Shown here piece by piece: positions 1 to 64,000 of a DNA stretch of 64,000 nt. Position 1 is the stretch's first letter, and the number at the start of each line of letters is the position of its first letter. This stretch comes from Candidatus Omnitrophota bacterium (GTDB taxonomy: Bacteria > Omnitrophota > Gorgyraeia > Zapsychrales > Fredricksoniimonadaceae). The translations under genes were made by a program, and so were the position numbers. Below the pieces are notes generated by a model that was given only the letters and a program-made list of their open reading frames with translations, had not been told where the DNA came from and searched no databases. The DNA lies in contig CAJARJ010000013.1 in the NCBI GenBank assembly GCA_903944345.1, positions 58,672 to 122,671 on the forward strand, written 5' to 3'.

Positions 1-3000
1 TGTGCGGCTTTAGTCTGCGAACGAGGCTTCGCTGAATCCGTAAACTTAAGCGGAACAGCGATCAAAGGGTTAACCCCCGATTCGGCAAAAGCATAATAAA
101 TACTGGCTACGGAAGCATAGGCATTGGGCGTCATCCAGTCATGCCCGGTTGGCTGGTTAGCAGCGATACGTCCATCTTTATAAACCGCATAAGGAGCAAC
201 CAGTCCGCCGTCTTTCTGTATATAGAATCCGCCAACTTCTTTCTTGAGAGCTTCATAACGCTTTTGATAATCGGACTTCTTTTCTCCGGTATGTTGTTCG
301 CTCATCCATTTGTACAACACGGCCATTTGCGACGACCACTCGGGAGATATAATGCCGCGGCTCCTGGATTCGGGGGAAAAACTAAATCCCACGAGTATCG
401 TCCCGTCATAAACTCCGGTCAACTTTTCAGTTGTGGCAATCATGGCATCGAGTTCGGCTAAACGATCTTCCCTGGTAGCGCCAAGGCTTGTGTCAGCCAG
501 CATACGCTCTTTCGGTGCCCACGCCGTAGTATCAGGGGCAAATTTACTCAAAGGATCCCTCGTCCACTGGCCATCCTTAAAAACAGCTCCTCTACGAAAA
601 ACGTGATTCTCACGATCATACATTTCAGTGATAAGCCAGTTATAACTTCTGTCCGCGGCCTGACCGTAAGCTTTTTCTTTGGTCACCTGATACAAATTAT
701 CCCAGGCATATAATGAACTTTCATTAGCTTCTGTAGATTTAAGATTCCAGAAAAAATGCTTATCCCCGTTATCCCGGTACTGCCCCTTGGGGCCAAAACG
801 CACGCCACCGTCAGCATCCTGGAGCTTCCGTAAAAAATCTGCGCGTTCCCTGGAAAATTGTAGAAAAACAGGATCCTTGGTTGCAACATAATTATGAATA
901 CCTGCCAACCCGCCCCAGGCATTGTCGCCCGCTGTTACCCTAAACTCCCAGGAACTCTCCCATTTAGGCTGTCCGGGAAGATTCTCAAAATGGCTGGTAC
1001 GAACATTATTGATAATACCGTTGGCCGGCGAATAATTGGCATCCATAGTTACAGGAGCCGCCTCTGTCGGGGAAGCTGTCCTGTTGGCGGCATATGTCCG
1101 CATGATGCGCAGTGCCTCGGGGCTGCCCGCACCAACAATAGCTCGTAAAAACTGATCATAGGCCTGCGTACCTAACTTTTTGATCGGATCCTCGTCACCA
1201 ATATGGCTGGCTACAAGCCCCGTTTGAGGATTTGCTTGAGCACGAAACAAAGCATCATACTTTTGGGCAATCGCTATGGGGACAACGGCAGGGCGGACAG
1301 CAGCTGATCCGGTCAGAGCTCCGGGAGCAACCGTTACCGCAGAGACCTTGCTTTGCCGGCCAGCAGCTTGTGATTCACTAGGAACAAGTCTCCCGGTCGG
1401 AACATTCTCTTGCTTTGAATCAAAGATAATCAACCTTTTGTCCCCTTCCAGTTTGGATGGATCAACCGGTACAGCTTTGACCCGTCCTTCAATCATCAGC
1501 CTGACCAGACCGGATTCAGGCTTGATCCCGGCGGCTTTTTGCTCGGGGCTCAAAACATTGCCCTTGGCATAAATCTCAAATTTTCCCGTGGCACGGTTCT
1601 CGATCTCGAATCCACCGTCAAATCTGGTCTGTAAAACAACAAGCCGGTGCTCGAGATTACGAATGCCCGGTTCAAAAAGATCGGTCACCCGGCCATTGCT
1701 GACTCTGACCATCATGTCGCCCGTAACAACGATCGGTTCGCTGTCCCCTTTAATGGTAACCTTCTGACCAACGATCCCCGAACCGGCAAATCTGGCCGGA
1801 CGAAAATCAGCAGCCGACTCCAGCGATGTCAGCTTTCCTGTCGCAACATTGATGGCCACCCCTTCATTCTCGATATACCCCGCATACCGGACAGCCAGCT
1901 CACGCTCTTTGGCTTTCAGCTGGTCATACCAGAGTTTCTTGGTCCTTGAGGAAGGATCAAAAACCCCGAATTGCTTGCCGGACGAAGGAAGCTGGATAAG
2001 AACAGTGTCATCAATCTGATAGGTTATGCCTTCTATAGTAACTGAAATCCCAGTTTCGGTCTTTTGTGCGCCTGCTGTTTTGCGTAACAATTCAAATTCA
2101 GCCGGCTTGAGCCACTTGACCACCTTGAACTGGCTGGTACCGCTGACGGGCTCGCTCAGAGTACCGTCAAAATGCCTGACCCAGCCCGACATGGCCTCGC
2201 CCTCGGCTTCAATATCCTGAAGCAGTTGTCCGGCCTGGAACATGTAGCCGTTAACCTTGGTGGCAGCAAAGCCCTTGACCCTTAAATCTTCTGATAAAGG
2301 ACGACCGTCGAAATCCACCTTGTCCGCGCGTTCCGCCAGGGTTTCAGGCTTGCCCAGCATATTGCGCCAGGAACGCAGGGTCATTCTTAACTGGTCACCG
2401 GTATAATCAACAATAATTGCTCCGGCTTCCTGTAAAAGCGATTTTGGAGAATGCCGGCGTGTTTGTTCCGGCGTTAACGGCTTGCCAATTTCTTTTGGCA
2501 AATACTGTCCCCCGGCAGGAAGCTGCTGAAGGAGATTAAGTTCACGCGGATCTGTTATAACGCGAATCATTTCACCACTGATCGGGTGACGCAGTCCGCC
2601 GTAAACCTTCTTGCCGTCAGAACCCTTGCCTTCAAGCACCGCCATTTCATTGGCCAGAGATTCGCGCGAAACCAAAGGCTTTATAACAACTGTCTTCAGT
2701 CCGGCCTGGGCACCTGCTTCGGCTTTAATAAATCCGTGTGTCAGAAAAGCCGGGGAAGCAAAAACCTCACGCGCCTGAACCTGACCATCTCCCTGAAGGC
2801 GCAGCATATAACCTTTGACTGTTCCACGGTAATGCACCTTGTCCTCGCCCTGCGCGGTGGGTTGAACATCGTAACCGTTCTCATCATTGCGGACATATTT
2901 TGTATTGGGATCTGTAATTTCAAAAAGTTCGATAAAAACCACATCATCGCGCGCCGCCGGTTTATTGGCCGCGGAATATTCAAAAGCCATTTGATACAAA

Positions 3001-6000
3001 CCATATTGCATCTGCTCGCCCGCATTCTCGAATGGAAAACGCAAATTGACATTTCCCATCAACTGCCACAAAGGAGTAACACCTTTGAATGTAATGCGGT
3101 CAAAAAATCCAGGGATAGCGCGCAAAGAATCGTACAGACCCACACTAAACACTGTCTTTCTCTGCATCTGATTCTCTTCGTTAGCAGCCTCGACATCGGT
3201 CCAGTTAATCGTAAGCGTATTGATAATCCCTTGAACCGGATCTTTGTCCGTATGATACAGCTTGGTCTGGTTACGGTTGGGGTGCATGAGGCCGTAATTA
3301 TAAAGTTCCATACCGATATCCAGAAGACGCAATGGCCCCAGAACCGTGGAAATATCAGAAATCGGAGCACCATTGACAGTGCCACCGAACCCTTTAACAA
3401 TCTGGGTGGCTTCAGCAACGCTCTTGAAAGGATGATTGATATTAAGCATGAACCCCAGAGAAGGATCACCGCTCGGGGTTCCAAGAGGAACTGAAGCCAG
3501 AGGATAATTATAATCCATGACCCAGGTCAGGCTGGCTGGCAAATCCTGCGCACCAAATCCCACGCCACCCAAGGCTTGCAGTCTGCGCATTTCCTGGGTA
3601 AGAAACATATGCTGCTGGGTAAAAGTCTTTTTCTTTTCTTCGGCAATCCGTGCTTTGGAGCGGGCTTGTTCCTGTTCGTAAGCCTGCCGGGCTTTTCTGG
3701 TTTGTTCCTGTTCCCGGCGCATTTCTGCTGCCTGGGTTTTTCTTTGGGCCAGAGTTTCTACCACATCAGCCAGTTCCTCGGCGATTTCCATCCGCCCGGG
3801 AGCTTTTCTGACGGCGTCTCTGGCAGTGTCAAAACGTTTAAAATAACCGGGGTCTCCCTGTTCACTGACGCCTCTCCATGCAGCCAGCGCGCGTCTTTCA
3901 TCTCCCCCGGCATCCTTCAAATGCAAACGGATCAGTTCTTTGGCAAATTTCTTGTAGGCGGGGCCGAATTTAACCGGATCAAAACCGCCTGTCCCGCCAT
4001 AGTCAAAATCAGGATTGTACCCGGGGCTTCCAATTCTGCCCGTATGCTTGAAAAACTGTTTGTAAATTGGCTCCAAAACCTGACGGAAGAAATCAGCCGA
4101 CTCTTTGGACATCCGGCCTCGTGCCACGGTATCTCGAGCCAGCGTATAAGTGATCTGAACCGGGAAGGCGGCAGAAGAGACTTTTCCGGATTTGGGATCA
4201 CCAAAAGTGCGAATCCAGGGATTATCCAGGCCTGCGGTTTCCGCATACTGGATAGAAAAATACATGGCCGAAACCGTTGCCTCCAGATCATTAAGGCTGT
4301 CCATCGACTCAATTGATCTGAAATATTCAGCCTCCTCATCCAGCGTAGAGCGGTTTGCCGATACCGGCAAAAGAGTTCTCCTGCTGGCATCTCTGGCCTC
4401 TTCGACATCTCTGGCATCAGTCGCCGGCTTGACTGACGGAGCCGAACCTGCAGATTCAATATAAGCCGTGATCACTTTCCCATTCGCCGGACGTATCCCT
4501 CTGGGAAGCTCCATATTCAAATTGGCCACCGGCTCAAGCCGAATCCAGGTGCCCGCACGAAACACCTTGGAAGCCCCGGCCACTTGTAATTCCCGCTTTG
4601 TTAAAGGATCATTTGCCCCCAGTTGACGCCAGGTTCCGTCTTTAAAATCAACCGCCTGTTCCCGGACTTCTCCGCTGAAACGATCAATAACCGCAACAGC
4701 CTGCGTCTCTGCGGCGGGGGCAACAGTCGATGCCCCTGCGGCCACAGCACTGCTCACACTTGACGCCGCACGGGCGCCTAACTCTCTGGATGTCGCGACC
4801 CCCTGGGCAAGAGTGCTGTCGGTGTATCCGGCAACAACCATTTTCTTGCCCTGATAAAGCACTGTGCGAACCACCATATCTTTCATATCAGCATCCGAAG
4901 AGCTGTATTCTCTTAACAGAACCCGGGCATCCAGATCTGAAAGGTTACGAAGGCCCTGCGCGGTATTGATAACGCCTATGCCAAGATCCCTCGCACGCAC
5001 CAGCTCACCTGACGCGGCAGTCAGAACACCGGAAGAATTAAAACGATCCACCAGATTAATTTTTGTCTGGTCTGACGGAGAAACGGGTTGACCGGAGGTT
5101 GGCTGTCCTCCGGCAACTGCCAGAACATCGGGCAGATGCAGCATATCCGGCCCTGCGGAAGGAGGAATTGTTTGCACCTCTGCAACCGGAGTTGGCGCGG
5201 GAGCCTGTTGCGCAATGGCTGCTGCGGCAGGAGCCACGGCACTGGACACTTGCAACGCCAACATTAAAGAAAGAACCCATTTACGCCAACCGAACACGGA
5301 AGTTCGAGGCGACTTCCCGCGGGATTGCCAGATACGGGAGAATTCGGTGAGAGCATACGCTCCCATAAGCCTGAGCGACATAAAATACGGCGACCATGTT
5401 TTGGGACTGGCGGCAGTCGAAAAACGATCGCTGGTTGTACGAAAATCATAAAGCTCGCGCAAGATAGCTTTCTTGACATCCCGGCCCAGGGCACTGCGAT
5501 TAAGCCTCGCAATCACCGCCTCATTGGCCAAATCCTTGAATGTAACCCGGGCCTTGAGCAGTTCAACCTGTAAAGCGGCTCTCTGCTTGGGGGTTAATAC
5601 GCCCTTTGCAGCCATCGCGGCAAGCCCGCGGAAAGGCAAATCTGTTTTAACCAGCCATCTGGCGGCATTACGGTGAGCCTGAACAATATTTTTGGCCTCA
5701 CCATAGCTCTCATCATGCCAGGCACGCACATCGTCAACCGTAGAAAAAGCTCCCTCGGTACGCACCGGAACATACGCTTGCATCTGTAAAACCAGCCGGG
5801 CTGCTATGTCCAGCGGCTGTGCCCCACGGATGCCCGAAAAATAATCTCCGGGTGCCCACTCAAACCACATGGTCTCGGCCTTGCCGCGAGCGAGTCTTTT
5901 CTGCCTGGCATCAGCCAGCTGTTTACGGGTGTTTGCGATCAGCTGACGGACACGTTGCAGCCGATTTTGCACCGACTGTCTTTTTGCCGAAACTAAAGCT

Positions 6001-7217
6001 GCATCCTTTTTTTGCTGCGCTGCAGAAGCGGAAGCCGGAGCGGCTATCATAGCTCCGTCTGTTGTCTGCAAACCGACACTGGTAACCGAGATTTCGGCGG
6101 CCGCAGGCGCAACAACCGCCATCGCTTCAGCAAAAGAAACCGAAGGATTGATGATATTCGGGCCAATCGCCGTAATACCACCCGAGAAATACTTCCTGGG
6201 CAGCAGCTCACGCGACCCCTCGTCCCATTCCTCTTTGACGTAATTAAAAACTCCGGCCTTGTACGCTTCCATGTACTGCCGGTAAATGCGCTCCTTGGAC
6301 TGAGGGTCATTGAGTTCAATGCCCCCGACCTTGCCAGTGTCCGCGTAAACCTGGCCAAGCAGGCTGTTCATAAGATTCTGCTTGAACCATGTGGCCATGA
6401 TCATGGAGTTGTACGCCTGACGCAACGCCGCAAAATGCGCCCCGCTATTGACCTCCTGCTCGATCACAGGAATAACAACATCACGCATAACATCAGAGGC
6501 CATCTGGGAGGAAGGCTCGGCAACCCCGGCATCCGCAATGCCAGCCGACTGCTTGACCGCTGAATCCCGGCCTGCCAAAAAGTCCTGTTCAAGCATCACC
6601 TTCAGGTGGCTCTTGACCAGAATAGCCGTATCATTCTTTTGATAAATATCTGCCTTGTCGGCCGTGATCCATACCTTGTTGAAAGTATCGACCGGAATAT
6701 CTGTTGTCCCAAAACGGGCATAAGCGCGGGCATAAATACGAGACCAGAACTCTTTTCCGGGAGAACTCTCCGGGAAAAGCAGCGAAGAAGTAAACTGCTT
6801 GAGCAGATAATCCTGCTCAAGCAAATCGCGTCCCATTTCGGTCATGGAAAAATTGTCAGGGATAATGCGCTCGGACTCTCTGGGAGACAGGTTAACCCAC
6901 ATATCCTGATTGGGAATAACCAGCGAAGCCATGAAATACTTGATCAGTTTGCGATACTCCAGCTCGCGTTCCTGCTGCTCAAGCTTGCGGTCGCCATCTT
7001 TCATGATGAAATAAAGATTAAACGGATTTTTGACATCCACGCGCATCCCCATCATGACGGGAGGATTTAAAGCGGGACTGGTGGCAAGCATTTGCCCTGG
7101 AGCAGGGGTAAGGGTTTGGGCATAACCGGATTGGGAAGGAATACTGCTCAGATAGGCAACCAGCACAAAAATCGCGATCATCTTGAAACAACGGCTATGC
7201 AGTAATCTCTGAAACAT
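1..7217 (-). CDS. Giant secreted protein (>2,400 aa, 3' end beyond the window); founding member P1 of the paralogous family; ATG at 7217, signal-peptide-like N-terminus, conserved N-domain, then a long charged coiled-coil region
   Basis: I translated the reverse strand from the ATG at 7217 by hand: MFQRLLHSRCFKMIAIFVLVAYLSS..GMRVDVKNPFNLYF..WVNLSPRESERIIPDNF..FGTTDIPVDTFNKVWITADKADIY..NSMIMATWFK..PRKYFSGG. This frame has no stop anywhere in the window and no minus-frame-2 ORF appears in the track. Codons around 3600-3800 read ..EIAEELADVVETLAQRKTQAAEMRREQEQTRKARQAYEQEQARSKARIAEEKKK.., a coiled coil. Confidence 0.75.
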   Translation of the reverse strand, partial: MFQRLLHSRCFKMIAIFVLVAYLSSIPSQSGYAQTLTPAPGQMLATSPALNPPVMMGMRVDVKNPFNLYFIMKDGDRKLEQQERELEYRKLIKYFMASLVIPNQDMWVNLSPRESERIIPDNFSMTEMGRDLLEQDYLLKQFTSSLLFPESSPGKEFWSRIYARAYARFGTTDIPVDTFNKVWITADKADIYQKNDTAILVKSHLKVMLEQDFLAGRDSAVKQSAGIADAGVAEPSSQMASDVMRDVVIPVIEQEVNSGAHFAALRQAYNSMIMATWFKQNLMNSLLGQVYADTGKVGGIELNDPQSKERIYRQYMEAYKAGVFNYVKEEWDEGSRELLPRKYFSGGITAIGPNIINPSVSFAEAMAVVAPAAAEISVTSVGLQTTDGAMIAAPASASAAQQKKDAALVSAKRQSVQNRLQRVRQLIANTRKQLADARQKRLARGKAETMWFEWAPGDYFSGIRGAQPLDIAARLVLQMQAYVPVRTEGAFSTVDDVRAWHDESYGEAKNIVQAHRNAARWLVKTDLPFRGLAAMAAKGVLTPKQRAALQVELLKARVTFKDLANEAVIARLNRSALGRDVKKAILRELYDFRTTSDRFSTAASPKTWSPYFMSLRLMGAYALTEFSRIWQSRGKSPRTSVFGWRKWVLSLMLALQVSSAVAPAAAAIAQQAPAPTPVAEVQTIPPSAGPDMLHLPDVLAVAGGQPTSGQPVSPSDQTKINLVDRFNSSGVLTAASGELVRARDLGIGVINTAQGLRNLSDLDARVLLREYSSSDADMKDMVVRTVLYQGKKMVVAGYTDSTLAQGVATSRELGARAASSVSSAVAAGASTVAPAAETQAVAVIDRFSGEVREQAVDFKDGTWRQLGANDPLTKRELQVAGASKVFRAGTWIRLEPVANLNMELPRGIRPANGKVITAYIESAGSAPSVKPATDARDVEEARDASRRTLLPVSANRSTLDEEAEYFRSIESMDSLNDLEATVSAMYFSIQYAETAGLDNPWIRTFGDPKSGKVSSAAFPVQITYTLARDTVARGRMSKESADFFRQVLEPIYKQFFKHTGRIGSPGYNPDFDYGGTGGFDPVKFGPAYKKFAKELIRLHLKDAGGDERRALAAWRGVSEQGDPGYFKRFDTARDAVRKAPGRMEIAEELADVVETLAQRKTQAAEMRREQEQTRKARQAYEQEQARSKARIAEEKKKTFTQQHMFLTQEMRRLQALGGVGFGAQDLPASLTWVMDYNYPLASVPLGTPSGDPSLGFMLNINHPFKSVAEATQIVKGFGGTVNGAPISDISTVLGPLRLLDIGMELYNYGLMHPNRNQTKLYHTDKDPVQGIINTLTINWTDVEAANEENQMQRKTVFSVGLYDSLRAIPGFFDRITFKGVTPLWQLMGNVNLRFPFENAGEQMQYGLYQMAFEYSAANKPAARDDVVFIELFEITDPNTKYVRNDENGYDVQPTAQGEDKVHYRGTVKGYMLRLQGDGQVQAREVFASPAFLTHGFIKAEAGAQAGLKTVVIKPLVSRESLANEMAVLEGKGSDGKKVYGGLRHPISGEMIRVITDPRELNLLQQLPAGGQYLPKEIGKPLTPEQTRRHSPKSLLQEAGAIIVDYTGDQLRMTLRSWRNMLGKPETLAERADKVDFDGRPLSEDLRVKGFAATKVNGYMFQAGQLLQDIEAEGEAMSGWVRHFDGTLSEPVSGTSQFKVVKWLKPAEFELLRKTAGAQKTETGISVTIEGITYQIDDTVLIQLPSSGKQFGVFDPSSRTKKLWYDQLKAKERELAVRYAGYIENEGVAINVATGKLTSLESAADFRPARFAGSGIVGQKVTIKGDSEPIVVTGDMMVRVSNGRVTDLFEPGIRNLEHRLVVLQTRFDGGFEIENRATGKFEIYAKGNVLSPEQKAAGIKPESGLVRLMIEGRVKAVPVDPSKLEGDKRLIIFDSKQENVPTGRLVPSESQAAGRQSKVSAVTVAPGALTGSAAVRPAVVPIAIAQKYDALFRAQANPQTGLVASHIGDEDPIKKLGTQAYDQFLRAIVGAGSPEALRIMRTYAANRTASPTEAAPVTMDANYSPANGIINNVRTSHFENLPGQPKWESSWEFRVTAGDNAWGGLAGIHNYVATKDPVFLQFSRERADFLRKLQDADGGVRFGPKGQYRDNGDKHFFWNLKSTEANESSLYAWDNLYQVTKEKAYGQAADRSYNWLITEMYDRENHVFRRGAVFKDGQWTRDPLSKFAPDTTAWAPKERMLADTSLGATREDRLAELDAMIATTEKLTGVYDGTILVGFSFSPESRSRGIISPEWSSQMAVLYKWMSEQHTGEKKSDYQKRYEALKKEVGGFYIQKDGGLVAPYAVYKDGRIAANQPTGHDWMTPNAYASVASIYYAFAESGVNPLIAVPLKFTDSAKPRSQTKAA

Positions 7218-7409
7218 AAGTCACATCCCGGTAGAGATTGTCAGATTCCGGTTAAAGACCAGCGTCTTCTCTTATAAACAGCTATATTGCGAAGTTTTAT
7301 CCTTTACATGTATATACTATAAGTGAGATAAAAGCAAGTCCCGGAAATTAATACATGTCAAAAGAATGTAACGAATGCTTTATTCTGAAGAATTAAGGGG
7401 ACAAAAAGA

Positions 7410-8153
7410 CTAATAGACAACTTCTTGCAAGCAAAGACCCCACGGCGGAACAGCCAGTCCGGCCGCACTGCGATCCCTGCGTTCCAGAATGGTCTTCAGG
7501 CTTCCGGGCGGGAAACGACCCGCACCAACCTCGATCAGGGTTCCGGCAATATTACGCACCATCTTGTAGAGAAAACCGTCTGCCGTTATGGTGATAAAAA
7601 TCCTGTCTGCATCGCGGGTAATATCCAGCCGGCTGACCGTACGCACCGCGTCTCCCTTGCGAGACGGATCAGAGTTGGCAAAACTGCTGAAATCTATTGT
7701 CCCAACCAGAAGCGTCGCTTCAGCCTGCATTAGAGCTAAATCCAGCCGGCGCGGAAAATAGTACATGGTCCGCCGGTCCAAAGCTGACGGATAAGAACGA
7801 TTCAGAATCGTGTACTGGTACGTTTTGGATTTGGCCGACAGCTGGGCATGAAAACGAAGAGAAACTTCTTCGACCTTATGAATAGTGATATCGGGAGGGA
7901 GATTGAAATTAAGCGCCCGGCCTATCTCGTCTGCGGGCATGTCGGTCTCGGACAAAAAATGCGCTACCTGACCCCGTGCGTGAACACCCCGGTCTGTACG
8001 ACCAGAACCGACCAGCACAACCCGGGGCTTTTTGAAAATACGAGAGAGTACCTTCTCCATCTCGCCCTGGATAGTCCGCGGAGCATTAGTCTGCGACTGC
8101 CAGCCATGGAACTCCGTGCCGTCATACTCGATAGTGAGTTTGAAATTACGCAT
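7410..8153 (-). CDS. truA: tRNA pseudouridine(38-40) synthase TruA
   Basis: 247 aa with ATG start; typical TruA sequence (KLTIEYDGTEFHGWQ.., RTDRGVHA, YKMVRNIAG). Confidence 0.9.
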   Translation of the reverse strand: MRNFKLTIEYDGTEFHGWQSQTNAPRTIQGEMEKVLSRIFKKPRVVLVGSGRTDRGVHARGQVAHFLSETDMPADEIGRALNFNLPPDITIHKVEEVSLRFHAQLSAKSKTYQYTILNRSYPSALDRRTMYYFPRRLDLALMQAEATLLVGTIDFSSFANSDPSRKGDAVRTVSRLDITRDADRIFITITADGFLYKMVRNIAGTLIEVGAGRFPPGSLKTILERRDRSAAGLAVPPWGLCLQEVVY

Positions 8154-8205
8154 GAACCCGCAGTAAAAGCAAGACTGCCTTTTACGGAGAACCTCCGGGA
8201 GAATC

Positions 8206-9189
8206 CTAGATCATACCGTACTCAACCAGTTTCTCCGCAATCTGGACCGCGTTAAGAGCCGCCCCCTTGCGCAGATTGTCGGAAACCACCCACAGATTAA
8301 GGCCATTGGCAATGCTCTCATCCTCACGAATACGTCCGACAAAAGTTTCGTCTTTGCCGTCAGCCAAGATAGGCATGGGATATTTCTTGGCAGCCGGATC
8401 ATCCACCACACAGACTCCCGGGGCGTTTTTCAATAACTCGATGGCCTTGGCCCTGGTCAGTTTCTTTTCGGTTTCGATATTCACAGACTCGCTATGCGAA
8501 TTAAAAACAGGAACCCGCACACAAGTGGCCGTCAATCTGATGGTGTTATCGTGCATGATCTTCATGGTCTCATTGACCATTTTCATCTCTTCTTTAGTAT
8601 AGGAATTCTCCACAAAAACATCAATCTGCGGGATCAGGTTATGCAGAATCTGGTACGCCAGCTTTTTGGGCACCAACTGTCCTTTAAGCTGATTGTTCAT
8701 CTCTTCGATAGCTTCGGAACCAGCACCTGAAATGGCCTGATAAGTAGACACCACAATACGCTTGATCCGGGCATAATCATGCAGAGGCTTGAGTGCCACA
8801 ACCATCTGGATGGTCGAACAATTAGGATTGGCAATAATCCCCTTGTGCCATTTGACATCCTCAGGGTTAACCTCGGGAACAACCAGAGGAACATCCTTGT
8901 CCATGCGAAACTGGCTGGTATTGTCGATCACCACCGCCCCGGCACGGGCCGCAACCGGCGACCATTCCTTGCTGATCTCAGCTCCCGGAGAACTGAGCAC
9001 TACATCAACTCCCTGGAATACCTCTGCAGTCAAAGGAAGCAAAGGCAGTCCATGCATTTCCCCCTTGGCTCCGCTGGGAGAAATAAGACGCAATTCGCTG
9101 ACCGGAAAATTGCGCTGTTTGACAATATCATACATGCACTGGCCGACTGCCGAACGTGCCCCGAGAATGGCCACAACATACTTTTTCAT
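8206..9189 (-). CDS. asd: Aspartate-semialdehyde dehydrogenase
   Basis: Asd-like over the full length ([10 protein letters not shown].., [28 protein letters not shown]). The track ORF starts at a TTG at 9201; the ATG at 9189 (MKKYVV) is the more likely start. Confidence 0.9.
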
Positions 9190-9215
9190 ATAACCCCGCA
9201 AAAAATAACCCTTAC

Positions 9216-10271
9216 TTATAGACCTTTGACAACCAGATCCCCGACCTCGGTTGTTGAATACCCCATTTTGCCGGCCCCCAAATCCTTGATCTTGCCGGTG
9301 ACAACCTCACGAATGGATTTCTCCACTGCATCCGCCGCCTTTTCTTCTCCCAGCTCTCTGAGCATCAGAGCCGCCGCACCGATGGCCGCCAACGGATTGA
9401 TGATATTCTTTCCTGTATATTTGGGAGCTGAGCCGCCAATAGGCTCAAACATGGAAACGCCGTCAGGATTAACATTCCCGCCTGCCGCAATACCCATGCC
9501 GCCCTGGATCATGGCCGCGAGGTCCGTAATAATATCACCAAACATGTTGTCGGTCACAATCACATCAAACCATTCCGGGTTCTTGACCATCCACATGGTG
9601 ATCGCATCCACGTGCGCGTAATCGGTCTTGATATCAGGATACTCCTGTGCGACCAGATTGAACGTCCGCTGCCACAAATCAAAAGCATATGTCAGGACAT
9701 TAGTCTTTCCGCAAAGAGTCAGCTGCTTTTTACGGCCGTATTTACGTGTATATTCAAACGCGTAACGAACACAACGTTCGATCCCGAAACGGGTGTTGAT
9801 ACTTTCCTGAATGGCCACTTCCTGAAGGGTGTCCTTGAATAACTGTCCGCCCGCTCCGGCATACAACCCTTCAGAATTTTCACGAATGACCGTGAAATTG
9901 ATATCCGCCGGTCCTTTACCTTTAAGGGGACAGAACCGCTCGTCCAGCAACTGAACAGGACGAAGATTGATATACTGGTTCAGATCAAAACGAAGTTTGA
10001 GCAAGATGCCCTTCTCCAGGATGCCGGGTTTGACATCCGGATGGCCGATCGCTCCCAGGAACATCGCATCAAATTTCTTGAAATCCTCGACCGCGGAAGC
10101 CGGCAGAACTTCTCCGGTTCGCAAATAACGCTCTCCGCCAAAGTCAAAGTTGACCGTTTCATATTTGAAAGCGAATTTTGATGCTGCCGCTTCAAGAACT
10201 TTTAACCCTTCACGAACCACTTCAGGGCCTGTTCCGTCCCCTGGAATAACAGCGATCTTGTAACTATTCAT
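9216..10271 (-). CDS. 3-isopropylmalate dehydrogenase family protein (LeuB / tartrate-dehydrogenase-like decarboxylating dehydrogenase)
   Basis: 351 aa; [14 protein letters not shown]-terminus, ..NLRP.., [46 protein letters not shown]; ATG with an AGGGGGA ribosome-binding site. Confidence 0.75.
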
Positions 10272-10286
10272 GCTTCCCCCTGTATA

Positions 10287-11531
10287 TTAAGCCTTGTATT
10301 TCCTGACCGCGAGGCAGGCATTATGACCGCCAAAACCAAGCGAGTTTGATATAGCCAAATCAACTTCCATTTTGCGCGCCTTGTTGGGAACGTAATCCAG
10401 ATCACAGTCAGGATCAGGCGTTGTGTAATTAATTGTCGGCGGAACAATCTGGTCGCGAATGGCCAGCACACAGGCCGCAAACTCGACCGCCCCGGCCGCA
10501 CCCAGAAGGTGACCGGTCATGGACTTGGTGGAACTGACGCACAACTTGCGGGCATGATCCCCGAAAGCCGTCTTGATCGCCAGGGTCTCAACCTTGTCGT
10601 TAAGATGCGTTGAAGTACCATGCGCGTTGATATAATCGACATCCTCTAATGAAGCCCCGGCGCCCTTGACCGCCTGGATCATTGCGCGGGCCGCACCATC
10701 GCCAGACGCTTCCGGAGCCGTAGAATGGAAGGCATCCGAAGTCTGACCAAAACCAACAACCTCCGCCAGAATTCTTGCGCCACGCTTGAGGGCATGACCC
10801 AATTCTTCCAGCGCCACAACACAAGCTCCTTCTCCCATAACAAAACCGTCACGGTCTTTATCAAACGGTCGACTGGCCTGTTCGGGGGCATCATTTCTGG
10901 TGGAAAGCGCTTTGAGCGCACAAAAACCGCCGACACCAAGAATAGAAATGGCCGCCTCTGTTCCTCCGGCAAACGCCACGTCAATCTCGCCGTACTGGAT
11001 CATCTTGTAAGCATCACCAATACAGGTTGTTCCGGTTGCACAGGCAGTCACAGAGCAGGTAGCCGGTCCCTTGGCCCCTGTTTCGATAGACACCTGTCCG
11101 GCGGCTTCGTTAATAATCATTTTGGGAATAAAGAAAGGCGATATCCTGCCCGGCCCTTTCTCTATATACTTTTGGTATTCTTCTTCCGCGGAACGAATGC
11201 ACCCGATACCACAACCAACCACAACTCCGACACGGGTCGGGTCAAGATTGGCCATAACAATCCCGGAATCCTGCAACATCTCCCGGGCGGCTACAACCGC
11301 GTACTGGACAAAAGACGAAATCTTGCGTGCGTCTTTGGAGCCGAAATGCTTTTCCGGTTCATACCCCTTGAGTTCTGCGGCAATTTTGGCGTCAAAAGCA
11401 GAAGCATCAAACTTTGTTATAGGCTTGACCCCGCTCTCGCCGCGTAAAAGACTGTCCCAAAAACTTTTGGTATCAAGACCGACCGGAGAAAGAACACCAA
11501 TCCCCGTAACAACAACGCGTTTTCTTTCCAT
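10287..11531 (-). CDS. fabF: Beta-ketoacyl-ACP synthase II
   Basis: 414 aa; [13 protein letters not shown], active-site region ..[11 protein letters not shown].., [16 protein letters not shown]. Confidence 0.9.
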
Positions 11532-11556
11532 AGGACCCTTTTCTCTCTAAAAAGTG

Positions 11557-11582
11557 AACCCCGACAGGGACTGCCGGGGCAA
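11557..11582 (-). terminator. Candidate intrinsic terminator/attenuator between acpP and fabF (minus strand)
   Basis: On the minus strand: ccccggcag-tccc-ctgtcgggg hairpin (9 bp, one G:U) followed by ttcacttttt. Confidence 0.35.
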
Positions 11583-11618
11583 ACTATGACATCTGCAGGA
11601 CACCTAAGCCAGTTAAGC

Positions 11619-11858
11619 TTATGCTTTACCCGCTTTAGCCTCGACATACTTGATCGCATCATCAACTTTCTTCATTTTCTCGGCATCTTCGTCAGGGATT
11701 TCGACACTGAACTCTTCTTCCAGCGCCATAATAAGCTCGACGGTATCGAGAGAATCCGCGCCAAGATCGTCAATGAACGAAGCTTCAGGCTTGACTTCCT
11801 CGATCTTGACTCCCAACTGCTCGGCGATGATTGATTTTACTTTTTCTGCGACAGCCAT
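11619..11858 (-). CDS. acpP: Acyl carrier protein
   Basis: 79 aa; [20 protein letters not shown] phosphopantetheine-attachment motif; GGAGGG ribosome-binding site. Confidence 0.95.
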
Positions 11859-11918
11859 GAAACGCCCTCCTTATTAACTGGATAACAAACGGACAATGCC
11901 GCTTCCCTTTTTCTGCTT

Positions 11919-12662
11919 TTAATACGTAACCATACCGCCATCGACCAGAATAGTCTGGCCGGTAATATAATCAGCTTCTTTTGAGGCCAAAAACAGGCAA
12001 ACATTGGCCACGTCCGTCGGCAAACCCATGCGTCCCAGCGGAACCGATTCCAGAATTTTGTTTTTGACTTCCTCGCTCAGTTTGTCGGTCATGGCTGTTT
12101 TGATATATCCGGGGGCCACCGCGTTAACTGTGATATTGCGCGAAGCAAACTCTCTGGCCAGCGATTTGGCCAAGGCAATAACTCCCGCCTTACTGGCAGC
12201 ATAGTTGGCCTGTCCGGCATTACCCATAACACCAATAACTGAACCGATATTGATAATCTTGCCCTTACGAGCCTTGAGCATGACTTTGGAAACCGACTTG
12301 CAGGCATTGAAGGTGCCCTTGAGATTAACATTGATGACCGCATCCCAGTCTTCTTCTTTCATACGCAGAAAAAGACCGTCACGCGTGATGCCGGCATTGT
12401 TCACTAATATATCTATACGGCCATATTTTTCGATAATGCGATCCACGCACTGGTCTACGTCCGAAGAAAGCGTGACATTACAGGCAAAGGCATCTGCCTT
12501 GTAACCCGCGGCAGTGAGTTCCGCCGCTGTGGCCTGGCAATCTTCCTGCTTGATGTCGGATATAATGACCAAAGCTCCCTGACGGGCAAAAACTTCGGCG
12601 ATCTCGCGGCCAATCCCGCGGGCTGAACCGGTAATAAAAGCAATTTCGTCTTTAAGGCGCAT
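11919..12662 (-). CDS. fabG: 3-oxoacyl-ACP reductase
   Basis: SDR-family sequence: ITGSARGIGREIA, NNAGITRD, YAASKAGVIALAKSLAREF..NAVAPGYIKT. The track ORF extends to 12719 through a non-conserved leader; the ATG at 12662 (MRLKDEIAFITG) is the likely start. Confidence 0.9.
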   Translation of the reverse strand: MRLKDEIAFITGSARGIGREIAEVFARQGALVIISDIKQEDCQATAAELTAAGYKADAFACNVTLSSDVDQCVDRIIEKYGRIDILVNNAGITRDGLFLRMKEEDWDAVINVNLKGTFNACKSVSKVMLKARKGKIINIGSVIGVMGNAGQANYAASKAGVIALAKSLAREFASRNITVNAVAPGYIKTAMTDKLSEEVKNKILESVPLGRMGLPTDVANVCLFLASKEADYITGQTILVDGGMVTY

Positions 12663-12751
12663 AGAACCCTTTCGATTGAAAATTTGTGTATATCGTAGCA
12701 ACAAAACTGCTGTTTGCAAGAAAAATTCTTTGGAAATTCATCCTGGGCGGG

Positions 12752-13207
12752 TCATTCCCTGATCTGGGCGTCTTCTGCCTGATCCGTGTAAAAGCCGTCC
12801 CGACCGCTGTTCTGCTTTTTCTCCGGACGCTTGGGCGAACCAGGCTTGCGGGCATCTGCCATCCAGGACCGGATAAAAATCCCCAGCAAAAAGCGCGTCA
12901 GGGGGAAAACCATCAAAAGACCGATAATGTCGCTGATAAAACCCGGAAAAAGAAAAAACAGTCCCCCCAGAAAGACCAGCACTCCGTCCAGCATTTCTCG
13001 TGAAGGAGCCTCTCCGGCGGCCAGACATTGACGGATCTTAAGAAGCACCGCCCGCCCTTGAGCCTGGGCCAGAAAAGCACCGACCCCCGCGGACACGAAC
13101 AACAGAAAAACAGCACTCCAGAAACCGATGCGGCTGGCCACTCTGGAGAACCCCCAGATCTCAACTGCCGGCAGAAAAAAGAAAAATAAAAAAGGGAAGA
13201 TTGCCAT
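12752..13207 (-). CDS. fxsA: FxsA family cytoplasmic-membrane protein
   Basis: 151 aa; FLGGLFFLFPGFISDIIGLLMVFPLTR matches the FxsA signature; two transmembrane segments. Confidence 0.7.
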   Translation of the reverse strand: MAIFPFLFFFFLPAVEIWGFSRVASRIGFWSAVFLLFVSAGVGAFLAQAQGRAVLLKIRQCLAAGEAPSREMLDGVLVFLGGLFFLFPGFISDIIGLLMVFPLTRFLLGIFIRSWMADARKPGSPKRPEKKQNSGRDGFYTDQAEDAQIRE

Positions 13208-13213
13208 TTTGTC

Positions 13214-13579
13214 TCAAGCCTCTTTTTGTGAACGAACCGCACAGACCTTCAGGGACACCGAACGGGCCGGAGGCAAGGCCGCAGGCTTCTCCACGCTGAC
13301 CGTGGCCCGGTCGATCCTTGATTCGGACATGACCTCGCGCAAAATTTCGTTGGCCAGTTTCTCAAGCAATACGAATTGCGAAGACTCAACCAAACCCACC
13401 ACCCGGTCTTTTAACGCCTGATAATCAACCGCATCTTTAAGCTCATCGGTCAAAGCCGCGCGGGAGGAATCATAGTTAAAGGAAATGTTCACAATAATCT
13501 CCTGCTTTTGCCGGCGTTCATGATCATGAACGCCAACAATCCCCTGCAAGCAGAGATCCCTGATCTCGACTGTCGCCAT
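13214..13579 (-). CDS. folB: Dihydroneopterin aldolase
   Basis: MATVEIRDLCLQGIVGVHDHERRQKQ..: FolB-like beta-alpha fold motifs, immediately downstream of folE. The ATG at 13579 has a GGAG ribosome-binding site; the track ORF start at 13714 overlaps folE. Confidence 0.8.
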   Translation of the reverse strand: MATVEIRDLCLQGIVGVHDHERRQKQEIIVNISFNYDSSRAALTDELKDAVDYQALKDRVVGLVESSQFVLLEKLANEILREVMSESRIDRATVSVEKPAALPPARSVSLKVCAVRSQKEA

Positions 13580-13596
13580 AACACATCTCCGATTGA

Positions 13597-14145
13597 CTAG
13601 GCAATGAGGCTTAGAAACTCGCTGCGGGTTGAAATCTGGGAACGGAAAACCCCCAGCATACAGGAAGTTTTCATAAGCGAATTCTGTTTTTCGACTCCGC
13701 GCATCATCATGCACAGATGCTTGGCCTCGATGACAACCGCAACCCCGCGCGCATTGATGGAGCCCATAATCGCATCCGCAATCTGTTTGGTCAGGTTTTC
13801 CTGGATCTGCAGTCTGCGGGCAAACACATCCACAATCCGGGCCACCTTGGAGAGTCCCAGCACTTTACCCTGGGGAATGTAGCCAACATGACATTTGCCA
13901 AAGAAAGGCAGCAGATGATGCTCACAAAGGGAATAAAGCTCAATATCCTTGACGATGATCATGTCATCGTTATGCGTCTCGAAAATTGCCCCGTTAATGA
14001 CCTGGGCAATATCCTGCTGGTAGCCTCTGGTCAGAAATTTCATGGCTTTGGCCGCGCGCACCGGAGTTGCCTGCAACCCCTCGCGTCCGGCATCCTCGCC
14101 TACAGCACGCAAAATCTCCTGGTAAGCCCCTTCCAACTCTTTCAT
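13597..14145 (-). CDS. folE: GTP cyclohydrolase I
   Basis: 182 aa; ..[21 protein letters not shown].., RLQIQENLT, typical FolE. Confidence 0.9.
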
Positions 14146-14258
14146 ACGCCCCCTCGATGATGGATCCTGGAAAGATTCACATGAAGCCCAATATTAACAC
14201 AAGCAGCCAAAGGTGTCAAAACGATGGATTTTTAGCGTGCTTGGGTTATAATTGTCCG

Positions 14259-15248
14259 ATGATCCCTGGCAATCCCAAGACTGACAAGCCTCTTTTTCTG
14301 GCGCCTATGGAAGACGTCACCGACCTGCCCTTTCGTCTGGTCTGCAAACGGCTGGGCGCGGATGTTGTGGTGACCGAATTTACCGCCGCCGAAGCCCTGG
14401 TACGCCACATCCCCAAAGCCCTGGAAAAAATCCGTATCAGTCCCGAAGAACGCCCCGTGGGCATCCAGCTCTTCGGGTCCCGTCCGGAAGCCATCCAGGA
14501 AGCGGCTACCATAGCTGAAAGCCTTGGTCCGGACTTTATTGATATCAACTGCGGCTGTTGGGTCAAAAATCATGTGGCCCGGGCGGAAGGAGCCGGCCTC
14601 CTGCGCGATCTGCCCTTATTCGAAAAAGTCGTCAAGGCCGCCGTGGCAGGAACCCGCCTTCCGGTCACGGTCAAAACACGTCTTGGCTGGGACGAAAATT
14701 CTATTGTCATTCTTGAAGTGGCCCGCATGATCGAGCAGTGCGGCGCCCGCATGCTGACCCTTCACTGCCGGACCCGCTCGCAAGCCCACCGGGGCTTTGC
14801 CGAATGGGACTGGCTGGAAAAAGTCAAAAAAGTTATCTCTATCCCTCTGATCGGCAACGGTGACATTGTTTCCCCGCGCGATGTCAAAGCCATGTTTGAA
14901 ACCGGCTGTGACGGGGTCATGATCGGCCGCGGAGCTATATCCGATCCCTGGCTGTTTGCCAGCAGCAAACATTATCTTGCCACCGGACAGATTCCTGAAG
15001 TTCCCTCGCTCAAAGAACGGGTCAGCGTCTGTCTGGAACATCTGGCCAATGTCTGTCAGGACCACCCGGGACGCCGTCCGGTCCTGGCGTTCCGCAAACA
15101 TTACACCGGCTATCTCAAGGGCCTTCCGGGGATCAGCCGCCTGCGCGCAGATCTGATGCAACTGGAAAATTTTGAATCCGTTCGTGAGCGCCTGCTGCGC
15201 TTCATTGACGAATCCTCCTCCCTTTCTGAAGGAGAAATGCATGCGTGA
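14259..15248 (+). CDS. tRNA-dihydrouridine synthase (Dus family)
   Basis: LAPMEDVTDLPFR, INCGCWV, KTRLGWDE, LHCRTR: Dus/TIM-barrel flavoprotein. The track ORF from 14067 overlaps folE in antisense; the ATG at 14259 (MIPGNPK..) sits the usual distance from the LAPM motif. Confidence 0.85.
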   Translation: MIPGNPKTDKPLFLAPMEDVTDLPFRLVCKRLGADVVVTEFTAAEALVRHIPKALEKIRISPEERPVGIQLFGSRPEAIQEAATIAESLGPDFIDINCGCWVKNHVARAEGAGLLRDLPLFEKVVKAAVAGTRLPVTVKTRLGWDENSIVILEVARMIEQCGARMLTLHCRTRSQAHRGFAEWDWLEKVKKVISIPLIGNGDIVSPRDVKAMFETGCDGVMIGRGAISDPWLFASSKHYLATGQIPEVPSLKERVSVCLEHLANVCQDHPGRRPVLAFRKHYTGYLKGLPGISRLRADLMQLENFESVRERLLRFIDESSSLSEGEMHA

Positions 15249-15969
15249 TTCCGGAAACGCTATCGCCATTCATAATCTGTGCAAATCCTACAAAACACTC
15301 GAAGCCCTGAAAAATGTCACCTTCACTGTAAAACGGGGCGACTTCTTCGGGTTCCTCGGGCCTAATGGCGCCGGAAAAACCACCACGATCAATGTGATCA
15401 CCGGACTCTCGAATTATAATTCCGGAGAAGTCCGTATCTTCGGGCACGATGTGACCCGGGACTATCGCCAGGCCCGCCAGCTGATCGGCCTGTGCACCCA
15501 GGAATTCAACTTCGACCCTTTCCTGAGCATTTTCCAGATGCTGGTTTACCAGGCAGGCTACTTTGGCATTCCTGCCAATGAAGCCGGACAGAAAGCCCGT
15601 GAACTGCTCAAGCGTTTCAGCCTGCTGGACAAACAGCACGAAAAATACCGCGCTTTGTCCGGAGGAATGAAAAAACGCCTCCTGCTCTGCCGTGCGCTTA
15701 TTCACGATCCGGAAATCCTGATCCTGGACGAACCTACTTCCGGCTGTGACCTGGAACTGAAATTTCTTATCTGGGATCAGCTGGCCTTGCTTAACAAGGA
15801 GGGCAAAACCATTTTTCTGACCACTCACTATATGGAAGAAGCCGAGAAACTCAGCAAAACCATCGGGATCATCAATCACGGACACATCGTCAAAATGGGA
15901 GCCAAGGAAGATATCCTGCGCGACAAATCCCTGCAGGACGTTTTTCTTGAAGTAACGGGGATAGAATAA
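15241..15969 (+). CDS. ABC transporter ATP-binding protein
   Basis: Walker A (GPNGAGKTT), signature (LSGGMKKRL), Walker B (ILILDEP); AGGAGA ribosome-binding site; the ATG overlaps the dus stop (ATGCGTGA). Confidence 0.85.
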   Translation: MRDSGNAIAIHNLCKSYKTLEALKNVTFTVKRGDFFGFLGPNGAGKTTTINVITGLSNYNSGEVRIFGHDVTRDYRQARQLIGLCTQEFNFDPFLSIFQMLVYQAGYFGIPANEAGQKARELLKRFSLLDKQHEKYRALSGGMKKRLLLCRALIHDPEILILDEPTSGCDLELKFLIWDQLALLNKEGKTIFLTTHYMEEAEKLSKTIGIINHGHIVKMGAKEDILRDKSLQDVFLEVTGIE

Positions 15970-16751
15970 TGATCCTTCAGCTTATCACCAATCCGATAGG
16001 GGTTTCCTCCCTCGCCAAACGGGAAATCCTGCGTTTTCTCAAGGTTTATATCCAGACCCTCCTGCCGCCCTGGATCAATTCAGCTTTGTTCATGTATATC
16101 TTTGGCATTGCCATTGGCGGACAGCTCAATTTTACCGTACCGGGAATAACCTACCTGGAATTTATCGTGCCGGGACTTGTGACCATGCACATGATCTCCG
16201 GAGCCTACGAGAACACGGCTTCATCTTTGTTCATTGGCCGCTGGCATAACAATATCCAGGAAGTCCTGCTTTCTCCACTCTCTTATCTGGAGATGGTGCT
16301 GGGCCTTTTGGCGGGTGGCGTAGCACGGGGACTTCTGGTGGGATCGGGTATTTTGTTAATTGCTTTTACTTTTACCGGAAGCGGAATCCGGCATCCGCTG
16401 CTGTTGCTGTTTTTCATGCTCATGATTACCGTTATCTTCTCCTGCGCAGGTATGCTGGCCGCGCTCTGGGCCGACGATTTTGACCGGCTGAACCTCTGGA
16501 ACATTTATGTGATCCTGCCCATGGTTCTTCTGGGCGGCGTCTTTCATCCGCTCAATCTTTTGCCGGACATTTTGCAGACATTCTCGCGCTTTAACCCGAT
16601 TTACTACCTGATGAGCGCAGTCCGGTATTCAGTGACAGGAACCGCCGAAACCAATATATGGCTATGTGCTGCCATGGCCTTTCTGCTGGCAAGCCTGTTT
16701 GGACTTGTAACTGTCATCCTTTTCAAAATCGGTTACAAACTGCGCACCTGA
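15969..16751 (+). CDS. ABC-2 family transporter permease
   Basis: 260 aa with six predicted transmembrane segments; start overlaps the ATPase stop (TAATG), indicating translational coupling. Confidence 0.8.
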   Translation: MILQLITNPIGVSSLAKREILRFLKVYIQTLLPPWINSALFMYIFGIAIGGQLNFTVPGITYLEFIVPGLVTMHMISGAYENTASSLFIGRWHNNIQEVLLSPLSYLEMVLGLLAGGVARGLLVGSGILLIAFTFTGSGIRHPLLLLFFMLMITVIFSCAGMLAALWADDFDRLNLWNIYVILPMVLLGGVFHPLNLLPDILQTFSRFNPIYYLMSAVRYSVTGTAETNIWLCAAMAFLLASLFGLVTVILFKIGYKLRT

Positions 16752-16769
16752 ATCAAAACCTTGAACCAT

Positions 16770-16802
16770 AAAAAAGCCGCGGATTACGCCGCGGCTTTTT
16801 TG
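16770..16802. terminator. Bidirectional Rho-independent terminator
   Basis: aaaaAGCCGCGG-attacg-CCGCGGCTttttt between the convergent ABC permease (+) and cyclophilin (-) genes. Confidence 0.6.
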
Positions 16803-16824
16803 TTGAAACACATCTGAAGAAAAA

Positions 16825-17391
16825 CTAGCCCTTGATATAGGCTCTGATAATCCTCTGATCTTCCAGCGGCTTATCCCCGGGGCCTTTGGCGGTCTGCTCG
16901 ATCTTTTGCACCACATCATACCCCTTGACCACTTCACCGAAAATCGTGTGCTTGCCCGTCAACCACGGAGTCTGCGCTGTGGTAATAAAAAACTGGCTGC
17001 CATTGGTATTGGGTCCGCGATTGGCCATAGCCAGCAAACCCGGCTTGTCAAAAGCCACTCCGCCGGAAAACTCATCCTCGAAATTACCGCCCCAAAGGCT
17101 GTCGCCGCCACGGCCGGTTCCGGTAGGATCCCCGCCCTGAACCATGAAATTCTGGATCACGCGATGAAAAATCGTACCATCATAATAACCTTTCTTGACC
17201 AGACCCGTAAAGTTTTCACAGGTTTTCGGCGCCTTGTCCGCAAAAAGCGCAAGTTCAATTTCTCCCTGATTCGTTTCAAAAACTACTGTAACCTTGCTTG
17301 ACATTCCTTCATCCTTTCTACCCTGAGCACATCCGAGAGTTGTTAACATCGCAAACGAAACCATACAGGCCACCATCGAAAATACTTTCAT
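16825..17391 (-). CDS. Peptidyl-prolyl cis-trans isomerase (cyclophilin type), secreted
   Basis: [41 protein letters not shown]: cyclophilin. The ATG at 17391 ([11 protein letters not shown].. signal peptide) has a GGAGG ribosome-binding site; the track ORF extends to 17703 through unrelated sequence. Confidence 0.85.
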
Positions 17392-17410
17392 AACCCCTCC
17401 TGATTGAGAA

Positions 17411-18025
17411 CTATCCTTGTCGAATAAACCTGCGCAAGACTGCGGGAACATCATCCACAGACAATTCCTGGTTGCGCGGGCTGCGCGAAGCGGCCACTGC
17501 CAACGCAGGCTCACTGTCTTCAACGGCATCCGGATCAAAACGGGATACAAAAGCTGAAGCAGACACCGGCTCGGCACTGGCGCGTGCATGCCTTGCGACC
17601 AGGTCATCCATCTCCTGACGGACTTTCTTGTTCTGAATCCTGAGATCCTGGATCTGGGACTGCAAAAGCTCAAACACTTTTTCGAATTCGCAGCGGTGAG
17701 CAAGCTCCGCCGAGAGGTCTTTCTGCAGACGTTCGATCAAGGCGTTTTTCTCCTGGAGCAGTTTCTCGAGAGTTTCCTTCTTCCCCGCAGGCGGCTGAAC
17801 CAGAGACTCGTCGGCTGACATATCCTGCTCCAGTCCGCCAATCAGAACCTCCTGCCGGACATCTTTGGTCCTGCCAAAAACCGAGAAAAGATTGAACGAC
17901 AAGGCTTCCTTTACCCGGGGCCAAAGATGCGTTTCAGCCGAAGTTTCCTGCCCCATACGAAACAACACAAAAGCCCAAGCGACGAAAACAACCAGCAAGG
18001 CGACACTCAGGCAGATAAATAACAT
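17411..18025 (-). CDS. Hypothetical membrane-anchored coiled-coil protein
   Basis: One N-terminal transmembrane segment ([21 protein letters not shown]) then heptad-rich charged sequence; the ATG at 18025 has a GGAG ribosome-binding site. Confidence 0.5.
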
Positions 18026-18093
18026 GATTTTTCTCCGGTTCTGGAAAAGTAGGAAGACCCTGTATATAAATATAAGAAAATTTGCATCTGTGG

Positions 18094-19941
18094 TCAAGCT
18101 TTGGAGGAATTTTCTTGCCGGGCGGCAAAAGCTTGCTCGATAACGGCCGGATCCCAGGACTGGTCTGCCAGACGCTGACGCAGAGCCTGCGTCTGCCGGG
18201 AATCAACATCAAGTTTTTCAAGATAAGATGAAAGTATCTCCAGATTCAGCTGCTGCTCCGGAGCCAGCGTCCAGTTGAGCGGACGAAGCTCCCCGGAACG
18301 CGCGAGGGCAAATGCCACAACAGCCCATAGCAAAGGAATGGCCAAAACTCCACAGGTACTCCAGAAATAAAGCGGAGCCGCAGGGTTAAGCAGGCTGCCT
18401 GCCCCGTTCCAGAAAACATCAAAAAGAAAATGCGCGACCAGAACAGGAACCAGTCCGGCGCGAAGATAAACCCAGGCCAGTAACAAACCGATGACCGAAA
18501 CCTCGACTCCGCGAAACCACATGGGATAAATCTGATAACCCGCATGGCCAAACCCCCACACCAGCGATGAAACAATGACCGCTAGAATCGTATTCCCCGT
18601 TCGGTTGGCAATCCAGTTAAGCAGAAAAACCCGAAAGACCACTTCCTCGGTCAAGGCCGCCCTGAACGCCAGCATCAAAGCCGCAAGCCACGGCCAAAGG
18701 GCTGTCGAAAAGCTGGTGATCCCCTGCTGTTCCTGCCACACCCCGCAATACTGTTCGCCAAAGAAAAAAAGTAAAGCCTGCAGGCCCAACATTCCACAGG
18801 CCAGGACGTAACCCAGAAAAATCTTCCCGGCTGTCTGACGTGTCAGGAAACTGGAGCGCAGAAACCAAAGGAAAGAACGGCCTTTACCGGCAGAAGAACG
18901 GGAACACTCCCCCTCGCCAGCCAGAGCAAAAAACACAAAACCGAAGGCGGTAAACACAACCGACATAAGAGTGCTTGCGGCCGACCGGAAAAGAAATGGC
19001 TCATACGCCTGGGAAGTCTGGTAAGAAAAAATCAGGGCATCCGCAAAATTAAATACTCCGGACATAAGTCCGGCACAAAGCACCCAGGCCAGAACAGAAA
19101 GGAAGCGCGAAGAAGCTCGCAGGGCCAGCTGCAGCCTGGAACGCATCACAAGATTGATCACCACCACCAGCAAGGCAAAATAAACAATATTGAACAACAA
19201 TGAAAAATTTCGCCCTGTCTCTTCCTGGGCGTCCAGGTACCGGCCAAACCGGTCAGGCACCTCGACTCTGCCCTCAGAAAAAGCAAGGACTTCTTCGCCG
19301 CTGACCGCTCCGCCGATAAGGATCTTGCCGGTGCCTGAATCCGGCGCATCGTCCCAGGTGACATCTGCCCCTTTCTTGCGCCAGGAAAAAGCATACTCAA
19401 CGCGTCGGTCGAAAGCTGTACGAACTTCATCTTTAAGTTCATATCGGGAGAAATCCACACCACGGGCGGAAAAAAAATCCACTATCAGCGCGCGGGCAGA
19501 ATCAACTCCGCTATCCTGACGCTGTTGGGCTTCATCAATAACATGCGTTCGGCTGATAACCTTTCCGGAACGCGGACTGATTGCGATGCGAAACTCTTCC
19601 TTCTCTCCTGGAACAAAAAAACGAACCGACCAGTGATAAAAGTCCAGGCCATGCTCCAGCGCATAGGCATTAAAAGCATTTATCCCGAGGGCTTTTTGCA
19701 GAAAACGGTCGGCATAACTTTCATGCCTGAAAACAACGGCAGAACGAAAAGCACCCGGCTGACGCTGGTACTGGCGAGCCAGCTCCTGTCCGGCCAAAGC
19801 CAAAGCGGAACTCCGGTCAATCTTGAGAGAAAGCAGTGCAAAACGCGGCCAGGACAAGGAAAACCAGGCCAGAAGACTAACAACGGCCAAACAGGAAAAA
19901 ATAATAAAACGGCGAAGAAGCGCCCAGCGACTGGCGTGCAT
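18094..19941 (-). CDS. CPBP family intramembrane glutamic endopeptidase (CAAX-protease/Abi type) with a large N-terminal extracytoplasmic domain
   Basis: 615 aa; motif 1 EEVVFRVFLL, FGHAGY, motif HFLFD in the C-terminal multi-transmembrane region; N-terminal transmembrane segment plus about 250 aa of soluble domain. Confidence 0.8.
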   Translation of the reverse strand: MHASRWALLRRFIIFSCLAVVSLLAWFSLSWPRFALLSLKIDRSSALALAGQELARQYQRQPGAFRSAVVFRHESYADRFLQKALGINAFNAYALEHGLDFYHWSVRFFVPGEKEEFRIAISPRSGKVISRTHVIDEAQQRQDSGVDSARALIVDFFSARGVDFSRYELKDEVRTAFDRRVEYAFSWRKKGADVTWDDAPDSGTGKILIGGAVSGEEVLAFSEGRVEVPDRFGRYLDAQEETGRNFSLLFNIVYFALLVVVINLVMRSRLQLALRASSRFLSVLAWVLCAGLMSGVFNFADALIFSYQTSQAYEPFLFRSAASTLMSVVFTAFGFVFFALAGEGECSRSSAGKGRSFLWFLRSSFLTRQTAGKIFLGYVLACGMLGLQALLFFFGEQYCGVWQEQQGITSFSTALWPWLAALMLAFRAALTEEVVFRVFLLNWIANRTGNTILAVIVSSLVWGFGHAGYQIYPMWFRGVEVSVIGLLLAWVYLRAGLVPVLVAHFLFDVFWNGAGSLLNPAAPLYFWSTCGVLAIPLLWAVVAFALARSGELRPLNWTLAPEQQLNLEILSSYLEKLDVDSRQTQALRQRLADQSWDPAVIEQAFAARQENSSKA

Positions 19942-19952
19942 GTTGCCCCTTG

Positions 19953-20639
19953 TTACATGAGACCAATAACTTCTTTGGGAAGCTTCTTTAACTCTTCCGT
20001 ACCAAGAATCTTGATAGCCCAGCGCAGGACCTGCAGACGATTATGCAGACGCTCGTCAGTAGACTTCGCCCCCTGCAGCTTCTTGCGCGAAAGGAAAAAC
20101 ATCTTGCGCAAGGTATTAAAAACAATCCGCGCCTCCCGGGAACGGGTGGCTGATCCGGTCAGGGCCGATATGGCGTTATAAGCCATGGTGTCCACCAACG
20201 GATCATAATGATCCATCTTCCTGACAAGAACCGGCATCATCGTATCAAAATACCGGTAACGATCCATGACCAGCAAAGTGTGCATGATCTCGATCTGGAC
20301 AAACGAAGAATTGGTCAGTTCCATCTGGCGCAGCAAAAGCCTTTCAATCAGAATCAGCTCCCTGCCCACTATCTGTGACGCAAACTTGTCACGAAAGACC
20401 CGCACGGTTGCCGCTTTTTTGAACGTGTTCAGGCTTTCGTCAGCCAGCATGGACAGCAAAACTTCTTTGGAGGCTTCTGAAAGTTTCTTGGCATACCCCT
20501 CCATTAACAGAGCATCGTCAAAAAAATGATCCAGATCCGCGCCAATATCCGTAGCAGGAACCACAGTCTCTTGGGCCGCCAACGGATGTCCCGCGCCAAC
20601 CAGGATCAGAACAAAAAGAAAAATTGAAAATATCTTCAT
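19953..20639 (-). CDS. Hypothetical secreted protein
   Basis: 228 aa with signal peptide MKIFSIFLFVLILVGAGHPLAAQ; no recognisable motifs. Confidence 0.5.
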   Translation of the reverse strand: MKIFSIFLFVLILVGAGHPLAAQETVVPATDIGADLDHFFDDALLMEGYAKKLSEASKEVLLSMLADESLNTFKKAATVRVFRDKFASQIVGRELILIERLLLRQMELTNSSFVQIEIMHTLLVMDRYRYFDTMMPVLVRKMDHYDPLVDTMAYNAISALTGSATRSREARIVFNTLRKMFFLSRKKLQGAKSTDERLHNRLQVLRWAIKILGTEELKKLPKEVIGLM

Positions 20640-21487
20640 TGAATAAACTCCATTGACATATCTATCGCCTCGCGGGAATGCGTGAGCGCTCCTGTCGAAA
20701 TCCGGTCCACCCCGGTCGCCGCTGCTGCGCGGACATTCCCGAGTGTTATCCCGCCCGAAGCTTCAAGCAGGGGCCGACGGCCGGCAGGAAGTCTGGCAAC
20801 CAGGGCCACAGCCGTGCGCATATCCCGGGGACTCATATTATCGAGCAGAACAATATCAGGCCGACCCGGCAGGACTTCCCGGAGCTCGACAAGCCCGTCG
20901 ACCTCTATTTCAATCTTCTTTTTTGTTCTGGCGCGAACGCGCAAAACCGTCTGATCCAGAGTCTCGTCTTTGCGCGAAAGGAAACGATGATTATCCTTGA
21001 TAAGAACCATATCGTAAAGACCATCCCGATGGTTCTGGCCTCCCCCGCAGCGCACCGCGTAACGTTCCAGCAGGCGCAGGCCAGGAGTGGTCTTTCGTGT
21101 ATCGAGAATAACCGCCTTGTACCCGCGAACCGCATCGCAAAACTGCCGCGTACGGCTGGCCACCGCAGACAAATACGAAAGAAAATTAAGTGCTGTCCTC
21201 TCGGCCGTCAGCACCGAACGGGCAGGCCCGTCAAGAGCCATTAAAACCGCTCCGGCCTTGACCTTGTCGCCCTCCTTGACACGCAATTGAACCCGGATGG
21301 AGGGATCCACCTGGCGAAAAACTTCCCTGGCCACCTCAAGCCCGCAAACCACCGCCGAAGAGCGGGAAACAATCGTGGCCTCGACAGATACCCCTGAGGG
21401 AATAACCAGACGGGAAGTGATGTCCCCGGATCCGACATCTTCACTGAGCGCTGTGCGCACTAGGGCGTTAATAAACTGAGGTTTCAT
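20636..21487 (-). CDS. nadC: Nicotinate-nucleotide pyrophosphorylase (quinolinate phosphoribosyltransferase)
   Basis: ALSEDVGSGDITS, LDTRKTTPGLR, LIKDNH, LLDNM..: NadC. The track ORF begins at a GTG at 21508; the ATG at 21487 is preferred. Confidence 0.9.
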   Translation of the reverse strand: MKPQFINALVRTALSEDVGSGDITSRLVIPSGVSVEATIVSRSSAVVCGLEVAREVFRQVDPSIRVQLRVKEGDKVKAGAVLMALDGPARSVLTAERTALNFLSYLSAVASRTRQFCDAVRGYKAVILDTRKTTPGLRLLERYAVRCGGGQNHRDGLYDMVLIKDNHRFLSRKDETLDQTVLRVRARTKKKIEIEVDGLVELREVLPGRPDIVLLDNMSPRDMRTAVALVARLPAGRRPLLEASGGITLGNVRAAAATGVDRISTGALTHSREAIDMSMEFIQ

Positions 21488-21589
21488 AAAACGGGAATCT
21501 CCCTGCACTCATTCAAAAACTATCGGAGTTTATACCATACCCGAAGCAGGAGAACCAGCGATTATTATTACTTAAGCCTCCGCGCAAGC

Positions 21590-22150
21590 CTAAAGAGACC
21601 CGTCTTTCCAGAGACCCAGACGTTTCTTTCTGGCTTCTTTGAGCAAATCCCTGAATTCATCGGCGTGCTGCACATTGGGAGGAATGGTCATAAGCGAAGC
21701 ATAGCCGCTGGCAATAATCCGGGCATTTACAAAAGTTCCGTCTTCAAGATAAACATAGGCCAGCAGGCGGCCATAGCGATCATGCGTTTGCACATCCGTT
21801 TCCAGCCTGACCCTTTGCCCCTGCAACAGCTCTTTGGTAAACTGCGACGCCTGGCGTCCCGCCTTGAGAATAGTGGCCACGTCCTGACCGGAACGGCGGG
21901 CATCCTTGTGGAGTTTGGGGTTTTCTCGTGATTCGGGAGTATCAATCCCGATCAGTCGGACTTTTCTCTGGTCGGTCAGACGAAAAGTATCGCCGTCATA
22001 AACATGCTCAACCACGCCCTGCATATCTGCCCCGGCCTTTTTTCCGGGGGAAGACAGATGAACAAGCCCCGAGACAAGTGCTGCAACCAGAACCAGTAAC
22101 ATCACCGCCGGATTCCCCCGCGGAGTCCGGCGCGGTCGGATGCGCTTCAT
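21590..22150 (-). CDS. Thermonuclease (SNase-like) family protein, secreted
   Basis: VYDGDTFRL..VRLIGIDTPE..YGRLLAYVYLEDG: SNase fold motifs; N-terminal signal/transmembrane segment; ATG 22150 overlaps the upstream gene stop (ATGA). Confidence 0.75.
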   Translation of the reverse strand: MKRIRPRRTPRGNPAVMLLVLVAALVSGLVHLSSPGKKAGADMQGVVEHVYDGDTFRLTDQRKVRLIGIDTPESRENPKLHKDARRSGQDVATILKAGRQASQFTKELLQGQRVRLETDVQTHDRYGRLLAYVYLEDGTFVNARIIASGYASLMTIPPNVQHADEFRDLLKEARKKRLGLWKDGSL

Positions 22151-23193
22151 ACAAATACCCCGGACAGACACTTATCCGTATCCATGATCGCGACAAGTTC
22201 GGCGGTTTGGTCTTTTTCGGAAAGAATCGTATAAAAATCCGGCTTCATCGATGGTGCCAGACGAAACGCCTCAACCCAGTCACGACGGATAAAGGGATCC
22301 GCCTTGATCGCGTCCCAAAACCCAACCGCAGAAAAGAAAGTATTCATGCGCTCCGCACCCCGCCCCTGCAAACGGCTGATCATATAGGAAGCAACGCCGA
22401 CCTGGAGTCCATGCAGTCGCGGGCGGGAGTTGATGGTATCCAAAGCGTGAGATATCAGATGCTCGCTGCCGCTGGCCGGACGGGACGATCCGCAAATTTC
22501 CATCGCAATGCCGTTAAGCATAAGCGCTGTTCCCAAAAGACGCATCCCTTCCAGATCATATTCGGGCTTGGCCATCAGCTGAAAAACCGTAGCGTCCGAC
22601 AGCAGCGCAGCCAGATCGTCCACCTGGGTGCCTTTCATACGAAACGCCAGTTTCCAGTCATAGACAGCCGTTAGCTTGGACATAAGATCGCCAATGCCCG
22701 AAAGCCACAGAATTTTAGGTGCGTTCAGGCAGACCTGGGTGTCGATCACCACCCCGTAAGGCATAGCCGCAGGGAAAGAACGGCGCTGCCCCTTGAAATC
22801 AAGACTGGAACGCGAACTGCAAAAACCGTCATTCGACAATGCCGTCGGGGAAGCAATAAAAGGAACCCGCGCCAGGAACGCAACATACTTGGCGATATCC
22901 AGGGCCTTTCCTCCTCCGACGCCAACGATCACCTCGACCGAGGTGGACATCTGCTGAAAGATGTCCTGGGCAAATTCGAAACTGGAGTCTGTAGTCTCAA
23001 TTTTGCTGATGATCTTGACCCCATGATCATCCGCCGACTTTTGCACACGCGCAACCAGGCCCTGATCCAGATCCTTGTTGACCACCAGCATGGCCTGTGT
23101 AAACTGGCCCCGGCGAATGTAAACCCCAAGCCGGTCAATGGCTCCGGGCTTGACCCGGACCAGCGTAGGAACTGAAATAACATTATTTCTCAT
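22147..23193 (-). CDS. Iron-containing alcohol dehydrogenase / glycerol-1-phosphate dehydrogenase-like (DHQS-like superfamily)
   Basis: GVGGGKALDIAKYVA (GGGxxxD nucleotide loop), SGSEHLISHALD metal-binding motif; ATG 23193 overlaps the HAD gene stop. Confidence 0.65.
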   Translation of the reverse strand: MRNNVISVPTLVRVKPGAIDRLGVYIRRGQFTQAMLVVNKDLDQGLVARVQKSADDHGVKIISKIETTDSSFEFAQDIFQQMSTSVEVIVGVGGGKALDIAKYVAFLARVPFIASPTALSNDGFCSSRSSLDFKGQRRSFPAAMPYGVVIDTQVCLNAPKILWLSGIGDLMSKLTAVYDWKLAFRMKGTQVDDLAALLSDATVFQLMAKPEYDLEGMRLLGTALMLNGIAMEICGSSRPASGSEHLISHALDTINSRPRLHGLQVGVASYMISRLQGRGAERMNTFFSAVGFWDAIKADPFIRRDWVEAFRLAPSMKPDFYTILSEKDQTAELVAIMDTDKCLSGVFV

Positions 23194-23885
23194 ACAGACC
23201 ACCCTTCATCAACCCTGAGCATTTCGACAACTTCGGACCAGCGCTCGAAGGGCCGGAATTCTTCACCAATCTCGTGCAACTTTTTGGCCAGCCAGCTCTT
23301 GGCAAACCTGCGCCGGGGAGGCACCAGTAGTGCCGGTGCCAGATCCGGACGACCATCTCCGGCAAAAGCCACATCCGCACTACGCCGCAGAGCCTCGCGC
23401 ACCACCGCCACCTTGTTAACACCCAGTTCCCGGGAAAAAAGCGGAGATTCCGGGGGCAATTGCATTTTCAGACCACCATCGGGCGAGAAAATCCCCGGAT
23501 TGGCATGAACCGCAATATTCACCCCGTTTGCCTCCAAAAGTCGGTTAATATACCAGGCACACCCCGCTGAAGCCACCACCACGGACCAGCCATTGCGTTC
23601 CAGCATCCTGACTGCCTGGGCCAGCGCCGGATCAATATCCATCTTGCGAATGATCTCGAGCATGCTGCTTTCCGGCGCCCTGATTCCGGCAAAAATATTT
23701 TTCAGCGCCTCAAAATGAGTAATCTTCCCCGACTCGTAATCCTGCCAGTAACTGGCGGCAATTTGAGGATACGCCTGACAGACCAGATCATAGAAGTCCA
23801 GACGGGTAATCGTCCCGTCAAAATCGGAAACCAGAATCCCCGCCGGGTCACGCTTGATATCTTTTCTGAAAAGTAAATCTGACAT
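23190..23885 (-). CDS. HAD-superfamily phosphatase (MtnX/phosphoserine-phosphatase-like)
   Basis: ILVSDFDGTIT (DxDGT motif I), ..SAGCAW.., ..AGDGRPD.. motif III; the ATG at 23885 (MSDLLF) is preferred over the long track ORF. Confidence 0.7.
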   Translation of the reverse strand: MSDLLFRKDIKRDPAGILVSDFDGTITRLDFYDLVCQAYPQIAASYWQDYESGKITHFEALKNIFAGIRAPESSMLEIIRKMDIDPALAQAVRMLERNGWSVVVASAGCAWYINRLLEANGVNIAVHANPGIFSPDGGLKMQLPPESPLFSRELGVNKVAVVREALRRSADVAFAGDGRPDLAPALLVPPRRRFAKSWLAKKLHEIGEEFRPFERWSEVVEMLRVDEGWSV

Positions 23886-23943
23886 AATGAATGTCCTTTC
23901 CGCGTCAATATGCCACCAGCGAGTAATTCCCCCGTCAGGGTGG

Positions 23944-24255
23944 CTAGAAAGAATAATAATTCGTAATACTGCTGACAGCTTTGGACATAACCAGGCCCAG
24001 GCCCCAGCTGAGAACAACAACCAGAACAGAAACAATAATCTTGGTCTGCCGGCTGTAATAAGGATTAAACCAGACCAGCGGTAACGCCAAAAAAAGTAAA
24101 AGAAGATGCATGCTGATAACCGTCATATCCCGGAAATACCACGGGCGCTCCGCCTTCTGCCCGCGACGTTGATCCAGAAATTCTCCGCAATGCTTGCATT
24201 TAACCGCTTCCTGCTGGATTTCTTCAGCACAAAACGGACATTTTTTGGTGCTCAT
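23944..24255 (-). CDS. Zinc-ribbon domain membrane protein (hypothetical)
   Basis: CPFCAEEI..CKHCGE CxxC pair followed by two transmembrane helices; ATG at 24255. Confidence 0.5.
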   Translation of the reverse strand: MSTKKCPFCAEEIQQEAVKCKHCGEFLDQRRGQKAERPWYFRDMTVISMHLLLLFLALPLVWFNPYYSRQTKIIVSVLVVVLSWGLGLVMSKAVSSITNYYSF

Positions 24256-24391
24256 GAACTGTCCTATCCTTTCCGGATATTGGCGGATCAACGTTCATCC
24301 GCTCATCCTGTTGGAAAATTCGGAATATATCCACGATCAGTTTATCATCAATGCCCTTAAAAACTCAACAGGTATGGTTCTTTGCAAGAAA

Positions 24392-26092
24392 TCAAGGCTG
24401 GTGCTGCGGCGGCTCCACAAAATTCTGCAACGGAAGAATCTGCAGGAGCAAAGGAAAATAACCGGCTGATTCCTGATACGCCTCCGGAAGAAAATCCGAC
24501 GATGTGTTGAAGTCCTCGGCCGCACGGACAATATCCAGCCTGCGTTCGATACCGGCCAGATCCACTCCGCCTTTATCCATACGCCAGTTACGCGACACCA
24601 GCTGTAACAAACGCTCGAGATCGGCCGTCATTTCACTTGTGCTCTGATAACGCTGCTGCGGTTTTTCGGCCAGAGCCTTTCTGACCATTGCTCTTATCCT
24701 CAGAAACACATCCTCCCGGTCTCTGGTCTCAACCCGCGTGTCAAGCCACAGCCGGAAAACAGGAACAGAACCCCTCTGCCCCTCCTGCAACGGACTCATG
24801 GCAGTCTGCATAAGCAGCATTCCCAAAGCATAAATATCGCGCACCGCGTTCCAGCGCTCCGGAACCTTAACAGCCCCCGGACTATCCTCCGGCGGGACAT
24901 ACATAGGCACTCCGGTAACCAGGTCTTCGGATGTGCGCAGAGAACCCAGACCGACCGCCATATCCAGATCAATAACCCGCACTCGTCCCCGGCTGTCGAT
25001 CATGATATTGTCCGGCTTGATATCACAAGACACATACCCTGCCTGGTGAACTTCCCCGACCGCGATAAGAAGTGCACGCAACAGTCTCAGCCGCGCTGTC
25101 AGCCCCATATCAGCATGGGCGTAGAAGTATTCCCCGAAAGTCTGGCCATCGATATATTCCGTCACCAGATAACTGCGTTCCTGATCATGAAAGTATTCAA
25201 CAAACCTGACAACCGCCCCGTCACGGCCGGAAGCGGAATATTTCATGGTAATATCCTTTAAAATCCGGGCTTCATTGGCTTGAAGCTGTGCAAGGCTCGA
25301 CTGACGATCAGACTTTGTGGATGGGGTTTTAAGAATATATTTCTTGCCGTCTTTCTCGGCCAGATAAACTGCAAACCGCCCCTTGTCCTGCAACAGGCGC
25401 AAAACGGCATAACCTGCCACCACCGGCTGACCGGACTGATGTGTGGCCATGGAGCTGTCCGCCCCCTGTTCAGGCATAGCCTTGATCGGCTGCAGAATAA
25501 CATCTAGCACGGCCGCATCATTCACCAAACGTTCCAATTCAGACTGATCCGGGGCGCCCTCTTTTCGCAAGGCCAACTGAGCCATATCAAAATTCATTCC
25601 CCCTGAGAAATACCTGCGCACAACAACCTCGCCGGTTGGAATATCCCGCTCCTCGCGGAGCAGGTCGAACGCCCCCTGCTCAAAAGTCCGGGCGTACTGC
25701 TGCCAGATGCGCTCGGCCAAACCGGGATCATCAATAGCAATACCAGTCACCTTCCCGCGATCCACATATTCCTGATGCAAACGCCCGGTTGTCATGCGTT
25801 GTTTGTACCATGCCGCCAGAATCAAAGCAGAATAAATCCGGCGTAACGGGATAAATTCTGCCCCTGTATCCACTCGTTCCTGAAGAAGAGGAATCACCTG
25901 CGTGAGCATAACCTCTTGCGCCATCCCGGCGGCCCCTCCCTCCAGCATAACTTTCAGTCGCGCCGAACGCACAAGAACCATACCAGATGTTTTATCTTCA
26001 TAAACTCCTGCGCTCTGCGGAACAATCCAGACACGCTGCCAGACGTCAAGGGGGGATATCAGTTGTTCCATACATGGCCGCCGCGCGTGCAT
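24392..26092 (-). CDS. Family-paralog::Ser/Thr protein kinase fusion, downstream reading frame (rest of the conserved N-domain, kinase domain, C-terminal GGVDL module)
   Basis: ..RVWIVPQSAGVYEDK..LKVMLE..MLTQVIPLLQERVDTGAEF..LAAWYKQ..RRYFSGG then a kinase domain (YILKTPS, CDIKPDNIMID, DLDMAVG, VPPE), ending ..DKGGVDLAGIERRLDIV.. Confidence 0.75.
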   Translation of the reverse strand: MHARRPCMEQLISPLDVWQRVWIVPQSAGVYEDKTSGMVLVRSARLKVMLEGGAAGMAQEVMLTQVIPLLQERVDTGAEFIPLRRIYSALILAAWYKQRMTTGRLHQEYVDRGKVTGIAIDDPGLAERIWQQYARTFEQGAFDLLREERDIPTGEVVVRRYFSGGMNFDMAQLALRKEGAPDQSELERLVNDAAVLDVILQPIKAMPEQGADSSMATHQSGQPVVAGYAVLRLLQDKGRFAVYLAEKDGKKYILKTPSTKSDRQSSLAQLQANEARILKDITMKYSASGRDGAVVRFVEYFHDQERSYLVTEYIDGQTFGEYFYAHADMGLTARLRLLRALLIAVGEVHQAGYVSCDIKPDNIMIDSRGRVRVIDLDMAVGLGSLRTSEDLVTGVPMYVPPEDSPGAVKVPERWNAVRDIYALGMLLMQTAMSPLQEGQRGSVPVFRLWLDTRVETRDREDVFLRIRAMVRKALAEKPQQRYQSTSEMTADLERLLQLVSRNWRMDKGGVDLAGIERRLDIVRAAEDFNTSSDFLPEAYQESAGYFPLLLQILPLQNFVEPPQHQP

Positions 26093-26540
26093 AAAGCTCT
26101 TTCCAGAAGGCTTTGCCCGTTTCCCCCTGAGGATTAAGAGCTTCCGCCATCATTTGTTTAAGCGCATAATCCTGGCTGAGCAGATCACGCCCCAATCCTG
26201 TCCGGGCGAGGGGTTGCGGCAGAATACGATCCTGTTCATCCGGCTGCAGATTGACCCAAAGGTCCTGCCCTGGAATCGTCAGGGCAGCAAAAAAATATTT
26301 AATCAGAAGCATAGCTTCCTCATCACCGGAAACCTGCTTGCTGACAATAAAACGGAAACGTAAAGGGTCATTGCTGAAAATCTTGATCCCTGATAGATAC
26401 GAAGCATCAACAGGATTGGCAACAGGCCCCTGAACAAACAAAGCCTCTGCCCTGGCGTAAGAGCTCACCGTCAAGTGAACTGCAACACACAAAAGAGTTA
26501 CTGTTCTGGCCAGATCTGTCACAAAATGATGATTCTTCAT
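26046..26540 (-). CDS. Family-paralog::Ser/Thr kinase fusion, upstream reading frame (signal peptide plus first 130 aa of the conserved N-domain); out of frame with 24392..26092
   Basis: MKNHHFVTDLARTVTLLCVAVHLTVSSYARA signal peptide; ..LWVNLQPDEQDRILPQP..LLSQDYALKQ..FWKELYARAAAMYGTTDIPP*. The frame break falls exactly on the C6 (plus-strand G6) run at 26050-26055. Confidence 0.7.
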   Translation of the reverse strand: MKNHHFVTDLARTVTLLCVAVHLTVSSYARAEALFVQGPVANPVDASYLSGIKIFSNDPLRFRFIVSKQVSGDEEAMLLIKYFFAALTIPGQDLWVNLQPDEQDRILPQPLARTGLGRDLLSQDYALKQMMAEALNPQGETGKAFWKELYARAAAMYGTTDIPP

Positions 26541-26694
26541 TTTCCTGAACAAATTACAGGATCAGTTTGGGAATGTTGCATAATATGTCAGTATAGTGAA
26601 TAGTATGGCAAGTATTGATGAAAAAACACCATCTGTCAAGTTGCTCTATCAGAGGAGATTTGTGCGGGAGGAAAAATCACGTTTGCAAAAGAAA

Positions 26695-27498
26695 CTATCC
26701 CAGATTCTCGGCACTGTAGCGGGCAATCAGCCCTGTGCGCAAAGCATGACGGTAAGTCCGGAAAAAAAGAGCACAAGCGGCGGCAAGATAGACAAGAGTT
26801 AACAGCCCTCCCTTAAAAAGGTCTGCTGGAGCAATGACCCCGCCCGACAGAATGGTGCGCATTCCCTCAAAAATGTAGGAAGGCGGCAAAAGAGCCCCCA
26901 CAGACTGCATCCATGCCGGTAAGACCTTGAGCGGATAAAAGACTCCCACAAACGGAGCGATCATGGCCGGAATCGGCCAGATCAGCCACTCGGCCGCCGG
27001 CCCGAAACGCAGCATGATCGCACAGGCAAAAATACCAAAAGATATCCCGAAAAGGAAAAGACACAAAATAAAAGGAAAAAACATAAAACCGTAAACCGCA
27101 AAAGAAAGCCCGAAAACGACTCCTGCCAGGAGAAACATGACCACCACCCCGATCGCGCTGGTAAGAATGCTGACCAAAACCAGGCCGGCCAGATAATCGG
27201 CTACAGTCAAAGGTGACGCAAAGAAATTAAGAAAGTTGCGCGACCAGACGTCCTCAAAAAAAGGCATGGTGACACCCTGCATGATACGGATAAAAAAATC
27301 CCACATCACCACCGCTCCCAGCAACGCCGGCAGCAGCTTGAGACCCGAAGGAGTAACCCCCGCCAGATACCGGGTCATAAACCCCCAGAGCACAATATCA
27401 ATCATCACCCAGATAAAAAGAGGAAGTACACGGGCCGGACTGCCGCGCAACAAATAATACTGCCGCAAAACTATCGCAGACACACGATTAAACGACAT
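26695..27498 (-). CDS. ABC-2 family transporter permease
   Basis: Six transmembrane segments; ATG at 27498 overlaps the upstream ATPase stop (TGATG); AGGAG ribosome-binding site. Confidence 0.8.
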   Translation of the reverse strand: MSFNRVSAIVLRQYYLLRGSPARVLPLFIWVMIDIVLWGFMTRYLAGVTPSGLKLLPALLGAVVMWDFFIRIMQGVTMPFFEDVWSRNFLNFFASPLTVADYLAGLVLVSILTSAIGVVVMFLLAGVVFGLSFAVYGFMFFPFILCLFLFGISFGIFACAIMLRFGPAAEWLIWPIPAMIAPFVGVFYPLKVLPAWMQSVGALLPPSYIFEGMRTILSGGVIAPADLFKGGLLTLVYLAAACALFFRTYRHALRTGLIARYSAENLG

Positions 27499-28265
27499 CA
27501 AGCTCCTCCCTCTCTCAGCGACAATGGCTCTCTGGCCACCGCCACAAAAAGGTCTTCCAGACTGTCTTTGCCGTGCACGGCCGGCAAGGTCCGCGGATTA
27601 CCTTCCAGCAGTATTTTGCCATGAGACATGAACAAAACACGATCACAGACATCGGTGACTTCATACATATTGTGCGATGTCCACAACACGCCCCCGGTTC
27701 CGGCAGCGGCAAATGAGCGGATAATAATCCGGATCTCGCGCGCAACAGCCGGATCAAGTGAAGCTGTCGGCTCGTCCAGCAACAAAAGCCGGGGTGAATT
27801 AAGCATGGCCTTGGCCAAAGCGGCTCGCGCCTGCTCGCCCGACGACAAAGCCCCGCATTTGGTGTTGCAAAAAGCTTTCAGGTCAAACTGTTCCACCAGA
27901 CGATCAATGGTCCCCGACAAGTCCCCGACCCCGTAAAGCAGGCCAAAAACACGCAAATTTTCCACAACAGTCAGATTGCCGGGCAAAGGCGCATACGTCG
28001 CCGCAAAATTGGTTCTGGACATGGAACGGGAACGCCCTTCCGACAAGCTGATACCGTCAACTTCAATGGATCCGCTATCGGGCTCAAGCACTCCCAGCAG
28101 CATGTTAATCGTGGTCGTTTTTCCGGCACCATTAGGCCCCAGAAGACCGACAATCTCACGCGGATGGACTCGAAATGAAATGCTGTCCACAGCACGGGTT
28201 GTACCATAGGATTTGCCCAGTTGAGCTACTGATAAAACTTCATCCATATCTTCCTCTGGCCTCAT
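27498..28265 (-). CDS. ABC transporter ATP-binding protein
   Basis: Walker A GPNGAGKTTT, signature LSSGEQARAALA, Walker B LLLLDEPT. Confidence 0.85.
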   Translation of the reverse strand: MRPEEDMDEVLSVAQLGKSYGTTRAVDSISFRVHPREIVGLLGPNGAGKTTTINMLLGVLEPDSGSIEVDGISLSEGRSRSMSRTNFAATYAPLPGNLTVVENLRVFGLLYGVGDLSGTIDRLVEQFDLKAFCNTKCGALSSGEQARAALAKAMLNSPRLLLLDEPTASLDPAVAREIRIIIRSFAAAGTGGVLWTSHNMYEVTDVCDRVLFMSHGKILLEGNPRTLPAVHGKDSLEDLFVAVAREPLSLREGGA

Positions 28266-29608
28266 CCTTGCTGAAAAAGTGAAATATCCATCAGTTTCCT
28301 GTTGGCCGGAGACTGGCGCAGCGTCTGGGAAAATCCGCCCAGGGTCTCTTTCAGGCGCAGAAACTCCGTATCCTGCAGAACAGGAATATTGTCTGTCCCC
28401 TTGTTCTCGAGCGCGTCAATCACAAACTGAATGGTTATCTGATGAATGTCACGGGCCGGATGAAACGAAGACTCCTTGTTGGCCGCATCACGCAATTCAG
28501 CCAGGATACCTGTTCCGGTCAGTTCAAAAAGAATGGTTCTGACCAGCCTGACCGGGATGTCCAGCACATCCGAAATTCCGCTGGTGGTCAAAGGCATCTG
28601 TCCGGCGGCAAAACGGCCAATCACCAGACTGGCGATCCGCAGGGACAAAAGTTTCTTGAACGCAGGGCTCACTTCCAGGCAGTCATGCTCGAACTCATAG
28701 GTGTCCGCATTCTGCTGCGCAAAAGAAACCTCCGCGCCAAACAAAACTATCCGCCAACTCAACTGAAGCCAGACCAGAAACAGGGGCAGCGCCGCAAAAC
28801 TGCCATAAATCACATTCATCTTTCCCACACCAATCTGGAAATGAATATAGAGCATCTGGACAAGCTGATAAATTGTTCCGGCAATGACCCCGCCTGTTAT
28901 TCCCGCGAAAAGATTCACCCGGGTGTTGGGCATAAACAAATAAAGAAACGAAAACAACAGCCAGAGCATCACAAAAGGCAGCAGCTTGAGCGATAAAAGA
29001 ATAACCGGAGCCAGCGGCCCCAGAAAGACCAGTTTATCGACAATCATCTGGATCTGACTGGCCACAAAGACCGTAACACCTCCGGAAGCTACCAGAAAGA
29101 ACGGACAGATCATCATAATGGAAAGATAATCGCTGATCTTGCGGCCCAAAGGACGCCCCACCTTGACCCCCCAGATATCATTAAAAGAAGTTTCGATGGA
29201 ATTCAGCACCTTGATGACCGTCCAGAAAAGCAGGATGACACCAACTCCGGCAATAACCCCGCCGCTGGTATCAGCCAGGAGATTATTGGCAAAACCGATG
29301 ATCTGCCCCAGAATATCTTCCTGCCCGGGAAACTTGTCCAAGAGCTGTGTCTCGAGGGTTTTCTCCAGCCCAAACCCCTTGGCAATGCCAAAAGCCATAG
29401 CCATGATCGGCACGATAGAAATAAGGGTATAAAACGTCAAGGCTGAAGCGTTCAGCTGACACTGGTTCCCCCTGAACTCTCTGACCGCCAGCACAATGAC
29501 CCGTAATTGTTGAATCAGAAACGAACGCCGGCGGGGCAGCTTCCTGACGGGAATACGCCAGATGTCCCGCTCGAGAAAATCAACAATTTTTTTTATCGCC
29601 AGAGGCAT
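28262..29608 (-). CDS. YihY/BrkB family inner-membrane protein with a C-terminal cytoplasmic extension
   Basis: 448 aa; ..ALTFYTLISIVP.., six-transmembrane YihY core (..FGAEVSFA..) followed by a soluble domain of about 150 aa. Confidence 0.75.
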   Translation of the reverse strand: MPLAIKKIVDFLERDIWRIPVRKLPRRRSFLIQQLRVIVLAVREFRGNQCQLNASALTFYTLISIVPIMAMAFGIAKGFGLEKTLETQLLDKFPGQEDILGQIIGFANNLLADTSGGVIAGVGVILLFWTVIKVLNSIETSFNDIWGVKVGRPLGRKISDYLSIMMICPFFLVASGGVTVFVASQIQMIVDKLVFLGPLAPVILLSLKLLPFVMLWLLFSFLYLFMPNTRVNLFAGITGGVIAGTIYQLVQMLYIHFQIGVGKMNVIYGSFAALPLFLVWLQLSWRIVLFGAEVSFAQQNADTYEFEHDCLEVSPAFKKLLSLRIASLVIGRFAAGQMPLTTSGISDVLDIPVRLVRTILFELTGTGILAELRDAANKESSFHPARDIHQITIQFVIDALENKGTDNIPVLQDTEFLRLKETLGGFSQTLRQSPANRKLMDISLFQQG

Positions 29609-29641
29609 AAAACATCCTTTTCCCGGATTTATTTCCCGGAT

Positions 29642-30430
29642 TTATTTTCCGAACAATCCGCCAAGGCCTTCCTTGAGCGCCTTCAGGCTGGTGCCAGCTT
29701 CTTTTTCCAGCTCCTTGCCCAGGCCTTTAAGAGCCTTGCCTGTGTCCAGCAATGATCCCTTGACAGCCTCCAGCGTGCTGCCGGTCACCTGCCCCAGCAC
29801 CGTCTGGATCAGATCCTCAGGAGTCATTCCTCCGGTGTCTTTGCCCAGTCCGGTCAGATGAATATCCGGCAAAGACATGGTCATGGTTTTGGAGGATATC
29901 CCCCGGAGATTAACATGCACCTTGACTCCCTTGATCAGCAAATCATCCAGCTGAATCTTCGGTGCGGGCTTGCCGGCGGATTCTTCTTTACCCTGACCGG
30001 AAACCCCGGACGCTTTGCCTGTCTTTCCGGCGGATGCATTCACATTATTCATAATGGTTCCAAGATTGCTCTCCCCGGTAAGTCCCCCGTCATATGTAAC
30101 TTCCAGCGAGTCAACAAGCACGGAACGCAGATGAATTTTCTCGGAAAAGACCGACATTACCTCCAGGCTGACAGCCGCACTGCCCAGACGCAAAGCCCCG
30201 GAACTGGTATAACCTTCAGGATTCCCCACATTCAAACCGTTGATGCTGGCCGAACCTCCCGGCAAAGACACCACAACCGATTCAAGCGTGACCGGCACCC
30301 GCATGATCTTCGGTCCGAGTGTTTCCACTCCGGCCTTGATGATCGGTCCGATAAAAAGACCTGCCGCAACGACCAGCGCGATAATCACAACAAAAATTCC
30401 GCCCACCCACACAAGTACAACTTTTTTCAT
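29642..30430 (-). CDS. Hypothetical membrane-anchored periplasmic protein (Gly/Ser/Lys-rich)
   Basis: N-terminal transmembrane segment MKKVVLVWVGGIFVVIIALVVAAG, then a low-complexity G/S/K-rich domain. Confidence 0.5.
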   Translation of the reverse strand: MKKVVLVWVGGIFVVIIALVVAAGLFIGPIIKAGVETLGPKIMRVPVTLESVVVSLPGGSASINGLNVGNPEGYTSSGALRLGSAAVSLEVMSVFSEKIHLRSVLVDSLEVTYDGGLTGESNLGTIMNNVNASAGKTGKASGVSGQGKEESAGKPAPKIQLDDLLIKGVKVHVNLRGISSKTMTMSLPDIHLTGLGKDTGGMTPEDLIQTVLGQVTGSTLEAVKGSLLDTGKALKGLGKELEKEAGTSLKALKEGLGGLFGK

Positions 30431-32844
30431 AAATGACTCTCCGTTTCCTGCTTGACTCTTTCAAACGACTGAGCATCTTTCCATGCTCCCCCTTCGTGCC
30501 AACGATCTCCTATAATTCTGATCTGCTCGCGAACAACCTCATAGTCACCGGCAAAATACGCTGAGAGGGCAAACCAGTTCCTGCGCTCGAGTGATTCCGG
30601 AAAACTTTTCAGAAGGTCCAGATAAGCCCGCTTCATTTCCTGCCAGACACCTGGTTCCCTGAAATAATCCTGATCATGTTCAAAGTTAAACTTCTCCCAA
30701 TGAGCATTTAGAATAATTTTGGGAACAAGCGTGCCTTCCGGAGCACTGGCCAGTGCCTCCCGGGCAAAACCAAACATACTTTTCCAGGACCCATGCCATT
30801 TGGGAGCCAGGAATATAAGTTTGGGATAATACGACATATATTCTCCCGGATCCGCTTTAACGGCTCGCTGAAATTGCTTGTCCAGAAGAACCCTGCGCAG
30901 GCTTCCCGAAGGCGGACAATCCGCAGGATAAATTGTTTGCAAGAACATCCTGTTAATCAAAACATGCCTGCCTGTAAAAGGGTCTTCTCTTGCCAGTTGT
31001 GTTCTATAGGCCTGAACATCTTCCGGCAGCAAATCCTTTCTGCGGCTGATGATTGATTCTATCAGGGCATTGTCCTGCAACAGCACATTAAGTTTATCCA
31101 AGGCCAAACCTTCTGCCGGGATATCAATGCCGTCTTTCTGCAAAACCCCCAAAAGCCTGTCTGCAGACATGTTTTGAATAAACTCTTCCGGACGGAACTC
31201 ATCCGGCAGATCCTTCCCTCTGAGAACAGTCATAAGTTCCGCCGGAACAAAAGGATCAGAAGGATCCCTTTCATACGCTTTTTCCAGATAATCCTCGGCC
31301 TGGCGCAAACGCTCCTGGTAAAGACCGGAGCCGCTGCTGGTCACAGCCTGAGAAAATCCGGTTCCTCTGGCCAGCCAGGCGTAATTAACATAAAAAGATC
31401 CCAAAAGCGCATTCGCAAAATGAGAATCCGGAACGGCAGTCACCCATTCCTGCAACTTGCCCAGCAATTCTTCGGCAGCATATTCAAAATCTTTTGGCTC
31501 TGCGAGGCTGATATAAGCATTATATAACAAGCTTTCCCCGTTTTTGTCCCGCTCCCGGCTTTTGAGCAGGCCATCAAGATATTTTTCCAACGCAAGGAAT
31601 TTCCTGTCCCGCAACATAATAACAGGATTATCCTGTTCCTGCGCACTTAAACCGGCATTAACCGAAGACAAATAGGCGCGAACCATTCCGGCATGTTCCC
31701 CGTCAGGGACTTGCCGCAGATATTCCTGAAAATGAATAACAGCGTTTGGGACATCCCCTTTCTCCTGATAAGCCCGTGCCAATGCATGGTGATAATTATA
31801 AGCCGTCGGTCTGGCCGCAACCGAACGTTGATAATAAGCGACTGCCTGATCATATTGCTGATGAATAAAATAGTACCTGCCCAGATTGTAAAGAGCCGAG
31901 GCATAGCCAGGCTCAAGATAAATCGCAGCTTGCAAATAGAAAACAGTCTTTTCCTCGTCGTTCTGCGATTCGTAAACATTGGATATGTTATTAAACAGGA
32001 CAGAATAATCCGGGCATAAAGCCAATGCCTGGAAATACACTGACAATCCCTGGCGAACATCATTCTCCCGGACCAGATTGTAAGCTCTGTCTTTTAAACC
32101 CTCTGCCTCACTTGTCAAGAGATCAACGATCCGGGTTATCTCCGTCAGCTTCTTTTGCAGAAAAGTATCATCGGTTGTTGAAATGATCTTTTTAAAAACC
32201 CGGCAAATACGAAGATCCCTGACAGTCCTCACGATCAGTTCTGTCTCATCCTCACCTGACAGCTCCCTGTGCGGATTGGCCAGGAAATTCGCAATACTCA
32301 TGATAACTTGTTCGTCACCGCTTGCACTAAAAGCGGCCAACGCCAGCCGTATCGCCTCCGGAGAATCAACTGGACGGAGCGTGTCGGATGAGGCCTCGGC
32401 AATAATGGCCTGTATCATCTTCTTCCTGCGAGAATCGACTTTCATCTCCTGACTTTTCAATTCTTCGAGAAAAGCCGCGTCTTGTCCTGCCAAGGTAGCG
32501 AAAAATCGGATGCCATAAATATCGGAACCGGACTGTTCTGCCTCTTTGTCTTTTACCAGAAAAAAAGCATCAAGAATTTTCGTTCTCGACCTTCTGTCCT
32601 TAGAACGATAATAATACGTCATCAACCATTCAGGAGAGTACGGCGGGAAACTCTTGAGGCGAATATTATTCCTGACCCGATCGCTCAACGGTAACTGTAC
32701 CGATACCGATTCAGACAAGACTTGAGCAACCACATCCCCTTGCGGCATTAACCGGTCATCCGCGACAACACGGCCGGATATTAAAAGCAAAAGAACAGAA
32801 AATATTGGGGAAACACACTTTATTGCTGTTCTGTTTTGATTCAT
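30427..32844 (-). CDS. Secreted TPR-repeat protein (about 806 aa)
   Basis: Signal peptide MNQNRTAIKCVSPIFSVLLLLISG; several TPR-like A/Y/L-spaced repeats (ALALCPDYS.., AIYLEPGYASALYNLGRYY, AVAYYQRSVAARP..); the ATG at 32844 is preferred over the track start at 32916. Confidence 0.65.
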   Translation of the reverse strand: MNQNRTAIKCVSPIFSVLLLLISGRVVADDRLMPQGDVVAQVLSESVSVQLPLSDRVRNNIRLKSFPPYSPEWLMTYYYRSKDRRSRTKILDAFFLVKDKEAEQSGSDIYGIRFFATLAGQDAAFLEELKSQEMKVDSRRKKMIQAIIAEASSDTLRPVDSPEAIRLALAAFSASGDEQVIMSIANFLANPHRELSGEDETELIVRTVRDLRICRVFKKIISTTDDTFLQKKLTEITRIVDLLTSEAEGLKDRAYNLVRENDVRQGLSVYFQALALCPDYSVLFNNISNVYESQNDEEKTVFYLQAAIYLEPGYASALYNLGRYYFIHQQYDQAVAYYQRSVAARPTAYNYHHALARAYQEKGDVPNAVIHFQEYLRQVPDGEHAGMVRAYLSSVNAGLSAQEQDNPVIMLRDRKFLALEKYLDGLLKSRERDKNGESLLYNAYISLAEPKDFEYAAEELLGKLQEWVTAVPDSHFANALLGSFYVNYAWLARGTGFSQAVTSSGSGLYQERLRQAEDYLEKAYERDPSDPFVPAELMTVLRGKDLPDEFRPEEFIQNMSADRLLGVLQKDGIDIPAEGLALDKLNVLLQDNALIESIISRRKDLLPEDVQAYRTQLAREDPFTGRHVLINRMFLQTIYPADCPPSGSLRRVLLDKQFQRAVKADPGEYMSYYPKLIFLAPKWHGSWKSMFGFAREALASAPEGTLVPKIILNAHWEKFNFEHDQDYFREPGVWQEMKRAYLDLLKSFPESLERRNWFALSAYFAGDYEVVREQIRIIGDRWHEGGAWKDAQSFERVKQETESHL

Positions 32845-32960
32845 AAACCAACCTTTCGTTGCCAGAAGTCTATCAAGCCCTTTACAATCGCGCAATGTGA
32901 TTTCCATGAAATCCATGAAATCAGTTGTCAGCTCGCGCCCTGCCGAACTAGAATGGGTTT

Positions 32961-34247
32961 ATGTTACATGTCTTTTTCCTGACCTTTTGCTGTTTATTGG
33001 CCTGCCTGCCGCCCTTGTCCGCGCAGGAAAACTCTTCTGCCCCACTGCCCCGGGCCGAAGAATTCTACAAGAAATACACCCCCGCACTCTATCAGATTGA
33101 AACGCTAAGCCGTCAGTCCCGCAAGAAATACGCCATCGGTTCGGCTTTCCAGGTGTCTGCAGACGGGCTTTTGGTCACCAATTATCATGTGATTGCTCCG
33201 GCTCTGCTCAATCCCCGCATGTTTGTCCTGCTGGCCAGACAGGCGGACAAGGCCGAATTCCCGGCCACAGTCCTGGCTGTGGACATCCTGCATGATTTGG
33301 CCATACTCCGTATTAATCCACCCCAGGAAACTTTTCTGCCCCTTGGATCCTCTGATATCAATGAGGGGAAAGTGATTTACTCTCTGGGGAATCCTCACGA
33401 CCTGGGTTTAACCATTAAAGAAGGACTGGCCAACGGTTTTGTTGACAAGTCCGTCTACCGTAAAATCCTTACCAGCCTGTCACTTAATCCCGGCATGAGC
33501 GGCGGCCCGACTATCAACGAAAATGGCCAGGTGATCGGGGTCAATGTCGCGGTAGCTGATATGGCCTTGAGTTTCCTGATCCCGGCCGATTACCTCGAAC
33601 CTCTGGTTACAAAAGCCCTCGGGCACAAGTCTGCGTCTCCATCTACCATGACAGCCGATATCGAACGCCAGCTGCTGCTTCAAGAACGCAAACGTTTTAT
33701 TCCACTGCTTAAAATGCCCTGGGAAAAACAGCAATTCGGGCACTTTCTGGTGCCGGCAGCGATCGCCAGCGATTTCTCCTGCTGGGGCAAACCCAATGAC
33801 GCCCCCGAAATCTGGATCAAATACCCGATGTTCTCCTGTTCCAGCCAGGACAGCATTTATCTTTCCCAACGCCTGAATGCTCATTCCGTTTTTTTTAACT
33901 ACTCCAGCCTGAGCAGTGTCTCTCCCGACCCTGTGCGCCTTTATTCGCTGGCCAATGACTATTTCAACAACTACCGGCTGGATCTGCAGGATGCCCAGTC
34001 AGAAGATGCCGAAAACTTCCGGTGCCGCACCGACCGCACCCTGGTCGCCGGACGCCCGTTTCTTGTCTCGACCTGCGCCAGGCGACTCAAACAAATGCCC
34101 CGGCTTTATGATGTCAACCTGTTGATGGGCTCACTGGCAGACCCTGAAGAAATCCTGATCGTCGAGCTGACACTGAGTGCTGTCAGCCGGGAAATGTCTC
34201 TGGGCATGGTCAAAAAGTTTCTGAAAGAAATCGAATGGCAAAAATAA
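32961..34247 (+). CDS. Secreted trypsin-like (S1 family) serine protease with a C-terminal extension
   Basis: Signal peptide; catalytic triad context VTNYHVI (His), ILHDLAIL (Asp), NPGMSGGP (Ser); 428 aa. Confidence 0.75.
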   Translation: MLHVFFLTFCCLLACLPPLSAQENSSAPLPRAEEFYKKYTPALYQIETLSRQSRKKYAIGSAFQVSADGLLVTNYHVIAPALLNPRMFVLLARQADKAEFPATVLAVDILHDLAILRINPPQETFLPLGSSDINEGKVIYSLGNPHDLGLTIKEGLANGFVDKSVYRKILTSLSLNPGMSGGPTINENGQVIGVNVAVADMALSFLIPADYLEPLVTKALGHKSASPSTMTADIERQLLLQERKRFIPLLKMPWEKQQFGHFLVPAAIASDFSCWGKPNDAPEIWIKYPMFSCSSQDSIYLSQRLNAHSVFFNYSSLSSVSPDPVRLYSLANDYFNNYRLDLQDAQSEDAENFRCRTDRTLVAGRPFLVSTCARRLKQMPRLYDVNLLMGSLADPEEILIVELTLSAVSREMSLGMVKKFLKEIEWQK

Positions 34248-35197
34248 TCCTCGAAATCCTTGCTGCCGCGGAACCCGGCCCCCGCTTCGTTACGGTCACT
34301 GGCCCCTGCGTAACAATCGGAAGGGGAATGAATAATGACATCATTATCCCTGACCCGTATATGAACCCCGAGCACCTCGTTCTGGATTTTACATCGGAGG
34401 AATGGTTTTGCCAGGATTCCGGAAGTCTTAACGGCACTCTGTTGGCCTGCGGCTGTTCGCGTGAAACCTGTGCGCAACGGATCAACGGTCGCACCCGTTT
34501 ATTCAGCGGATACACCCTCACGGCAGGACACACTTCTATCCGGGTATGGGATTCCCTGCATCCCGTTCCTCCAGCGGAACCTATCCGGGAAGACCACGAT
34601 AACGCCCGCAGCAAAACACACTCTTTACTGCCTGGCCTTATCTCGGCCGTGCTGCTTTATTACATTCTTTTTTTCTATCTCTTCTGCCTGGGAAATCCCA
34701 AGATCAATACCCCGTACATGGAATTCTTCTCGATCATCACGTTAATGCTGGCGGCGCTTGCGCTCTGGTCGGGCTTCTGGGCACTGATCACCCGTTTCTC
34801 TCGCCGTGAACACCGCTTTGCCAGGCACTTCCTTTTTGCCTGCCGTATCACCATCCTGTCCGTTATGACAGGGTTGATCCTGCGCCTGGTTGGATTCTAC
34901 CTTTGCGGCTATGTGGCCAATATGATCATGCAGCTTGTCGTTGCCGGTTCAGTGGCCGTCTTTACCTTGTATCATCATATGCGGCTGGCCACCCGCCTGC
35001 CGTCCCGCAAACGGCTTCTGGTTGCGTCTTTGATCATTATCCCTCTGCTCGGCGTCATTGTCATGATTGATGTCAGTCAGAAAACAGAGTTCAATCCTGA
35101 ACCAGGACACAATCTCCAGACTCTTTTTCTGCCCAAAGAATTTATCCCGGCTGATCCTCTTGATACCACACTCAAGCGGATGAACAGTATTTTCTGA
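34235..35197 (+). CDS. FHA-domain membrane protein
   Basis: FHA signature ..VTIGRGMNNDIIIPDPYMNPEHLVLDF..QDSGSLNGTLL (GR..SxxH..NGT); four C-terminal transmembrane helices; start overlaps the protease gene end by 13 bp. Confidence 0.75.
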   Translation: MAKIILEILAAAEPGPRFVTVTGPCVTIGRGMNNDIIIPDPYMNPEHLVLDFTSEEWFCQDSGSLNGTLLACGCSRETCAQRINGRTRLFSGYTLTAGHTSIRVWDSLHPVPPAEPIREDHDNARSKTHSLLPGLISAVLLYYILFFYLFCLGNPKINTPYMEFFSIITLMLAALALWSGFWALITRFSRREHRFARHFLFACRITILSVMTGLILRLVGFYLCGYVANMIMQLVVAGSVAVFTLYHHMRLATRLPSRKRLLVASLIIIPLLGVIVMIDVSQKTEFNPEPGHNLQTLFLPKEFIPADPLDTTLKRMNSIF

Positions 35198-35211
35198 CCC
35201 ACACCGGGTTC

Positions 35212-35613
35212 TTATGACTTGTTGTATTCCGTCAAATACGGCCGATAACGCACAGGCACATGCTTTTTCTGCAGAGCCGGATTATGCCGCTCCCTGATCT
35301 CGATGGTGTCAAAATAGGTTTGCCACAAACCTTCAACCTCATCGGCCACACAAGGCTCCACCGGCTGCTGCCAGCTCGTCAGTCTCCATTTACCACCTGT
35401 ACCGCAAACAGCGGCACATCCCCGGCTTTCATCAATCAGAATCCAGCTCCTGCCGAGTAATCGCGGAGCAAAATAAGCGGCCAGCCCCGCAAGAATATCA
35501 AACGCAGGGGCTATGCGAGCGATCAGTTGACCGTCCTTTCCGGCTCTGAACCTGGTAAATCCCTGCCAACGGTGAAACTCCCAGGCTTCCTGTTCCACGC
35601 TTGTTTTTTGCAT
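35212..35613 (-). CDS. DUF4130-type putative DNA-repair protein (usual partner of the DNA-modification/repair radical-SAM protein)
   Basis: 133 aa immediately downstream of, and 2 bp from, the radical-SAM gene. Family membership is assigned from gene-pair context and size, not from a diagnostic motif. Confidence 0.55.
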   Translation of the reverse strand: MQKTSVEQEAWEFHRWQGFTRFRAGKDGQLIARIAPAFDILAGLAAYFAPRLLGRSWILIDESRGCAAVCGTGGKWRLTSWQQPVEPCVADEVEGLWQTYFDTIEIRERHNPALQKKHVPVRYRPYLTEYNKS

Positions 35614-35614
35614 A

Positions 35615-36880
35615 TCAAAGTTCTCCCGTTAACGCCGCGACTTGTTCTTCAAAATGATTTTGCGGTTCGAGAAACGTCAGTTGGCATTCGCTGCGCAATT
35701 GTTTGGGTAAAAGAATACGCCGCAACGCTGCTGTATCCCGAATATCGGGCGCCAGCGCCTGACCACCGACGGTCACAAAAAAACGGGCACGCTTGAGAGT
35801 GACTCCCAAACGTTCGAGGTCGCCGACTGCCAGTGTTTTATGCCGACGGGCCTGCACAATACGAGCGGCACTGCGCAGCCCTATTCCGGGAATCCTTAAC
35901 AGTTCTTCGTAAGGTGCGCTGGCGGCATCAACCGGAAAACAGTCTGGATGGCGCAAAGCCCAGGCGCATTTCGGATCCAGCTCCAGATCCAGCATGCCTG
36001 AAGAAAGGATCTCGTCTGTTGTAAAACCATATTGCCTCAACAACCAGTCCGCCTGATAAAGACGATGCTCCCGGAGCAAAGGCGGTGCCGCCTGCGGTGC
36101 ATCGGTATTGACCGGCACATACGCCGAATAATAAACACGCTTAAGTCCCCGGCCCCGGTAAAGTTCTGACGCCAGAGTAAGCACCTGCCGGTCATCATCC
36201 GGAGTTGCTCCGACAATAAGCTGGGTGCTTTGTCCGGTAGCGGTAAAACCGGCGGGCATGGACGACTGTTCCTTGCGGAGACGGGCAAACTCTTCGATAC
36301 GCCGGGCAGCCCGATCCATTGGAGCCAGAACCTGCGCCCAGTCCTTATCGGGGGCCATCAAGGCCAGGCTTTGCGGTGAAGCAAACTCGGTGTTAACACT
36401 GATGCGATCCGCCAGGCGCACAGCTTCGTCAACCAGTCCTCCGGAGACTCCCGGAATCAGCTTAAGATGAATGTATCCCCGAAAACGCCACTGCCCGCGC
36501 AAAAGGCGTACGGTGCGCAGCATCAGCTCCAGAGTATGATCCGGACTCCTGACCACTCCGGAGCTGAGAAAAAGTCCCTCAACATAATTGCGGCGATAAA
36601 ATTCACTGGCAAGGGCGGCCAGTTCTTCAGGGGTAAAGGCCGCACGCGGTGTCTCGTTAGACCGGCGGTTAAGGCAATAGCGGCAGTCATAAACACAATG
36701 ATTGGTTAACAGGACTTTGAGAAGGGAAATACAGCGCCCGTCAGCAGACCAACTGTGGCAAACTCCGGGCATTTGCCGGGCTTTACCGGAAGAGTCCCGG
36801 CGTACCGCTCCGCTGGAGGCGCAACTGACATCGTAACGCGCGGCTCCGGAAAGAATCCTGAGTTTTTCGGCCAACTGCAT
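35615..36880 (-). CDS. Putative DNA modification/repair radical SAM protein
   Basis: CVYDCRYC (Cx3Cx2C) radical-SAM cluster motif; about 420 aa with a characteristic C-terminal HhH-like region; the ATG at 36880 has a GGAG ribosome-binding site. Confidence 0.75.
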   Translation of the reverse strand: MQLAEKLRILSGAARYDVSCASSGAVRRDSSGKARQMPGVCHSWSADGRCISLLKVLLTNHCVYDCRYCLNRRSNETPRAAFTPEELAALASEFYRRNYVEGLFLSSGVVRSPDHTLELMLRTVRLLRGQWRFRGYIHLKLIPGVSGGLVDEAVRLADRISVNTEFASPQSLALMAPDKDWAQVLAPMDRAARRIEEFARLRKEQSSMPAGFTATGQSTQLIVGATPDDDRQVLTLASELYRGRGLKRVYYSAYVPVNTDAPQAAPPLLREHRLYQADWLLRQYGFTTDEILSSGMLDLELDPKCAWALRHPDCFPVDAASAPYEELLRIPGIGLRSAARIVQARRHKTLAVGDLERLGVTLKRARFFVTVGGQALAPDIRDTAALRRILLPKQLRSECQLTFLEPQNHFEEQVAALTGEL

Positions 36881-36949
36881 ATACCACTCCTTTGTGTGGT
36901 ATATGCTACACCCCGATAAAGAACGAGTCAAGAAAGAATTCGAACCAAA

Positions 36950-38896
36950 TCACGGACGACTCAACCGTCCCATAAAAATAATACGCCCGCTCCCGGATTC
37001 CTGGATCAGAAACATAAAAGGACGATCCGCCCTGAACAACTGGGCTGGCCGGGGCATGGCCCCGCCAAACATTCCGGCCGCAGTGGCCGCAGCGGCTTTG
37101 GTGCCTTGCTCGTTCACCTCAATAAAGGCTTTATGAATCACCTCGCCGATATAAATATCTTTCTGACCGGTCATACGCGAAAAATCGGCCTGCGGGCCAA
37201 AAGCGTCGGTTATCCCCATGGCCTGTAAGACCTCGCGCATCTTGTCGCTAAACGAAAAGACAAAACGCGGCAGATAGACATCCACTTTTTGCGGCATCAA
37301 TGACTGCTTCCATTGCGCAAGTTTCTCGAGACTCAACCCGGACTCAAATGCCTGCGCGGCCTCCGGCGCGGGCAGCAAAACCAGCATGGACAACTTTCCG
37401 CCGGCATACGGCAATTCGAGAATCTGCCCCTCAGGCAAGCGGGCATAATTCAACCTGGCCATATCGTTGCCCTCAAGAAACATCATCGGCACGCTCACAG
37501 TCCTGTTGTCATCAAGCCTGAAATCTTCATTGCGGGTTGAACGGACGTCGAAAGGATAGCGCCAATCACCTTTGAAATAAACTGCGTTAGTCAGGATCAG
37601 CCGGGTCACAGGCGTAATAAACCCTTCAGGGATCAGCTCCGTAATCAGTCCCCGGGTTTCTTTCCCGGCCCAGAGATTGATGGTCTTGCGCGACAGCCCG
37701 GGGTCAGAAGCAAAATCCACATTGAACGCCCCCGCACCATAAAACTCACCGACCAGCGACACGTAAGAAGAAAGCAGGGGTGCCTGTTGACTGGCCCACA
37801 AGGCATTGGCGGCATCAAGAATGTAACCTGGTTCATTCTCCTGCGAGGAGGAACGGACAAACCGCGCCGTTTCCAGACGTAGAAAAGGATCCGCGATAAA
37901 ATGACTGGCCGCAAGCAGCTGCCGGGCCGTATCTCCTGCCGCACCTTCATACACCATGCCCAGAACCGGAAGGATACTGGCCGGCGAATAAAATATATTT
38001 CCTTCGCGTTCGCGATACCTGGCATACAATTCCAGGGCAAAACGATTGTTGCCCTCAAGCGCTTGCTGACGGGCATCGGTCACCCAGGAGTTGCTCCAGA
38101 GGCCCTGTGACTCCAGAAACTGCTCGACCACGGTCCGGGCCGTCTTGCCCGAAATTTCCGGATCAGCCCCCGTCACATTGCAAGCGAATGTCCGCAACGT
38201 TTTTCCGGTTTCAAGAAAACCTACAAACCAGCCTATAGACTGCCCACTTTGCGGATCGGTTCCCGACCCCGTCTTGCCATAAAGCACCGCTCCATTCTCA
38301 GCCGTGCCCAGACGCATGATATCCTTGAGAATCGCGATATTATCAGCGGAAAAAGGCATCTCGCCATTTAACAGCCGGTTGAGCAAGGCCACCTGCTCCT
38401 GTGCGCAGATCAGAAGCGGTTTTGTTTCTGCCAAAGGAAGCCAGAAACTGTCCACCCCGGAAGAAATATCTCCCGAACCATAGCCCAGCTGACGAATATA
38501 ATCCTGCATACGTTCCGGCCCTGTCTGCCGGGCCAGCTCGCGAAAAGCCGGAACCGCAGACACGCGGAAAGCTTCGCGCAAACTCAGATCAGTATTCCAG
38601 GACGCAATCGGGCGCTTGACGCCATCCCAGCGGTACCATGGCTCGTCAGGATTCTTGAGCAACCCCAGTTCCAGCCCGATAAGAGTGTTATAAATCTTGA
38701 AGGTCGAACAGGGCGGCAGCCTGCGTGCCGCAAGCGACGGATCAAGGTTAATCTCTGTACCGGTGGAAAGATCATAAACAACCAAAGCAGTCTGATAATT
38801 TTCTGCCAGAAAGAAAACCGGCTCCCCTTCCGCCTGACACGCGACAAGCGACAGGATCAAAAAAGAAAAAGCCAGTAAAATTTTTCGGCAGAACAT
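36950..38896 (-). CDS. Secreted fusion protein: class-D beta-lactamase/BlaR-sensor-like penicillin-binding domain plus serpin domain
   Basis: Signal peptide with lipobox-like LVAC; PCSTFKIYNTL (SxxK) and YGKTGSG (KTG) in the first 270 aa. A full serpin follows: NAVYFKGDWRYPF, hinge EVNEQGTKAAAATAAG, FRADRPFMFLIQESGSGRIIFMGRLSRP. Confidence 0.8.
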   Translation of the reverse strand: MFCRKILLAFSFLILSLVACQAEGEPVFFLAENYQTALVVYDLSTGTEINLDPSLAARRLPPCSTFKIYNTLIGLELGLLKNPDEPWYRWDGVKRPIASWNTDLSLREAFRVSAVPAFRELARQTGPERMQDYIRQLGYGSGDISSGVDSFWLPLAETKPLLICAQEQVALLNRLLNGEMPFSADNIAILKDIMRLGTAENGAVLYGKTGSGTDPQSGQSIGWFVGFLETGKTLRTFACNVTGADPEISGKTARTVVEQFLESQGLWSNSWVTDARQQALEGNNRFALELYARYREREGNIFYSPASILPVLGMVYEGAAGDTARQLLAASHFIADPFLRLETARFVRSSSQENEPGYILDAANALWASQQAPLLSSYVSLVGEFYGAGAFNVDFASDPGLSRKTINLWAGKETRGLITELIPEGFITPVTRLILTNAVYFKGDWRYPFDVRSTRNEDFRLDDNRTVSVPMMFLEGNDMARLNYARLPEGQILELPYAGGKLSMLVLLPAPEAAQAFESGLSLEKLAQWKQSLMPQKVDVYLPRFVFSFSDKMREVLQAMGITDAFGPQADFSRMTGQKDIYIGEVIHKAFIEVNEQGTKAAAATAAGMFGGAMPRPAQLFRADRPFMFLIQESGSGRIIFMGRLSRP

Positions 38897-38926
38897 AACT
38901 TACTCCTCCATTATTAAACGAACCTT

Positions 38927-40378
38927 TTACTGCAGACGGGAGGCAGTTCGCAAATAAACCGCCGCAAACAAAAGAAGGAAAACGGACAAGAATATGACAC
39001 CTCCATATCCGGTTTCGCTCATCAGATGCAGATAATCATTGTGCGCCTGGCGCAAATACTCGATCTCAAAATTAAAAGTACGATACCTGGCAAAATTTGT
39101 TCCGAAAGTGTTTACCCCTGTCCCGAAAAAACTGAAGTCCTTAAAAACTTTCCATGCCCCTTTATAGAAATCCAGACGCACCCCGATAGGCCCTTCCATC
39201 TTTACAATCTTATCGATACTCAGCAAACGAAAGCGTGCCAGAAACTCTTCCGGTCCCAGCCAGACCACCATAACTCCGGCCAATAACAAAACTGTTGTCA
39301 GAATGCCGGCAAAACGCTTTTTTTTGCTGGAACGGGCTGCCGCGCGCAGGACAAGCGCGAAGAAAATGATCTGACTCAAAAGAAAGCTCATGATCCCGCC
39401 CCGCGAGGTCGACATAAAAATGGTGCTGATCATTACCGCCGACATAAGAATATAACGCAGGGTGCGATTAGCCTCGGGAGTCGAAAACCACAAGAGACGT
39501 TCGGACAAGCCTTTGCAGTGAGAGAATGACGTATGCATGATGCTGGCCACCGCCATTCCGGTGGCCGTCGCGCTACAGAGCTCCATAAAACCGGCAAAGT
39601 GATCGTAATTATAATACGGTCCGACCGGATTGGGGGCCTTCATTCCCAGCCAGAAAATACGTCCGTTGTAGCTGAACTTCTGAACAATGGCAAACAGAGC
39701 CACCAGAAAACCGAACATGATGACAAAATCGATCATCCGGCGAAAAAAGCTATGGTCATAATCCTTTCGTCCGGCACTGCCTGTCCCCAACCCCAGCAAA
39801 ACAACAAAATATATCCCGTTGGCCGCTATATGCAGGTTGAAATCATAGATACTGTGAAACAAAAGGGACAGGACTCCTGACAGGCATCCCAAACGCAGAT
39901 ATTCGGTCTTGACCAGACTGAGCGGATGCGGTGCGGTCAAGCGCTCGTCGGCAGAAGCAACCGGAGCCAAACGCAACAGAATAGTCACAAAAAAGAGTCC
40001 ATAGGTCATAAACTGGACAAGACCCATGATAGTGTCGTTTGAATAGACCGACAAGGTATCCCGTCCACCAACAGGAATACCTCCCGGCAGTGTCCTGGCA
40101 TAAAGATCAAACGTTGCCGGAGAAAGCAGTTTGATCTGCTCATATGGCAAAGGCAGCAGCTGAAACAGAACAAACGCCAGGAGAAAAAGCCCCAGCCACA
40201 CCCAGAACGAACGCAAGACCGGCACGAATGCCTGCGGGCGGGAGAATACGACCAGATTAAAAACGATCAAGGAAAGTAAAGCCAGAAAAAGCAAAGGAAG
40301 AAACTGGACGCTCCCATACATGAGCGGAGCAGCGGCAAGTCCTGCAAACAGAAAAAAATCAGCCAAACGCAAAAGCAT
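38927..40378 (-). CDS. O-antigen ligase-like (Wzy_C) polytopic membrane protein
   Basis: About 10 transmembrane segments; AHNDYLHLMSETGYGG matches the O-antigen ligase/Wzy_C loop motif; start overlaps the Wzc stop (ATGA). Confidence 0.75.
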   Translation of the reverse strand: MLLRLADFFLFAGLAAAPLMYGSVQFLPLLFLALLSLIVFNLVVFSRPQAFVPVLRSFWVWLGLFLLAFVLFQLLPLPYEQIKLLSPATFDLYARTLPGGIPVGGRDTLSVYSNDTIMGLVQFMTYGLFFVTILLRLAPVASADERLTAPHPLSLVKTEYLRLGCLSGVLSLLFHSIYDFNLHIAANGIYFVVLLGLGTGSAGRKDYDHSFFRRMIDFVIMFGFLVALFAIVQKFSYNGRIFWLGMKAPNPVGPYYNYDHFAGFMELCSATATGMAVASIMHTSFSHCKGLSERLLWFSTPEANRTLRYILMSAVMISTIFMSTSRGGIMSFLLSQIIFFALVLRAAARSSKKKRFAGILTTVLLLAGVMVVWLGPEEFLARFRLLSIDKIVKMEGPIGVRLDFYKGAWKVFKDFSFFGTGVNTFGTNFARYRTFNFEIEYLRQAHNDYLHLMSETGYGGVIFLSVFLLLFAAVYLRTASRLQ

Positions 40379-42102
40379 CAGGTTTTCTTTTTATCCGACC
40401 TGGATTTTGAAGACGCGTTCTGCCCGTAATGATAATAATAGTAGTGATAAGCGTTCTGATCTGTGCTGTTGATCATATTCAGAACTGCTCCAAGAAGATG
40501 CGCATTGACCGCTCGAAACGCCTCCACCGCGCGTAAAGCCGCCTGACGATGAGTGCTGCCTGACTTGACCACCAGAATCGCGGCGTCCACCTTGGTTGAA
40601 AGCACAATCGCATCGGTCGCGGCCAACACCGGGGGGGTATCAAAAATCACCCGGTCATAATCTTTGAGAAGGCGCGCAATAAAATCCTCCATCTTGCGGG
40701 AGCCGAGCAATTCGGAAGGATTCGGAGGGACTTCTCCGCAGGTTAAAAGATCCAAATTGGGGATATCGGTTTTGTGAATAAACGCCTTGATATCCGTTTT
40801 CCCCAGCGCCAGGATATCGGTAATACCGTTGGCACGATCTACCTTGAACACCGAGTGCAAACGCGGATTACGCAAATCGGTATCCACCAGGATGGTACGC
40901 TCCTCCGCCTGGGCAAAAACCGTAGCCAGATTTACCGAGACCGTAGTCTTGCCTTCCGATGGCGAAGGGCTGGTGACCAGAAAAGTTTTTTTCTGCAAAT
41001 CCGGATTACTGAAAAGAATGCTGGTGCGCAGACCGCGGAAAGCTTCCGATATGGTCGAATGCCGGTCACGCGAGGAAACAAACTCAGGTTGTGCGTCAGG
41101 ACGGGAAGGATCAGCCTTGTGCAATGGAACAGGAACAAGACAAAAAGTTTTAAGGATGCTTTCGATGTCCCCCCCGGTCTTGAGCGTCTGGTCAAGGGAC
41201 TCAAAAAGGAAAACCAGTCCAAGCCCGGCGAATAGCCCCAGCATCAGTGCCAGGGCGACGTTTAACGACTTGCGCGGACGCACCGGAGAAACAGGTACCT
41301 GAGCCCGGTCAAGAATCTTGACATTGGTGATGTCGCTGGCCCCTGACAAAGAACCGGCCGGAAGTTTTTCGTCTACGCTCAGGCGACGGCGCTCGTTACT
41401 GATACGGGCGTTAATGGCCTCGATCTCGCTCATAAGCCCGGTAATAACCGGATGCTTGTCTTTATAAACCTTCAACTGCTGGGCCAGATCAGATTCCAGC
41501 TCACTGCGGCGCTGAAGCAACTGGTCAACCGAGGAAAAAAGCACATACGCCCGTGTCCAGGCGTTGGCAATACGCGCCGCCAGAGCCGGATCGGTATCTT
41601 CTACCCGGATGTCAATGACCTGGGTCATTCTAACCGGAGTGATCTTGACCTGTTTAAGCAAAGCATTCACCCGCTCGTCCCGGGTTATGTCCTTAAGCTT
41701 GTCCGCCGGTTTACCACGACGACCGGAAGGTTCATAAGTGCCGATATCATCAAACACCATATCTGCCACAGAATGACTTTTGAGGATCTCGATCTGGGAA
41801 TTAAAAAAACTGGTGCGATCCGTGTAGTCGGGCATGATCACATCCTCGACTTTCACGATCTTGGGAGGCTTGCCTTCCACCAGAATACGTGCCGCCGCGC
41901 TAAAAACCGGAACAGCCGTGGAAGAAGCAATAAGTGCTGCCACCACCGCTACGCCAACTGTGGAAAAGAGAATATGTCGGTGCTTGAAAACCTTGCGCCA
42001 GACCTCGCGCAGGTCGATTTCGATCACATCGCTCTGAATATTGTTTTCTAACGGGGCCACTGGATTAATCTCCGGATCAGAATATGCTTTCCGGGACCAC
42101 AA
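40378..42102 (-). CDS. Polysaccharide co-polymerase / tyrosine autokinase (Wzc/GumC-like)
   Basis: N-terminal transmembrane segment, chain-length-determinant domain, coiled coil, second transmembrane segment, P-loop SPSPSEGKTT, ..VDTDLRNP.., tyrosine-rich tail YHYYYYHY. Start is non-ATG (TTG at 42102 or GTG at 42060 with a GGAG ribosome-binding site). Confidence 0.85.
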   Translation of the reverse strand: MWSRKAYSDPEINPVAPLENNIQSDVIEIDLREVWRKVFKHRHILFSTVGVAVVAALIASSTAVPVFSAAARILVEGKPPKIVKVEDVIMPDYTDRTSFFNSQIEILKSHSVADMVFDDIGTYEPSGRRGKPADKLKDITRDERVNALLKQVKITPVRMTQVIDIRVEDTDPALAARIANAWTRAYVLFSSVDQLLQRRSELESDLAQQLKVYKDKHPVITGLMSEIEAINARISNERRRLSVDEKLPAGSLSGASDITNVKILDRAQVPVSPVRPRKSLNVALALMLGLFAGLGLVFLFESLDQTLKTGGDIESILKTFCLVPVPLHKADPSRPDAQPEFVSSRDRHSTISEAFRGLRTSILFSNPDLQKKTFLVTSPSPSEGKTTVSVNLATVFAQAEERTILVDTDLRNPRLHSVFKVDRANGITDILALGKTDIKAFIHKTDIPNLDLLTCGEVPPNPSELLGSRKMEDFIARLLKDYDRVIFDTPPVLAATDAIVLSTKVDAAILVVKSGSTHRQAALRAVEAFRAVNAHLLGAVLNMINSTDQNAYHYYYYHYGQNASSKSRSDKKKT

Positions 42103-42715
42103 TAATGTCTCCGGAACGTAAAACTACATTTTCCCTGTCAGCCTGATCCTTGTTCATAATATCATAAACACGTACCGGCATTTCTTCCCGAACTCCCGCC
42201 GCATTAACGCGGATCACCTTAACCTTGTTGGGCGCGGCAATCTTGGTAAAGCCCTCGGCAAGCGAGATCAGCTCCACAACAGTCAAGCGTCCCTTGATCG
42301 GATACGCTCCGGGCTTGCGCACTTCGCCCATGATGGTCACCGTACTGTACTCTTCGATAAAAGCTGTCACCTGGGGATTGACCAGATAATCTTTTTCCAG
42401 CATAATACGCAGCTTGTCCTGCAAGCCGGTAACAGTCAGCCCCGCAGCCTCTACCTGACCGATGAGAGGAAAATTGATAACCCCGGTTGAGGACACCCGG
42501 ACTTTCTGTGAAATCTTCTCGTTCTTGCCGTAGTACACATCGATCTGAATGGCGTTCTCGGGGCCGATAATATACTCAGAGGAAGTTTGCTGGTCTGCCG
42601 AAAAAGAAACACCCTGTGCGGCGGCCAGAAAGCCGGACACCGACAGGATGAAGGAAGTCAGCAATAATAAAAAGAAAAAGTGCAGCGATTTAACAATCAC
42701 AGAATAACCTCTCAA
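42077..42715 (-). CDS. Polysaccharide export protein (Wza-like periplasmic Poly_export/SLBB)
   Basis: Signal peptide; ..GPENAIQIDV.., PLIGQVEAAGLT.., SGDIIVVPE: Wza/KpsD-like motifs; non-ATG start (TTG at 42715 or GTG at 42700). Confidence 0.8.
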   Translation of the reverse strand: MRGYSVIVKSLHFFFLLLLTSFILSVSGFLAAAQGVSFSADQQTSSEYIIGPENAIQIDVYYGKNEKISQKVRVSSTGVINFPLIGQVEAAGLTVTGLQDKLRIMLEKDYLVNPQVTAFIEEYSTVTIMGEVRKPGAYPIKGRLTVVELISLAEGFTKIAAPNKVKVIRVNAAGVREEMPVRVYDIMNKDQADRENVVLRSGDIIVVPESIF

Positions 42716-42717
42716 GC

Positions 42718-43926
42718 CTACATGACCAGATCGAAGCGAATGGACGTAAGATTATCCACATACTCCTTCGAATCGATGTTGGAGAGATTTTCCTTGTGCT
42801 CATAACCCAGATTCACCCGCATGTTATCTTTAACCTCGTAACGCAAGGTACTCTTGCCGCTAACCACGGTATCCGCACGCTTGACACTTAAGGTCGTATC
42901 TGTTTCCGGATAAAGATTTCTGGCATACCCGGCTCCCAACAGCAGGCTAAAGCCGCCCTTAAGCTTTTGCTGGAACTCAGCACTTAACATATGTGCGTCA
43001 TAATAATTATTGGCACCATAAACAGATTCCAGCGCCTTGCTGATATACTTCAAGGTCAAGGAACGGCGTTCTGTAAAAGCAATGTCGATCCCGGTTTCGG
43101 ATACCAGGCCTTCATACCCCTGTTCCCCGGCATCGTCGTAATCACGCAGCTGGTAACCAAGCTTGACCGTACCCGTAATCTTGTCGGTCAACTCGCCTCT
43201 TAACCCGGCCATAAACTGGTCGTAAGAAGCATCACGGGACGCATCCCGGCTGTAATCAATCATACCGTGATCGTACTGCACCAGAGCTTTGGTCTTGGGG
43301 AATAACTGATAATAAACGGTTCCGCTGACCACATCCTCGTTGTACTCAAGTGTCCGATAGGTGCTGTCATCATAACGCTTGATGAAGTTGGCAAACGCCA
43401 ACTCATAGGTCAGACGGTTGATCTCAACCCCGACAGCGACCGCGGCCCGATTCTCACGCCGACGAATCTGATCGGTAAATTCGGTGGACGAACGGTCAAC
43501 AGTATCCTTGAAATCGTCATTAACATTAAAGTAACCAAAAGGCAGAATAAGATTCAGGTTAAGGCCCGCATTCTGATTGATATAATTCTGGCCGGAATAA
43601 TCCGAAAAAGCGGCCATATCCGCCGCGTAAAGCGCCTGGAAAAGATGGCGTGAATCGATTCCCATCGGCAGGTCAAACAGCACCTTGGGACTAAGAATGC
43701 TGATATAATCGGCCTTTTTATTATTTGAAGTCAGAAAAACGTTGCTGTCATGCTGACCGGTTAAGGAAACTCCGGACTTGAGTGTGCCTTGTCCGATACG
43801 GATTCCGTTAATATCCTTGAACTCGCGAGCTCCGATGCGAACACCCTCCTGCCGGAAAGTCTGGGCCAAAGCTGGCTGAACCATTGCCAGAAAAACAATT
43901 GAAACTATCAAAAACGATTTATTCAC
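42718..43926 (-). CDS. Putative outer-membrane beta-barrel protein of the EPS locus
   Basis: Signal peptide then alternating-hydrophobic beta-strand pattern with an aromatic-rich C-terminus (..IRFDLVM); GTG start with a GGAGG ribosome-binding site. Confidence 0.5.
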   Translation of the reverse strand: MNKSFLIVSIVFLAMVQPALAQTFRQEGVRIGAREFKDINGIRIGQGTLKSGVSLTGQHDSNVFLTSNNKKADYISILSPKVLFDLPMGIDSRHLFQALYAADMAAFSDYSGQNYINQNAGLNLNLILPFGYFNVNDDFKDTVDRSSTEFTDQIRRRENRAAVAVGVEINRLTYELAFANFIKRYDDSTYRTLEYNEDVVSGTVYYQLFPKTKALVQYDHGMIDYSRDASRDASYDQFMAGLRGELTDKITGTVKLGYQLRDYDDAGEQGYEGLVSETGIDIAFTERRSLTLKYISKALESVYGANNYYDAHMLSAEFQQKLKGGFSLLLGAGYARNLYPETDTTLSVKRADTVVSGKSTLRYEVKDNMRVNLGYEHKENLSNIDSKEYVDNLTSIRFDLVM

Positions 43927-43967
43927 GGGATTGCCTCCGTATAAAATTTATTAAATTAAACTTCTTG

Positions 43968-44558
43968 TTACGGAGTAACCGGACTGGTATCTGCAGCCGT
44001 TTCCTCGTTCTGAATATTCAGATCAAGAGTATTAGCATTCAAAACTACGGGAGGATTATACGTTTCCGCCTGAGCCTCGGCTGTCAAATTTGATGTCTGT
44101 CCACTGGCATCGGTATAGCTGACCTCGCCGCGTAAAACCTCGGGAGTACTGCCGGCCATTGCGCGAATCTGATCGCCTTCGGTCAATTCGGCAACCGAAC
44201 CATCTTCAGCCAGAACAGACACTTGACCCGCCGCACACTCTAAAATAACTGCCCCGGTAGGCTCGAAAGAAACGTTTACTGTTGATCCGCCGCCCACCAC
44301 AACACTCTGTCCGCCAGCCAAAAGATTGACCGAATCATTGCCCGTCACCACAACCGAGATAATGCCTGAAAGCACCTCGATAACGGCTCCGTCCGGAATA
44401 ACAGGTAAAGGATCCGTATCGGCAATATCCTGAACCGATCCATCAGGTAAAGTAAGGCGCAACGTACCTGTACGCGTTTCAATATTGATAGCTGCAAATG
44501 CAACAGACTGGAAGCTGATCAGAATTGCACTCAAAAATACAAAAAGCTTCTTTACCAT
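43968..44558 (-). CDS. Hypothetical secreted Gly/Val/Ser-rich protein
   Basis: Signal peptide MVKKLFVFLSAILISFQSVAFA; the ATG at 44558 has an AGGGGG ribosome-binding site. Confidence 0.45.
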   Translation of the reverse strand: MVKKLFVFLSAILISFQSVAFAAINIETRTGTLRLTLPDGSVQDIADTDPLPVIPDGAVIEVLSGIISVVVTGNDSVNLLAGGQSVVVGGGSTVNVSFEPTGAVILECAAGQVSVLAEDGSVAELTEGDQIRAMAGSTPEVLRGEVSYTDASGQTSNLTAEAQAETYNPPVVLNANTLDLNIQNEETAADTSPVTP

Positions 44559-44690
44559 AGAACCCCCTGTTGGAATAAAAGAGTTTTTCCGCTCCCGGAC
44601 ACAGAAACATCCGCAGAAAAATTGAAAATCAGCGGATACTTTTATCATTTCCGGCATTTCAAGTCAACAGAAAAGAAAAAACAAGAGATT

Positions 44691-45422
44691 TCAGGGACCT
44701 TCCAGATGCTCATCCACATGAGCCGCCAGCAGTTCAGCAACCTGGGCCGGAGGCGGGGCCTTGAAATAATGATCAATAACCGCGTGCGCCATTTCGTGAG
44801 CAATAATCGAATCGATCAAATCCTGCTCCGAAGAAAAAATAAGCGCGTGCTTGTGCACATAAAAAGAACGGGCGTCTATATTGATCCCCTCCTGGCTGGC
44901 GTAAGCCGCCTGCATATCCTTACGTGTCCGATAGAGCTCGATCGAAAGCTTCGGAATAAAGGGTTTCATTCCCAGAATATCTTCCACCCGCATCATCAGA
45001 AATTGCAGGCGGGCATTGATACGGGTTTCTATCGGATAATCACGGCTGGTAAAAAGACGGCGATACTGGGGCGACAAAGGCAACTGACGCGTTCCCAGAC
45101 GGGACTCGATTTTTCCCAGGCTGGCTCCGGGCAAATAATACAAAAACACCTTGTTCCCTTTAATAGTGGACCAGAGGATAGTTTTCTTATCGGGCGGAGG
45201 CTCGAAAGAGTTTTCCGGGACATCTTCCTCTTCTTCATAAGCGATCTGGGAACGAAGAATAGCCCGGCTTGCATCTACCAACAACATTTCCGGAGCAGCA
45301 TCCATGCGGACAAAGGCCGGCATCAAACGGGCATCCGAATAATCTTCTGCTCTTACGGAAGAAAACCCGGTCACGCAAAGAATCAATAAAACAAGGCCAA
45401 AAACAAAATCGCGACTAGACAT
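44691..45422 (-). CDS. Hypothetical secreted protein with an HExxH motif (putative zinc metallopeptidase-like)
   Basis: Signal peptide; IAHEMAHAVIDHY near the C-terminus. Confidence 0.45.
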   Translation of the reverse strand: MSSRDFVFGLVLLILCVTGFSSVRAEDYSDARLMPAFVRMDAAPEMLLVDASRAILRSQIAYEEEEDVPENSFEPPPDKKTILWSTIKGNKVFLYYLPGASLGKIESRLGTRQLPLSPQYRRLFTSRDYPIETRINARLQFLMMRVEDILGMKPFIPKLSIELYRTRKDMQAAYASQEGINIDARSFYVHKHALIFSSEQDLIDSIIAHEMAHAVIDHYFKAPPPAQVAELLAAHVDEHLEGP

Positions 45423-45975
45423 GGTAGTTATCCAGTATTTCCTTTATAACACGCGCATGACCAGCCACATCAGAAGGAAGCCCTGCAATATTATTCAAAC
45501 GGTACGTCTCGGCCTTCAGACGGGAAACGTCATCCTGCAGCTTGCGGGCTGTTTCTTCGAGCAGCTCGGACAAGGGAATCAACTCATCCCCATCGCGCAA
45601 ACGAAAACGCTGGGCCAGATACCCCTCTTTCAGACGCATCAAGTCCTGTCGTAAACGGTAAGCAGGACCGGCAATACGATGCGATATTGTGAAAGCCACA
45701 AAAACCGTAGCCAAGCCAACCGTGGCGGTAACAACCAGCGTGCTCGTGATCAGTAACGGCAAGATAAAGTCGGCTGTACTGACTACTTCAAGCCGGAAAT
45801 CCCTGAACACTGTCGTATAAGTCTGCCCGGAGAAAAAATAAACGATAGCCAGTGAAATAACTGCAGCGGCAGAAACAAGAAAAAAGAAACGTATAATAAA
45901 CCTGTTCTGAAACTTTTTGTCAACGATGCGGAAGGGATTACGCTGATTGCGCAAATCGTTAGTTTTTGTCTTCAT
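45415..45975 (-). CDS. Hypothetical membrane protein
   Basis: Two transmembrane helices followed by a coiled-coil-like segment; the ATG at 45975 has an AGGAGG ribosome-binding site. Confidence 0.45.
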   Translation of the reverse strand: MKTKTNDLRNQRNPFRIVDKKFQNRFIIRFFFLVSAAAVISLAIVYFFSGQTYTTVFRDFRLEVVSTADFILPLLITSTLVVTATVGLATVFVAFTISHRIAGPAYRLRQDLMRLKEGYLAQRFRLRDGDELIPLSELLEETARKLQDDVSRLKAETYRLNNIAGLPSDVAGHARVIKEILDNYHV

Positions 45976-46465
45976 ACTGACCTCCTCTTTGCCCGGAAAC
46001 GGGCACCGGCATATCTCCAATCACCTTGCTGTCAATCTCGATTTTGGCGTCGGACTGCAATTGTTTGATCCATTGCTCCATCACGGCAGATGATTGTTGA
46101 GCAGATACTTCGCTATTTTCCATAAATTCCCTGTACTTGGCCGCTACAACTGCTTTGAGCAAAGCCTGTCTCCAGTAATCCTGTACCTCAAGACGAAAGG
46201 AATCCTGCAACTCAAGCCCCTTTTTCTGCGCTTGTTCCATCAGCAGAAAATTGACCACCATGTTATCCAGAACACTGGCCTTGATATCATCATCTGAAAG
46301 ATCGCCAAATTGACCAAGCATCGGCGCGGCCCGTTCAAGTTCCCGCAAAAAATCATCAGCAGTTATGGCACTGCCGTTAACCCGCGCGACCACTTTCTCG
46401 GTCGTCAGAGGACGCGGAGAACAACCGGCCACATACACACAAAACAACAACAGCATCCATTTCAT
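45959..46465 (-). CDS. Putative lipoprotein, SurA-N-terminal-domain-like chaperone fold
   Basis: Lipobox ..YVAGCS; ..VARVNGSAITADDFLRELE.. resembles the SurA N-domain. Confidence 0.45.
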   Translation of the reverse strand: MKWMLLLFCVYVAGCSPRPLTTEKVVARVNGSAITADDFLRELERAAPMLGQFGDLSDDDIKASVLDNMVVNFLLMEQAQKKGLELQDSFRLEVQDYWRQALLKAVVAAKYREFMENSEVSAQQSSAVMEQWIKQLQSDAKIEIDSKVIGDMPVPVSGQRGGQYEDKN

Positions 46466-46656
46466 CCCGCACCTCCCTGTGAAACAACCGGCTCCGGTCT
46501 GGACCCGCTTTTTTTATTATATTTAATTTTCCCTAACCTGATACCAAATTTTTTGTTTTCTTTACAAGTCACCCTGCCCTTGTTTTTTACCATTTTTCCA
46601 TATAAACTTTCGCTAATTCACGAAAAATCAACACGACCAACGAAAGATGCCGCATC

Positions 46657-48681
46657 ATGATCCAGCGCTTATATCACTCAAGATGGTTTAAAAAAACAAC
46701 TTGCGCCGTCCTGGCGACATTTGTCACGCTCATCCCGGCACAATCAGGCTACACACAGGTGGTTGCCCCCATGCCGGCACCGGGCCAGATGACGCGAGTA
46801 ACCGGAAAATTTGAGCCTGCCCGCATGGCAGGAATGCGCATAGATCCCCGGAACCCGTTCAATTTCTATTTTCTCATAAACAAAGGCGAACAGTCTTTAA
46901 CACTTGAGGCCCAAAAGGCTGAATACAACAAACTCATAAAATATTTTCTGGCTTCCCTGACCATTCCGAACCGGGATATGTGGGTTAACCTGTCTCCGTC
47001 GGAGTCCGACCGCATAATCCCGGATAACTTTGCCCGGACTGAAACAGGGCACGCCCTTCTGGCACAAGATTATCTTTTAAAACAATTCACGTCTTCATTA
47101 ATGCACCCGGAAGACCCTGTCGGCAAAGAATTCTGGACAAAGATCTACGCGAAAGCGTTCGAAAAATTCGGCACAACCGAGATTCCGATAGATACCTTCA
47201 ACAAAGTGTGGATCACCGCCGACAGGGCGGATATCTATCAAAAAGACGATACCGCTCTTCTGGTCGACAGCCATCTGAAAGTGATGCTGCAGCAGGATTT
47301 CATGGCCATCAGACAGAACAAGGAACAATACGCAGTCGCGGCCGACACCCTGGCGCAAGAGAGCGACGGGGCACGCCAAATGACATCGGATCTTGTGCGG
47401 GAAGTGATCATTCCGGTCATGGAAAACGAGATAAACACCGGCAGCAACTTTGCCCAGGTTCGCCAGATATACAATTCCATGATCCTGGCAACCTGGTACA
47501 AGAAAACTCTCCGGAAAAGCCTGCTCGGACAGATCTACGCCGACAAAAGCAAAGCAGCCGGGATTGAAACAAGTGACCCGCAAGCCAGAGAGAAAATTTA
47601 TCAACAGTATCTCGAAGCGTTCCAACTGGGCGCCTTCAATTATATAAAAAATGACACAAATCCCTCAACACAGGAAACATTACCCAGAAAATATTTTTCG
47701 GGAGGAGTTGCCCTCTTGCCAGACGCAGCCATGATCAAGGTCGTCGATGAACGTTCAGCCAGAAATCAATTTCTTGGTCTGAGGAATACTGTAGAAGTTG
47801 TTACCACCCTGTTCACCAAAACCAGCCGACTCTTCCCTCTTTTACTGCTCCCCGCCAACAGCTTGACTTACGCATCAACAACTCTCCCGTCTACCGAACC
47901 GCCTGACACAGATCTCATCGCGACAACCCTCGGAATGATCCATTCACAGACCGCAGAATTCATGAATCTGCTGAACAACGAAGCAACCGGCTGGGCGCTG
48001 CTGGGAATATTCCTCGTTTCCGTGCCCCTGATCCTGTACCATGCCCACAAACTCAGGATCAAGATCGCACTTGCTGTCCAGATTATCGATACCAGGACAG
48101 ACTTGTTGTCCAGGGAAGACCTTTTAGCAATACTAAAAGAGGTATACCGGTCAGATGCAACCACAAGCTCGGATCTGGACATTCAGTTTATTACCAATAG
48201 CATGCAAAAGCAGAATATCGATATTCAAACCGGTCTCGCGGCATTAATATCGTTCTTCAGCCTGGATCAGGAACACCGCTTGCTTGAGGTCAATGCAACT
48301 GCCTACATAGCCAACATAAAAACAAACGATCTCACATCGAAAAGAAACAGATTGAATCCTCTCCGTCACGCGGCTGAGATTTCCGACATTGAAAGAAGAA
48401 TACACCAGAGCGAACAATCTTATATGCAACTGGAAAAAGCCATAGACGCATTAACACCCCCCGATTCTGCCGCCCTGCAGGCGCCTACCGGCGGTATTGA
48501 TCTGGATGAAAAATATCTGACCATGAATATCCGTGTGGACGGAAAAGGAATGCCTTTGCCGGTGTCCATGCAGGATCCGGCGATGCTTGATATCGACGGG
48601 CTCTCACCGTTCATTCGTGAGATTGAACCTGTGACCCCCTTGAATATGCCGGTATTCCTGGAACTGACCCAAAGCCCGTAA
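46657..48681 (+). CDS. Family paralog P2 (674 aa): signal peptide, conserved N-domain, hydrophobic segment, C-terminal GGIDL module
   Basis: ..GMRIDPRNPFNFYF..WVNLSPSESDRIIPDNF..LLAQDYLLKQ..FGTTEIPIDTFNKVWITADRADIY..LKVMLQQD..REVIIPVMENEIN..NSMILATWYK..PRKYFSGG..; transmembrane-like GWALLGIFLVSVPLILY; ends ..APTGGIDLDEKY..PLPV.. Confidence 0.8.
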   Translation: MIQRLYHSRWFKKTTCAVLATFVTLIPAQSGYTQVVAPMPAPGQMTRVTGKFEPARMAGMRIDPRNPFNFYFLINKGEQSLTLEAQKAEYNKLIKYFLASLTIPNRDMWVNLSPSESDRIIPDNFARTETGHALLAQDYLLKQFTSSLMHPEDPVGKEFWTKIYAKAFEKFGTTEIPIDTFNKVWITADRADIYQKDDTALLVDSHLKVMLQQDFMAIRQNKEQYAVAADTLAQESDGARQMTSDLVREVIIPVMENEINTGSNFAQVRQIYNSMILATWYKKTLRKSLLGQIYADKSKAAGIETSDPQAREKIYQQYLEAFQLGAFNYIKNDTNPSTQETLPRKYFSGGVALLPDAAMIKVVDERSARNQFLGLRNTVEVVTTLFTKTSRLFPLLLLPANSLTYASTTLPSTEPPDTDLIATTLGMIHSQTAEFMNLLNNEATGWALLGIFLVSVPLILYHAHKLRIKIALAVQIIDTRTDLLSREDLLAILKEVYRSDATTSSDLDIQFITNSMQKQNIDIQTGLAALISFFSLDQEHRLLEVNATAYIANIKTNDLTSKRNRLNPLRHAAEISDIERRIHQSEQSYMQLEKAIDALTPPDSAALQAPTGGIDLDEKYLTMNIRVDGKGMPLPVSMQDPAMLDIDGLSPFIREIEPVTPLNMPVFLELTQSP

Positions 48682-48787
48682 TTATCCGTTCCCCCTAACA
48701 ACCCTGAGATAGTTAGGTAAACATTGTAAGGTTACCGACAATTAATGTACTAAATCTGAAATAAGATGAAAACACAGGAAAAAAAAC

Positions 48788-50977
48788 ATGTTCAAACGTT
48801 TGTGTGCAATCCTACTAATCGTGTCCGTTCTTGTCACTTCCACAATTCCCTCGGCGGCTTTGGCCCAGATGTCGTCTTTACCCGTCCCCGGATCCATGCT
48901 GGGGAAAACCCCGGATTTCTCTCCTCTGATAATGCAGGGAGTTCGCGTCCATCCCGATAATGCTCTCCTGTTTGATTTTATTATCGATTCCGGAGACTCA
49001 GGACTCGCCACTGACAGTGCCGCTTTCAGACAGGAAGCCGGAAAACTCGTCAATTATTTTCTGGCGTCGCTCACTATAAAAGAAGAAGACCTTTGGGTTA
49101 ACCTTTCCCCGTTTGAACACAACCGCATCCTCTCCCCCGATCTGGAAAAAACAGAACTGGGCAGTGACATGCTGGCACAAGACTACATCCTGAAACAATT
49201 AAGCGCTTCACTGATCTATCCGGAAGAAAATCTGGGAGAAACGTTCTGGAACCGGGTCTACGCCCGTGCCCGGGAAGAATTCGGCACCACAAACATACCG
49301 GTCGACACCTTCCACAAAATATGGATCAAGGCAGACAAGGTCCGGGTTATCGAACACGAGGGGGCCGCCTATGTGGCCGGAGCACACCTGAAAGTCATGC
49401 TGGAACAGGACTATCTGGCCATAAGCCGCACACCTTCCGACGGCGAAGGCAGCGATATTGCCCGTGATATCCTGCGCGAAGTCATTGTTCCTGAAATAGA
49501 AAAAGAAGTCAACCGGGGCACCCATTTTGCCCCGCTCAGGCAGATGTTCAATTCCATGATCCTTGCCACATGGTACAAGCTGGCACTCAAAGACGCCCTG
49601 CTCAACCGGATTTACAGCGACCGCGGAAAAACCGGCGGCGTACTGGCAGACGATCCGGCAGAAGCAGAGAAAATCTATGAACGCTATCTGGAAGCTTACA
49701 AAAAAGGCGTTTTCAACTATATCAAGGAAACCCCCGGAGCGAATGAGGAACCTACTTTGCCAAGAAAATATTTCTCGGGTGGAGTGGACGGGAACCTGGC
49801 TAAAATACTGGAACGTGTGGATGCCGCTGCTGCTCCGACAGAACTGACAGCTCCTGGCAACAGTCGCCGCTCCGCCGTTACGGTGCGGCTGGAAACAGTT
49901 GCCCAACCGGTCGAAGACTCCGTTCCTGCAAAAGAAACCCAACAACGCATAGAAAACTTCCTGGCGGGACACTCCGAAACGGCAACAGATGCGTCCATGC
50001 TGTCTGATTTAAACGAACTGATCAAAACTATCCGCGAACTTCCGGTCGACATGTTCGAAAAACGTTTCGAGGAACTCTCCCTGTTGACCAGTAAAAAACA
50101 GTTGCGCGTCCTGCGTGATTTGTTCGACAAAATAAGAGGCCTGGACGAGCCTGGCGTTGAGCATCTGATCTCCCGGATAAAAGCCCTGGGTCTCAGGCAG
50201 GCCGAAATGGATGAACTGGTTGAAAATCTCGAAAAAACTGTCTGGATGCGAAAAGAAGCTTCCGGCCCGGCTGTCTCCACCGATCGTTACATCACCCTTC
50301 TGAAAAAAAAGATTGCCCTGAGCCTGTCATTTATAGTTCTGGGATTTATATCCGGGAGCTTTGCCGTTATCGACATGCTAGACAACAGAACAGAATGGAC
50401 TTCTCTGCTGGCCATTTTTGCCTCGTACATTTTTTTTATACTGGCCAGGCATCTGGACAAATATATTAAAAGCATGAACGAGCAACCGGCCAAACGTACG
50501 CTGGGCCAGAACGATCTTGTGAATCTGGCGGAACAGTTTCTTGTCCTTTATCAGAATGGCGAAGCGATACCGGGTGCAACCGAAGAGCTCGCGCGGGACG
50601 CCGTCAATTACGAAATCTATTTCTGGCTGCTGCACGAAAGATACATTGCGCCCGATGATCTGCCTGCTGCTGTTCGTGGTGTCAGCCAACAGCTGTCGCT
50701 AACACCATTAAAAGGCCCTGGCAGTTACTGGAGCATTACCGTCAATCACCCTGACCCTCTGGACAGTAACACCGACCAGTCCCAGGCCGCCAAGGGTGGT
50801 ATCGACCTGAATGCCAAAACCATGAGCCTGGATATTTCCAGAACAGCGGCAAGCGCCGCGATCAGAATGGATCAATCTGCCTTCGACGGGTTTGAGGACA
50901 ACCTGTTTTCGGGACTGCAGGGGATTATTATCAGGATCGTTCCGGTTGAAAACCCGGCCGTATTTCTGGGCGTCTGA
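48788..50977 (+). CDS. Family paralog P3 (729 aa): signal peptide, conserved N-domain, two hydrophobic segments, C-terminal GGIDLN module
   Basis: ..GVRVHPDNALLFDF..WVNLSPFEHNRILSPDL..LAQDYILKQ..FGTTNIPVDTFHKIWIKADK..LKVMLEQD..REVIVPEIEKEVN..NSMILATWYK..PRKYFSGG..; ends ..AAKGGIDLNAKT..IVPVENPAVFLGV. Confidence 0.8.
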   Translation: MFKRLCAILLIVSVLVTSTIPSAALAQMSSLPVPGSMLGKTPDFSPLIMQGVRVHPDNALLFDFIIDSGDSGLATDSAAFRQEAGKLVNYFLASLTIKEEDLWVNLSPFEHNRILSPDLEKTELGSDMLAQDYILKQLSASLIYPEENLGETFWNRVYARAREEFGTTNIPVDTFHKIWIKADKVRVIEHEGAAYVAGAHLKVMLEQDYLAISRTPSDGEGSDIARDILREVIVPEIEKEVNRGTHFAPLRQMFNSMILATWYKLALKDALLNRIYSDRGKTGGVLADDPAEAEKIYERYLEAYKKGVFNYIKETPGANEEPTLPRKYFSGGVDGNLAKILERVDAAAAPTELTAPGNSRRSAVTVRLETVAQPVEDSVPAKETQQRIENFLAGHSETATDASMLSDLNELIKTIRELPVDMFEKRFEELSLLTSKKQLRVLRDLFDKIRGLDEPGVEHLISRIKALGLRQAEMDELVENLEKTVWMRKEASGPAVSTDRYITLLKKKIALSLSFIVLGFISGSFAVIDMLDNRTEWTSLLAIFASYIFFILARHLDKYIKSMNEQPAKRTLGQNDLVNLAEQFLVLYQNGEAIPGATEELARDAVNYEIYFWLLHERYIAPDDLPAAVRGVSQQLSLTPLKGPGSYWSITVNHPDPLDSNTDQSQAAKGGIDLNAKTMSLDISRTAASAAIRMDQSAFDGFEDNLFSGLQGIIIRIVPVENPAVFLGV

Positions 50978-50987
50978 GTTCCCCGGC

Positions 50988-52832
50988 CTAGTTTCCGGCG
51001 GCAATAATCCGGGCCAGGCAACGGATAAGCATTTCTTCATCCATTACCTGAGTCGCGCGATGAAGCAGGCGCAAATCGCGGTGCAGTTCAGCTCGGTCGT
51101 AACGCACTCCAGAGCGGCTGACAAAAATCTTGTTGTTCCGGGTGGTGGCATCCTTCTCGCGATCCAGTAAAAGCTCCTCTTCCAGCTTCTCGCCCGGTCT
51201 CAACCCGGTGTATTGCAGGCGAATATCCTTGTCTATGGTCAGTCCCGAGAGGGCAATCAGATTGCGTGCGATCTCGACCACCTTGATCTGTTCGCCCATA
51301 TCCAGAATAAACAATTCACCCCCGGTCCCCAATGCCCCGGCCTGCAAGACCAGCATACAGGCTTCGCGAATGCTCATAAAATAGCGTTTAACGTCCGGGT
51401 GCGTAATGGTCACCGGACCGCCTTTCTCAATTTGCGCCTTAAAAAGCGGCACCACAGATCCTGCCGATCCCAGCACATTGCCAAAGCGAACCGCCATAAA
51501 ACGTGTATGGCTGCGCACCGCACGCGCCTGCATAATCATCTCGGCCACACGTTTGGACATGCCCATGACATTGGAAGGGTTCACCGCCTTGTCGGTAGAA
51601 ATCATGACAAACCGCTCGACCTTGTAGTGATGACTGGCATAGATCAGGTTACGGGTGCCAAAAATATTGTTTTTGACCGCAGCCGACGGGCTGTCTTCCA
51701 TAAGCGGCACATGCTTGTGCGCCGCCGCATGAAAAACCACCTGCGGGGCCATGCGGCTGAAAATATGCTTGAGCAAACCGACATCACGCACATCGCCCAC
51801 TACCGTGCGGATCCGGACTCCTGGGTAAAGCTGGCGCAGTTCAAGCAACAGAAAATAAAGCGAATTCTCATAATGATCGAACATGATCAGCTCTTTGGGG
51901 CCAAACGAAGCCGCCTGACGGCAAATTTCGGAACCTATCGAGCCGCCAGCACCGGTAACCAGAAGAACCTTGCCTCGCACATACTGCTCGATCTCGGCCG
52001 TATTGATAGAAACCGTTTCGCGCCCCAGCAAATCCTCCGGGCGTACTTCGCGCGGCCGGACTTCCATCTCGCCGGAGATGATCTTGCCCAGGCCAGGAAC
52101 CACACGGATACGGGCTGTGGACTGCTCGCAAAAAGACAGGATACCGCGCACAGTCTCGCCTTCTGCTGACGGGATCGCCAGAATAATCTCGTCGATGGAA
52201 CGCTCTCTCACTATGCGGGGAATATCGTGACGATACCCAAGGATTTCAATTCCGGAAATACTGGTGCGCTGCTTGAAGCGGTCATCATCTATAAAGCCTA
52301 CGACCACCCCCATACAGGGATTGCGCTGATATTCCCCCAGCAAAAGAAGTCCGGCTTCACCGGCGCCTACGATCAGAATCCTGCGCAAAGCGGCGGAACC
52401 TGAACAGCGCCGGGCCAGAAATTCGCGGAGCACGCGCGTAAATACACGTAACCCGCCCATAAAAATAATGGAAATACCAAGATCCATCACCAGAATAGAA
52501 CGCGGAAAACCGTCCAGACGGAAAAAGAAAACCTCAGCGATAAGAAAAGTTGCCGTTGCAGCCAGATTCCCTTTAAAGATATTCCACAAATCGGTGATGT
52601 TTACATAGCGCCATATCCCTGAATAAAGCCCGAAAAACCAGAACACCGGCAGTTTGACCAGAAGAAGGAGCGGCAGACGCGCATCAAAAATAGACTGGTA
52701 TTCCGGCGCGATATGGAACTCGAAGCGCAAAAGAAAAGCCAGCCAGAAAGACAGGCCGACAATCCCCATGTAAAAGAAAAGAATAAAAATCCGCCGGTAC
52801 TGAAAGAATAAATTATGTGCTGTCTTTTTCAT
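50988..52832 (-). CDS. Membrane-bound nucleotide-sugar 4,6-dehydratase/epimerase (CapD/WbpM/PglF-like polysaccharide biosynthesis protein)
   Basis: 614 aa; four N-terminal transmembrane segments; VTGAGGSIGSEICRQ Rossmann motif; ..HAAAHKHVP.. (YxxxK region); convergent with P3, 10-bp gap. Confidence 0.85.
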   Translation of the reverse strand: MKKTAHNLFFQYRRIFILFFYMGIVGLSFWLAFLLRFEFHIAPEYQSIFDARLPLLLLVKLPVFWFFGLYSGIWRYVNITDLWNIFKGNLAATATFLIAEVFFFRLDGFPRSILVMDLGISIIFMGGLRVFTRVLREFLARRCSGSAALRRILIVGAGEAGLLLLGEYQRNPCMGVVVGFIDDDRFKQRTSISGIEILGYRHDIPRIVRERSIDEIILAIPSAEGETVRGILSFCEQSTARIRVVPGLGKIISGEMEVRPREVRPEDLLGRETVSINTAEIEQYVRGKVLLVTGAGGSIGSEICRQAASFGPKELIMFDHYENSLYFLLLELRQLYPGVRIRTVVGDVRDVGLLKHIFSRMAPQVVFHAAAHKHVPLMEDSPSAAVKNNIFGTRNLIYASHHYKVERFVMISTDKAVNPSNVMGMSKRVAEMIMQARAVRSHTRFMAVRFGNVLGSAGSVVPLFKAQIEKGGPVTITHPDVKRYFMSIREACMLVLQAGALGTGGELFILDMGEQIKVVEIARNLIALSGLTIDKDIRLQYTGLRPGEKLEEELLLDREKDATTRNNKIFVSRSGVRYDRAELHRDLRLLHRATQVMDEEMLIRCLARIIAAGN

Positions 52833-52936
52833 ATAAAGCCCTGCTGATTAAGAAGATTGACTGCCAAAATGATTCTTAAGTATACCAGAAACATTTTAAT
52901 TCATTTTTAATTAGTGTTTTTAATTCGTGTTAATTC

Positions 52937-52954
52937 GTGACACACACAATTGTT
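52937..52954. repeat. IR-element left arm GTGACACACACAATTGTT, preceded by two TAATTCGTG sub-repeats
   Basis: Perfect reverse complement of 54093..54110; the same family as the other eight copies below. Confidence 0.7.
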
Positions 52955-53043
52955 TTGTCACATTTTATACATTAATAGCACATTTAGTATCATATTTTGT
53001 CTAAGATATGATGACAAACAAAAAATGATCTTATATCAAAAAA

Positions 53044-54006
53044 TCAGTGCCTTCCTAATTTAATGAACCCGGAGATAATTTTTGCCACCGTATCTGTTCC
53101 CTGCGGAGCACGCAAGTCCCCGGCCAGGACATGATTTTCGGAATGATCAAAACTCCGGACGGCAACAAGCTTTTTATCATCCCGCGGAATACGCTTAAAC
53201 GCTCTGCTAGCCGGTCCGGGATCAACCAAACGATCCTCAGGCGAATAAATAACCAGCAGAGGGCGATGTATCTTTTCCCAGGCGGCTTGGCGCGCAAAAG
53301 CCGCCAAAAGCCCCGGCGTAACCAACGCCCCGGAGGGATACTGTGTCGTCCAATAGCGATTGATAAGAGGATTGTCGGAAACTCGGGAATACTGCGGCCC
53401 AACCACCAGCCTGGCGATCTGAGCGCCCCACGGCCCGGATAAAAGACCCGATAAAGGATGCCTGAACCCCAGCGCCGGAGAAAGAAGAACATACGCCAGC
53501 ACATCGTCGTTACCCTCAAGCGTTGCCAGCCAGGCTGCCAGCGCCCCGCCCGAGGAGTTACCAATAACAATTACTTTTTCGCCAATTCTACGGCCGACAG
53601 CCAGAGCCTCAAGTGTGTCCTGCAAGAAATCTTCCACCCGGGCAGACGCCAGGCTCTCCCCACCAAGACCATGTCCCCTCAGACGTGTGTAAAACACGTT
53701 GGCTCCCCATTCTTCAGCCAGACGCTCGCATAAAGGAAAAGTATCCTGACGTGAAGACGAAAAACCGTGCAGATAAACTATAGAAACCGACGTTTTCTCC
53801 CCGGGTGCAGCGGCCCAGGAAACAGATTTTTCAGTTCCCGGAATCACAGCCGGATACGAAGCCTCACGATGCAATAAATAAGTCACAATATCTTGCTCAG
53901 GCAAAAAATCAATTGCAACCGATCTAAAATGCACCCGCGCCCGAGGCCCGGCCAAAAATAAAACAACCAACGCACAAAGAAAGAAAACTATTTTAGAGAC
54001 ACCCAT
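53044..54006 (-). CDS. Secreted alpha/beta-hydrolase (esterase/lipase-like)
   Basis: Signal peptide; HGFSSS; nucleophile elbow GNSSGG (GxSxG); C-terminal Asp/His region; bracketed by the perfect 18-bp inverted repeat. Confidence 0.75.
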   Translation of the reverse strand: MGVSKIVFFLCALVVLFLAGPRARVHFRSVAIDFLPEQDIVTYLLHREASYPAVIPGTEKSVSWAAAPGEKTSVSIVYLHGFSSSRQDTFPLCERLAEEWGANVFYTRLRGHGLGGESLASARVEDFLQDTLEALAVGRRIGEKVIVIGNSSGGALAAWLATLEGNDDVLAYVLLSPALGFRHPLSGLLSGPWGAQIARLVVGPQYSRVSDNPLINRYWTTQYPSGALVTPGLLAAFARQAAWEKIHRPLLVIYSPEDRLVDPGPASRAFKRIPRDDKKLVAVRSFDHSENHVLAGDLRAPQGTDTVAKIISGFIKLGRH

Positions 54007-54092
54007 AATTGTTTTTTTATATCGCTGGCCACATTAGTAATTTAATTCACTAAACAACTAGATATGTTGAATAATGTTAATAAATGCTTGAA

Positions 54093-54110
54093 AACAATTG
54101 TGTGTGTCAC
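54093..54110. repeat. IR-element right arm AACAATTGTGTGTGTCAC
   Basis: Perfect inverted partner of 52937..52954, 87 bp upstream of the hydrolase ATG. Confidence 0.7.
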
Positions 54111-54113
54111 CGA

Positions 54114-55142
54114 TTAAACTATCCGGGCGCGAAGGTCGTGGAAAACTTCGTCCAGAGAACCGGCATGAGCTGAGCGGATTTCCTGGAGCTGACGCGCAAC
54201 CTCGTTACGCAGACGCGGGGAACGCAGGTCATCCAGCTTCTGGCACAAGCCAAGCCGCCGAGCGAGCGTAAAATAAATACGCTCTTCTTCGGGAAGTTCA
54301 AGGTAGCGATCCATCAATCCCAAAAGTGCAGGCTTGTCCTGAGGAAACTGTCCCCTGGCTTCCAGCAAAAGATCAACAGCATGATGGTTGGCGTAATGAC
54401 TGGTAATGCCTTCCAGTGCCGCAATCAGCATTTTTTGTTCTTCAATAATATTCTTTTCTGTCTGCAGGGTAAATTCCCCGGCCTGCATCTGGCGAAACAA
54501 ACCTGAACCAGGTTTAACACCGATAGTAAGAACCCGGATAAAATCCGGATTGATTTCATTCAACACCCTGGCTGTTTCACGAGCGTGCTCCTGCCACAAT
54601 TCCTGCCCGCCGAGCCCCAGGATAATAAATTCCGAAACCGACATTCCCGCCTCTTTGGCCCTGCGTCCGGAAACAGCAATATCAGTGGCCGTAGCCCCTT
54701 TGTTGACCTTCTTGAGTACCGTATCCGACCCCGACTCCATTCCGCAGTAGAGCTTGTTGAGTCCGGCACGGCACATATCCTGCATTTCTTCCGGTGACTT
54801 GCGGATCATGGTCTGGGCTCGACCGTAACTGCTGATGCGTTTCAGCTGCGGGAACCTCTGCCGCAAAAAGCCGAGCAATTCCAGAAGATCGGCGGTTTTC
54901 ATCAAAAAACTGTCGCCATCCTGAAGAAAACATGTTTCAAAAGCGTGCCCCCGGTAATATTCTGCCGCGGCATCAATATCGCCTTTTATTTCGTCGAGCG
55001 TCCGCAGGGAAAACTTCATGTCCCTGTAGTTGACGCAAAACTCGCACTTGTTCCAAGGGCAGCCGCGCGTAGTACGCACAAGCAGACTTTCAGCCTCGTC
55101 TACCGGACGAATAGGCCCCAGTTCAAACGGCGGATTATTCAT
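54114..55142 (-). CDS. Radical SAM domain protein (unusual Cx4Cx2C cluster motif), coupled to paralog P4
   Basis: ..TTRGCPWNKCEFC.. near the N-terminus; 342 aa; the ATG lies 2 nt after the P4 stop codon (TAA-AT-ATG). Confidence 0.7.
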   Translation of the reverse strand: MNNPPFELGPIRPVDEAESLLVRTTRGCPWNKCEFCVNYRDMKFSLRTLDEIKGDIDAAAEYYRGHAFETCFLQDGDSFLMKTADLLELLGFLRQRFPQLKRISSYGRAQTMIRKSPEEMQDMCRAGLNKLYCGMESGSDTVLKKVNKGATATDIAVSGRRAKEAGMSVSEFIILGLGGQELWQEHARETARVLNEINPDFIRVLTIGVKPGSGLFRQMQAGEFTLQTEKNIIEEQKMLIAALEGITSHYANHHAVDLLLEARGQFPQDKPALLGLMDRYLELPEEERIYFTLARRLGLCQKLDDLRSPRLRNEVARQLQEIRSAHAGSLDEVFHDLRARIV

Positions 55143-55144
55143 AT

Positions 55145-58100
55145 TTAAAACCTCACAAAATCCGTTAGCGCGGCCTGCGCGGTAACACCAACAATAACCG
55201 GAACAATCCCCGTTGCATGCTGACGCAGCTGCTGCATGGTTTCTTCACTCAGCTCAAAGACTGAAGCCGATGCCAGATCATACCCCGATCCAGCCGCTCT
55301 TTCAATCAGAAGCCTGATATTATCCGGATTAAGATCGATACCACCCGGAGTTAATGCTGACTGGGCGTGATCGGCTCCTACAACAACCTGTCGCGCCCGG
55401 GCAAGCGCCTCATTATTGTTCCTGTACCCTCTGAGATACTCCTTGAACTCAGGCGGCATACTGTTGCTGTTGGCTGACTGCTTGAAATCGGCGATCGGCC
55501 CGGCGGCAACAACAACCAGACGACGGCGGCCATAGGCGCGCTCAAGAACAGCCCGTAAAGCCGGATGATCAGAAATTTCATCGGAATGCCCTGAAAAAAA
55601 ACTGTCCAGACGCGCACCAAAGGCTTCCGCAGTCCCGTCATCCTGAAAAACCCACAAATCTTTCTCCCTGAGCTTGACCATAAGCCCGTCAGTCACAAGC
55701 CGGTTCAATATTCCGGTCCCTTCATAGCCCAACTCGTTAAGGGTGGCCGAGGACACCATCCCCGAAAGCACAACATAAACACTTATCGACTGCCCCTTGC
55801 TCTGAAGGCGTTCAATGTGCGGCAAGCCATTCTGGTTGGAATCAATCTTGCCTTCCAGAAAATCATTGATCAACCCCTCAATCACGCGCCGCTCGCGCGG
55901 TTGCTGCAAATAGTCACCATTCACCCATCCTCCGTCGACAACCGCGACATCATATCCTTTGATCCGCAAAGGCTGCTCCTGTTTTAAATACCGCTCGGGC
56001 GTAACACCCCAGAGCTTCCAGTAACCCTGCAGAACACTTTGCTCAATCTGCATCTGCCTGCTCATATGCGGTAGAAGTTTGTCGTACCCTTCCCGTGCAA
56101 GCCGACCATTCTTGACTATGGTTCGTGTTTCGGAGAGAGCATTAAAATAAGCTTCGCCATTGCCCTCGCTATCCAGAAAACGCCGCACAGACTCCGGCGG
56201 AGCTTGCGCCGAACGGGCCAACGTACTGACCACATCAGCATAATTCCCCTCGTACTGCAATCCGGAAGCAAGAATACCGTCAAGTCCCTCGGAGATGAGA
56301 ACCCCTTCCTCAATGGCAGCAGACTCCTCGTCCTGCCAGGGAATTTCGACGAAAGCCAGAAAACGCGAACCCATGCTACCCTCGGGCCGCCAACGATCAA
56401 TATCCTCAAAGGTCAGACCCTGCGCTTTGGAGGCAAGAAATACCCGTTCTGGCGTTACATTGACTCCACTCCGGGCAAGACTGATAACCGCGTCCAGCAG
56501 ACGTGTATCCTCGGGCTCCAGCTGCAGAATCTCTGCCTCGCCCAGAATAAAAGCCAGCTTGTCTGCAGGCGGTTCCCCGTTAGAAAACCCCGAAGATTCC
56601 CGCAAAAACCTGGTGACCCAGGTATTCATCCACAATCCAAAGCGCTCTCTGAGTGCCGCTTGCAATATTTTACGATCAACCTGTGCATCGGTAATATCTG
56701 TAAAAGCCAAATCATTCTTGTACTGACGCACCACCTTGCGCAAAACATCTTTAAGGCTGGTACCTGGACGGGCATGCTTTATCATGACCTCGTAATGACG
56801 AATCATGCGCTCAATCAACGGGCGCTGCAAAGGAGACGGGGCTACCGGGCGAGAAACCTCTATGGTTTTCTTGATCTTCTCGGTCCTGGCATAGGACTGC
56901 AGAAACAAATCCACATTATAGTACCCGGCTTCAAACAAAAGATCCGCAACCCGTCTTTCCACATCCACAAATTGCTTCTTATGCCGCGGCTGGGGAATAT
57001 CCTGCTCCCGGATATTGGCCAAAACCTGTAACAAGTCTTGCCACCGTGAACTTCTGATAATATCCGAGAGTTCCTCCTCAAGCTGTCCTCTTCTGAAAGG
57101 ATTCGGAATCCAGGAATCTTCTCCCAGGTCTTCGATAAATATAAGATCTTTCAACGGGAGCGGTTCAGCAACAAATGCGGCGAACAAACGCAGAAACAAC
57201 AGGCCCCTGCGGGCTTCCTGAATAATCTGCTGATTTTTTGATCTCCCGCCTTCGGCCAGAATCTCGAGCAATTTATTACCGACTGCAGCCGTCTTATCCT
57301 GCGCGCCAAACGCCTCCTGGAACTTTAAGAGCAGTCCGGAAGAAAGATCCTCTTTCCTGAAAACTTTCAGCATTTTCTCCAACCCCAGCCACTCTTCCAT
57401 ATTGACTTTAGAAAATAAATGCCCCATTCTCATAACAAGTGCCTGACGGAATTCCACAACATCCAGATCCTTGAGAAATTCGACTACCAGCCCGGCGAAT
57501 TCAAAAGACTTTCCCTTTACAATCGCGTTTTCAATCTTTTCAAGCTGCGGACGCAACTTCTTGATCTGCCCCTTGTGCTTGGGAAGAAATATGGCCGAGT
57601 CCCGTGTAAAGTCTGCAACATTATAATGAAGCCCCCCTTGCATCTTGATCCCCTGCGCGGCGTCGGTCTGAACCTGCAGATCAGAAGAGACCCTGTAATA
57701 ATCCCGCGTGTCCGCAGGAAGGTCCAAATCCATCGCGGCGTCGCCATTGAGAATCACTCCGCCGGACATATATTTGCGGGGGATAGTGTCGCCATTCCAG
57801 GGGTCAGTTTCTTCCCGAATCAGGTTAAAAACACCCTGCCTGAAACTGTCCATATAAGCTGTCCAGACCGTTTCGGCAGAAACCCTCCCGAAGCTGTCCA
57901 TCCCCTGCGTTTTACGGCTGTCAGAGTACACCCGCGCCACAACAGAATCATACAGCTTTTTCTTGTACCACGTGGCCAATACCAGACAGCGATAAATCTC
58001 TCTCACCCTGGCAAAACGCGGGCTTTCATTAACCTCGCGCTCAAGAGCGGGTATAACCACTTCGCGCATGGCACGTAAAGCCGCGGTACGCGCCGGATTG

Positions 58101-58900
58101 TTATATCCCGGACCAATTTCAGCCGAAAACTGCGGATAAGCCGCCGAAGCCCTGTAATCGTCCTCAAGCAAAACCTTCAGACGAGTTTCCGTCACAACTG
58201 CAGCAGCACCCGGCGCGGCGACGTCCCGGGAAAAGTTTTCAAAAATACGCGCGCTGTCAGAAGTTATCCAGACCTTGTTGAAGGTATCAACCGGCAAATC
58301 GGTTGTGCCAAACTTTTCGTGCAAATCAGCATAGACACCGGCCCAAAAAGCTTTCCCCTGGCTGTCGTCAGGATGAACCAACTCGGCGGCCACGCGCTTG
58401 AGCAAATAATCCATAACCAGCAAGTCCTGCCCCATGCCTGTTCGCGCGAGGTCCGGGGTCGTCACCCGGTCTTTTTCATAGGGGGAAAGATTGATCCACA
58501 AATCCTGGGGAGGAATAACCAGCGAAGAAAGAAAGTACCTGATCTGACGAAGGGAGTCCTGGCTGTTATCAATCTCGGAACTCCCCCAGGCAGCATTGCG
58601 CTCGAAAATGAAATCCATCCGTAAAGGATTGCGGGGGTCAACCCTGACACCCTTCATGATCACGCCGGAGGGGGCTGTAATATCTTCAAGCAGAGGATCG
58701 CCGGGCAACGCAAGTGGAAGAACAGATTGTGCGCTAACAGGAACTACGGAGCCCAAAAAAAGGATGGCGCACAAAAATAACCGGAAGAAAATTCCGAAAG
58801 GTGAAAGCATCTGGCCAGAACAATTTAGAAGTGACATGGTTTTTGACAAATCCGGGTTAAAACTACAGGAAAGTATAATATATTTTAAGCTTTCCTGCAC
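55145..58900 (-). CDS. Family paralog P4 (about 1,230-1,251 aa): signal peptide, conserved N-domain, long unique central region, C-terminal GGIDLN module
   Basis: ..GVRVDPRNPLRMDF..WINLSPYEKDRVTTPDL..LLVMDYLLKR..FGTTDLPVDTFNKVWITSD..LKVLLEDD..REVVIPALEREVN..LVLATWYK..PRKYMSGG..; ends ..LTPGGIDLNPDN..IVPVIVGV... The track ORF starts at a GTG at 58900; ATGs at 58837 and 58810 are alternatives (the signal peptide follows 58810). Confidence 0.8.
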   Translation of the reverse strand: MQESLKYIILSCSFNPDLSKTMSLLNCSGQMLSPFGIFFRLFLCAILFLGSVVPVSAQSVLPLALPGDPLLEDITAPSGVIMKGVRVDPRNPLRMDFIFERNAAWGSSEIDNSQDSLRQIRYFLSSLVIPPQDLWINLSPYEKDRVTTPDLARTGMGQDLLVMDYLLKRVAAELVHPDDSQGKAFWAGVYADLHEKFGTTDLPVDTFNKVWITSDSARIFENFSRDVAAPGAAAVVTETRLKVLLEDDYRASAAYPQFSAEIGPGYNNPARTAALRAMREVVIPALEREVNESPRFARVREIYRCLVLATWYKKKLYDSVVARVYSDSRKTQGMDSFGRVSAETVWTAYMDSFRQGVFNLIREETDPWNGDTIPRKYMSGGVILNGDAAMDLDLPADTRDYYRVSSDLQVQTDAAQGIKMQGGLHYNVADFTRDSAIFLPKHKGQIKKLRPQLEKIENAIVKGKSFEFAGLVVEFLKDLDVVEFRQALVMRMGHLFSKVNMEEWLGLEKMLKVFRKEDLSSGLLLKFQEAFGAQDKTAAVGNKLLEILAEGGRSKNQQIIQEARRGLLFLRLFAAFVAEPLPLKDLIFIEDLGEDSWIPNPFRRGQLEEELSDIIRSSRWQDLLQVLANIREQDIPQPRHKKQFVDVERRVADLLFEAGYYNVDLFLQSYARTEKIKKTIEVSRPVAPSPLQRPLIERMIRHYEVMIKHARPGTSLKDVLRKVVRQYKNDLAFTDITDAQVDRKILQAALRERFGLWMNTWVTRFLRESSGFSNGEPPADKLAFILGEAEILQLEPEDTRLLDAVISLARSGVNVTPERVFLASKAQGLTFEDIDRWRPEGSMGSRFLAFVEIPWQDEESAAIEEGVLISEGLDGILASGLQYEGNYADVVSTLARSAQAPPESVRRFLDSEGNGEAYFNALSETRTIVKNGRLAREGYDKLLPHMSRQMQIEQSVLQGYWKLWGVTPERYLKQEQPLRIKGYDVAVVDGGWVNGDYLQQPRERRVIEGLINDFLEGKIDSNQNGLPHIERLQSKGQSISVYVVLSGMVSSATLNELGYEGTGILNRLVTDGLMVKLREKDLWVFQDDGTAEAFGARLDSFFSGHSDEISDHPALRAVLERAYGRRRLVVVAAGPIADFKQSANSNSMPPEFKEYLRGYRNNNEALARARQVVVGADHAQSALTPGGIDLNPDNIRLLIERAAGSGYDLASASVFELSEETMQQLRQHATGIVPVIVGVTAQAALTDFVRF

Positions 58901-58919
58901 ATTATCCGGATCAGATCGA

Positions 58920-59549
58920 CTAACTTGCGGTAGCCGTGATCGTCAAAACACCTTCATAGACTCCGGCAACATCACTCAGGGTAAAGGGGACGGCACCCGC
59001 CGGGTCGGTAGCATCTCCACTCGCCAGCTGCAAATGAACAATCAGCGCTGTGCTACTACCCATCTCTTCAGGCGTAACCTGTTCGTTTATAACATCTTTT
59101 AACAGTTTTCTGGGGCCATGATCGGGCAGATCAACTGTAATACTCTGATTACCTCTATAAACAAATCGCTTAAACCAGGCCACAGTGTGCCACCCTAACC
59201 CCTTGCCGGTTTGTCCGTTAGGATTTCTACTTTCCGCATAAGTGAGCGTGGCATTTATACTCCCTACCCAACCGATAGGAGTGATGGAAATAACGAACGT
59301 GTTGGGTGACTTATAAATATTCTGAGCAGAATCAAACTGCAGGGCGCCAAAATCAAGGGAACCACTCTCGGGTAAAACGTCCACATTCTCGCCGCGGGCA
59401 GCGGAAACCATGATCCCTGCTTGAGAAGGAACATAAGCTCCCAGATTAAAAGACTGCTCATCCGCCTGCAAAATTCCGCAAGTCAAAAGAACAAAAAAGA
59501 AAATTAACCGGGCAATTAATTGGTGACACACAGAATTGTTTTCTAACAT
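58920..59549 (-). CDS. Hypothetical small secreted protein (209 aa), first gene of the P4 operon
   Basis: ATG at 59549; signal peptide LIARLIFFFVLLTCGILQA; the first 9 codons are encoded by the IR element (MLENNSVCHQ is the reverse complement of ..TGGTGACACACAGAATTGTTTTCTAACAT). Confidence 0.5.
   Translation of the reverse strand: MLENNSVCHQLIARLIFFFVLLTCGILQADEQSFNLGAYVPSQAGIMVSAARGENVDVLPESGSLDFGALQFDSAQNIYKSPNTFVISITPIGWVGSINATLTYAESRNPNGQTGKGLGWHTVAWFKRFVYRGNQSITVDLPDHGPRKLLKDVINEQVTPEEMGSSTALIVHLQLASGDATDPAGAVPFTLSDVAGVYEGVLTITATAS
59523..59540. repeat. IR-element left arm GTGACACACAGAATTGTT (preceded by AATTAATTGGTGA)
   Basis: Left end of a MITE-like unit of about 116 bp, 59523..59638. 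Confidence 0.7.
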
Positions 59550-59620
59550 TCTTTACACAAGTTATACAACATACAGTTTTCAATTATTACATTGTAATAA
59601 AACGCAATTAAATGTCAAAG

Positions 59621-59638
59621 AATAATTCTGTGTGTCAC
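59621..59638. repeat. IR-element right arm AATAATTCTGTGTGTCAC
   Basis: Inverted partner, one mismatch; the internal sequence begins TTCTAACATTCTTTACA and ends ATGTCAAAG, like the 62189..62305 copy. Confidence 0.7.
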
Positions 59639-59695
59639 TAATTATTGCTAATTATTCTTTTTAATATAACAATAGAATGTGATAAAATGTTAAAT

Positions 59696-59713
59696 AATAA
59701 TTCTGTGTGTCAC
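59696..59713. repeat. Second right-arm copy AATAATTCTGTGTGTCAC(CAATTAA), 85 bp upstream of the P5 ATG
   Basis: Solo arm, or a tandem arrangement with 59621. Confidence 0.65.
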
Positions 59714-59797
59714 CAATTAACACAACTGCCCGCTGGGGCAAGGAGAATAAAGATTCGCTTTACAACTCAAGACTGATTAACAAAAGGAGAAACAGGC

Positions 59798-62167
59798 ATG
59801 CGCTATGTATTATCCAGTCAATCCGATCAGTTGAGGACAAGAAAGCCCGGCACACACATCATCAACGCGGTCATGACCGCCATATTCCTCTTTCAAAGCT
59901 GTGTTGCACCCAACGTATGGGCGCAGTCCCTTCAGATGCCATCATCAGTCCCCTCTACAAAACCAGCGTATATCCCCGCGAGCCTGCAAGGTCTGGTTCT
60001 TGATTACAAAGAACCCTTTAAACTCAATTTTCTCGTTAGCCCCGGGCAATCCCCTCTTTCTCCTGTCGAAAAGAAAGAAGAATACGCCCGCCTCGTAAGA
60101 TATTTCTTGGCCGCCCTTGCCATCCCCGACAACGACCAGTGGGTCAACCTTTCACCTTTTGAAAAAGAACGCATTATTTCCGGGAACTTCGGCCGCACGG
60201 AAATGGGCCGCGACCTGCTGCGGCAGGACTATCAACTCAAACAATTATCCTCCAGCCTCACTCATCCCGACTCTGCAACAGGGAAAATATTCTGGGAACA
60301 TCTGTATGCCGAATTTTTGCGCACATTCGGAACAACCCAAATCCCCGCCGAGGCCTTGAACAAGGTGTGGATCATGCCGGACAAGGCCGTAATCCATGAA
60401 AACAGCCGAACCCGTTCGGTACACATTCTGGAACAACGATTAAAAATTGTCAGCGATGTGGATCATGCCGCGCTTCGCGGAGGACAACCGGACAGATCTC
60501 CTCTTGAGGATATTTACCAGGATGCCCTGCGCAAAACCATCCTGCCACTAATCGAAAAAGAAATTAATGAAAGCCGCGACTTCGCCATGCTCCGGCAGAT
60601 TTACAGCAGCATGTTACTGGCCGCATGGTTCAAGCGGGCCCTCAAGGATTCGGTCCTCACCAATCTTTACGGCGACAAATCGAAAACCACAGGCATCGAT
60701 ACAAATCCGCTTGTCAACCAGGCCATCTACCGTGATTACGTTGACATGTTCCGCAAGGGAGTCTTTGATTTCATCCGGGACGATCTGGACACAGCAACAG
60801 GAGACATCCTCCCCCGCAGGTACTTCTCGGGCGGGGCTGTTTCTGTCGGATCAGCTTTCGAGGATACAGTGACGGTCCTGACCGATCAGTCGCAAAGAAT
60901 TGCAGATCCCAACGAGGAACTGGTTACAGCAAGCCTGGTCTCTCCCCAACAAATCCCCCGACGCCTGGCCCCAACAGATATCCCCGTCGTTCTAATACTG
61001 CTGTCTCTCTGGCAGGGACATACCAATGCCCCCAATAAACAGGTTGTAATTCCTTTCTCGCCGATATACGCACAGTTCTTGCCTGAACAAAACGCTATCC
61101 CGGGGACACGTCTTCTGGACGACTCCCCGGCAGCAGGTCTTGAAATTGTTGATCGTCACGATTTGATCTCCTGGCTCGTTGGCCTGAAGAATTTCAAACG
61201 GGCCAAGAAACTGGCCCAGATAGCCTTGCGCCAAAGACATGAACTCTTGGCCCTGGCTCTTTCCTTACCTCTCTCTGAAACATTGTCAGACGACCAACAA
61301 ACCCGTGTCCTGACGTTTTCAGTCAATCACCGGGATTACACCGTCGAGATCATCAGTCACAACAAACCTTTCACATATAATGGTACTGATTACGATCCGC
61401 TGCCCGGAAGCATGATAAAAATCACAAAAGACAGAGGGCATGAAATTCTCCTGGAAATCCTGAAGGGCGAAACAACACCCGCGCAATGGAAGACAGACGT
61501 TGTTCCTTTCCTGCTGGCCCGGGTTTTTCCAGGAATTGAAGTTTCCGGATTCGATCAACCCGCCGAAACATTCGAATTGGCAGCGTCCAAGGACGACATG
61601 ACCAGCGACGACAATACTCCTTCCTTAAACGTAACTGCAAATACACTGGAACAAATTTTTTCTTTACCAGCGTCGAAAACAGAACTCGTTTCAAGAAAAG
61701 ATGCCCTGGAACTGGCTTTTATGGTGGAAACACCGGAGGGCAAAGCTCTCCTGACGGCCCTGCCTCTTTACGCCCCTGAAGATAAAGACCGCACATTTGT
61801 CGTCGGTTTACAGGTCACTGTCTCCACACTCACAGAAACCGGGCTTCACGAAATACTTTTTGCCAATACACACGATCTTTCCCTTATCAGCCGTCTGAAC
61901 AGAGAAAATCCGTCGTGGCGTAATTTTGCTGTTTTCGCAAGCGCGCTGGTTGCCGGCAATCCCGACACAAACAGCAGTCCTGGCAGCCTCGCAGCCGCCG
62001 CTCCTGGTGGTGTTGACTTCAGCGAAGCAGCACTGGATTTGTTGATCAAACGAGATGGCAGCGGGATTCCTCTGCCTGTGGGTCAGCAAAACCTGACGAA
62101 TATAAGAATCAACGGACTGGTGCCGGTCATTATGAACATCCGTCCGGCAGTCGAAATTAATTGGTAA
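59798..62167 (+). CDS. Family paralog P5 (789 aa): conserved N-domain, unique central region, C-terminal GGVDF module
   Basis: ..WVNLSPFEKERIISGNF..LLRQDYQLKQ..FGTTQIPAEALNKVWIMPDKAVI..KTILPLIEKEIN..SSMLLAAWFK..PRRYFSGG..; ends ..AAPGGVDFSEAALDLLIKRDGSGIPLPV..VPVIMNIRPAVEINW; ATG with a GGAG ribosome-binding site. Confidence 0.8.
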   Translation: MRYVLSSQSDQLRTRKPGTHIINAVMTAIFLFQSCVAPNVWAQSLQMPSSVPSTKPAYIPASLQGLVLDYKEPFKLNFLVSPGQSPLSPVEKKEEYARLVRYFLAALAIPDNDQWVNLSPFEKERIISGNFGRTEMGRDLLRQDYQLKQLSSSLTHPDSATGKIFWEHLYAEFLRTFGTTQIPAEALNKVWIMPDKAVIHENSRTRSVHILEQRLKIVSDVDHAALRGGQPDRSPLEDIYQDALRKTILPLIEKEINESRDFAMLRQIYSSMLLAAWFKRALKDSVLTNLYGDKSKTTGIDTNPLVNQAIYRDYVDMFRKGVFDFIRDDLDTATGDILPRRYFSGGAVSVGSAFEDTVTVLTDQSQRIADPNEELVTASLVSPQQIPRRLAPTDIPVVLILLSLWQGHTNAPNKQVVIPFSPIYAQFLPEQNAIPGTRLLDDSPAAGLEIVDRHDLISWLVGLKNFKRAKKLAQIALRQRHELLALALSLPLSETLSDDQQTRVLTFSVNHRDYTVEIISHNKPFTYNGTDYDPLPGSMIKITKDRGHEILLEILKGETTPAQWKTDVVPFLLARVFPGIEVSGFDQPAETFELAASKDDMTSDDNTPSLNVTANTLEQIFSLPASKTELVSRKDALELAFMVETPEGKALLTALPLYAPEDKDRTFVVGLQVTVSTLTETGLHEILFANTHDLSLISRLNRENPSWRNFAVFASALVAGNPDTNSSPGSLAAAAPGGVDFSEAALDLLIKRDGSGIPLPVGQQNLTNIRINGLVPVIMNIRPAVEINW

Positions 62168-62192
62168 TTAATTGGTGATAATTAATTGGTGA
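62155..62192. repeat. Three tandem AATTAATTGGT(A/G) sub-repeats overlapping the P5 stop codon and leading into the IR arm
   Basis: gaAATTAATTGGTAATTAATTGGTGATAATTAATTGGTGAcac; the last P5 codons (EINW*) are read from the first repeat. Confidence 0.55.
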
Positions 62193-62206
62193 CACACAGA
62201 ATTGTT
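62189..62206. repeat. IR-element left arm GTGACACACAGAATTGTT
   Basis: Left end of a MITE-like unit of about 117 bp, 62189..62305. Confidence 0.7.
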
Positions 62207-62287
62207 TCTTAACATTCTTTACATCTATTTTACGCTTTTTCAGGATCTAGTTTTGACTACGCAAAAGAATGTCAATAGATGTCAGAA

Positions 62288-62305
62288 AACAATTCTGTGT
62301 GTCAC
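62288..62305. repeat. IR-element right arm AACAATTCTGTGTGTCAC (followed by a CGAATTATCT x2 direct repeat)
   Basis: Perfect reverse complement of the left arm; internal subterminal sequences match the 59523..59638 copy. Confidence 0.7.
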
Positions 62306-62319
62306 GAATTATCTACGAA

Positions 62320-62868
62320 TTATCTGATTTCAAAAATATCCACACACGCGTTAATCTCGCTTGCAGAGAATGGTGGCCGCGTATTGCTTCTGATCTCATT
62401 AAGAACAATCTTTCTTTGATCAATACTCAGAGGAGCCGAATTCAGGAAATCCCATGAAGATTCCGTCTTGCCATACAAATACACGGCACAAATAAGACCT
62501 TTGTCAGCATTCGCAAGGTTAAGGACTCTCAGTTTTCCGATATCCGAGAGAATTTCCCCCATCCTGACCCCATCCCCATTTTTGACTCCCAGACGAATAA
62601 CTTTCAATTCAAACGCAGCCAGAATATTCCTACTGGTATTAGAATCTTTAATAATAATATCTGCCACAACATTCGCAAGAGAATCAGACTCCACAAGAAC
62701 TGTCTTCGACGGAAATCTCTCTTGTAACCACCCCGCCAATCCAAGCTGGATATAGTTCTCGAAACCGACAGAACCCTGTTTCATACAAAGGATAACACCG
62801 GAGGTTTTCATCAATTCGACCACTTTTTTTTCTATCTGCTTTTTCAACTCTTCCGTTAGAAACTGCAT
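62320..62868 (-). CDS. Hypothetical protein with a possible PD-(D/E)xK nuclease-like motif
   Basis: 183 aa from the ATG at 62868 (MQFLTEEL..); ..VESDSLANVVADIIIKD..AAFELKV.. (D ... ExK spacing). The track ORF starts at a GTG inside the IR arm at 62913. Local GC looks lower than its neighbours. Confidence 0.4.
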   Translation of the reverse strand: MQFLTEELKKQIEKKVVELMKTSGVILCMKQGSVGFENYIQLGLAGWLQERFPSKTVLVESDSLANVVADIIIKDSNTSRNILAAFELKVIRLGVKNGDGVRMGEILSDIGKLRVLNLANADKGLICAVYLYGKTESSWDFLNSAPLSIDQRKIVLNEIRSNTRPPFSASEINACVDIFEIR

Positions 62869-62869
62869 A

Positions 62870-62878
62870 CCCCCCCCC
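62870..62878. promoter_or_regulatory. C9 homopolymer (G9 on the coding strand) 1 nt upstream of the ATG of the 62320..62868 gene, within its ribosome-binding-site window
   Basis: Plus strand gcatACCCCCCCCCtc; coding strand GAGGGGGGGGGT-ATG; a candidate slipped-strand phase-variation tract. Confidence 0.5.
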
Positions 62879-62906
62879 TCTTTAAAAATTAATTGGCGAT
62901 TAATTG

Positions 62907-62924
62907 GTGACACACAGAATTATT
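62907..62924. repeat. IR-element left arm GTGACACACAGAATTATT (preceded by AATTAATTGGCG and ATTAATTGGTGA sub-repeats)
   Basis: Left end of a unit of about 252 bp, 62907..63158. Confidence 0.7.
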
Positions 62925-63140
62925 AGCCAGCGATAAGCCCCTGCATAAGCCATCAAGGCATCACTAAAGGCCAGCTTGCTATTGAAGCGACTGAGCACAA
63001 CTGCGTTGAATACTTTAACATCATTCTCAGGCAAAAAAAAAGAACAAAAAAAATATCCTCAATCACATCATAAAAACGCAAAGGTTTCCAACGCGGCATT
63101 GTCAGGAAGCGGACAAGGGCAATGACAAAATATGTCAAGA

Positions 63141-63158
63141 AACAATTCTGTGTGTCAC
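63141..63158. repeat. IR-element right arm AACAATTCTGTGTGTCAC overlapping the umuC stop codon
   Basis: The umuC TGA (63155-63157, minus strand) is the TGA inside GTGACAC of this arm; preceded by ATGTCAAGA as in other copies. Confidence 0.7.
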
Positions 63159-64000
63159 CGATTATACTCTCCGGCAAAAAATACCGCTCCTTTGGCAACT
63201 TTTGTGTTCAGCTGATCCACCACCGCCATGAGCTTTTCCTGACGCTCCCGCGCCTGCGTATCCACAAAAAGTTCCAGGGGAGTTTCTGTCCGGGTTGAAA
63301 AGTCGCCAAGGACTACCCCCGCCCGTTTATACCCCCTCCCGGGTTGATATATCTCCCCGAGAATTTGACGAACTGCACTGGTCAAGCCCGGGGTATAATC
63401 CGTCCGTGGATCAAACCGGACACTCCCTGAATTGGCGTAATAATCAGGCTTGAACGGACTGGTGCCTGCAAACACCTGCAAAAAACCGGTGATCTGCCCC
63501 TGCGCCCGCATCTTTTGAGCCGCATGAGACGTGAACCCGCACACTATCGACTCAATCTCTTCCAAAGAATGAATATCCCGAGGGAATGTCCGTGAAATGC
63601 CGATAGTCTGCCTGGGGGCAGGAATATCCTCAAGACCGATACAAGAAATTCCGCGAAGTTCGAAAACCGTCCGCAGCGTCACCACACTCATGTTTTTCCT
63701 GATCCATCGATCATCGGCATTGCGCAGGTCCAAGATCGTTCGAATTCCCCGCGCTGTCAAGACCCTGGCCTTCTGCCCGCCTATCCCCCATACCTCGCTT
63801 ACAGGAAGCTCTTGCATAACCCGTTGCGAATTTTGTTCCTCCAAAAGAGAACAAACCCCCTGATATTCCGGATGCGTCTTTGCTGTGTGATTGGCCAGCT
63901 TGGATAACGTCTTGGTGGATGCTATTCCGACGGAAACAGGAAGACCTGTGTCCTTGAGGACCGTCCGGCGAATATCCCGCCCATACTCAACAAAAGCCTT
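63155..64000 (-). CDS. umuC: Y-family DNA polymerase (UmuC/DinB-like), C-terminal about two thirds; 5' end beyond the window
   Basis: I extended the frame upstream of the track ORF by hand: ..KAFVEYGRDIRRTVLKDTGLPVSVGIASTKTLSKLANHTAK..EVWGIGGQKARVLTARGIRTILDL... It remains open to position 64000. Confidence 0.8.
   Translation of the reverse strand, partial: KAFVEYGRDIRRTVLKDTGLPVSVGIASTKTLSKLANHTAKTHPEYQGVCSLLEEQNSQRVMQELPVSEVWGIGGQKARVLTARGIRTILDLRNADDRWIRKNMSVVTLRTVFELRGISCIGLEDIPAPRQTIGISRTFPRDIHSLEEIESIVCGFTSHAAQKMRAQGQITGFLQVFAGTSPFKPDYYANSGSVRFDPRTDYTPGLTSAVRQILGEIYQPGRGYKRAGVVLGDFSTRTETPLELFVDTQARERQEKLMAVVDQLNTKVAKGAVFFAGEYNR

What the first reader, a model, noticed from the sequence alone, without database searches (positions are those of the whole stretch)
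52937..63158. MITE-like inverted-repeat elements in every intergenic spacer of a 10-kb segment; one pair brackets a hydrolase gene and one overlaps the umuC stop
Nine copies of an 18-bp arm were found, GTGACACACAGAATTGTT or its reverse complement, arranged as inverted pairs at 59523/59638, 62189/62305 and 62907/63158. Arms extend with AATTAATTGGTGA direct sub-repeats, up to three tandem copies. The 116-bp and 117-bp units share subterminal sequence (TTCTAACATTCTTTACA ... ATGTCA[AG]A), so these are copies of one mobile or repetitive element, not chance palindromes. A fourth, perfectly matching pair (GTGACACACACAATTGTT / AACAATTGTGTGTGTCAC) lies 1,174 bp apart and encloses the alpha/beta-hydrolase gene. 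The elements sit at coding boundaries. The first nine codons of the 58920..59549 gene are read from an arm. The last four codons and stop of P5 are read from the sub-repeats. The umuC TGA lies inside an arm. They may be MITEs (perhaps mobilised in trans), or cis sites for a DNA-binding protein regulating the paralog genes.
Basis: seen in the sequence. Interest (0 to 1): 0.7.

Follow-up and report, generated by a model that had tools for sequence, protein, structure and literature searches.

The report
Hairpin repeat family at gene boundaries
A previously undescribed family of short hairpin-forming DNA repeats sits at almost every gene boundary of a 15-kb toxin-antitoxin island in an uncultured Omnitrophota bacterium and recurs in another Omnitrophota population; it looks like a small mobile element, but what moves it is unknown.

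Summary
Nine copies of the 18-mer (0 expected) plus one degenerate copy lie in window 52937-63158. The array continues 5.3 kb past the window: 18 good arms over 15.3 kb.

Each arm is about 38 nt. Arms form co-oriented units of 59, 116-117 and 252 bp, plus solo arms. Arms are 35-36/36 identical between units, whereas unit interiors are only 60-78% identical.

- R-type arms abut stop codons: eight minus-strand genes stop 0-33 nt away.
- L-type arms lie 0-120 nt upstream of the next gene.
- I found no target-site duplications, no Rfam family, and no integrase or transposase in about 75 kb.
- The integron attC consensus and a dif-like layout are not met.

The host is Candidatus Omnitrophota. The array is identical in more than 10 assemblies. 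A profile of arm-encoded peptides found the same arms in other Omnitrophota metagenomes: one 116-bp unit fused to a truncated HEPN gene beside a defence operon, and a solo arm supplying the stop codon of a core gene.

Best reading (0.5): a new non-autonomous, hairpin-forming repeat family resembling REPINs or MITEs, mobilised in trans and piled up in a variable island. Main rival (0.2): cassette-boundary recombination sites. Genome-wide copy number and the enzyme remain unknown.

The parts
52893..52936 (+). Outer tandem sub-repeats of arm L1 (TTAATTCA.. / TTAATTAGTG / TTAATTCGTG x2, period 10-13). The last copy runs into the arm and ends at GTG|ACAC.
   Evidence: (family D4)
52937..52954 (+). 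Arm L1 (variant GTGACACACACAATTGTT, L-type flanks). It is the leftmost arm of the array, 104 nt upstream of the Polysacc_synt_2 gene start (52832).
53996..54013 (+). Degenerate arm L' (GAGACACCCATAATTGTT, 15/18 matches). It overlaps the ATG of the alpha/beta-hydrolase gene. With R1 it forms a decayed 115-bp unit.
54093..54110 (-). Arm R1 (same G-to-C variant as L1). The TAA stop of the radical-SAM gene (54114-54116) lies 3 nt from it, inside its outer flank TTTAATCG.
59516..59645 (+). Unit E2 (116-bp core 59523-59638 plus TAATTG / TAATTA flanks). Arm L2 supplies codons 1-12 of the 209-aa ORF. The interior carries a TTGACA-16-TACAAT promoter-like site (59618 down to 59591, minus strand) that points at that ORF.
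59696..59713 (-). Solo arm L2' (L-type flanks, reversed orientation), 84 nt upstream of the plus-strand 789-aa gene.
62155..62188 (+). Three tandem outer sub-repeats (AATTAATTGGT / AATTAATTGGTGAT / AATTAATTG-). The first encodes the last codons and the TAA stop of the 789-aa ORF.
62189..62305 (+). Unit E3 (117 bp) between the convergent 789-aa and 182-aa genes. As single-stranded DNA it folds into a long hairpin (-29.8 kcal/mol, z = -7.8).
62306..62327 (-). Outer sub-repeats of R3 (AGATAATTCGT x2). They contain the TAA stop of the 182-aa ORF.
62887..62906 (+). Outer sub-repeats of L4 (ATTAATTGGCG / ATTAATTG-), between arm L4 and the ribosome-binding site of the 182-aa ORF.
62907..63158 (+). 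Unit E4 (252 bp). Arms L4 and R4 enclose 216 bp of unrelated, partly GC-richer DNA. The umuC stop TGA (63155-63157) lies inside R4.

Best explanation
**What it is.** This is a lineage-specific family of non-coding, hairpin-forming (foldback) repeat elements in Candidatus Omnitrophota.

**Anatomy (shown).**
- One unit has two inverted ends around a variable core of 23 or about 80 nt, giving 59-bp and 116-117-bp units. Longer versions hold foreign DNA.
- The shared end is about 25 nt, TAAT[TC]G-GTGACACACAGAATTGTT.
- The two ends differ beyond that. The L end continues T[CA]TTAACATTCTTTACA. The R end continues TTCTGACAT-N4-TGACAT and has an (A)ATAAT[CT]G outer flank.
- Solo ends are decayed or recombined units.

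**How it spreads (inferred).**
- A trans-acting enzyme encoded elsewhere recognises the conserved ends and moves the units. This would explain why ends stay 97-100% identical while cores drift to 60-78%.
- There are no target duplications. Every unit, at three loci in two populations, has the same polarity relative to gene and GC-skew direction.
- These two features favour a strand-specific, hairpin or single-strand or site-specific mechanism (REPIN/RAYT-like or IS200/IS605-like) over cut-and-paste DDE transposition.

**Consequences in place (shown).**
- Copies abut the 3' ends of genes and supply stop codons in two of three frames.
- They supply two start codons and one near-consensus promoter.
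- They would put a 25-bp stem at the 3' end of each transcript.

**Local rearrangement (inferred).** The palindromes drive rearrangement around themselves. Signs are 10-14-bp tandem duplications that always end at GTG|ACAC, solo arms, a truncated HEPN gene, and abutment to ORFs. That would explain their pile-up in a TA/umuDC-rich insertion that splits a polysaccharide locus.
For: **Real, stable repeat.** Nine copies against 0 expected. 18 arms over 15.3 kb on the same contig. The array is identical in more than 10 independent assemblies.

**Conserved ends, drifting cores.** Arms are 35-36/36 identical against 50-64/82-83 for interiors (Fisher p = 1e-3 to 1e-5). The same holds for the copy from other samples.

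**Structure.** Distinct L and R ends; 7 of 7 units in the island share one orientation. Units fold as hairpins with z = -5.5 to -10.9.

**Dispersal.**
- A peptide-profile search found P0242.
- Its contigs L101-L104 carry a 116-bp unit with 36/36 arm identity between a HEPN gene cut after 27 codons and an ABC-3C/Mrr-type defence operon. It has the same polarity, two different right-hand flanks between samples, and contigs that end at or just past it.
- L113 carries a solo R-type arm whose GGTGA gives the stop of a 593-aa thioredoxin-like core gene, ending ...DYNW*.
- That organism is also Omnitrophota.

**Absence in relatives.** No arms in a sister species (86% aa identity for the flanking gene) or in a 66% relative, where Bac_transf, DegT and Polysacc_synt_2 are contiguous. 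No arms around close HigA homologues.

**Stop-codon abutment.** Distances to the 18-mer are 3, 14, -4, -1, 3, 33, 10 and 27 nt for R arms, and 21 nt for the 789-aa gene at an L arm.

**Other.** A promoter-like site lies inside unit E2. REPINs show the same pattern of conserved inverted ends, spacers variable in length and sequence, and decaying singlets (PMC3337134, read).
Against: - No enzyme gene was found: no transposase, RAYT or recombinase Pfam hit in about 75 kb around the array.
- No empty or filled site and no excision product was seen. Locus 1 is invariant across samples apart from SNPs.
- Copies cluster extremely in this genome. 10 of 11 spacers of 100 bp or more in the island carry arms, against 0 of about 10 in the other 53 kb.
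- Exact 18-mer scans of 185,579 species genomes, JGI metagenomes and IMG/VR gave only chance singletons. Genome-wide abundance is therefore unproven.
- Individual arms are not self-palindromic and lack the GTAG/CGTC tag of REPs.
- There is no compensatory covariation in the hairpin. The arms never vary, so this says nothing either way.
Confidence: 0.5

Rival explanations
1. The arms are recombination sites at cassette boundaries, analogous to an integron or to dif modules. Each unit would be the recombination site at the 3' end of a gene cassette. An unlinked, possibly host-encoded, recombinase would capture, excise and reorder TA, defence and other modules at these sites.
For: - All units share one polarity, with one unit or arm after almost every gene block.
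- ORFs end in or next to the site, and 20-120 nt of 5' leader precede the next ORF, as in integron cassettes.
- Size classes are 59 and about 117 bp, with conserved ends and variable centres.
- Two TA modules (ParE/Phd and HigA/HigB') lie between directly repeated R arms 680 and 702 bp apart.
- Cargo is typical of chromosomal cassette arrays: four TA pairs, umuDC and, at locus 2, a defence operon.
- Locus 2 has different flanks between samples, and assemblies break there.
- Arms mostly alternate in orientation, as pdif sites do (PMC13141974 abstract).
Against: - The attC consensus is not met. GTT and AAC sit at the loop end in the wrong order, and the arms pair perfectly with no unpaired spacer or extrahelical bases.
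- A single arm has no internal dyad of the XerC-spacer-XerD kind.
- No IntI or other recombinase was found in about 75 kb.
- Junctions are not uniform. The D3 repeat is fused to an inner arm edge at R6 but to an outer arm edge at L9. A HEPN gene is cut mid-ORF. A solo arm sits between two core genes.
- The 789-aa and 1221-aa 'cassette' genes are paralogues of flanking chromosomal genes.
- Module order is identical in more than 10 samples.
Confidence: 0.2
2. The repeat is a host-maintained functional site rather than a mobile element. It would act as a binding site for a DNA-binding protein (regulator or nucleoid protein), or as an RNA 3'-end hairpin that insulates or stabilises each transcript of the island.
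For: - Arms are much more conserved than interiors.
- They lie at the 3' end of nearly every transcription unit, with one polarity relative to transcription.
- The predicted hairpins are strong.
- One unit carries a near-consensus promoter.
- REP elements of enterobacteria have such roles (my own knowledge).
Against: - No T-run follows the stem, so it is not a canonical intrinsic terminator (one search lists none at the units).
- The promoter is seen in only one unit.
- The flanked genes are functionally unrelated.
- The copy fused to a truncated HEPN gene, the solo and decayed arms, and the absence of arms in sister taxa fit insertion and decay better than a conserved regulon.
- There is no covariation evidence.
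Confidence: 0.15
3. The inverted pairs are invertible segments (phase-variation switches or a shufflon), flipped by a site-specific invertase.
For: Inverted repeats flank short segments next to surface-polysaccharide genes. Unit E2 holds a promoter between divergent genes.
Against: - Every assembly shows the same orientation of every segment, including the hydrolase.
- Cores of 23 bp are too short to invert as duplex DNA.
- Unit E3 lies between convergent genes.
- No invertase gene is nearby.
Confidence: 0.03

Closest known systems
REPINs / REP-BIME elements mobilised by RAYT (IS200-like Y1) transposases
   Same: - Two conserved inverted ends around a spacer that varies in length and sequence.
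- Long hairpin in single strands.
- Decaying singlets.
- No target duplication.
- Extragenic position, often just after stop codons.
- Species-specific sequence (PMC3337134).
   Different: - Each arm here is not itself an imperfect palindrome and has no GTAG or CGTC tag.
- No RAYT gene has been seen.
- Copies pile up in one island instead of lying in hundreds across the 53 kb of flanking chromosome.
- All units have strictly one polarity.
Bacterial MITEs such as Correia elements (Neisseria) and ERIC/IRU
   Same: - Units of 59-117 bp with perfect terminal inverted repeats.
- Length variants through internal deletion or insertion.
- Insertion at gene ends.
- Donation of promoters and of start and stop codons.
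- Hairpins when co-transcribed (my own knowledge for the named families).
   Different: - No TA or other target-site duplication could be found.
- The two ends are distinguishable and always in the same orientation.
- Outer tandem sub-repeats are present.
- No parent insertion sequence is known.
Integron cassette arrays / CALINs (attC sites)
   Same: - One imperfect-palindrome site of about 60 or about 120 bp after each gene.
- Uniform orientation.
- Stop codons inside the site.
- TA cassettes are abundant.
- The array is inserted in a chromosome.
   Different: - There is no RYYYAAC...GTTRRRY signature.
- The stem has no unpaired spacer or bulged bases.
- There is no intI, attI or Pc.
- Some modules hold multi-gene operons and paralogues of core genes.
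dif modules bounded by pdif (XerC/XerD) sites in Acinetobacter plasmids
   Same: Gene modules, often TA pairs, are separated by short conserved sites that alternate in orientation. The recombinase is encoded elsewhere (PMC13141974).
   Different: - The location is chromosomal and the phylum is different.
- The sites lack the 11-6-11 dyad layout.
- Two sites sit 23-81 bp apart between modules.
- No rearranged configurations were seen in this array.

Membership tests
MITE (non-autonomous DDE-transposon derivative) | Terminal inverted repeats on a short non-coding element | tested here: met
   18-nt cores are perfect or 1-mismatch inverted repeats, extended to about 25 nt by TAATTG flanks.
MITE (non-autonomous DDE-transposon derivative) | Direct target-site duplication flanking each copy | tested here: not met
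   The best direct repeats between left and right flanks are 4-7 nt AT-rich strings at inconsistent offsets. The flanks are inverted, not direct. Only a palindromic AATT cannot be excluded.
MITE (non-autonomous DDE-transposon derivative) | Parent insertion sequence or transposase with the same ends | not testable with these tools
   None in the window or its 10-kb extensions. The rest of the genome cannot be reached.
MITE (non-autonomous DDE-transposon derivative) | Many dispersed copies in either orientation | tested here: inconclusive
   18 arms lie in one 15.3-kb island and none in the other 53 kb. Three further sites occur in other Omnitrophota assemblies. The orientation is uniform, not random.
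REP / REPIN-RAYT | Inverted doublet of conserved repeats with a variable spacer, forming a hairpin | tested here: met
   Defining description from PMC3337134.
REP / REPIN-RAYT | Each REP is a 20-40-nt imperfect palindrome tagged by GTAG or CGTC | tested here: not met
   An arm has only an ACA(G)AATTGT mini-palindrome and no such tag. The tag definition comes from the abstract of PMC3733652.
REP / REPIN-RAYT | A RAYT gene flanked by the repeats | not testable with these tools
   No Y1 transposase domain is listed in about 75 kb of gene lists. The whole genome is not available.
Integron / CALIN attC array | R'' RYYYAAC and R' GTTRRRY boxes at the base of the stem, an unpaired central spacer, and extrahelical bases | tested here: not met
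   On both strands the unit reads ...AATTGTT-loop-AACAATT..., so GTT comes before AAC and lies next to the loop. The arms pair without bulges. The consensus is from my own knowledge. The IntegronFinder model was not available.
Integron / CALIN attC array | intI with attI and Pc at one end of the array | tested here: not met
   The array is flanked by Polysacc_synt_2 on one side and by a 344-aa unknown gene plus Bac_transf on the other. No Phage_integrase hit appears in the gene lists.
Integron / CALIN attC array | One site at the 3' end of each cassette, all in one orientation | tested here: met
dif modules (pdif sites) | 28-bp site made of 11-bp XerC and XerD arms with partial dyad symmetry around a 6-bp spacer | tested here: not met
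   Within one arm the repeated motifs (AATTG, TGACA) are direct, not inverted.
dif modules (pdif sites) | Different module configurations between related replicons | tested here: inconclusive
   Locus 1 is identical in more than 10 samples. Locus 2 shows two right-hand flanks. The start of L095 joins L5-type and L8-type sequence.
Invertible promoter / shufflon | Both orientations present in a population | tested here: not met
   All assemblies are collinear with the window at 99.99-100% identity. Reads were not available.
Known RNA families (Rfam 15) | Match at the gathering score | tested here: not met
   Only sub-threshold hits to eukaryotic miRNA hairpins (23-36 bits against thresholds of 70-95).

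The most novel reading that the evidence does not exclude
The units are the recombination sites of a gene-cassette system unrelated to integrons. A hairpin-forming site with two distinguishable ends would follow each module. An unlinked, still unknown recombinase or HUH-type enzyme would use these sites to capture and exchange TA, defence and repair modules in Omnitrophota chromosomes. The tandem 10-14-bp duplications that always end at GTG|ACAC would mark its cleavage position.
Probability: 0.2. Interest if true: 0.85.

Novelty: new variant of a known kind. Interest (0 to 1): 0.45.

Why it matters
- No small repeat or mobile element has been described, to my knowledge, for Omnitrophota, an uncultured phylum.
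- If this family is mobile, its strict polarity and its lack of target duplications point to a single-strand or site-specific mechanism whose enzyme is still to be found.
- The conserved 25-nt end is a ready probe for finding that enzyme, and for tracking strain-level variation in TA and defence islands in metagenomes.
- The array also matters for annotation. Several annotated ORFs take their start or stop codons from the repeat, and MAG assemblies tend to break at it.
- If the cassette reading proves right, this would be a second, independent solution to gene-cassette capture alongside integrons.

Tried and rejected
**Public-collection searches**
- Exact 18-mer scans of GTDB species genomes, JGI metagenomes and IMG/VR gave only singletons with no extended similarity, that is, chance matches.
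- blastn of a unit against plasmids and phages found nothing.
- A synthetic six-frame peptide query in the word-indexed protein search gave no hit. The profile search then worked.

**Family tests that failed**
- Rfam gave nothing.
- tRNA or tmRNA origin of the D3/D5 repeat: none found.
- LexA box, sigma-54, sigma-28, hix/gix, CRP and Fur-box resemblances were checked by eye and rejected as non-matching.
- Integron attC and dif layouts failed by inspection.

**Searches for a mover or for relatives**
- No recombinase or transposase was found in any neighbourhood reached.
- The unknown proteins (182, 209, 333/344, 729, 789 and 1221 aa) gave nothing in Pfam, NCBIfam, PADLOC or PHROGs. The 182-aa protein also gave nothing in PDB.
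- The AF2 model of the 182-aa ORF was unusable (pLDDT 39).
- Contexts of the closest HigA homologues in other Omnitrophota contain no comparable palindromes.

**Structure and extension**
- Covariation analysis was uninformative because the arms are invariant.
- I tried to extend locus 2 rightwards through the HEPN'-arm fusion ORF.


Full report
**1.

- The 18-mer GTGACACACA[GC]AATT[GA]TT occurs nine times at the stated coordinates. None is expected by chance, and there are none in the other 52.9 kb of the window.
- A relaxed search adds a tenth, degenerate copy at 53996-54013, over the hydrolase start codon.
- Repeat finding shows that the conserved block is longer than 18 nt. Aligning all copies from the outside inwards gives about 38 nt: TAAT[TC]G-GTGACACACAGAATTGTT-TT(C)T(G/A)ACAT.
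- The tandem outer sub-repeats, the shared subterminal sequence and the coding overlaps are all as described.

**2. The array is larger than the window shows**

- Looking up the 789-aa protein returned the same locus from several metagenome assemblies, including a 318-kb contig.
- Locus L001 (window coordinate = L001 + 49797) is 100% identical to the window and extends 6.5 kb beyond it.
- L001 carries 18 good arms over 15.3 kb:
  - units, each a plus arm followed by a minus arm, of 1174, 116, 117, 252, 117, 59 and 59 bp;
  - solo arms at L001 9899, 14913, 15593 and 16295.
- The same order and sequence recur in more than 10 assemblies from different samples and assemblers. Only a few SNPs and a 1-bp deletion in one loop differ. 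It is therefore not an assembly artefact, and it is stable in this population.

**3. Host and setting**

- Homologues of the flanking 614-aa Polysacc_synt_2 protein are named Candidatus Omnitrophota.
- To the left lie Wza/Wzc/Wzy-type polysaccharide export genes and housekeeping genes.
- To the right lie a 344-aa unknown gene, then Bac_transf, epimerases and glycosyltransferases.
- In a relative with 66% identity, Bac_transf, DegT and Polysacc_synt_2 are contiguous. The island therefore splits a polysaccharide locus (inference).
- A sister species with 86% identity has a different upstream neighbour and no arms on its 3.1-kb contig.
- The island holds:
  - a hydrolase, a radical-SAM gene, and 1221-, 209-, 789- and 182-aa unknowns;
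  - umuC with a truncated umuD;
  - ParE/Phd, HigA with a decayed HigB, a U32 peptidase, a RelB-like/ParE-like pair, and Gp49 (HigB-like)/HTH.
- The 789- and 1221-aa proteins are paralogues of the 674- and 729-aa proteins just outside the island. Part of the island is thus not obviously foreign.
- No integrase, transposase or Y1 domain appears anywhere in about 75 kb.

**4. Anatomy**

- The two ends of a unit can be told apart.
  - L ends have a TTAATTG outer flank and a T[CA]TTAACATTCTTTACA inner sequence.
  - R ends have an (A)ATAAT[CT]G outer flank and a TTCTGACAT-N4-TGACAT inner sequence.
- All seven units in the island have L on the plus strand and R on the minus strand.
- Four solo arms are R-type in the same orientation. 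One, at window 59696, is L-type and reversed; it lies upstream of the only plus-strand gene.
- Between the three roughly 117-bp units, arms are 35-36/36 identical but interiors only 60-78% (Fisher p = 1.4e-3 to 1.3e-5). Something maintains the ends.
- Units fold as long hairpins (z = -5.5 to -10.9). The arms never vary, so covariation is uninformative.
- No consistent direct repeats flank the units.
- The outer tandem duplications have periods of 10-14 nt and always end at GTG|ACAC.
- One such duplication, CTGAAAGGTG x2 at L001 18389-18408, is made of unrelated flank plus GGTG. These duplications therefore look like mechanistic footprints rather than protein-binding iterons (inference). I cannot explain them further.

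**5. Relation to genes**

- Read in the direction of the minus-strand genes, each gene block is followed directly by an R end.
- The stop codon lies 3, 14, -4, -1, 3, 33, 10 and 27 nt from the 18-mer for, in order: the radical-SAM gene, the 182-aa ORF, umuC, ParE, HigA, U32, the RelB-like gene and the HTH gene. Most of that distance is the element's own flank.
- The plus-strand 789-aa gene stops 21 nt from an L end.
- L ends lie upstream of the next start codon. Two overlap it and the other six lie 20 to 119 nt away.
- Four unrelated proteins end in (Y/I/N)N(W/R)*, read from the same frame of the flank.
- Unit E2 contains a TTGACA-16-TACAAT site aimed at the 209-aa gene. The other units have no comparable promoter, and no canonical terminators coincide with the units.

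**6. Distribution in this genome**

- Ten of eleven spacers of 100 bp or more inside the island carry arms.
- None of about ten comparable spacers in the rest of the window do. This is my count from the gene lists (hypergeometric p about 3e-5).

**7. Distribution elsewhere**

- Exact scans of public genome, metagenome and viral collections returned only chance singletons.
- A profile built from the open reading frame that crosses the arms (LIGDTQNCFLTFFT...) found a 46-aa ORF, P0242.
- Its contigs come from unrelated samples and carry a complete 116-bp unit with 36/36 arm identity and 62-66% interior identity.
  - The R end is fused to codon 27 of a HEPN gene that follows an MNT gene.
  - The L end faces an ABC-3C/Mrr-type defence operon.
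  - Its polarity relative to genes and GC skew matches the window array.
  - Two different right-hand flanks occur in different samples.
  - Every contig stops in or within 250 bp of the unit.
- A 110-kb contig of the same organism has a solo R-type arm whose GGTGA supplies the stop of a 593-aa thioredoxin-like core gene. It also has a possible 14-nt remnant after another gene.
- That organism is also Omnitrophota. Whether it is the same species as the window organism could not be determined.
- The family is therefore dispersed and not a purely local array.

**8. Interpretation**

- The combination fits a non-autonomous repeat family of the REPIN/MITE kind that is moved in trans. The features that fit are: conserved distinguishable ends, variable cores in discrete length classes, solo and decayed ends, a gene truncated at an end, flanks that differ between populations, absence in sister taxa, and presence at unrelated sites.
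- REPINs share most of these properties (PMC3337134).
- Formal membership fails in each known class:
  - no target duplications and non-random orientation, against MITEs;
  - arms that are not palindromic and carry no GTAG/CGTC tag, against REPs;
  - no attC signature and no intI, against integrons;
  - no 11-6-11 dyad, against dif sites.
- The strict polarity and the lack of duplications suggest a strand-specific or site-specific mechanism (inference).
- The pile-up in one TA-rich island, with units directly after ORFs and two TA modules between direct arms, keeps a cassette-site model alive at about 0.2.
- A purely regulatory or RNA-structural role is less likely (about 0.15). Invertons are unlikely.

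**9. Verdict**

- This is a real, previously undescribed palindromic repeat family with unusual organisation.
- The decisive data are outside these tools: genome-wide copies, the enzyme, and read-level polymorphism.

Noticed in passing
window 62870-62878 (minus strand G9): A run of nine G lies between the AGAGG ribosome-binding site and the ATG (62866-62868) of the 182-aa ORF. It could act as a slipped-strand translational switch. Its length is the same in all assemblies compared.
   Followed up: partly
L001 15548-15586, 16185-16256, 18353-18391, 19245-19324 (right of the window): A second repeat family (D3/D5, 39-75 nt) lies 60-110 nt upstream of each of the four TA operons. The one intact copy is the 3' end plus downstream hairpin of a 58-aa ORF. 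In three copies the rest of that ORF is replaced by an arm or a unit.
   Followed up: partly
window 46657-48681, 48788-50977, 55145-58810, 59798-62167: Four large proteins (674, 729, 1221 and 789 aa) share a roughly 350-aa N-terminal domain (36-44% identity). They have no hit in Pfam, NCBIfam or PADLOC. This looks like an Omnitrophota-specific paralogue family beside a polysaccharide locus.
   Followed up: partly
L001 14547-14786 and about 15930-16080: umuD is truncated to about 70-79 codons; only the start of the S24 domain remains. The HigB gene upstream of the 100-aa HigA is a pseudogene. The island is decaying.
   Followed up: partly
window 62320-62868 (minus strand): The 182-aa ORF, bounded by units E3 and E4, has a D...E-x-K-like motif (ADIIIKD...FELKV) that suggests a PD-(D/E)xK nuclease. 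No family or PDB match was found, and the single-sequence AF2 model had pLDDT 39.
   Followed up: partly
L095 1-40 (ERZ27313536 k141_721174); L001 18439: The contig starts with 10 nt of L5-type inner sequence joined to the flank of arm L8. This hints at a recombinant, or at a 117-bp allele at the site of the 59-bp unit E6. Separately, two samples carry a 1-bp deletion in the loop of unit E7.
   Followed up: no
L101/L102 versus L113/L114, next to the RlmL gene: In the second Omnitrophota population, the region beside RlmL is strain-variable. Some contigs have ATPase_2/DUF234, Mrr and an ABC-3C-like operon ending at the repeat unit. Others have two unrelated small genes.
   Followed up: partly
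L102 1-85 (= end of L107): The contig end contains Illumina adapter sequence, a public-assembly artefact unrelated to the finding.
   Followed up: no
L025 852-869 and L052 2180-2197 (JGI metagenomes): An exact 18-mer is followed about 20 nt later by GCGTGTCAC...GAATTGTTT. This is a partial echo of the arm in unrelated contigs. It is probably chance or a distant relative.
   Followed up: no

What the first reader, a model, noticed from the sequence alone, without database searches (positions are those of the whole stretch)
55145..62167. Shared C-terminal GG[IV]D[LF]-initiated module on otherwise unrelated C-termini: candidate sorting or processing signal
P2, P3, P4, P5 and the kinase fusion all end with a conserved tail of about 55-65 aa that starts with a GG motif (P2 ..PTGGIDLDEKYLTMNIRVDGKGMPLPV..; P3 ..AKGGIDLNAKTMSLDISR..IVPVENPAVFLGV; P4 ..TPGGIDLNPDNIRLLIERAAGSG..IVPVIVGV..; P5 ..APGGVDFSEAALDLLIKRDGSGIPLPV..VPVIMNIRPAVEINW; kinase ..DKGGVDLAGIERRLDIVRAAED..). 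A conserved head plus conserved tail around variable cargo resembles C-terminal secretion or sorting domains (T9SS CTD, PEP-CTERM, type I) or an autoprocessing cleavage site at GG. It does not match PEP-CTERM or GlyGly-CTERM, which have a transmembrane segment plus a basic cluster, and there are no RTX nonapeptide repeats.
Basis: partly seen in the sequence, partly recalled or inferred. Interest (0 to 1): 0.7.

Follow-up and report, generated by a model that had tools for sequence, protein, structure and literature searches.

The report
Conserved tail of an Omnitrophota protein family
Five genes in this window belong to a very large, unnamed protein family of Omnitrophota bacteria in which a signal peptide and a conserved 350-residue head are always paired with a conserved 55-residue GGIDLN tail around an unrelated middle part, so the tail is real but is one half of a two-part family module, not a portable sorting tag.

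Summary
Five proteins in the window end in a GG[IV]D[LF] tail, 53-66 residues from GG to the stop. A profile built only from outside sequences recovers four of them (E 1e-28 to 8e-6). The kinase tail is degenerate, and that gene is frameshifted.

The tail matches nothing in Pfam, NCBIfam or the PDB. A tail profile finds 5,151 cluster representatives among 1.84 billion proteins, and in all 150 listed the match lies near the C-terminus. Labelled records are mostly Omnitrophota MAGs, often with several copies per genome.

The tail is not portable:
- **Coupling to the head:** 46 of 53 complete tail-bearing ORFs also carry the N-terminal head, and the other 7 are split genes or lie close to a contig end.
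- **Co-divergence:** head and tail pairwise identities correlate (r = 0.72).
- **Folding:** AlphaFold2 gives the isolated tail no secondary structure, but gives it strands at pLDDT 80-91 inside full-length P2.
- **Partners:** no neighbouring gene family recurs across 80 loci.

My best reading is that head and tail form one conserved chassis on Sec-exported proteins, with the tail docking as added beta strands and the orphan middle looping out. A trans-recognised sorting signal remains a live rival. Cleavage at GG has no support.

The parts
48490..48678 (+). P2 tail (aa 612-674, GGIDLDEKYLTMNIRVDGKGMPLP...)
   Evidence: The outside-only profile scores it E 1e-28. In the full-length AF2 model it forms strands 613-615, 622-627 and 649-658 and helix 665-672, with pLDDT 78-91.
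50795..50974 (+). P3 tail (aa 670-729)
   Evidence: The outside-only profile scores it E 5e-9.
55148..55345 (-). P4 tail (aa 1186-1251)
   Evidence: The outside-only profile scores it E 8e-6.
62006..62164 (+). P5 tail (aa 737-789), the most canonical of the five
   Evidence: The outside-only profile scores it E 2e-22. It is 59% identical to outside tails. Folded alone with a 50-sequence alignment, it shows no secondary structure and pTM 0.19.
24395..24571 (-). Kinase-fusion tail (aa 508-566 of the ORF), degenerate
   Evidence: It aligns in register but is not significant against the outside-only profile (domain E 2.6). It scores 42.6 bits against the profile that includes window sequences.
46774..47706 (+). 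P2 head domain (aa 40-350), preceded by a signal peptide at 46657-46773
   Evidence: Head HMM score 503 bits. Homologues are 45-70% identical.
48881..49783 (+). P3 head domain (aa 32-332), preceded by a signal peptide ending ...SAALA|Q
   Evidence: Head HMM score 427 bits. The leader was read.
57758..58663 (-). P4 head domain (aa 80-381), preceded by a signal peptide ending ...PVSA|Q
   Evidence: Head HMM score 323 bits. The leader was read.
59936..60835 (+). P5 head domain (aa 47-346), preceded by a signal peptide ending ...NVWA|Q
   Evidence: Head HMM score 406 bits. The leader was read.
25598..26053 (-). Second half of the head in the kinase ORF (aa 14-165)
   Evidence: Head HMM positions 138-312.
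26047..26540 (-). Signal peptide and first half of the head of the kinase gene, in another reading frame. The frameshift is at a C6 run at 26050-26055.
   Evidence: Head HMM positions 14-138, E 2.5e-42, in frame 2 of the reverse strand. Sequence shown.
24392..26540 (-). Full kinase-fusion gene as reconstructed: signal peptide, head, Pkinase, tail; interrupted by one frameshift

Best explanation
The GGIDLN tail is the C-terminal half of a two-part, family-defining module. The family is very large, unnamed and apparently centred on Omnitrophota.

Each member has four parts:
1. A cleavable Sec signal peptide.
2. A conserved alpha/beta head of about 310-350 residues. It ends in PRKYFSGG and is followed by a short helix and a D.A.V.L-type strand.
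3. A fast-evolving middle of about 200 to more than 2,400 residues. It usually has no relatives, and sometimes carries receiver, kinase, HATPase, WD40, HEAT, LysM or DnaJ domains.
4. The tail of about 55 residues, GGIDLN-ANLNLQIKRDG-GVPLP--QQD...I-G(L/F)-PVI--I-P---LP, followed by about 10 variable residues.

Inferred mechanism: the tail does not fold on its own. It adds its beta strands to the head region of the same chain, probably next to the post-head strand. This ties the two ends together, so the variable middle projects as a loop from one conserved chassis. That chassis gives all paralogues a common handling after Sec export (localisation, anchoring or onward transport).

Shown: the architecture, the coupling of tail to head, the conservation, the lack of any match to a known family, and the signal peptides.

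Inferred: the docking and the purpose of the chassis.
For: **Coupling in cis**
- 95 of 120 head homologues carry the tail within 25 aa of the end, and 9 more carry it with a longer extension.
- In 80 genome loci, 46 of 53 complete tail-bearing ORFs also have the head. The 7 without it are immediately downstream of a head-bearing ORF (L022 in-frame stop, L057 frameshift), start within 550 bases of the beginning of the contig (L018, L045, L059, L063), or sit on a 2.1-kb contig (L080).
- In all 150 listed hits of the exhaustive profile search the match lies near the C-terminus. Of those at least 450 aa long, 43 have the head and 16 do not.

**Co-divergence**
- Pairwise identities of head and tail correlate with r = 0.72 over 142 proteins. 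Mean identity is 59% for the head and 50% for the tail, while the middles do not align.

**The tail is not an autonomous fold**
- AF2 of the P5 tail with a 50-sequence alignment gives no secondary structure and pTM 0.19.
- In full-length P2 the tail forms three strands at pLDDT about 80-91. A 10-residue post-head strand (379-388, pLDDT about 85) has no obvious hairpin partner.

**Very strong conservation of the first 28 tail residues**
- G100 G100 I99 D90 ... I95 K89 R87 D94 G94. G97. P91 L97 P92 ... Q96, in percent.

**Export**
- 145 of 149 leaders have an h-region and 135 have an AXA-like site.

**No partner in cis**
- No recurrent neighbouring gene family was found.

**No known family or fold**
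Against: - I could not inspect contacts or PAE of the model, so head-tail docking rests only on the contrast between the isolated tail and the tail in context. That contrast used two different paralogues (P5 and P2).
- A mean-field DCA on 142 sequences (Meff 106) gave no interpretable head-tail contacts. It was underpowered.
- By Kyte-Doolittle windows, 11% (threshold 2.0) to 46% (threshold 1.5) of members have one or two hydrophobic segments between head and tail. P2 has one. If these are true membrane spans, head and tail would lie on opposite sides in members with one span.
- The near-invariance of 14 tail positions is more typical of an interface with one conserved external partner than of a simple structural strand.
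- The full-length model has only a mean pLDDT of 68.
Confidence: 0.45

Rival explanations
1. The tail is a true C-terminal sorting or secretion signal. After Sec export it is recognised in trans, as an extended peptide, by an Omnitrophota-specific machinery encoded elsewhere in the genome. This would be functionally analogous to the T9SS CTD. The head would be a second recognition or anchoring element.
For: - The position near the C-terminus is constant: GG-to-end has a median of 66 aa and is at most 75 aa in 89% of carriers.
- Sec leaders are near-universal.
- Fourteen positions of the first 28 residues are at least 87% conserved, which fits a single conserved receptor.
- The isolated tail has no autonomous fold.
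- Omnitrophota encode conserved T2SS/Tad-like secretion loci (bioRxiv 10.1101/2023.11.21.568195, read).
Against: - No confirmed head-less carrier was found.
- No conserved neighbour was found.
- Extensions after the tail reach about 80 aa.
- Some members have hydrophobic segments that would put the tail in the cytoplasm.
- One member (P0220) carries its own internal Por_Secre_tail domain in addition to the tail.
Confidence: 0.3
2. Head and tail bind between molecules rather than within one. The tail of one protein completes the head of the next by donor-strand-like complementation. Different paralogues would then assemble head-to-tail into a heteropolymer or surface array that displays variable middles.
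For: - Same structural hints as the best explanation.
- Both ends are conserved across many co-resident paralogues: five in 64 kb here, and up to seven among the 80 loci listed for one MAG.
- In L022 and L057 the head and tail parts lie in separate ORFs, although sequencing errors or gene decay would also explain this.
Against: - There is no direct evidence.
- A monomer model already gives confident tail strands.
- The split genes look like nonsense or frameshift lesions.
Confidence: 0.1
3. The GG marks a proteolytic processing site. The tail would be a propeptide removed by a double-glycine (C39-type) or other peptidase, or by autoprocessing.
For: - GG is invariant (100% in 234 tails).
- C39 peptidase domains occur in Omnitrophota giant proteins (bioRxiv 10.1101/2023.11.21.568195).
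- D.AM is enriched just upstream of the tail: 28% of carriers against 4.6% expected. It could be a second site.
Against: - Known double-glycine leaders are N-terminal, and their conserved residues precede the GG. Here the positions before GG are variable and the conserved ones follow it.
- No peptidase fold or catalytic His/Cys is conserved in the head (invariant columns).
- No peptidase gene lies adjacent.
Confidence: 0.07
4. The shared tail is a chance or low-complexity resemblance, or reflects recent DNA-level duplication.
For: None beyond the weak kinase tail.
Against: - An independent profile gives E-values down to 1e-28.
- The exhaustive search finds 5,151 representatives.
- The window tails are only 18-37% identical to each other, so they are old paralogues under selection.
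Confidence: 0.01

Closest known systems
T9SS C-terminal domain (Por_Secre_tail, PF18962 / TIGR04183) of Bacteroidota
   Same: Both are conserved C-terminal elements on Sec-exported proteins with very diverse upstream parts. Both occur in many copies per genome. Neither has a transmembrane helix.
   Different: - The CTD is an autonomous 7-stranded Ig-like sandwich of 70-100 aa (PMC11285876 abstract). This tail is about 55 aa and is not predicted to fold alone.
- The window proteins show no HMM match.
- The CTD sits on proteins with unrelated N-termini, whereas this tail always comes with one head.
- One family member (P0220) has a real Por_Secre_tail as well as the tail.
Exosortase/rhombosortase-type signals (PEP-CTERM, GlyGly-CTERM and relatives)
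   Same: Both are lineage-specific C-terminal signatures on multi-paralogue exported proteins. A glycine-rich motif starts the element.
   Different: Those signals consist of a motif, a transmembrane helix and a basic cluster within about 25-30 aa at the extreme end. Here there is no helix and no basic cluster. The element is twice as long and may be followed by up to 80 aa. There is no NCBIfam match.
Planctomycete DUF1559 / prepilin-type N-terminus plus H-X9-DG C-terminal domain family (from my own knowledge, not tested here)
   Same: Both are huge expansions specific to a PVC-related lineage. In both, a conserved N-terminal export element and a conserved C-terminal signature bracket a variable middle.
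   Different: The termini are different: a type IV prepilin signal there and a Sec signal plus 350-aa head here. There is no sequence relationship.
Donor-strand complementation in chaperone-usher pili, and two-partner-secretion TPS domains (analogies of mechanism only)
   Same: A terminal strand that needs a partner fold to become ordered. A conserved domain after the signal peptide that serves handling after Sec export.
   Different: There is no Ig-like pilin fold, no beta-helix and no Pfam match. There is no usher or TpsB gene nearby.

Membership tests
T9SS CTD (Por_Secre_tail) | Match to PF18962 / TIGR04183 | tested here: not met
   None of the five window proteins hits either model at E <= 1.
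T9SS CTD (Por_Secre_tail) | Autonomous Ig-like beta-sandwich of 70-100 aa | tested here: not met
   The tail-only AF2 model has no strands and pTM 0.19. The element is about 55 aa long.
T9SS CTD (Por_Secre_tail) | Portable: found on proteins with unrelated N-terminal parts | tested here: not met
   46 of 53 complete tail ORFs have the same head. The rest are split genes or lie close to a contig end.
T9SS CTD (Por_Secre_tail) | T9SS machinery genes (SprA/PorU/PorV etc.) in the genome | not tested
   Only 64 kb of the genome is available. Nothing of the kind was seen among the neighbours scanned.
PEP-CTERM / GlyGly-CTERM type sorting signals | Short motif followed by a transmembrane helix and an Arg/Lys cluster at the extreme C-terminus | tested here: not met
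   The column profile of 234 tails shows no basic cluster. The only hydrophobic run is the 9-residue PVI..I.P strand. GG-to-end distance is 53-134 aa. No NCBIfam model matches.
RTX / type I secretion substrates | Tandem GGxGxDxUx nonapeptides upstream of an unconserved C-terminal signal | tested here: not met
   Each protein has a single GGIDLN. No HemolysinCabind or RTX model hits.
Double-glycine leader peptides (C39 peptidase substrates) | N-terminal leader with conserved hydrophobic positions before GG | tested here: not met
   The element is C-terminal. Positions -25 to -1 are variable and positions +2 to +28 are conserved.
Outer-membrane protein beta-signal | Terminal strand ending in an aromatic residue at the very C-terminus | tested here: not met
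   P4 ends in F and P5 in W, but across the family the end is variable and can lie up to about 80 aa beyond the tail.
Two-partner secretion TpsA (for the head) | TPS beta-helix domain after the signal peptide (PF05860) and an adjacent TpsB gene | tested here: not met
   No Pfam hit. The head is mixed alpha/beta with long helices. No recurrent neighbour was found.
Omnitrophota head-plus-tail family (unnamed, defined here) | Sec leader, head HMM match at the N-terminus, and tail HMM match within about 100 aa of the C-terminus | tested here: met
   P2, P3, P4 and P5 meet all three criteria. The kinase gene meets them only after correcting a frameshift, and only with a weak tail.

The most novel reading that the evidence does not exclude
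Head plus tail form a phylum-specific export, display or delivery chassis. Omnitrophota, which have been proposed to be host-dependent or predatory, would use it to present or deliver hundreds of rapidly evolving cargo domains at the cell surface or into prey. These cargoes include kinases, receiver domains and WD40/HEAT repeats that would make little sense in a periplasm. The nearly invariant GGIDLN...RDG.GVPLP..QQ segment would be the handle for an undiscovered secretion or assembly machinery.
Probability: 0.15. Interest if true: 0.85.

Novelty: new variant of a known kind. Interest (0 to 1): 0.55.

Why it matters
The family has at least 5,151 clusters at 50% identity carrying the tail, and more than 2,000 head homologues in a capped search. 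It has no Pfam or NCBIfam model and no solved or recognisable fold. I found no mention of it in the literature I could search.

It appears to be one of the largest paralogue expansions in a phylum known almost only from metagenomes, whose members are thought to depend on or prey on other cells.

A shared signal peptide, head and tail around orphan, fast-evolving middles points to one common handling route for a large and diverse set of exported proteins. Identifying that route would open up Omnitrophota cell-surface and interaction biology. It would also give annotators a model for thousands of 'hypothetical proteins'.

Tried and rejected
- **Word-indexed search with the five window tails:** it found nothing because these tails are too divergent for 5-residue words. 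It was replaced by the exhaustive profile search.
- **Genome scan with the 50-tail alignment:** It was repeated with 12 canonical tails.
- **hhalign of tail against head plus post-head region:** no similarity (probability 0.35%). The resemblance between the head ending (YFSGGV..) and the tail start (GGIDL) is therefore not homology.
- **Mean-field DCA for head-tail contacts:** Meff 106 for 388 columns. The top pairs look like noise and were not used.
- **Tail subtype against hydrophobic segments:** the R-type and V-type tails (position 15) do not differ in the number of hydrophobic segments.
- **PDB sequence searches:** only a spurious Huntingtin low-complexity hit and sub-threshold hits.
- **Neighbour clustering:** the only 'families' seen in at least 7 loci were antisense shadow ORFs of the family genes themselves.
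- **Literature:** no relevant paper contains GGIDL or GGIDF. The Omnitrophota giant-protein papers do not describe this family.
- **My own recollection:** I recalled that Ca. Elulimicrobium is an Omnitrophota genus. NCBI places it elsewhere and the paper I had in mind does not mention it.

Full report
**1. What is in the window**

Five ORFs carry the element:
- P2: 46657-48681 (+)
- P3: 48788-50977 (+)
- P4: 55145-58900 (-)
- P5: 59798-62167 (+)
- A kinase fusion: 24392-26092 (-)

Each has one GG[IV]D[LF] motif, 53-66 residues before the stop. A tail HMM run over all six reading frames of the window finds these five and nothing else. The finding's coordinates cover only P4 and P5.

All five also share an N-terminal head of about 310-350 residues that ends in PRKYFSGG. 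The regions between head and tail do not align to each other.

The kinase ORF seemed to lack the first half of the head. That half, together with a signal peptide, lies just upstream in another frame (head HMM positions 14-138, E 2.5e-42). The frames switch at a C6 run at 26050-26055. The gene is therefore either a full family member with a sequencing error or a decaying copy. Its tail is also the weakest of the five.

**2. Is it more than chance?**

Yes. A profile built only from 103 tails of proteins outside the window scores P2 at 1e-28, P5 at 2e-22, P3 at 5e-9 and P4 at 8e-6. The kinase tail aligns in register but is not significant (domain E 2.6).

**3. How widespread is it?**

All are unnamed or 'hypothetical', and none has a Pfam domain over the head or tail. 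The named ones come almost entirely from Candidatus Omnitrophica/Omnitrophota MAGs. Of the best 120, 95 carry the tail within 25 residues of their end and 9 more carry it with a longer extension. Most of the rest look like truncated or partial sequences.

An exhaustive HMMER search with a 50-tail profile against 1.84 billion representatives found 5,151 proteins at E <= 1e-3 and 2,097 at E <= 1e-10. In all 150 listed, the match lies near the C-terminus.

A pattern scan of one genome per species gave 191 confirmed places. The 80 kept are labelled as follows:
- 48 Omnitrophota/Omnitrophica
- 30 'uncultured Planctomycetales', all TPA 'binchicken' bins whose labels I could not verify
- 1 'bacterium'
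- 1 Ca. Elulimicrobium, which NCBI places outside Omnitrophota

Single MAGs contribute up to seven of the 80 loci. The family is thus a large multi-paralogue expansion centred on Omnitrophota.

**4. Anatomy of the tail**

Over 234 tails, the percentage conservation starting from GG is: G100 G100 I99 D90 (L57/F35) N78 x A65 N65 L85 N55 L69 Q71 I95 K89 R87 D94 G94 x G97 V74 P91 L97 P92 x x Q63 Q96 D67.

A less conserved stretch follows, then I-x-G-(L/F)-x-P-V-I-x-x-I-x-P-x-x-x-L-P.

The distance from GG to the end has a median of 66 residues and a range of 53-134; 89% of tails are at most 75.

The residues before GG are variable, except for an enriched D.AM motif. It occurs within 25 residues upstream in 28% of carriers against 4.6% expected. 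In the middles it is 14 times more frequent than composition predicts.

**5. Is it a portable tag?**

No.
- In the 80 loci, 53 complete ORFs carry a tail and 46 of them also carry the head.
- Of the seven that do not, L022 lies directly after a head-bearing ORF across one in-frame stop, and L057 does so across a frameshift.
- Four more (L018, L045, L059, L063) start within 550 bases of the beginning of the contig. L080 sits on a 2.1-kb contig.
- Among the exhaustive-search hits of at least 450 residues, 43 have the head and 16 do not. I could not check whether those 16 are fragments.
- Pairwise identities of head and tail correlate at r = 0.72 over 142 proteins.
- No neighbouring gene family recurs around the 80 loci apart from antisense shadow ORFs.

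**6. Structure**

AF2 of full-length P2 with a 62-sequence alignment gave a mean pLDDT of 68.
- The head is mixed alpha/beta, with three beta hairpins and long helices.
- A helix and a 10-residue strand (379-388, pLDDT about 85) follow the PRKYFSGG motif. From reading the sequences, all five window proteins and many homologues show a D.A.V.L-type strand 35-45 residues after the GG of that motif.
- The tail forms strands 613-615, 622-627 and 649-658 and helix 665-672, with pLDDT 78-91.

In contrast, the P5 tail folded alone with 50 aligned tails shows no secondary structure and pTM 0.19.

I could not see contacts or PAE. Docking of the tail strands on the head or post-head strand is therefore an inference from this contrast.

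**7. Location in the cell**

Of 149 complete leaders, 145 have a hydrophobic h-region and 135 have an AXA-like site, typically ...SGYA|Q. The window proteins show ...ALA|Q...VSA|Q...VWA|Q and ...ARA|E. The family is therefore Sec-exported.

Between head and tail, 54-89% of members have no hydrophobic segment, depending on the Kyte-Doolittle threshold. Between 11% and 46% have one or two. P2 has one and P3 visibly has two. If these are true membrane spans, head and tail would lie on opposite sides in members with one span. That is a caveat for both the docking model and the sorting model.

The cargo is mostly orphan sequence. The P4 middle has one homologue among 5.8 billion proteins. Of 38 long members, only a few have Pfam domains: Response_reg in three, and WD40, HEAT, LysM, HATPase and Por_Secre_tail in one each. 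One search also lists DnaJ, a methyltransferase and a PLP enzyme, and one search lists cNMP-binding. Several of these normally work in a cytoplasm, which is odd for exported proteins. This leaves room for an effector-like reading.

**8. Interpretation**

The best-supported picture is a two-part chassis, head plus tail, on exported proteins, with the variable middle as an insertion. I put the descriptive part of this at about 0.9 and the docking mechanism at about 0.45.

- A trans-recognised sorting signal remains plausible (0.3), because the first 28 residues are conserved beyond what a structural strand needs.
- Intermolecular head-to-tail assembly is possible (0.1).
- Processing at GG is unsupported (0.07).
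- Chance is excluded.

**9. Comparison with known systems**

The tail fails the tests for T9SS CTD, PEP-CTERM/GlyGly-CTERM, RTX, double-glycine leaders and the OMP beta-signal. The head fails the test for a TPS domain (see the membership table).

In function it most resembles a T9SS-like C-terminal handling element. In architecture it resembles lineage-specific families with conserved N- and C-termini, such as the planctomycete prepilin/H-X9-DG family (from memory, not tested).

**10. Verdict**

The feature is real, strongly conserved, undescribed and apparently centred on one phylum. The 'portable sorting or processing signal' reading is only partly supported.

Interest is moderate (0.55). 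The size of the family and its odd cargo make it worth a proper study, but no mechanism is shown yet.

Noticed in passing
window 26047-26540 (-) and the C6 run at 26050-26055: The kinase-fusion gene is interrupted by a frameshift in a run of six C. The signal peptide and the first half of the head are in a different frame from the rest. This is either a sequencing error, a decaying pseudogene or a slippage-prone tract.
   Followed up: yes
P2 aa 355-358 (window ~47719-47730), P4 aa ~390-393, and homologues P0002-P0255: The tetrapeptide D.AM (also D.AQ) is about 14 times more frequent in the variable middles than composition predicts. It lies within 25 aa upstream of the tail GG in 28% of carriers against 4.6% expected. 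It also occurs just after the head in P2 (LPDAAMIKV) and P4 (NGDAAMDLDL). It may be a linker, docking or cleavage motif.
   Followed up: partly
window 54114-55145 (-); L083 3111-7834; L084 1998-6721: The P4 stop codon abuts the start of a radical-SAM gene (342 aa, PF04055). The same gene order, including the following 228-aa ORF and an alpha/beta hydrolase, is kept next to the P4 orthologue P0256 in two other assemblies. This suggests an operon specific to this paralogue.
   Followed up: partly
P0220 aa 1068-1139 (protein from the exhaustive search): One family member carries an internal T9SS-type Por_Secre_tail domain (PF18962, 28.6 bits against a cut-off of 27). It lies about 260 aa upstream of that protein's GGIDL tail.
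   Followed up: partly
L080 52-984 (= P0121): In this protein the first half of the tail (G.I.FD...IKIGRDEHG.LLPLSQQN) is duplicated in tandem in front of a complete tail. This hints that the tail has two sub-elements.
   Followed up: no
L022 3-3833; L057 561-4354: The head-bearing and tail-bearing parts lie in separate adjacent ORFs. They are separated by a single in-frame stop in L022 and by a frameshift in L057. The cause could be assembly errors, gene decay or genuine two-chain versions.
   Followed up: partly
window 58920-59549 (-): A 209-aa ORF with an N-terminal hydrophobic leader and no Pfam match lies directly upstream of P4 on the same strand. A 238-aa gene occupies the same position next to the P4 orthologue.
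   Followed up: partly
window 38927-43926 (-): A polysaccharide export and assembly cluster lies just upstream of P2/P3. Read from the translations, it includes an O-antigen-ligase-like membrane protein, a chain-length determinant/tyrosine-kinase-like protein and a Wza-like protein. It also includes a BBP2_2 beta-barrel porin (PF10082, E 9e-17). No link to the family was found.
   Followed up: no
window 36950-38896 (-): Read by eye, this 648-aa ORF appears to fuse a class-D beta-lactamase/transpeptidase-like N-terminal part (STFK motif) to a serpin-like C-terminal part. I did not test it with a domain search.
   Followed up: no

Follow-up and report, generated by a model that had tools for sequence, protein, structure and literature searches.

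A G9 homopolymer at the putative ribosome-binding site of a predicted PD-(D/E)xK-fold gene in a palindrome-rich island of an uncultured bacterium

Nucleases and restriction systems are typical cargo of phase variation, and tracts that lie inside an open reading frame are its other common case beside those upstream of genes. In Treponema pallidum, poly-G tracts that are located upstream of genes, in or just upstream of the promoters, modulate expression, and tracts whose variability was established experimentally are nevertheless still about 81% G9 in a near-clonal isolate (PMC7864442). In Mycobacterium tuberculosis a poly-G tract at the 5' end of the 5' UTR of espR changes translation (PMC11898584). 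A different group of described systems consists of exchangeable gene modules. The dif modules of Acinetobacter are units that XerC/XerD pdif sites bound in inverse orientation, toxin-antitoxin genes being frequent among their cargo, and pdif itself is a 28-bp site composed of an 11-bp XerC arm, a 6-bp spacer and an 11-bp XerD arm (TTATGTTAAAT-like) (PMC13141974). Here a locus is described that can be compared with both groups. It consists of a 182-aa gene with a run of nine G residues (G9) directly upstream of its start codon, enclosed by palindromic repeats. The window, i.e. the whole stretch of DNA that was analysed, is 64 kb long, and the coordinates of its relevant features are collected in Table 1.

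Table 1. Position of the 182-aa gene, its leader and the surrounding genes and repeats in the window
Feature	Position	Strand	Basis or remark
Y-family (DinB/IMS) DNA polymerase gene, 3' part	63155..64000	(-)	Pfam IMS_C, IMS_HHH; upstream neighbour on the same strand
Upstream palindromic element, 252-nt form	62894..63165	(-)	Inverted repeat I19, core matches, nhmmer, fold z-score -4.8
Core GTGACACACAGAATT, upstream pair	62907-62921, 63144-63158	(+), (-)	Core matches
N-terminal extension, rejected	62869..62913	(-)	GTG start, 197-aa ORF (...KEGGGMQF...), as annotated in JGI records
Two direct CCAATTAAT copies	62888..62907	(-)	Repeat the outer arm end; located between upstream element and leader
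5' leader TAAAGAG(G8)T	62869..62884	(-)	Upstream-sequence comparison with the orthologue; BLAST of L012 vs L095
G9 homopolymer	62870..62878	(-)	-2 to -10 from the ATG; Shine-Dalgarno position
182-aa CDS	62320..62868	(-)	ATG 62868-62866, stop TAA 62322-62320; predicted stand-alone PD-(D/E)xK-fold protein, unclassified small family
E37 codon	62758-62760	(-)	Invariant in the family alignment
Putative active-site codons	62602..62661	(-)	D70 62659-62661, E87 62608-62610, K89 62602-62604
Downstream palindromic element, long form of ~130 nt	62176..62315	(-)	Inverted repeat I11; nhmmer E-value 1e-43; alignment A3
Core GTGACACACAGAATT, downstream pair	62189-62203, 62291-62305	(+), (-)	Core matches
789-aa gene	59798..62167	(+)	Convergent with the 182-aa gene; missing at this place in the related organism

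In the preliminary description of the window a G9 homopolymer had been placed one base before the ATG of a small gene, which appeared lower in GC than its neighbours and was sandwiched between two inverted-repeat elements. Each of these points is borne out by the sequence. On the forward strand a C9 run at 62870-62878 is preceded by a single a at 62869 and by CAT at 62866-62868, which is the ATG of the reverse strand. The gene strand reads TAAAGAGGGGGGGGGTATG, with one base between G9 and the start codon. The GC content of the gene is 41.5% (GC3 43%) compared with 50.8% for the window and 47-53% for the neighbouring genes, and copies of the repeat core begin at 62189 and 62291 on its downstream side and at 62907 and 63144 on its upstream side. 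G9 is the only run of G or C in the 64 kb that exceeds 7 nt (301 runs of 4, 74 of 5, five of 6, two of 7 and one of 9 were counted), and runs of at least 6 are otherwise depleted in these counts. As a model based on composition only expects about 0.6-0.9 G/C runs of at least 9 per window, the existence of G9 is by itself not significant. What is notable about the tract is its place directly 5' of a start codon. A sequencing or assembly artefact was ruled out; 11 contigs, assembled in ENA, Logan and JGI, agree in G9, and the sequence on either side of it is unique.

The start of the gene decides whether the tract is leader or coding sequence. The reading frame is open from a GTG at 62913, and the resulting 197-aa version is on record in the JGI gene calls. 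If translation began there, the tract would encode in-frame GGG and a change of one G would cause a frameshift, a version that the preliminary description had also put forward. This start is highly improbable. The 15 extra codons consist of the arm of the upstream repeat and two CCAATTAAT copies and are not conserved, and in the orthologue an in-frame TAA is present 18 nt upstream of the equivalent ATG. Among 5.8 billion proteins only two close clusters were found, the identical protein, which is present in many contigs, and this 181-aa orthologue, which is 80% identical. Residues 1-15 are the same in both proteins, so the N-terminus MQFLTEELKKQIEKK is conserved, and in an alignment of 19 sequences all family members begin at the equivalent M. 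Besides, an SD-like sequence lies directly 5' of the ATG. Because nucleotide similarity between the gene and orthologue loci begins at TAAAGAG, about 16 nt 5' of the ATG, the conserved unit comprises only about 16 nt of 5' leader. The comparison with the orthologue gave a dN/dS of 0.20 (dS 0.54, dN 0.11), which indicates that the 182-aa gene is under purifying selection. The gene is genuine and starts at ATG 62868, as the preferred version of the preliminary description had it, and the idea of a tract inside a GTG-started frame has to be abandoned. Since its additional codons are repeat sequence that is not conserved in the orthologue, the 197-aa JGI gene call is an over-extension, and the public annotation should be corrected to 182 aa.

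At the place homologous to the tract the orthologue has GAGAGGAGAACTTT and no G tract; it reads AAAGAGAGGAGAACTTT-ATG, a canonical AGGAG with a spacing of 6 nt. Remote homologues have GGAGAGGGCT-ATG and GGAGGGAAT-ATG, which are ordinary G-rich Shine-Dalgarno sequences without a tract, and AAGGAGG, GAGGAGG and AAGGAGA serve as SDs of other genes of the island. By comparison with these sites, G9 occupies the SD site and presumably functions as such. Among the sequences compared, G9 is specific to one clone, in which it replaces the AGGAG of the orthologue. The duplex with the anti-SD was predicted to have an energy of -12 to -13 kcal/mol for G5-G12 compared with -9.1 for the orthologue, on the assumption of the canonical 16S tail, as the 16S gene lies outside the window. 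The best register in this calculation is flush against the AUG. RNA structure that would hide G9 was ruled out by the fold z-score of the leader (+1.4), i.e. no significant structure sequestering the tract was found, and a scan for sigma-70 promoters and terminators yielded nothing convincing. Taken as the SD region, G9 would pair strongly with a canonical anti-SD in several registers. By its nature a homopolymer of 9 nt is prone to slippage, and a change in its length would alter the range of SD-to-AUG spacings that are available (about 1 to n-4 nt). The outcome would at most be a graded shift in translation. An on/off switch is not expected, because the predicted energy of anti-SD pairing changes little with tract length.

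The 182-aa protein alone did not match any entry in Pfam, NCBIfam, PADLOC, PHROGs or the PDB sequences, and a profile search against the PDB sequences returned only chance matches to 14-3-3 and Mediator proteins. When 1.84 billion representative proteins were searched exhaustively with HMMER, about 19 remote homologues of 175-208 aa with 22-41% identity were found. In the 19-sequence alignment F36, E37, Q41, D70, K89, D109, L113 and Y130 are invariant and N38, E60, G94, I110, K112 and W139 nearly so, and position 87 is occupied by E, Q or A. Other members of the family gave sub-threshold Pfam matches to PDDEXK_4 (0.002), DpnII-MboI, DUF2726 and NERD. The remote homologues were needed for a usable structural model: AlphaFold run on an alignment of two sequences reached a pLDDT of 42, which is unusable, and AlphaFold2 on the 19-sequence alignment a pLDDT of 89 with a pTM of 0.87. 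The core of this model (H37-51, E56-62, E67-74, E82-93, H103-113, E122-131) has the order alpha-beta-beta-beta-alpha-beta with a mixed sheet, as in the PD-(D/E)xK fold. E37 is modelled on the first helix, D70 (in ADIII) at the start of the second strand and E87-L-K89 (in FELKV; E87-x-K89 spans 62602-62610) on the third. The D...ExK pattern and the PD-(D/E)xK fold that had been suspected from the translated sequence were thus recovered, D70, E87 and K89 being present and the core of the AlphaFold2 model matching the fold. Foldseek gave nothing below an E-value of 1e-3; its named top matches were mostly nucleases of the PD-(D/E)xK fold. In the PDB these were BstEII, EcoRV, HincII, SwaI and Cas4, interspersed with tRNA-splicing endonuclease and Rep15 chains, and in the viral set Cas4, UL24, a 'PD-(D/E)XK nuclease', YqaJ and a resolvase, together with several matches without a name.

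From the predicted structure we conclude that the 182-aa protein represents a new small family, as yet unannotated, whose members are stand-alone and about 180 aa long and which belongs to the PD-(D/E)xK superfamily, so that this very large superfamily of nucleases would gain one small member family. The superfamily is the closest known group; for comparison it offers small stand-alone members such as 1ob8, a resolvase of the Hjc type, and 3ijm, a REase-like protein, and type II REases such as SwaI, BstYI, BamHI, HincII and NgoMIV. It differs from the superfamily in that it does not match any curated family profile, in that the 'E' of ExK varies (E, Q, A) across the family, and in the addition of an N-terminal helical pair and a C-terminal beta hairpin. 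E37, D70, E87 and K89 are likely to be the metal-binding and catalytic residues, and the protein presumably has nuclease activity. A solitary defence-type or methylation-dependent nuclease, or a nuclease of DNA repair or resolution, are guesses as to its role. A methyltransferase or another conserved partner was found neither beside the gene in this window nor beside two of the remote homologues.

The length of the tract was compared among assemblies. G9 was found in all 11 readable assembled contigs (ENA, Logan, JGI; several samples), a count that refers to consensus sequences, in which minority tract lengths are invisible. Over up to 11.7 kb the contigs match the window at 100% identity, without a single indel and with one SNP at most, which implies that the assemblies represent one clone. 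They probably originate from one lake study. In the related organism a G8 run inside a gene did not vary among three assemblies, which are separated by 0-16 SNPs per 10.6 kb.

According to one explanation G9 is a working contingency switch, in which slipped-strand mispairing would change the tract length at high frequency and, through the SD-to-AUG geometry, switch the nuclease's translation on and off or raise and lower it. A 9-nt G run directly at a translation start, the longest G/C run in 64 kb, would fit this explanation, as would the depletion of other G/C runs of at least 6 and the reputation of nucleases and restriction systems as phase-variable cargo. Minority variants could also exist behind a G9 consensus. 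With the tracts of the tpr and tp0126 promoters of T. pallidum (PMC7864442) and of the espR 5' UTR (PMC11898584), for which an effect on expression is known, the locus shares a G homopolymer immediately 5' of a coding sequence, of a length (9 nt) and at a place where variation could affect expression. However, in neither of these precedents, nor in the ORF-internal cases, does the tract lie in the SD itself, as it does here; it is found in a promoter spacer, at the far end of a 5' UTR or within the ORF. Moreover, all 11 contigs, which stem from one clone and are consensus sequences, have G9, homopolymer indels being absent over up to 11.7 kb, and the repeat was not retained in the 80% identical orthologue or in the remote homologues. 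In view of the lack of conservation, of a consensus length that does not change and of the small effect expected on SD pairing, which is predicted to be nearly length-independent, phase variation at this site is considered rather unlikely.

G9 could also be neutral and have arisen when a G-rich SD expanded by chance in an accessory gene that was acquired recently and may be poorly expressed or decaying. In agreement with this, about 0.6-0.9 such runs per 64 kb are predicted by composition alone, the tract is clone-specific, the gene has a foreign-looking GC content, and a tract flush against the ATG implies sub-optimal spacing. Yet the gene is intact and under purifying selection, runs of at least 6 are clearly avoided elsewhere in the window, and an SD-competent sequence has been kept exactly at the SD place. 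A neutral origin is judged unlikely as well. Together, the observations make it probable that a genuine ATG-started gene of the PD-(D/E)xK fold lies in a variable palindrome-rich island and uses a clone-specific G9 as its SD. What the locus offers is a candidate homopolymer at a ribosome-binding site, and as a switch it is a candidate only. If variation in length proved true, it would be an unusual repeat that acts via the Shine-Dalgarno sequence itself, and it would do so in a free-living freshwater bacterium, not in a host-adapted pathogen.

An island of about 17 kb, of which the 182-aa gene is one unit, is located between Bac_transf and Polysacc_synt_2 genes of a polysaccharide locus. The order of its genes, taken in gene orientation on L012, which is the same DNA as the window, is Gp49/HTH, ParE-like/DUF6290, U32 peptidase, HTH_3, Phd/ParE, DinB-type polymerase (the full 403-aa DinB/IMS gene is present in L012) and the 182-aa gene, followed by the inverted 789-aa gene, a 209-aa gene, a 1221-aa gene, a radical-SAM gene and an alpha/beta hydrolase gene. 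The 789-aa gene is a paralogue of a 674-aa and a 729-aa gene at 46.6-51 kb (39-41% identity over about 320 aa). Neither PADLOC nor Pfam returned anything for the large orphan genes nearby, and two proteins at the edge of the array gave no matches, the 338-aa one being negative against the PDB sequences too. The best relatives of the conserved radical-SAM protein among the representative genomes are 51-58% identical and belong to mixed phyla, and the organism is without a close relative among these genomes. In the called genes within 10 kb on either side no recombinase or transposase domains were detected. In the related organism an island of different content is found at the same place. There the 789-aa unit is missing, the loop of the element that separates the radical-SAM gene from the hydrolase gene carries a 228-aa gene as an insertion, and the upstream units are BrnTA and HipBA instead of DinB, Phd/ParE and U32. 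The 182-aa gene is a single-gene unit in a variable island that is rich in toxin-antitoxin genes.

A member of one family of palindromic repeats follows nearly all genes and operons of the island, and the left arm encloses the stop codon in six of the eight cases. The core GTGACACACAGAATT occurs nine times in the window, where 0.11 copies are expected, and all repeat copies detected by nhmmer and by core matches lie within 52.9-63.2 kb, the other 52.9 kb of the window being devoid of them. The family comprises long forms of about 117-130 nt, short forms of about 59 nt, in which a central part is deleted, and a single form of 252 nt. Its members align as homologues through the loop. They fold into hairpins in which the outer 20-25 bp are perfectly paired (z -6.4 to -7.9) and they are polar, with one orientation throughout (nhmmer scores of 145 vs 54 on the two strands). 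The element downstream of the 182-aa gene begins at the stop codon of that gene; its duplicated AGATAATTCGT contains the TAA stop, and it has a fold energy of -50.3 kcal/mol with a z-score of -7.4. In the upstream element the left arm starts within the stop codon of the gene for the DinB-type polymerase, and about 35 nt separate the end of the right arm from the ATG. Directly outside the right arms the sequence CCAATTAAT is found in one to five direct copies, five being present at the equivalent place in L009. The window contains six copies, all on one strand and all just outside right arms, compared with 0.65 expected. Rfam holds no family for these palindromes (a chance match to a miRNA hairpin had an E-value of 0.23), and the repeat pattern had 0 matches in 185,579 representative genomes, three chance matches in JGI metagenome contigs and 0 in viral contigs.

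The context of the tract may matter more than the tract itself: toxin-antitoxin and orphan genes form an array on the chromosome, and a conserved polar palindrome closes each unit. Elements of the MITE/REPIN type, such as the Correia elements of Neisseria, resemble the repeats in their size (59-250 nt), their terminal inverted repeats of 27-33 nt, their conserved interior, the presence of deletion derivatives and the formation of long hairpins beside gene ends. The copies of the island, unlike such elements, all lie in one 10-kb stretch of the 64 kb and have the same polarity; a clear target-site duplication flanking the arms is absent, no transposase was found, and the pattern did not occur in the 185,579 representative genomes or in viral contigs, with the three JGI matches being due to chance. 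A classic MITE/REPIN was ruled out, as the copies are not dispersed in the window and neither a consistent duplication nor a transposase is present.

Integron arrays, including attC clusters that lack an integrase (CALIN), resemble the island in its organization. Most units share one orientation (of the 13 genes between Gp49 and the hydrolase, both included, 12 do so and the 789-aa gene is inverted), and at least the 182-aa unit has the very short conserved leader of an integron cassette. Directly behind each unit lies an imperfect, polar palindrome of 59-130 nt, which often overlaps the stop codon and is conserved within the array. As in integron arrays the island is rich in toxin-antitoxin genes, and its content differs between related genomes at the repeats, as is the case for the 789-aa gene, the 228-aa gene and the whole upstream part. 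The repeats differ from attC in that neither RYYYAAC nor GTTRRRY is present at their outer ends, which are ATAATYGGTGACAC and GTGTCACCAATTA, and in that the outer 20-25 bp of the stem are perfectly paired. GTTAAGA-like and YYYGAC motifs are confined to the inner stem. A canonical attC was ruled out on these grounds, i.e. the missing R''/R' motifs at the outer ends and the perfect outer stems. Unlike integrons, the array has no integrase within about 10 kb on either side, its units are up to 5.4 kb long with one of them inverted, and one insertion took place inside the loop of an element and not at its end.

With the dif modules of Acinetobacter plasmids the island shares segments of very different length that are bounded by inversely oriented copies of one site, copies that mostly alternate in orientation. 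The cargo of the modules (brnTA, higBA-like, parDE-like) and their replacement between relatives are also alike (PMC13141974). By eye, and judged against the sites published there, the repeat arms do not contain a recognisable 11-6-11 XerC/XerD site. The ATGTTAA of the inner arm alone resembles an XerD half-site, with no XerC-like arm beside it, and the best conserved part of the repeat, GTGACACACAGAATT, does not have a counterpart in dif. Besides, the island array is chromosomal and belongs to an uncultured bacterium, unlike the Acinetobacter modules. The missing 11-6-11 site ruled out dif/pdif, a verdict that refers to the published sites, from which the dif of this host may differ.

It is conceivable, though quite improbable, that the island (about 52.9-64 kb and beyond) is an undescribed site-specific gene-shuffling system with a polar site of its own, of which the 182-aa gene would be one mobile unit. 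The site would be a palindrome of about 117 nt with the arms ATAATYGGTGACACACAGAATTGTTTTCTGACAT, followed by the reiterated CCAATTAAT, and the recombinase that acts on it would be unlinked to the island. The G9 SD tract would in that case be a knob by which slippage tunes the expression of the unit. Such an island would be a functional analogue of integron cassette arrays or of Xer-dependent dif modules, and if its units are mobile, it would constitute a new cassette-exchange system.

Nearly every gene or operon of the toxin-antitoxin-rich island, which measures about 17 kb and lies inside a polysaccharide locus, is followed by a copy of a palindromic repeat of 59, about 117-130 or 252 nt. The rest of the window contains no copy outside the range listed in the table.

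Coordinates of repeat elements, orphan genes and homopolymer runs (L012, the window DNA in gene orientation; L009, a contig compared at the equivalent place; L095, a contig of the related organism)
Feature	Position	Remarks
Polar palindromic repeat family	window 52929-63165, going on past 64000 (L012 2047-17413)	one orientation; arms ATAATYGGTGACACACAGAATTGTTTTCTGACAT
Direct reiterations of CCAATTAAT	window 59515-59523, 62156-62189, 62888-62907; L009 1100-1165, 1270-1305	
Two arms enclosing the alpha/beta-hydrolase gene	window 52937-52951 and 54096-54110	1.1 kb apart
Paralogous orphan genes	window 59798-62167; 46657-48681, 48788-50977	789 aa, in island; 674 aa and 729 aa, just outside island
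G8 run	L095 11219-11226	last codons of the relative's 228-aa gene; GAATGGGGGGGGACTCGCATTTAA
A9 and A8 runs (T9, T8 on gene strand)	window 63033-63053	loop of the 252-nt element

Outside the right arm of the elements, and only there, the outermost segment of the arm, CCAATTAAT, is present in one to five direct copies, on the same strand throughout. To the left of the elements, a stretch of 8-11 nt preceding the arm is likewise duplicated in tandem, as in the two copies of AGATAATTCGT after the 182-aa gene and the two copies of TAATTCGT in the related organism. Both arms that enclose the hydrolase gene carry the same G-to-C core variant, GTGACACACACAATT, and a degenerate right arm, AATTATGGGTGTCTC, is located directly 5' of the hydrolase start. 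In the relative, the right arm has this same variant and the left arm reads GTGACACACACGATT.

The two related organisms differ at the level of units (L095 10519-11235 versus L012 16274-16282, and L012 8163-10762 versus L095 4873-4971). The relative possesses a 228-aa gene, bounded by a direct repeat of about 20 nt (ATTTAAATTRC...), inside the loop of the element that separates the radical-SAM gene from the hydrolase gene, and is without the inverted 789-aa gene and 1.5 elements. The G8 run of the 228-aa gene was unchanged in length in three assemblies. The A9 and A8 runs, the longest A/T runs of the window, are split by GAAC and precede the 182-aa gene by about 170 nt.

The 789-aa island protein shares 39-41% identity with the 674-aa and 729-aa proteins across the N-terminal 320 aa or so, and the C-terminus is conserved too; it is a paralogue of both. 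No Pfam domains were found in the three proteins. Another related stretch is present near 6.7 kb on the other strand (repeats D1/I1, 6744-6951). Upstream of the radical-SAM gene, a 1221-aa orphan gene appears as separate ORFs of 337 and 874 aa among the gene calls of L014, another assembly of this DNA (L014 6729-10394, window about 55145-58810). This assembly has a single SNP relative to the window, which is probably behind the split call.

Elsewhere in the window, a 648-aa protein (36950-38896) has an N-terminal class-D beta-lactamase/BlaR1-like domain, with a best E of 5e-57, below the family cut-off; its gene adjoins a 'DNA modification/repair radical SAM' gene (35615-36931; TIGR03916, E 3.5e-160).

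Two remote homologues of the 182-aa protein, P0022 (contig L101) and P0018 (contig L104), are both surrounded by orphan genes, and each has a PAD_porph (agmatine/peptidyl-arginine deiminase) gene within 1.5-5 kb; after one of them come HATPase_c_4 and MarR-type HTH fragments. Neither homologue has a methyltransferase nearby on these contigs.

No recombinase was found near the palindromic repeats. Compared with known systems, the family is distinct from a canonical attC, a dif site and a dispersed MITE; all copies have a single orientation, and for six of eight island units, the left arm and the stop codon overlap.
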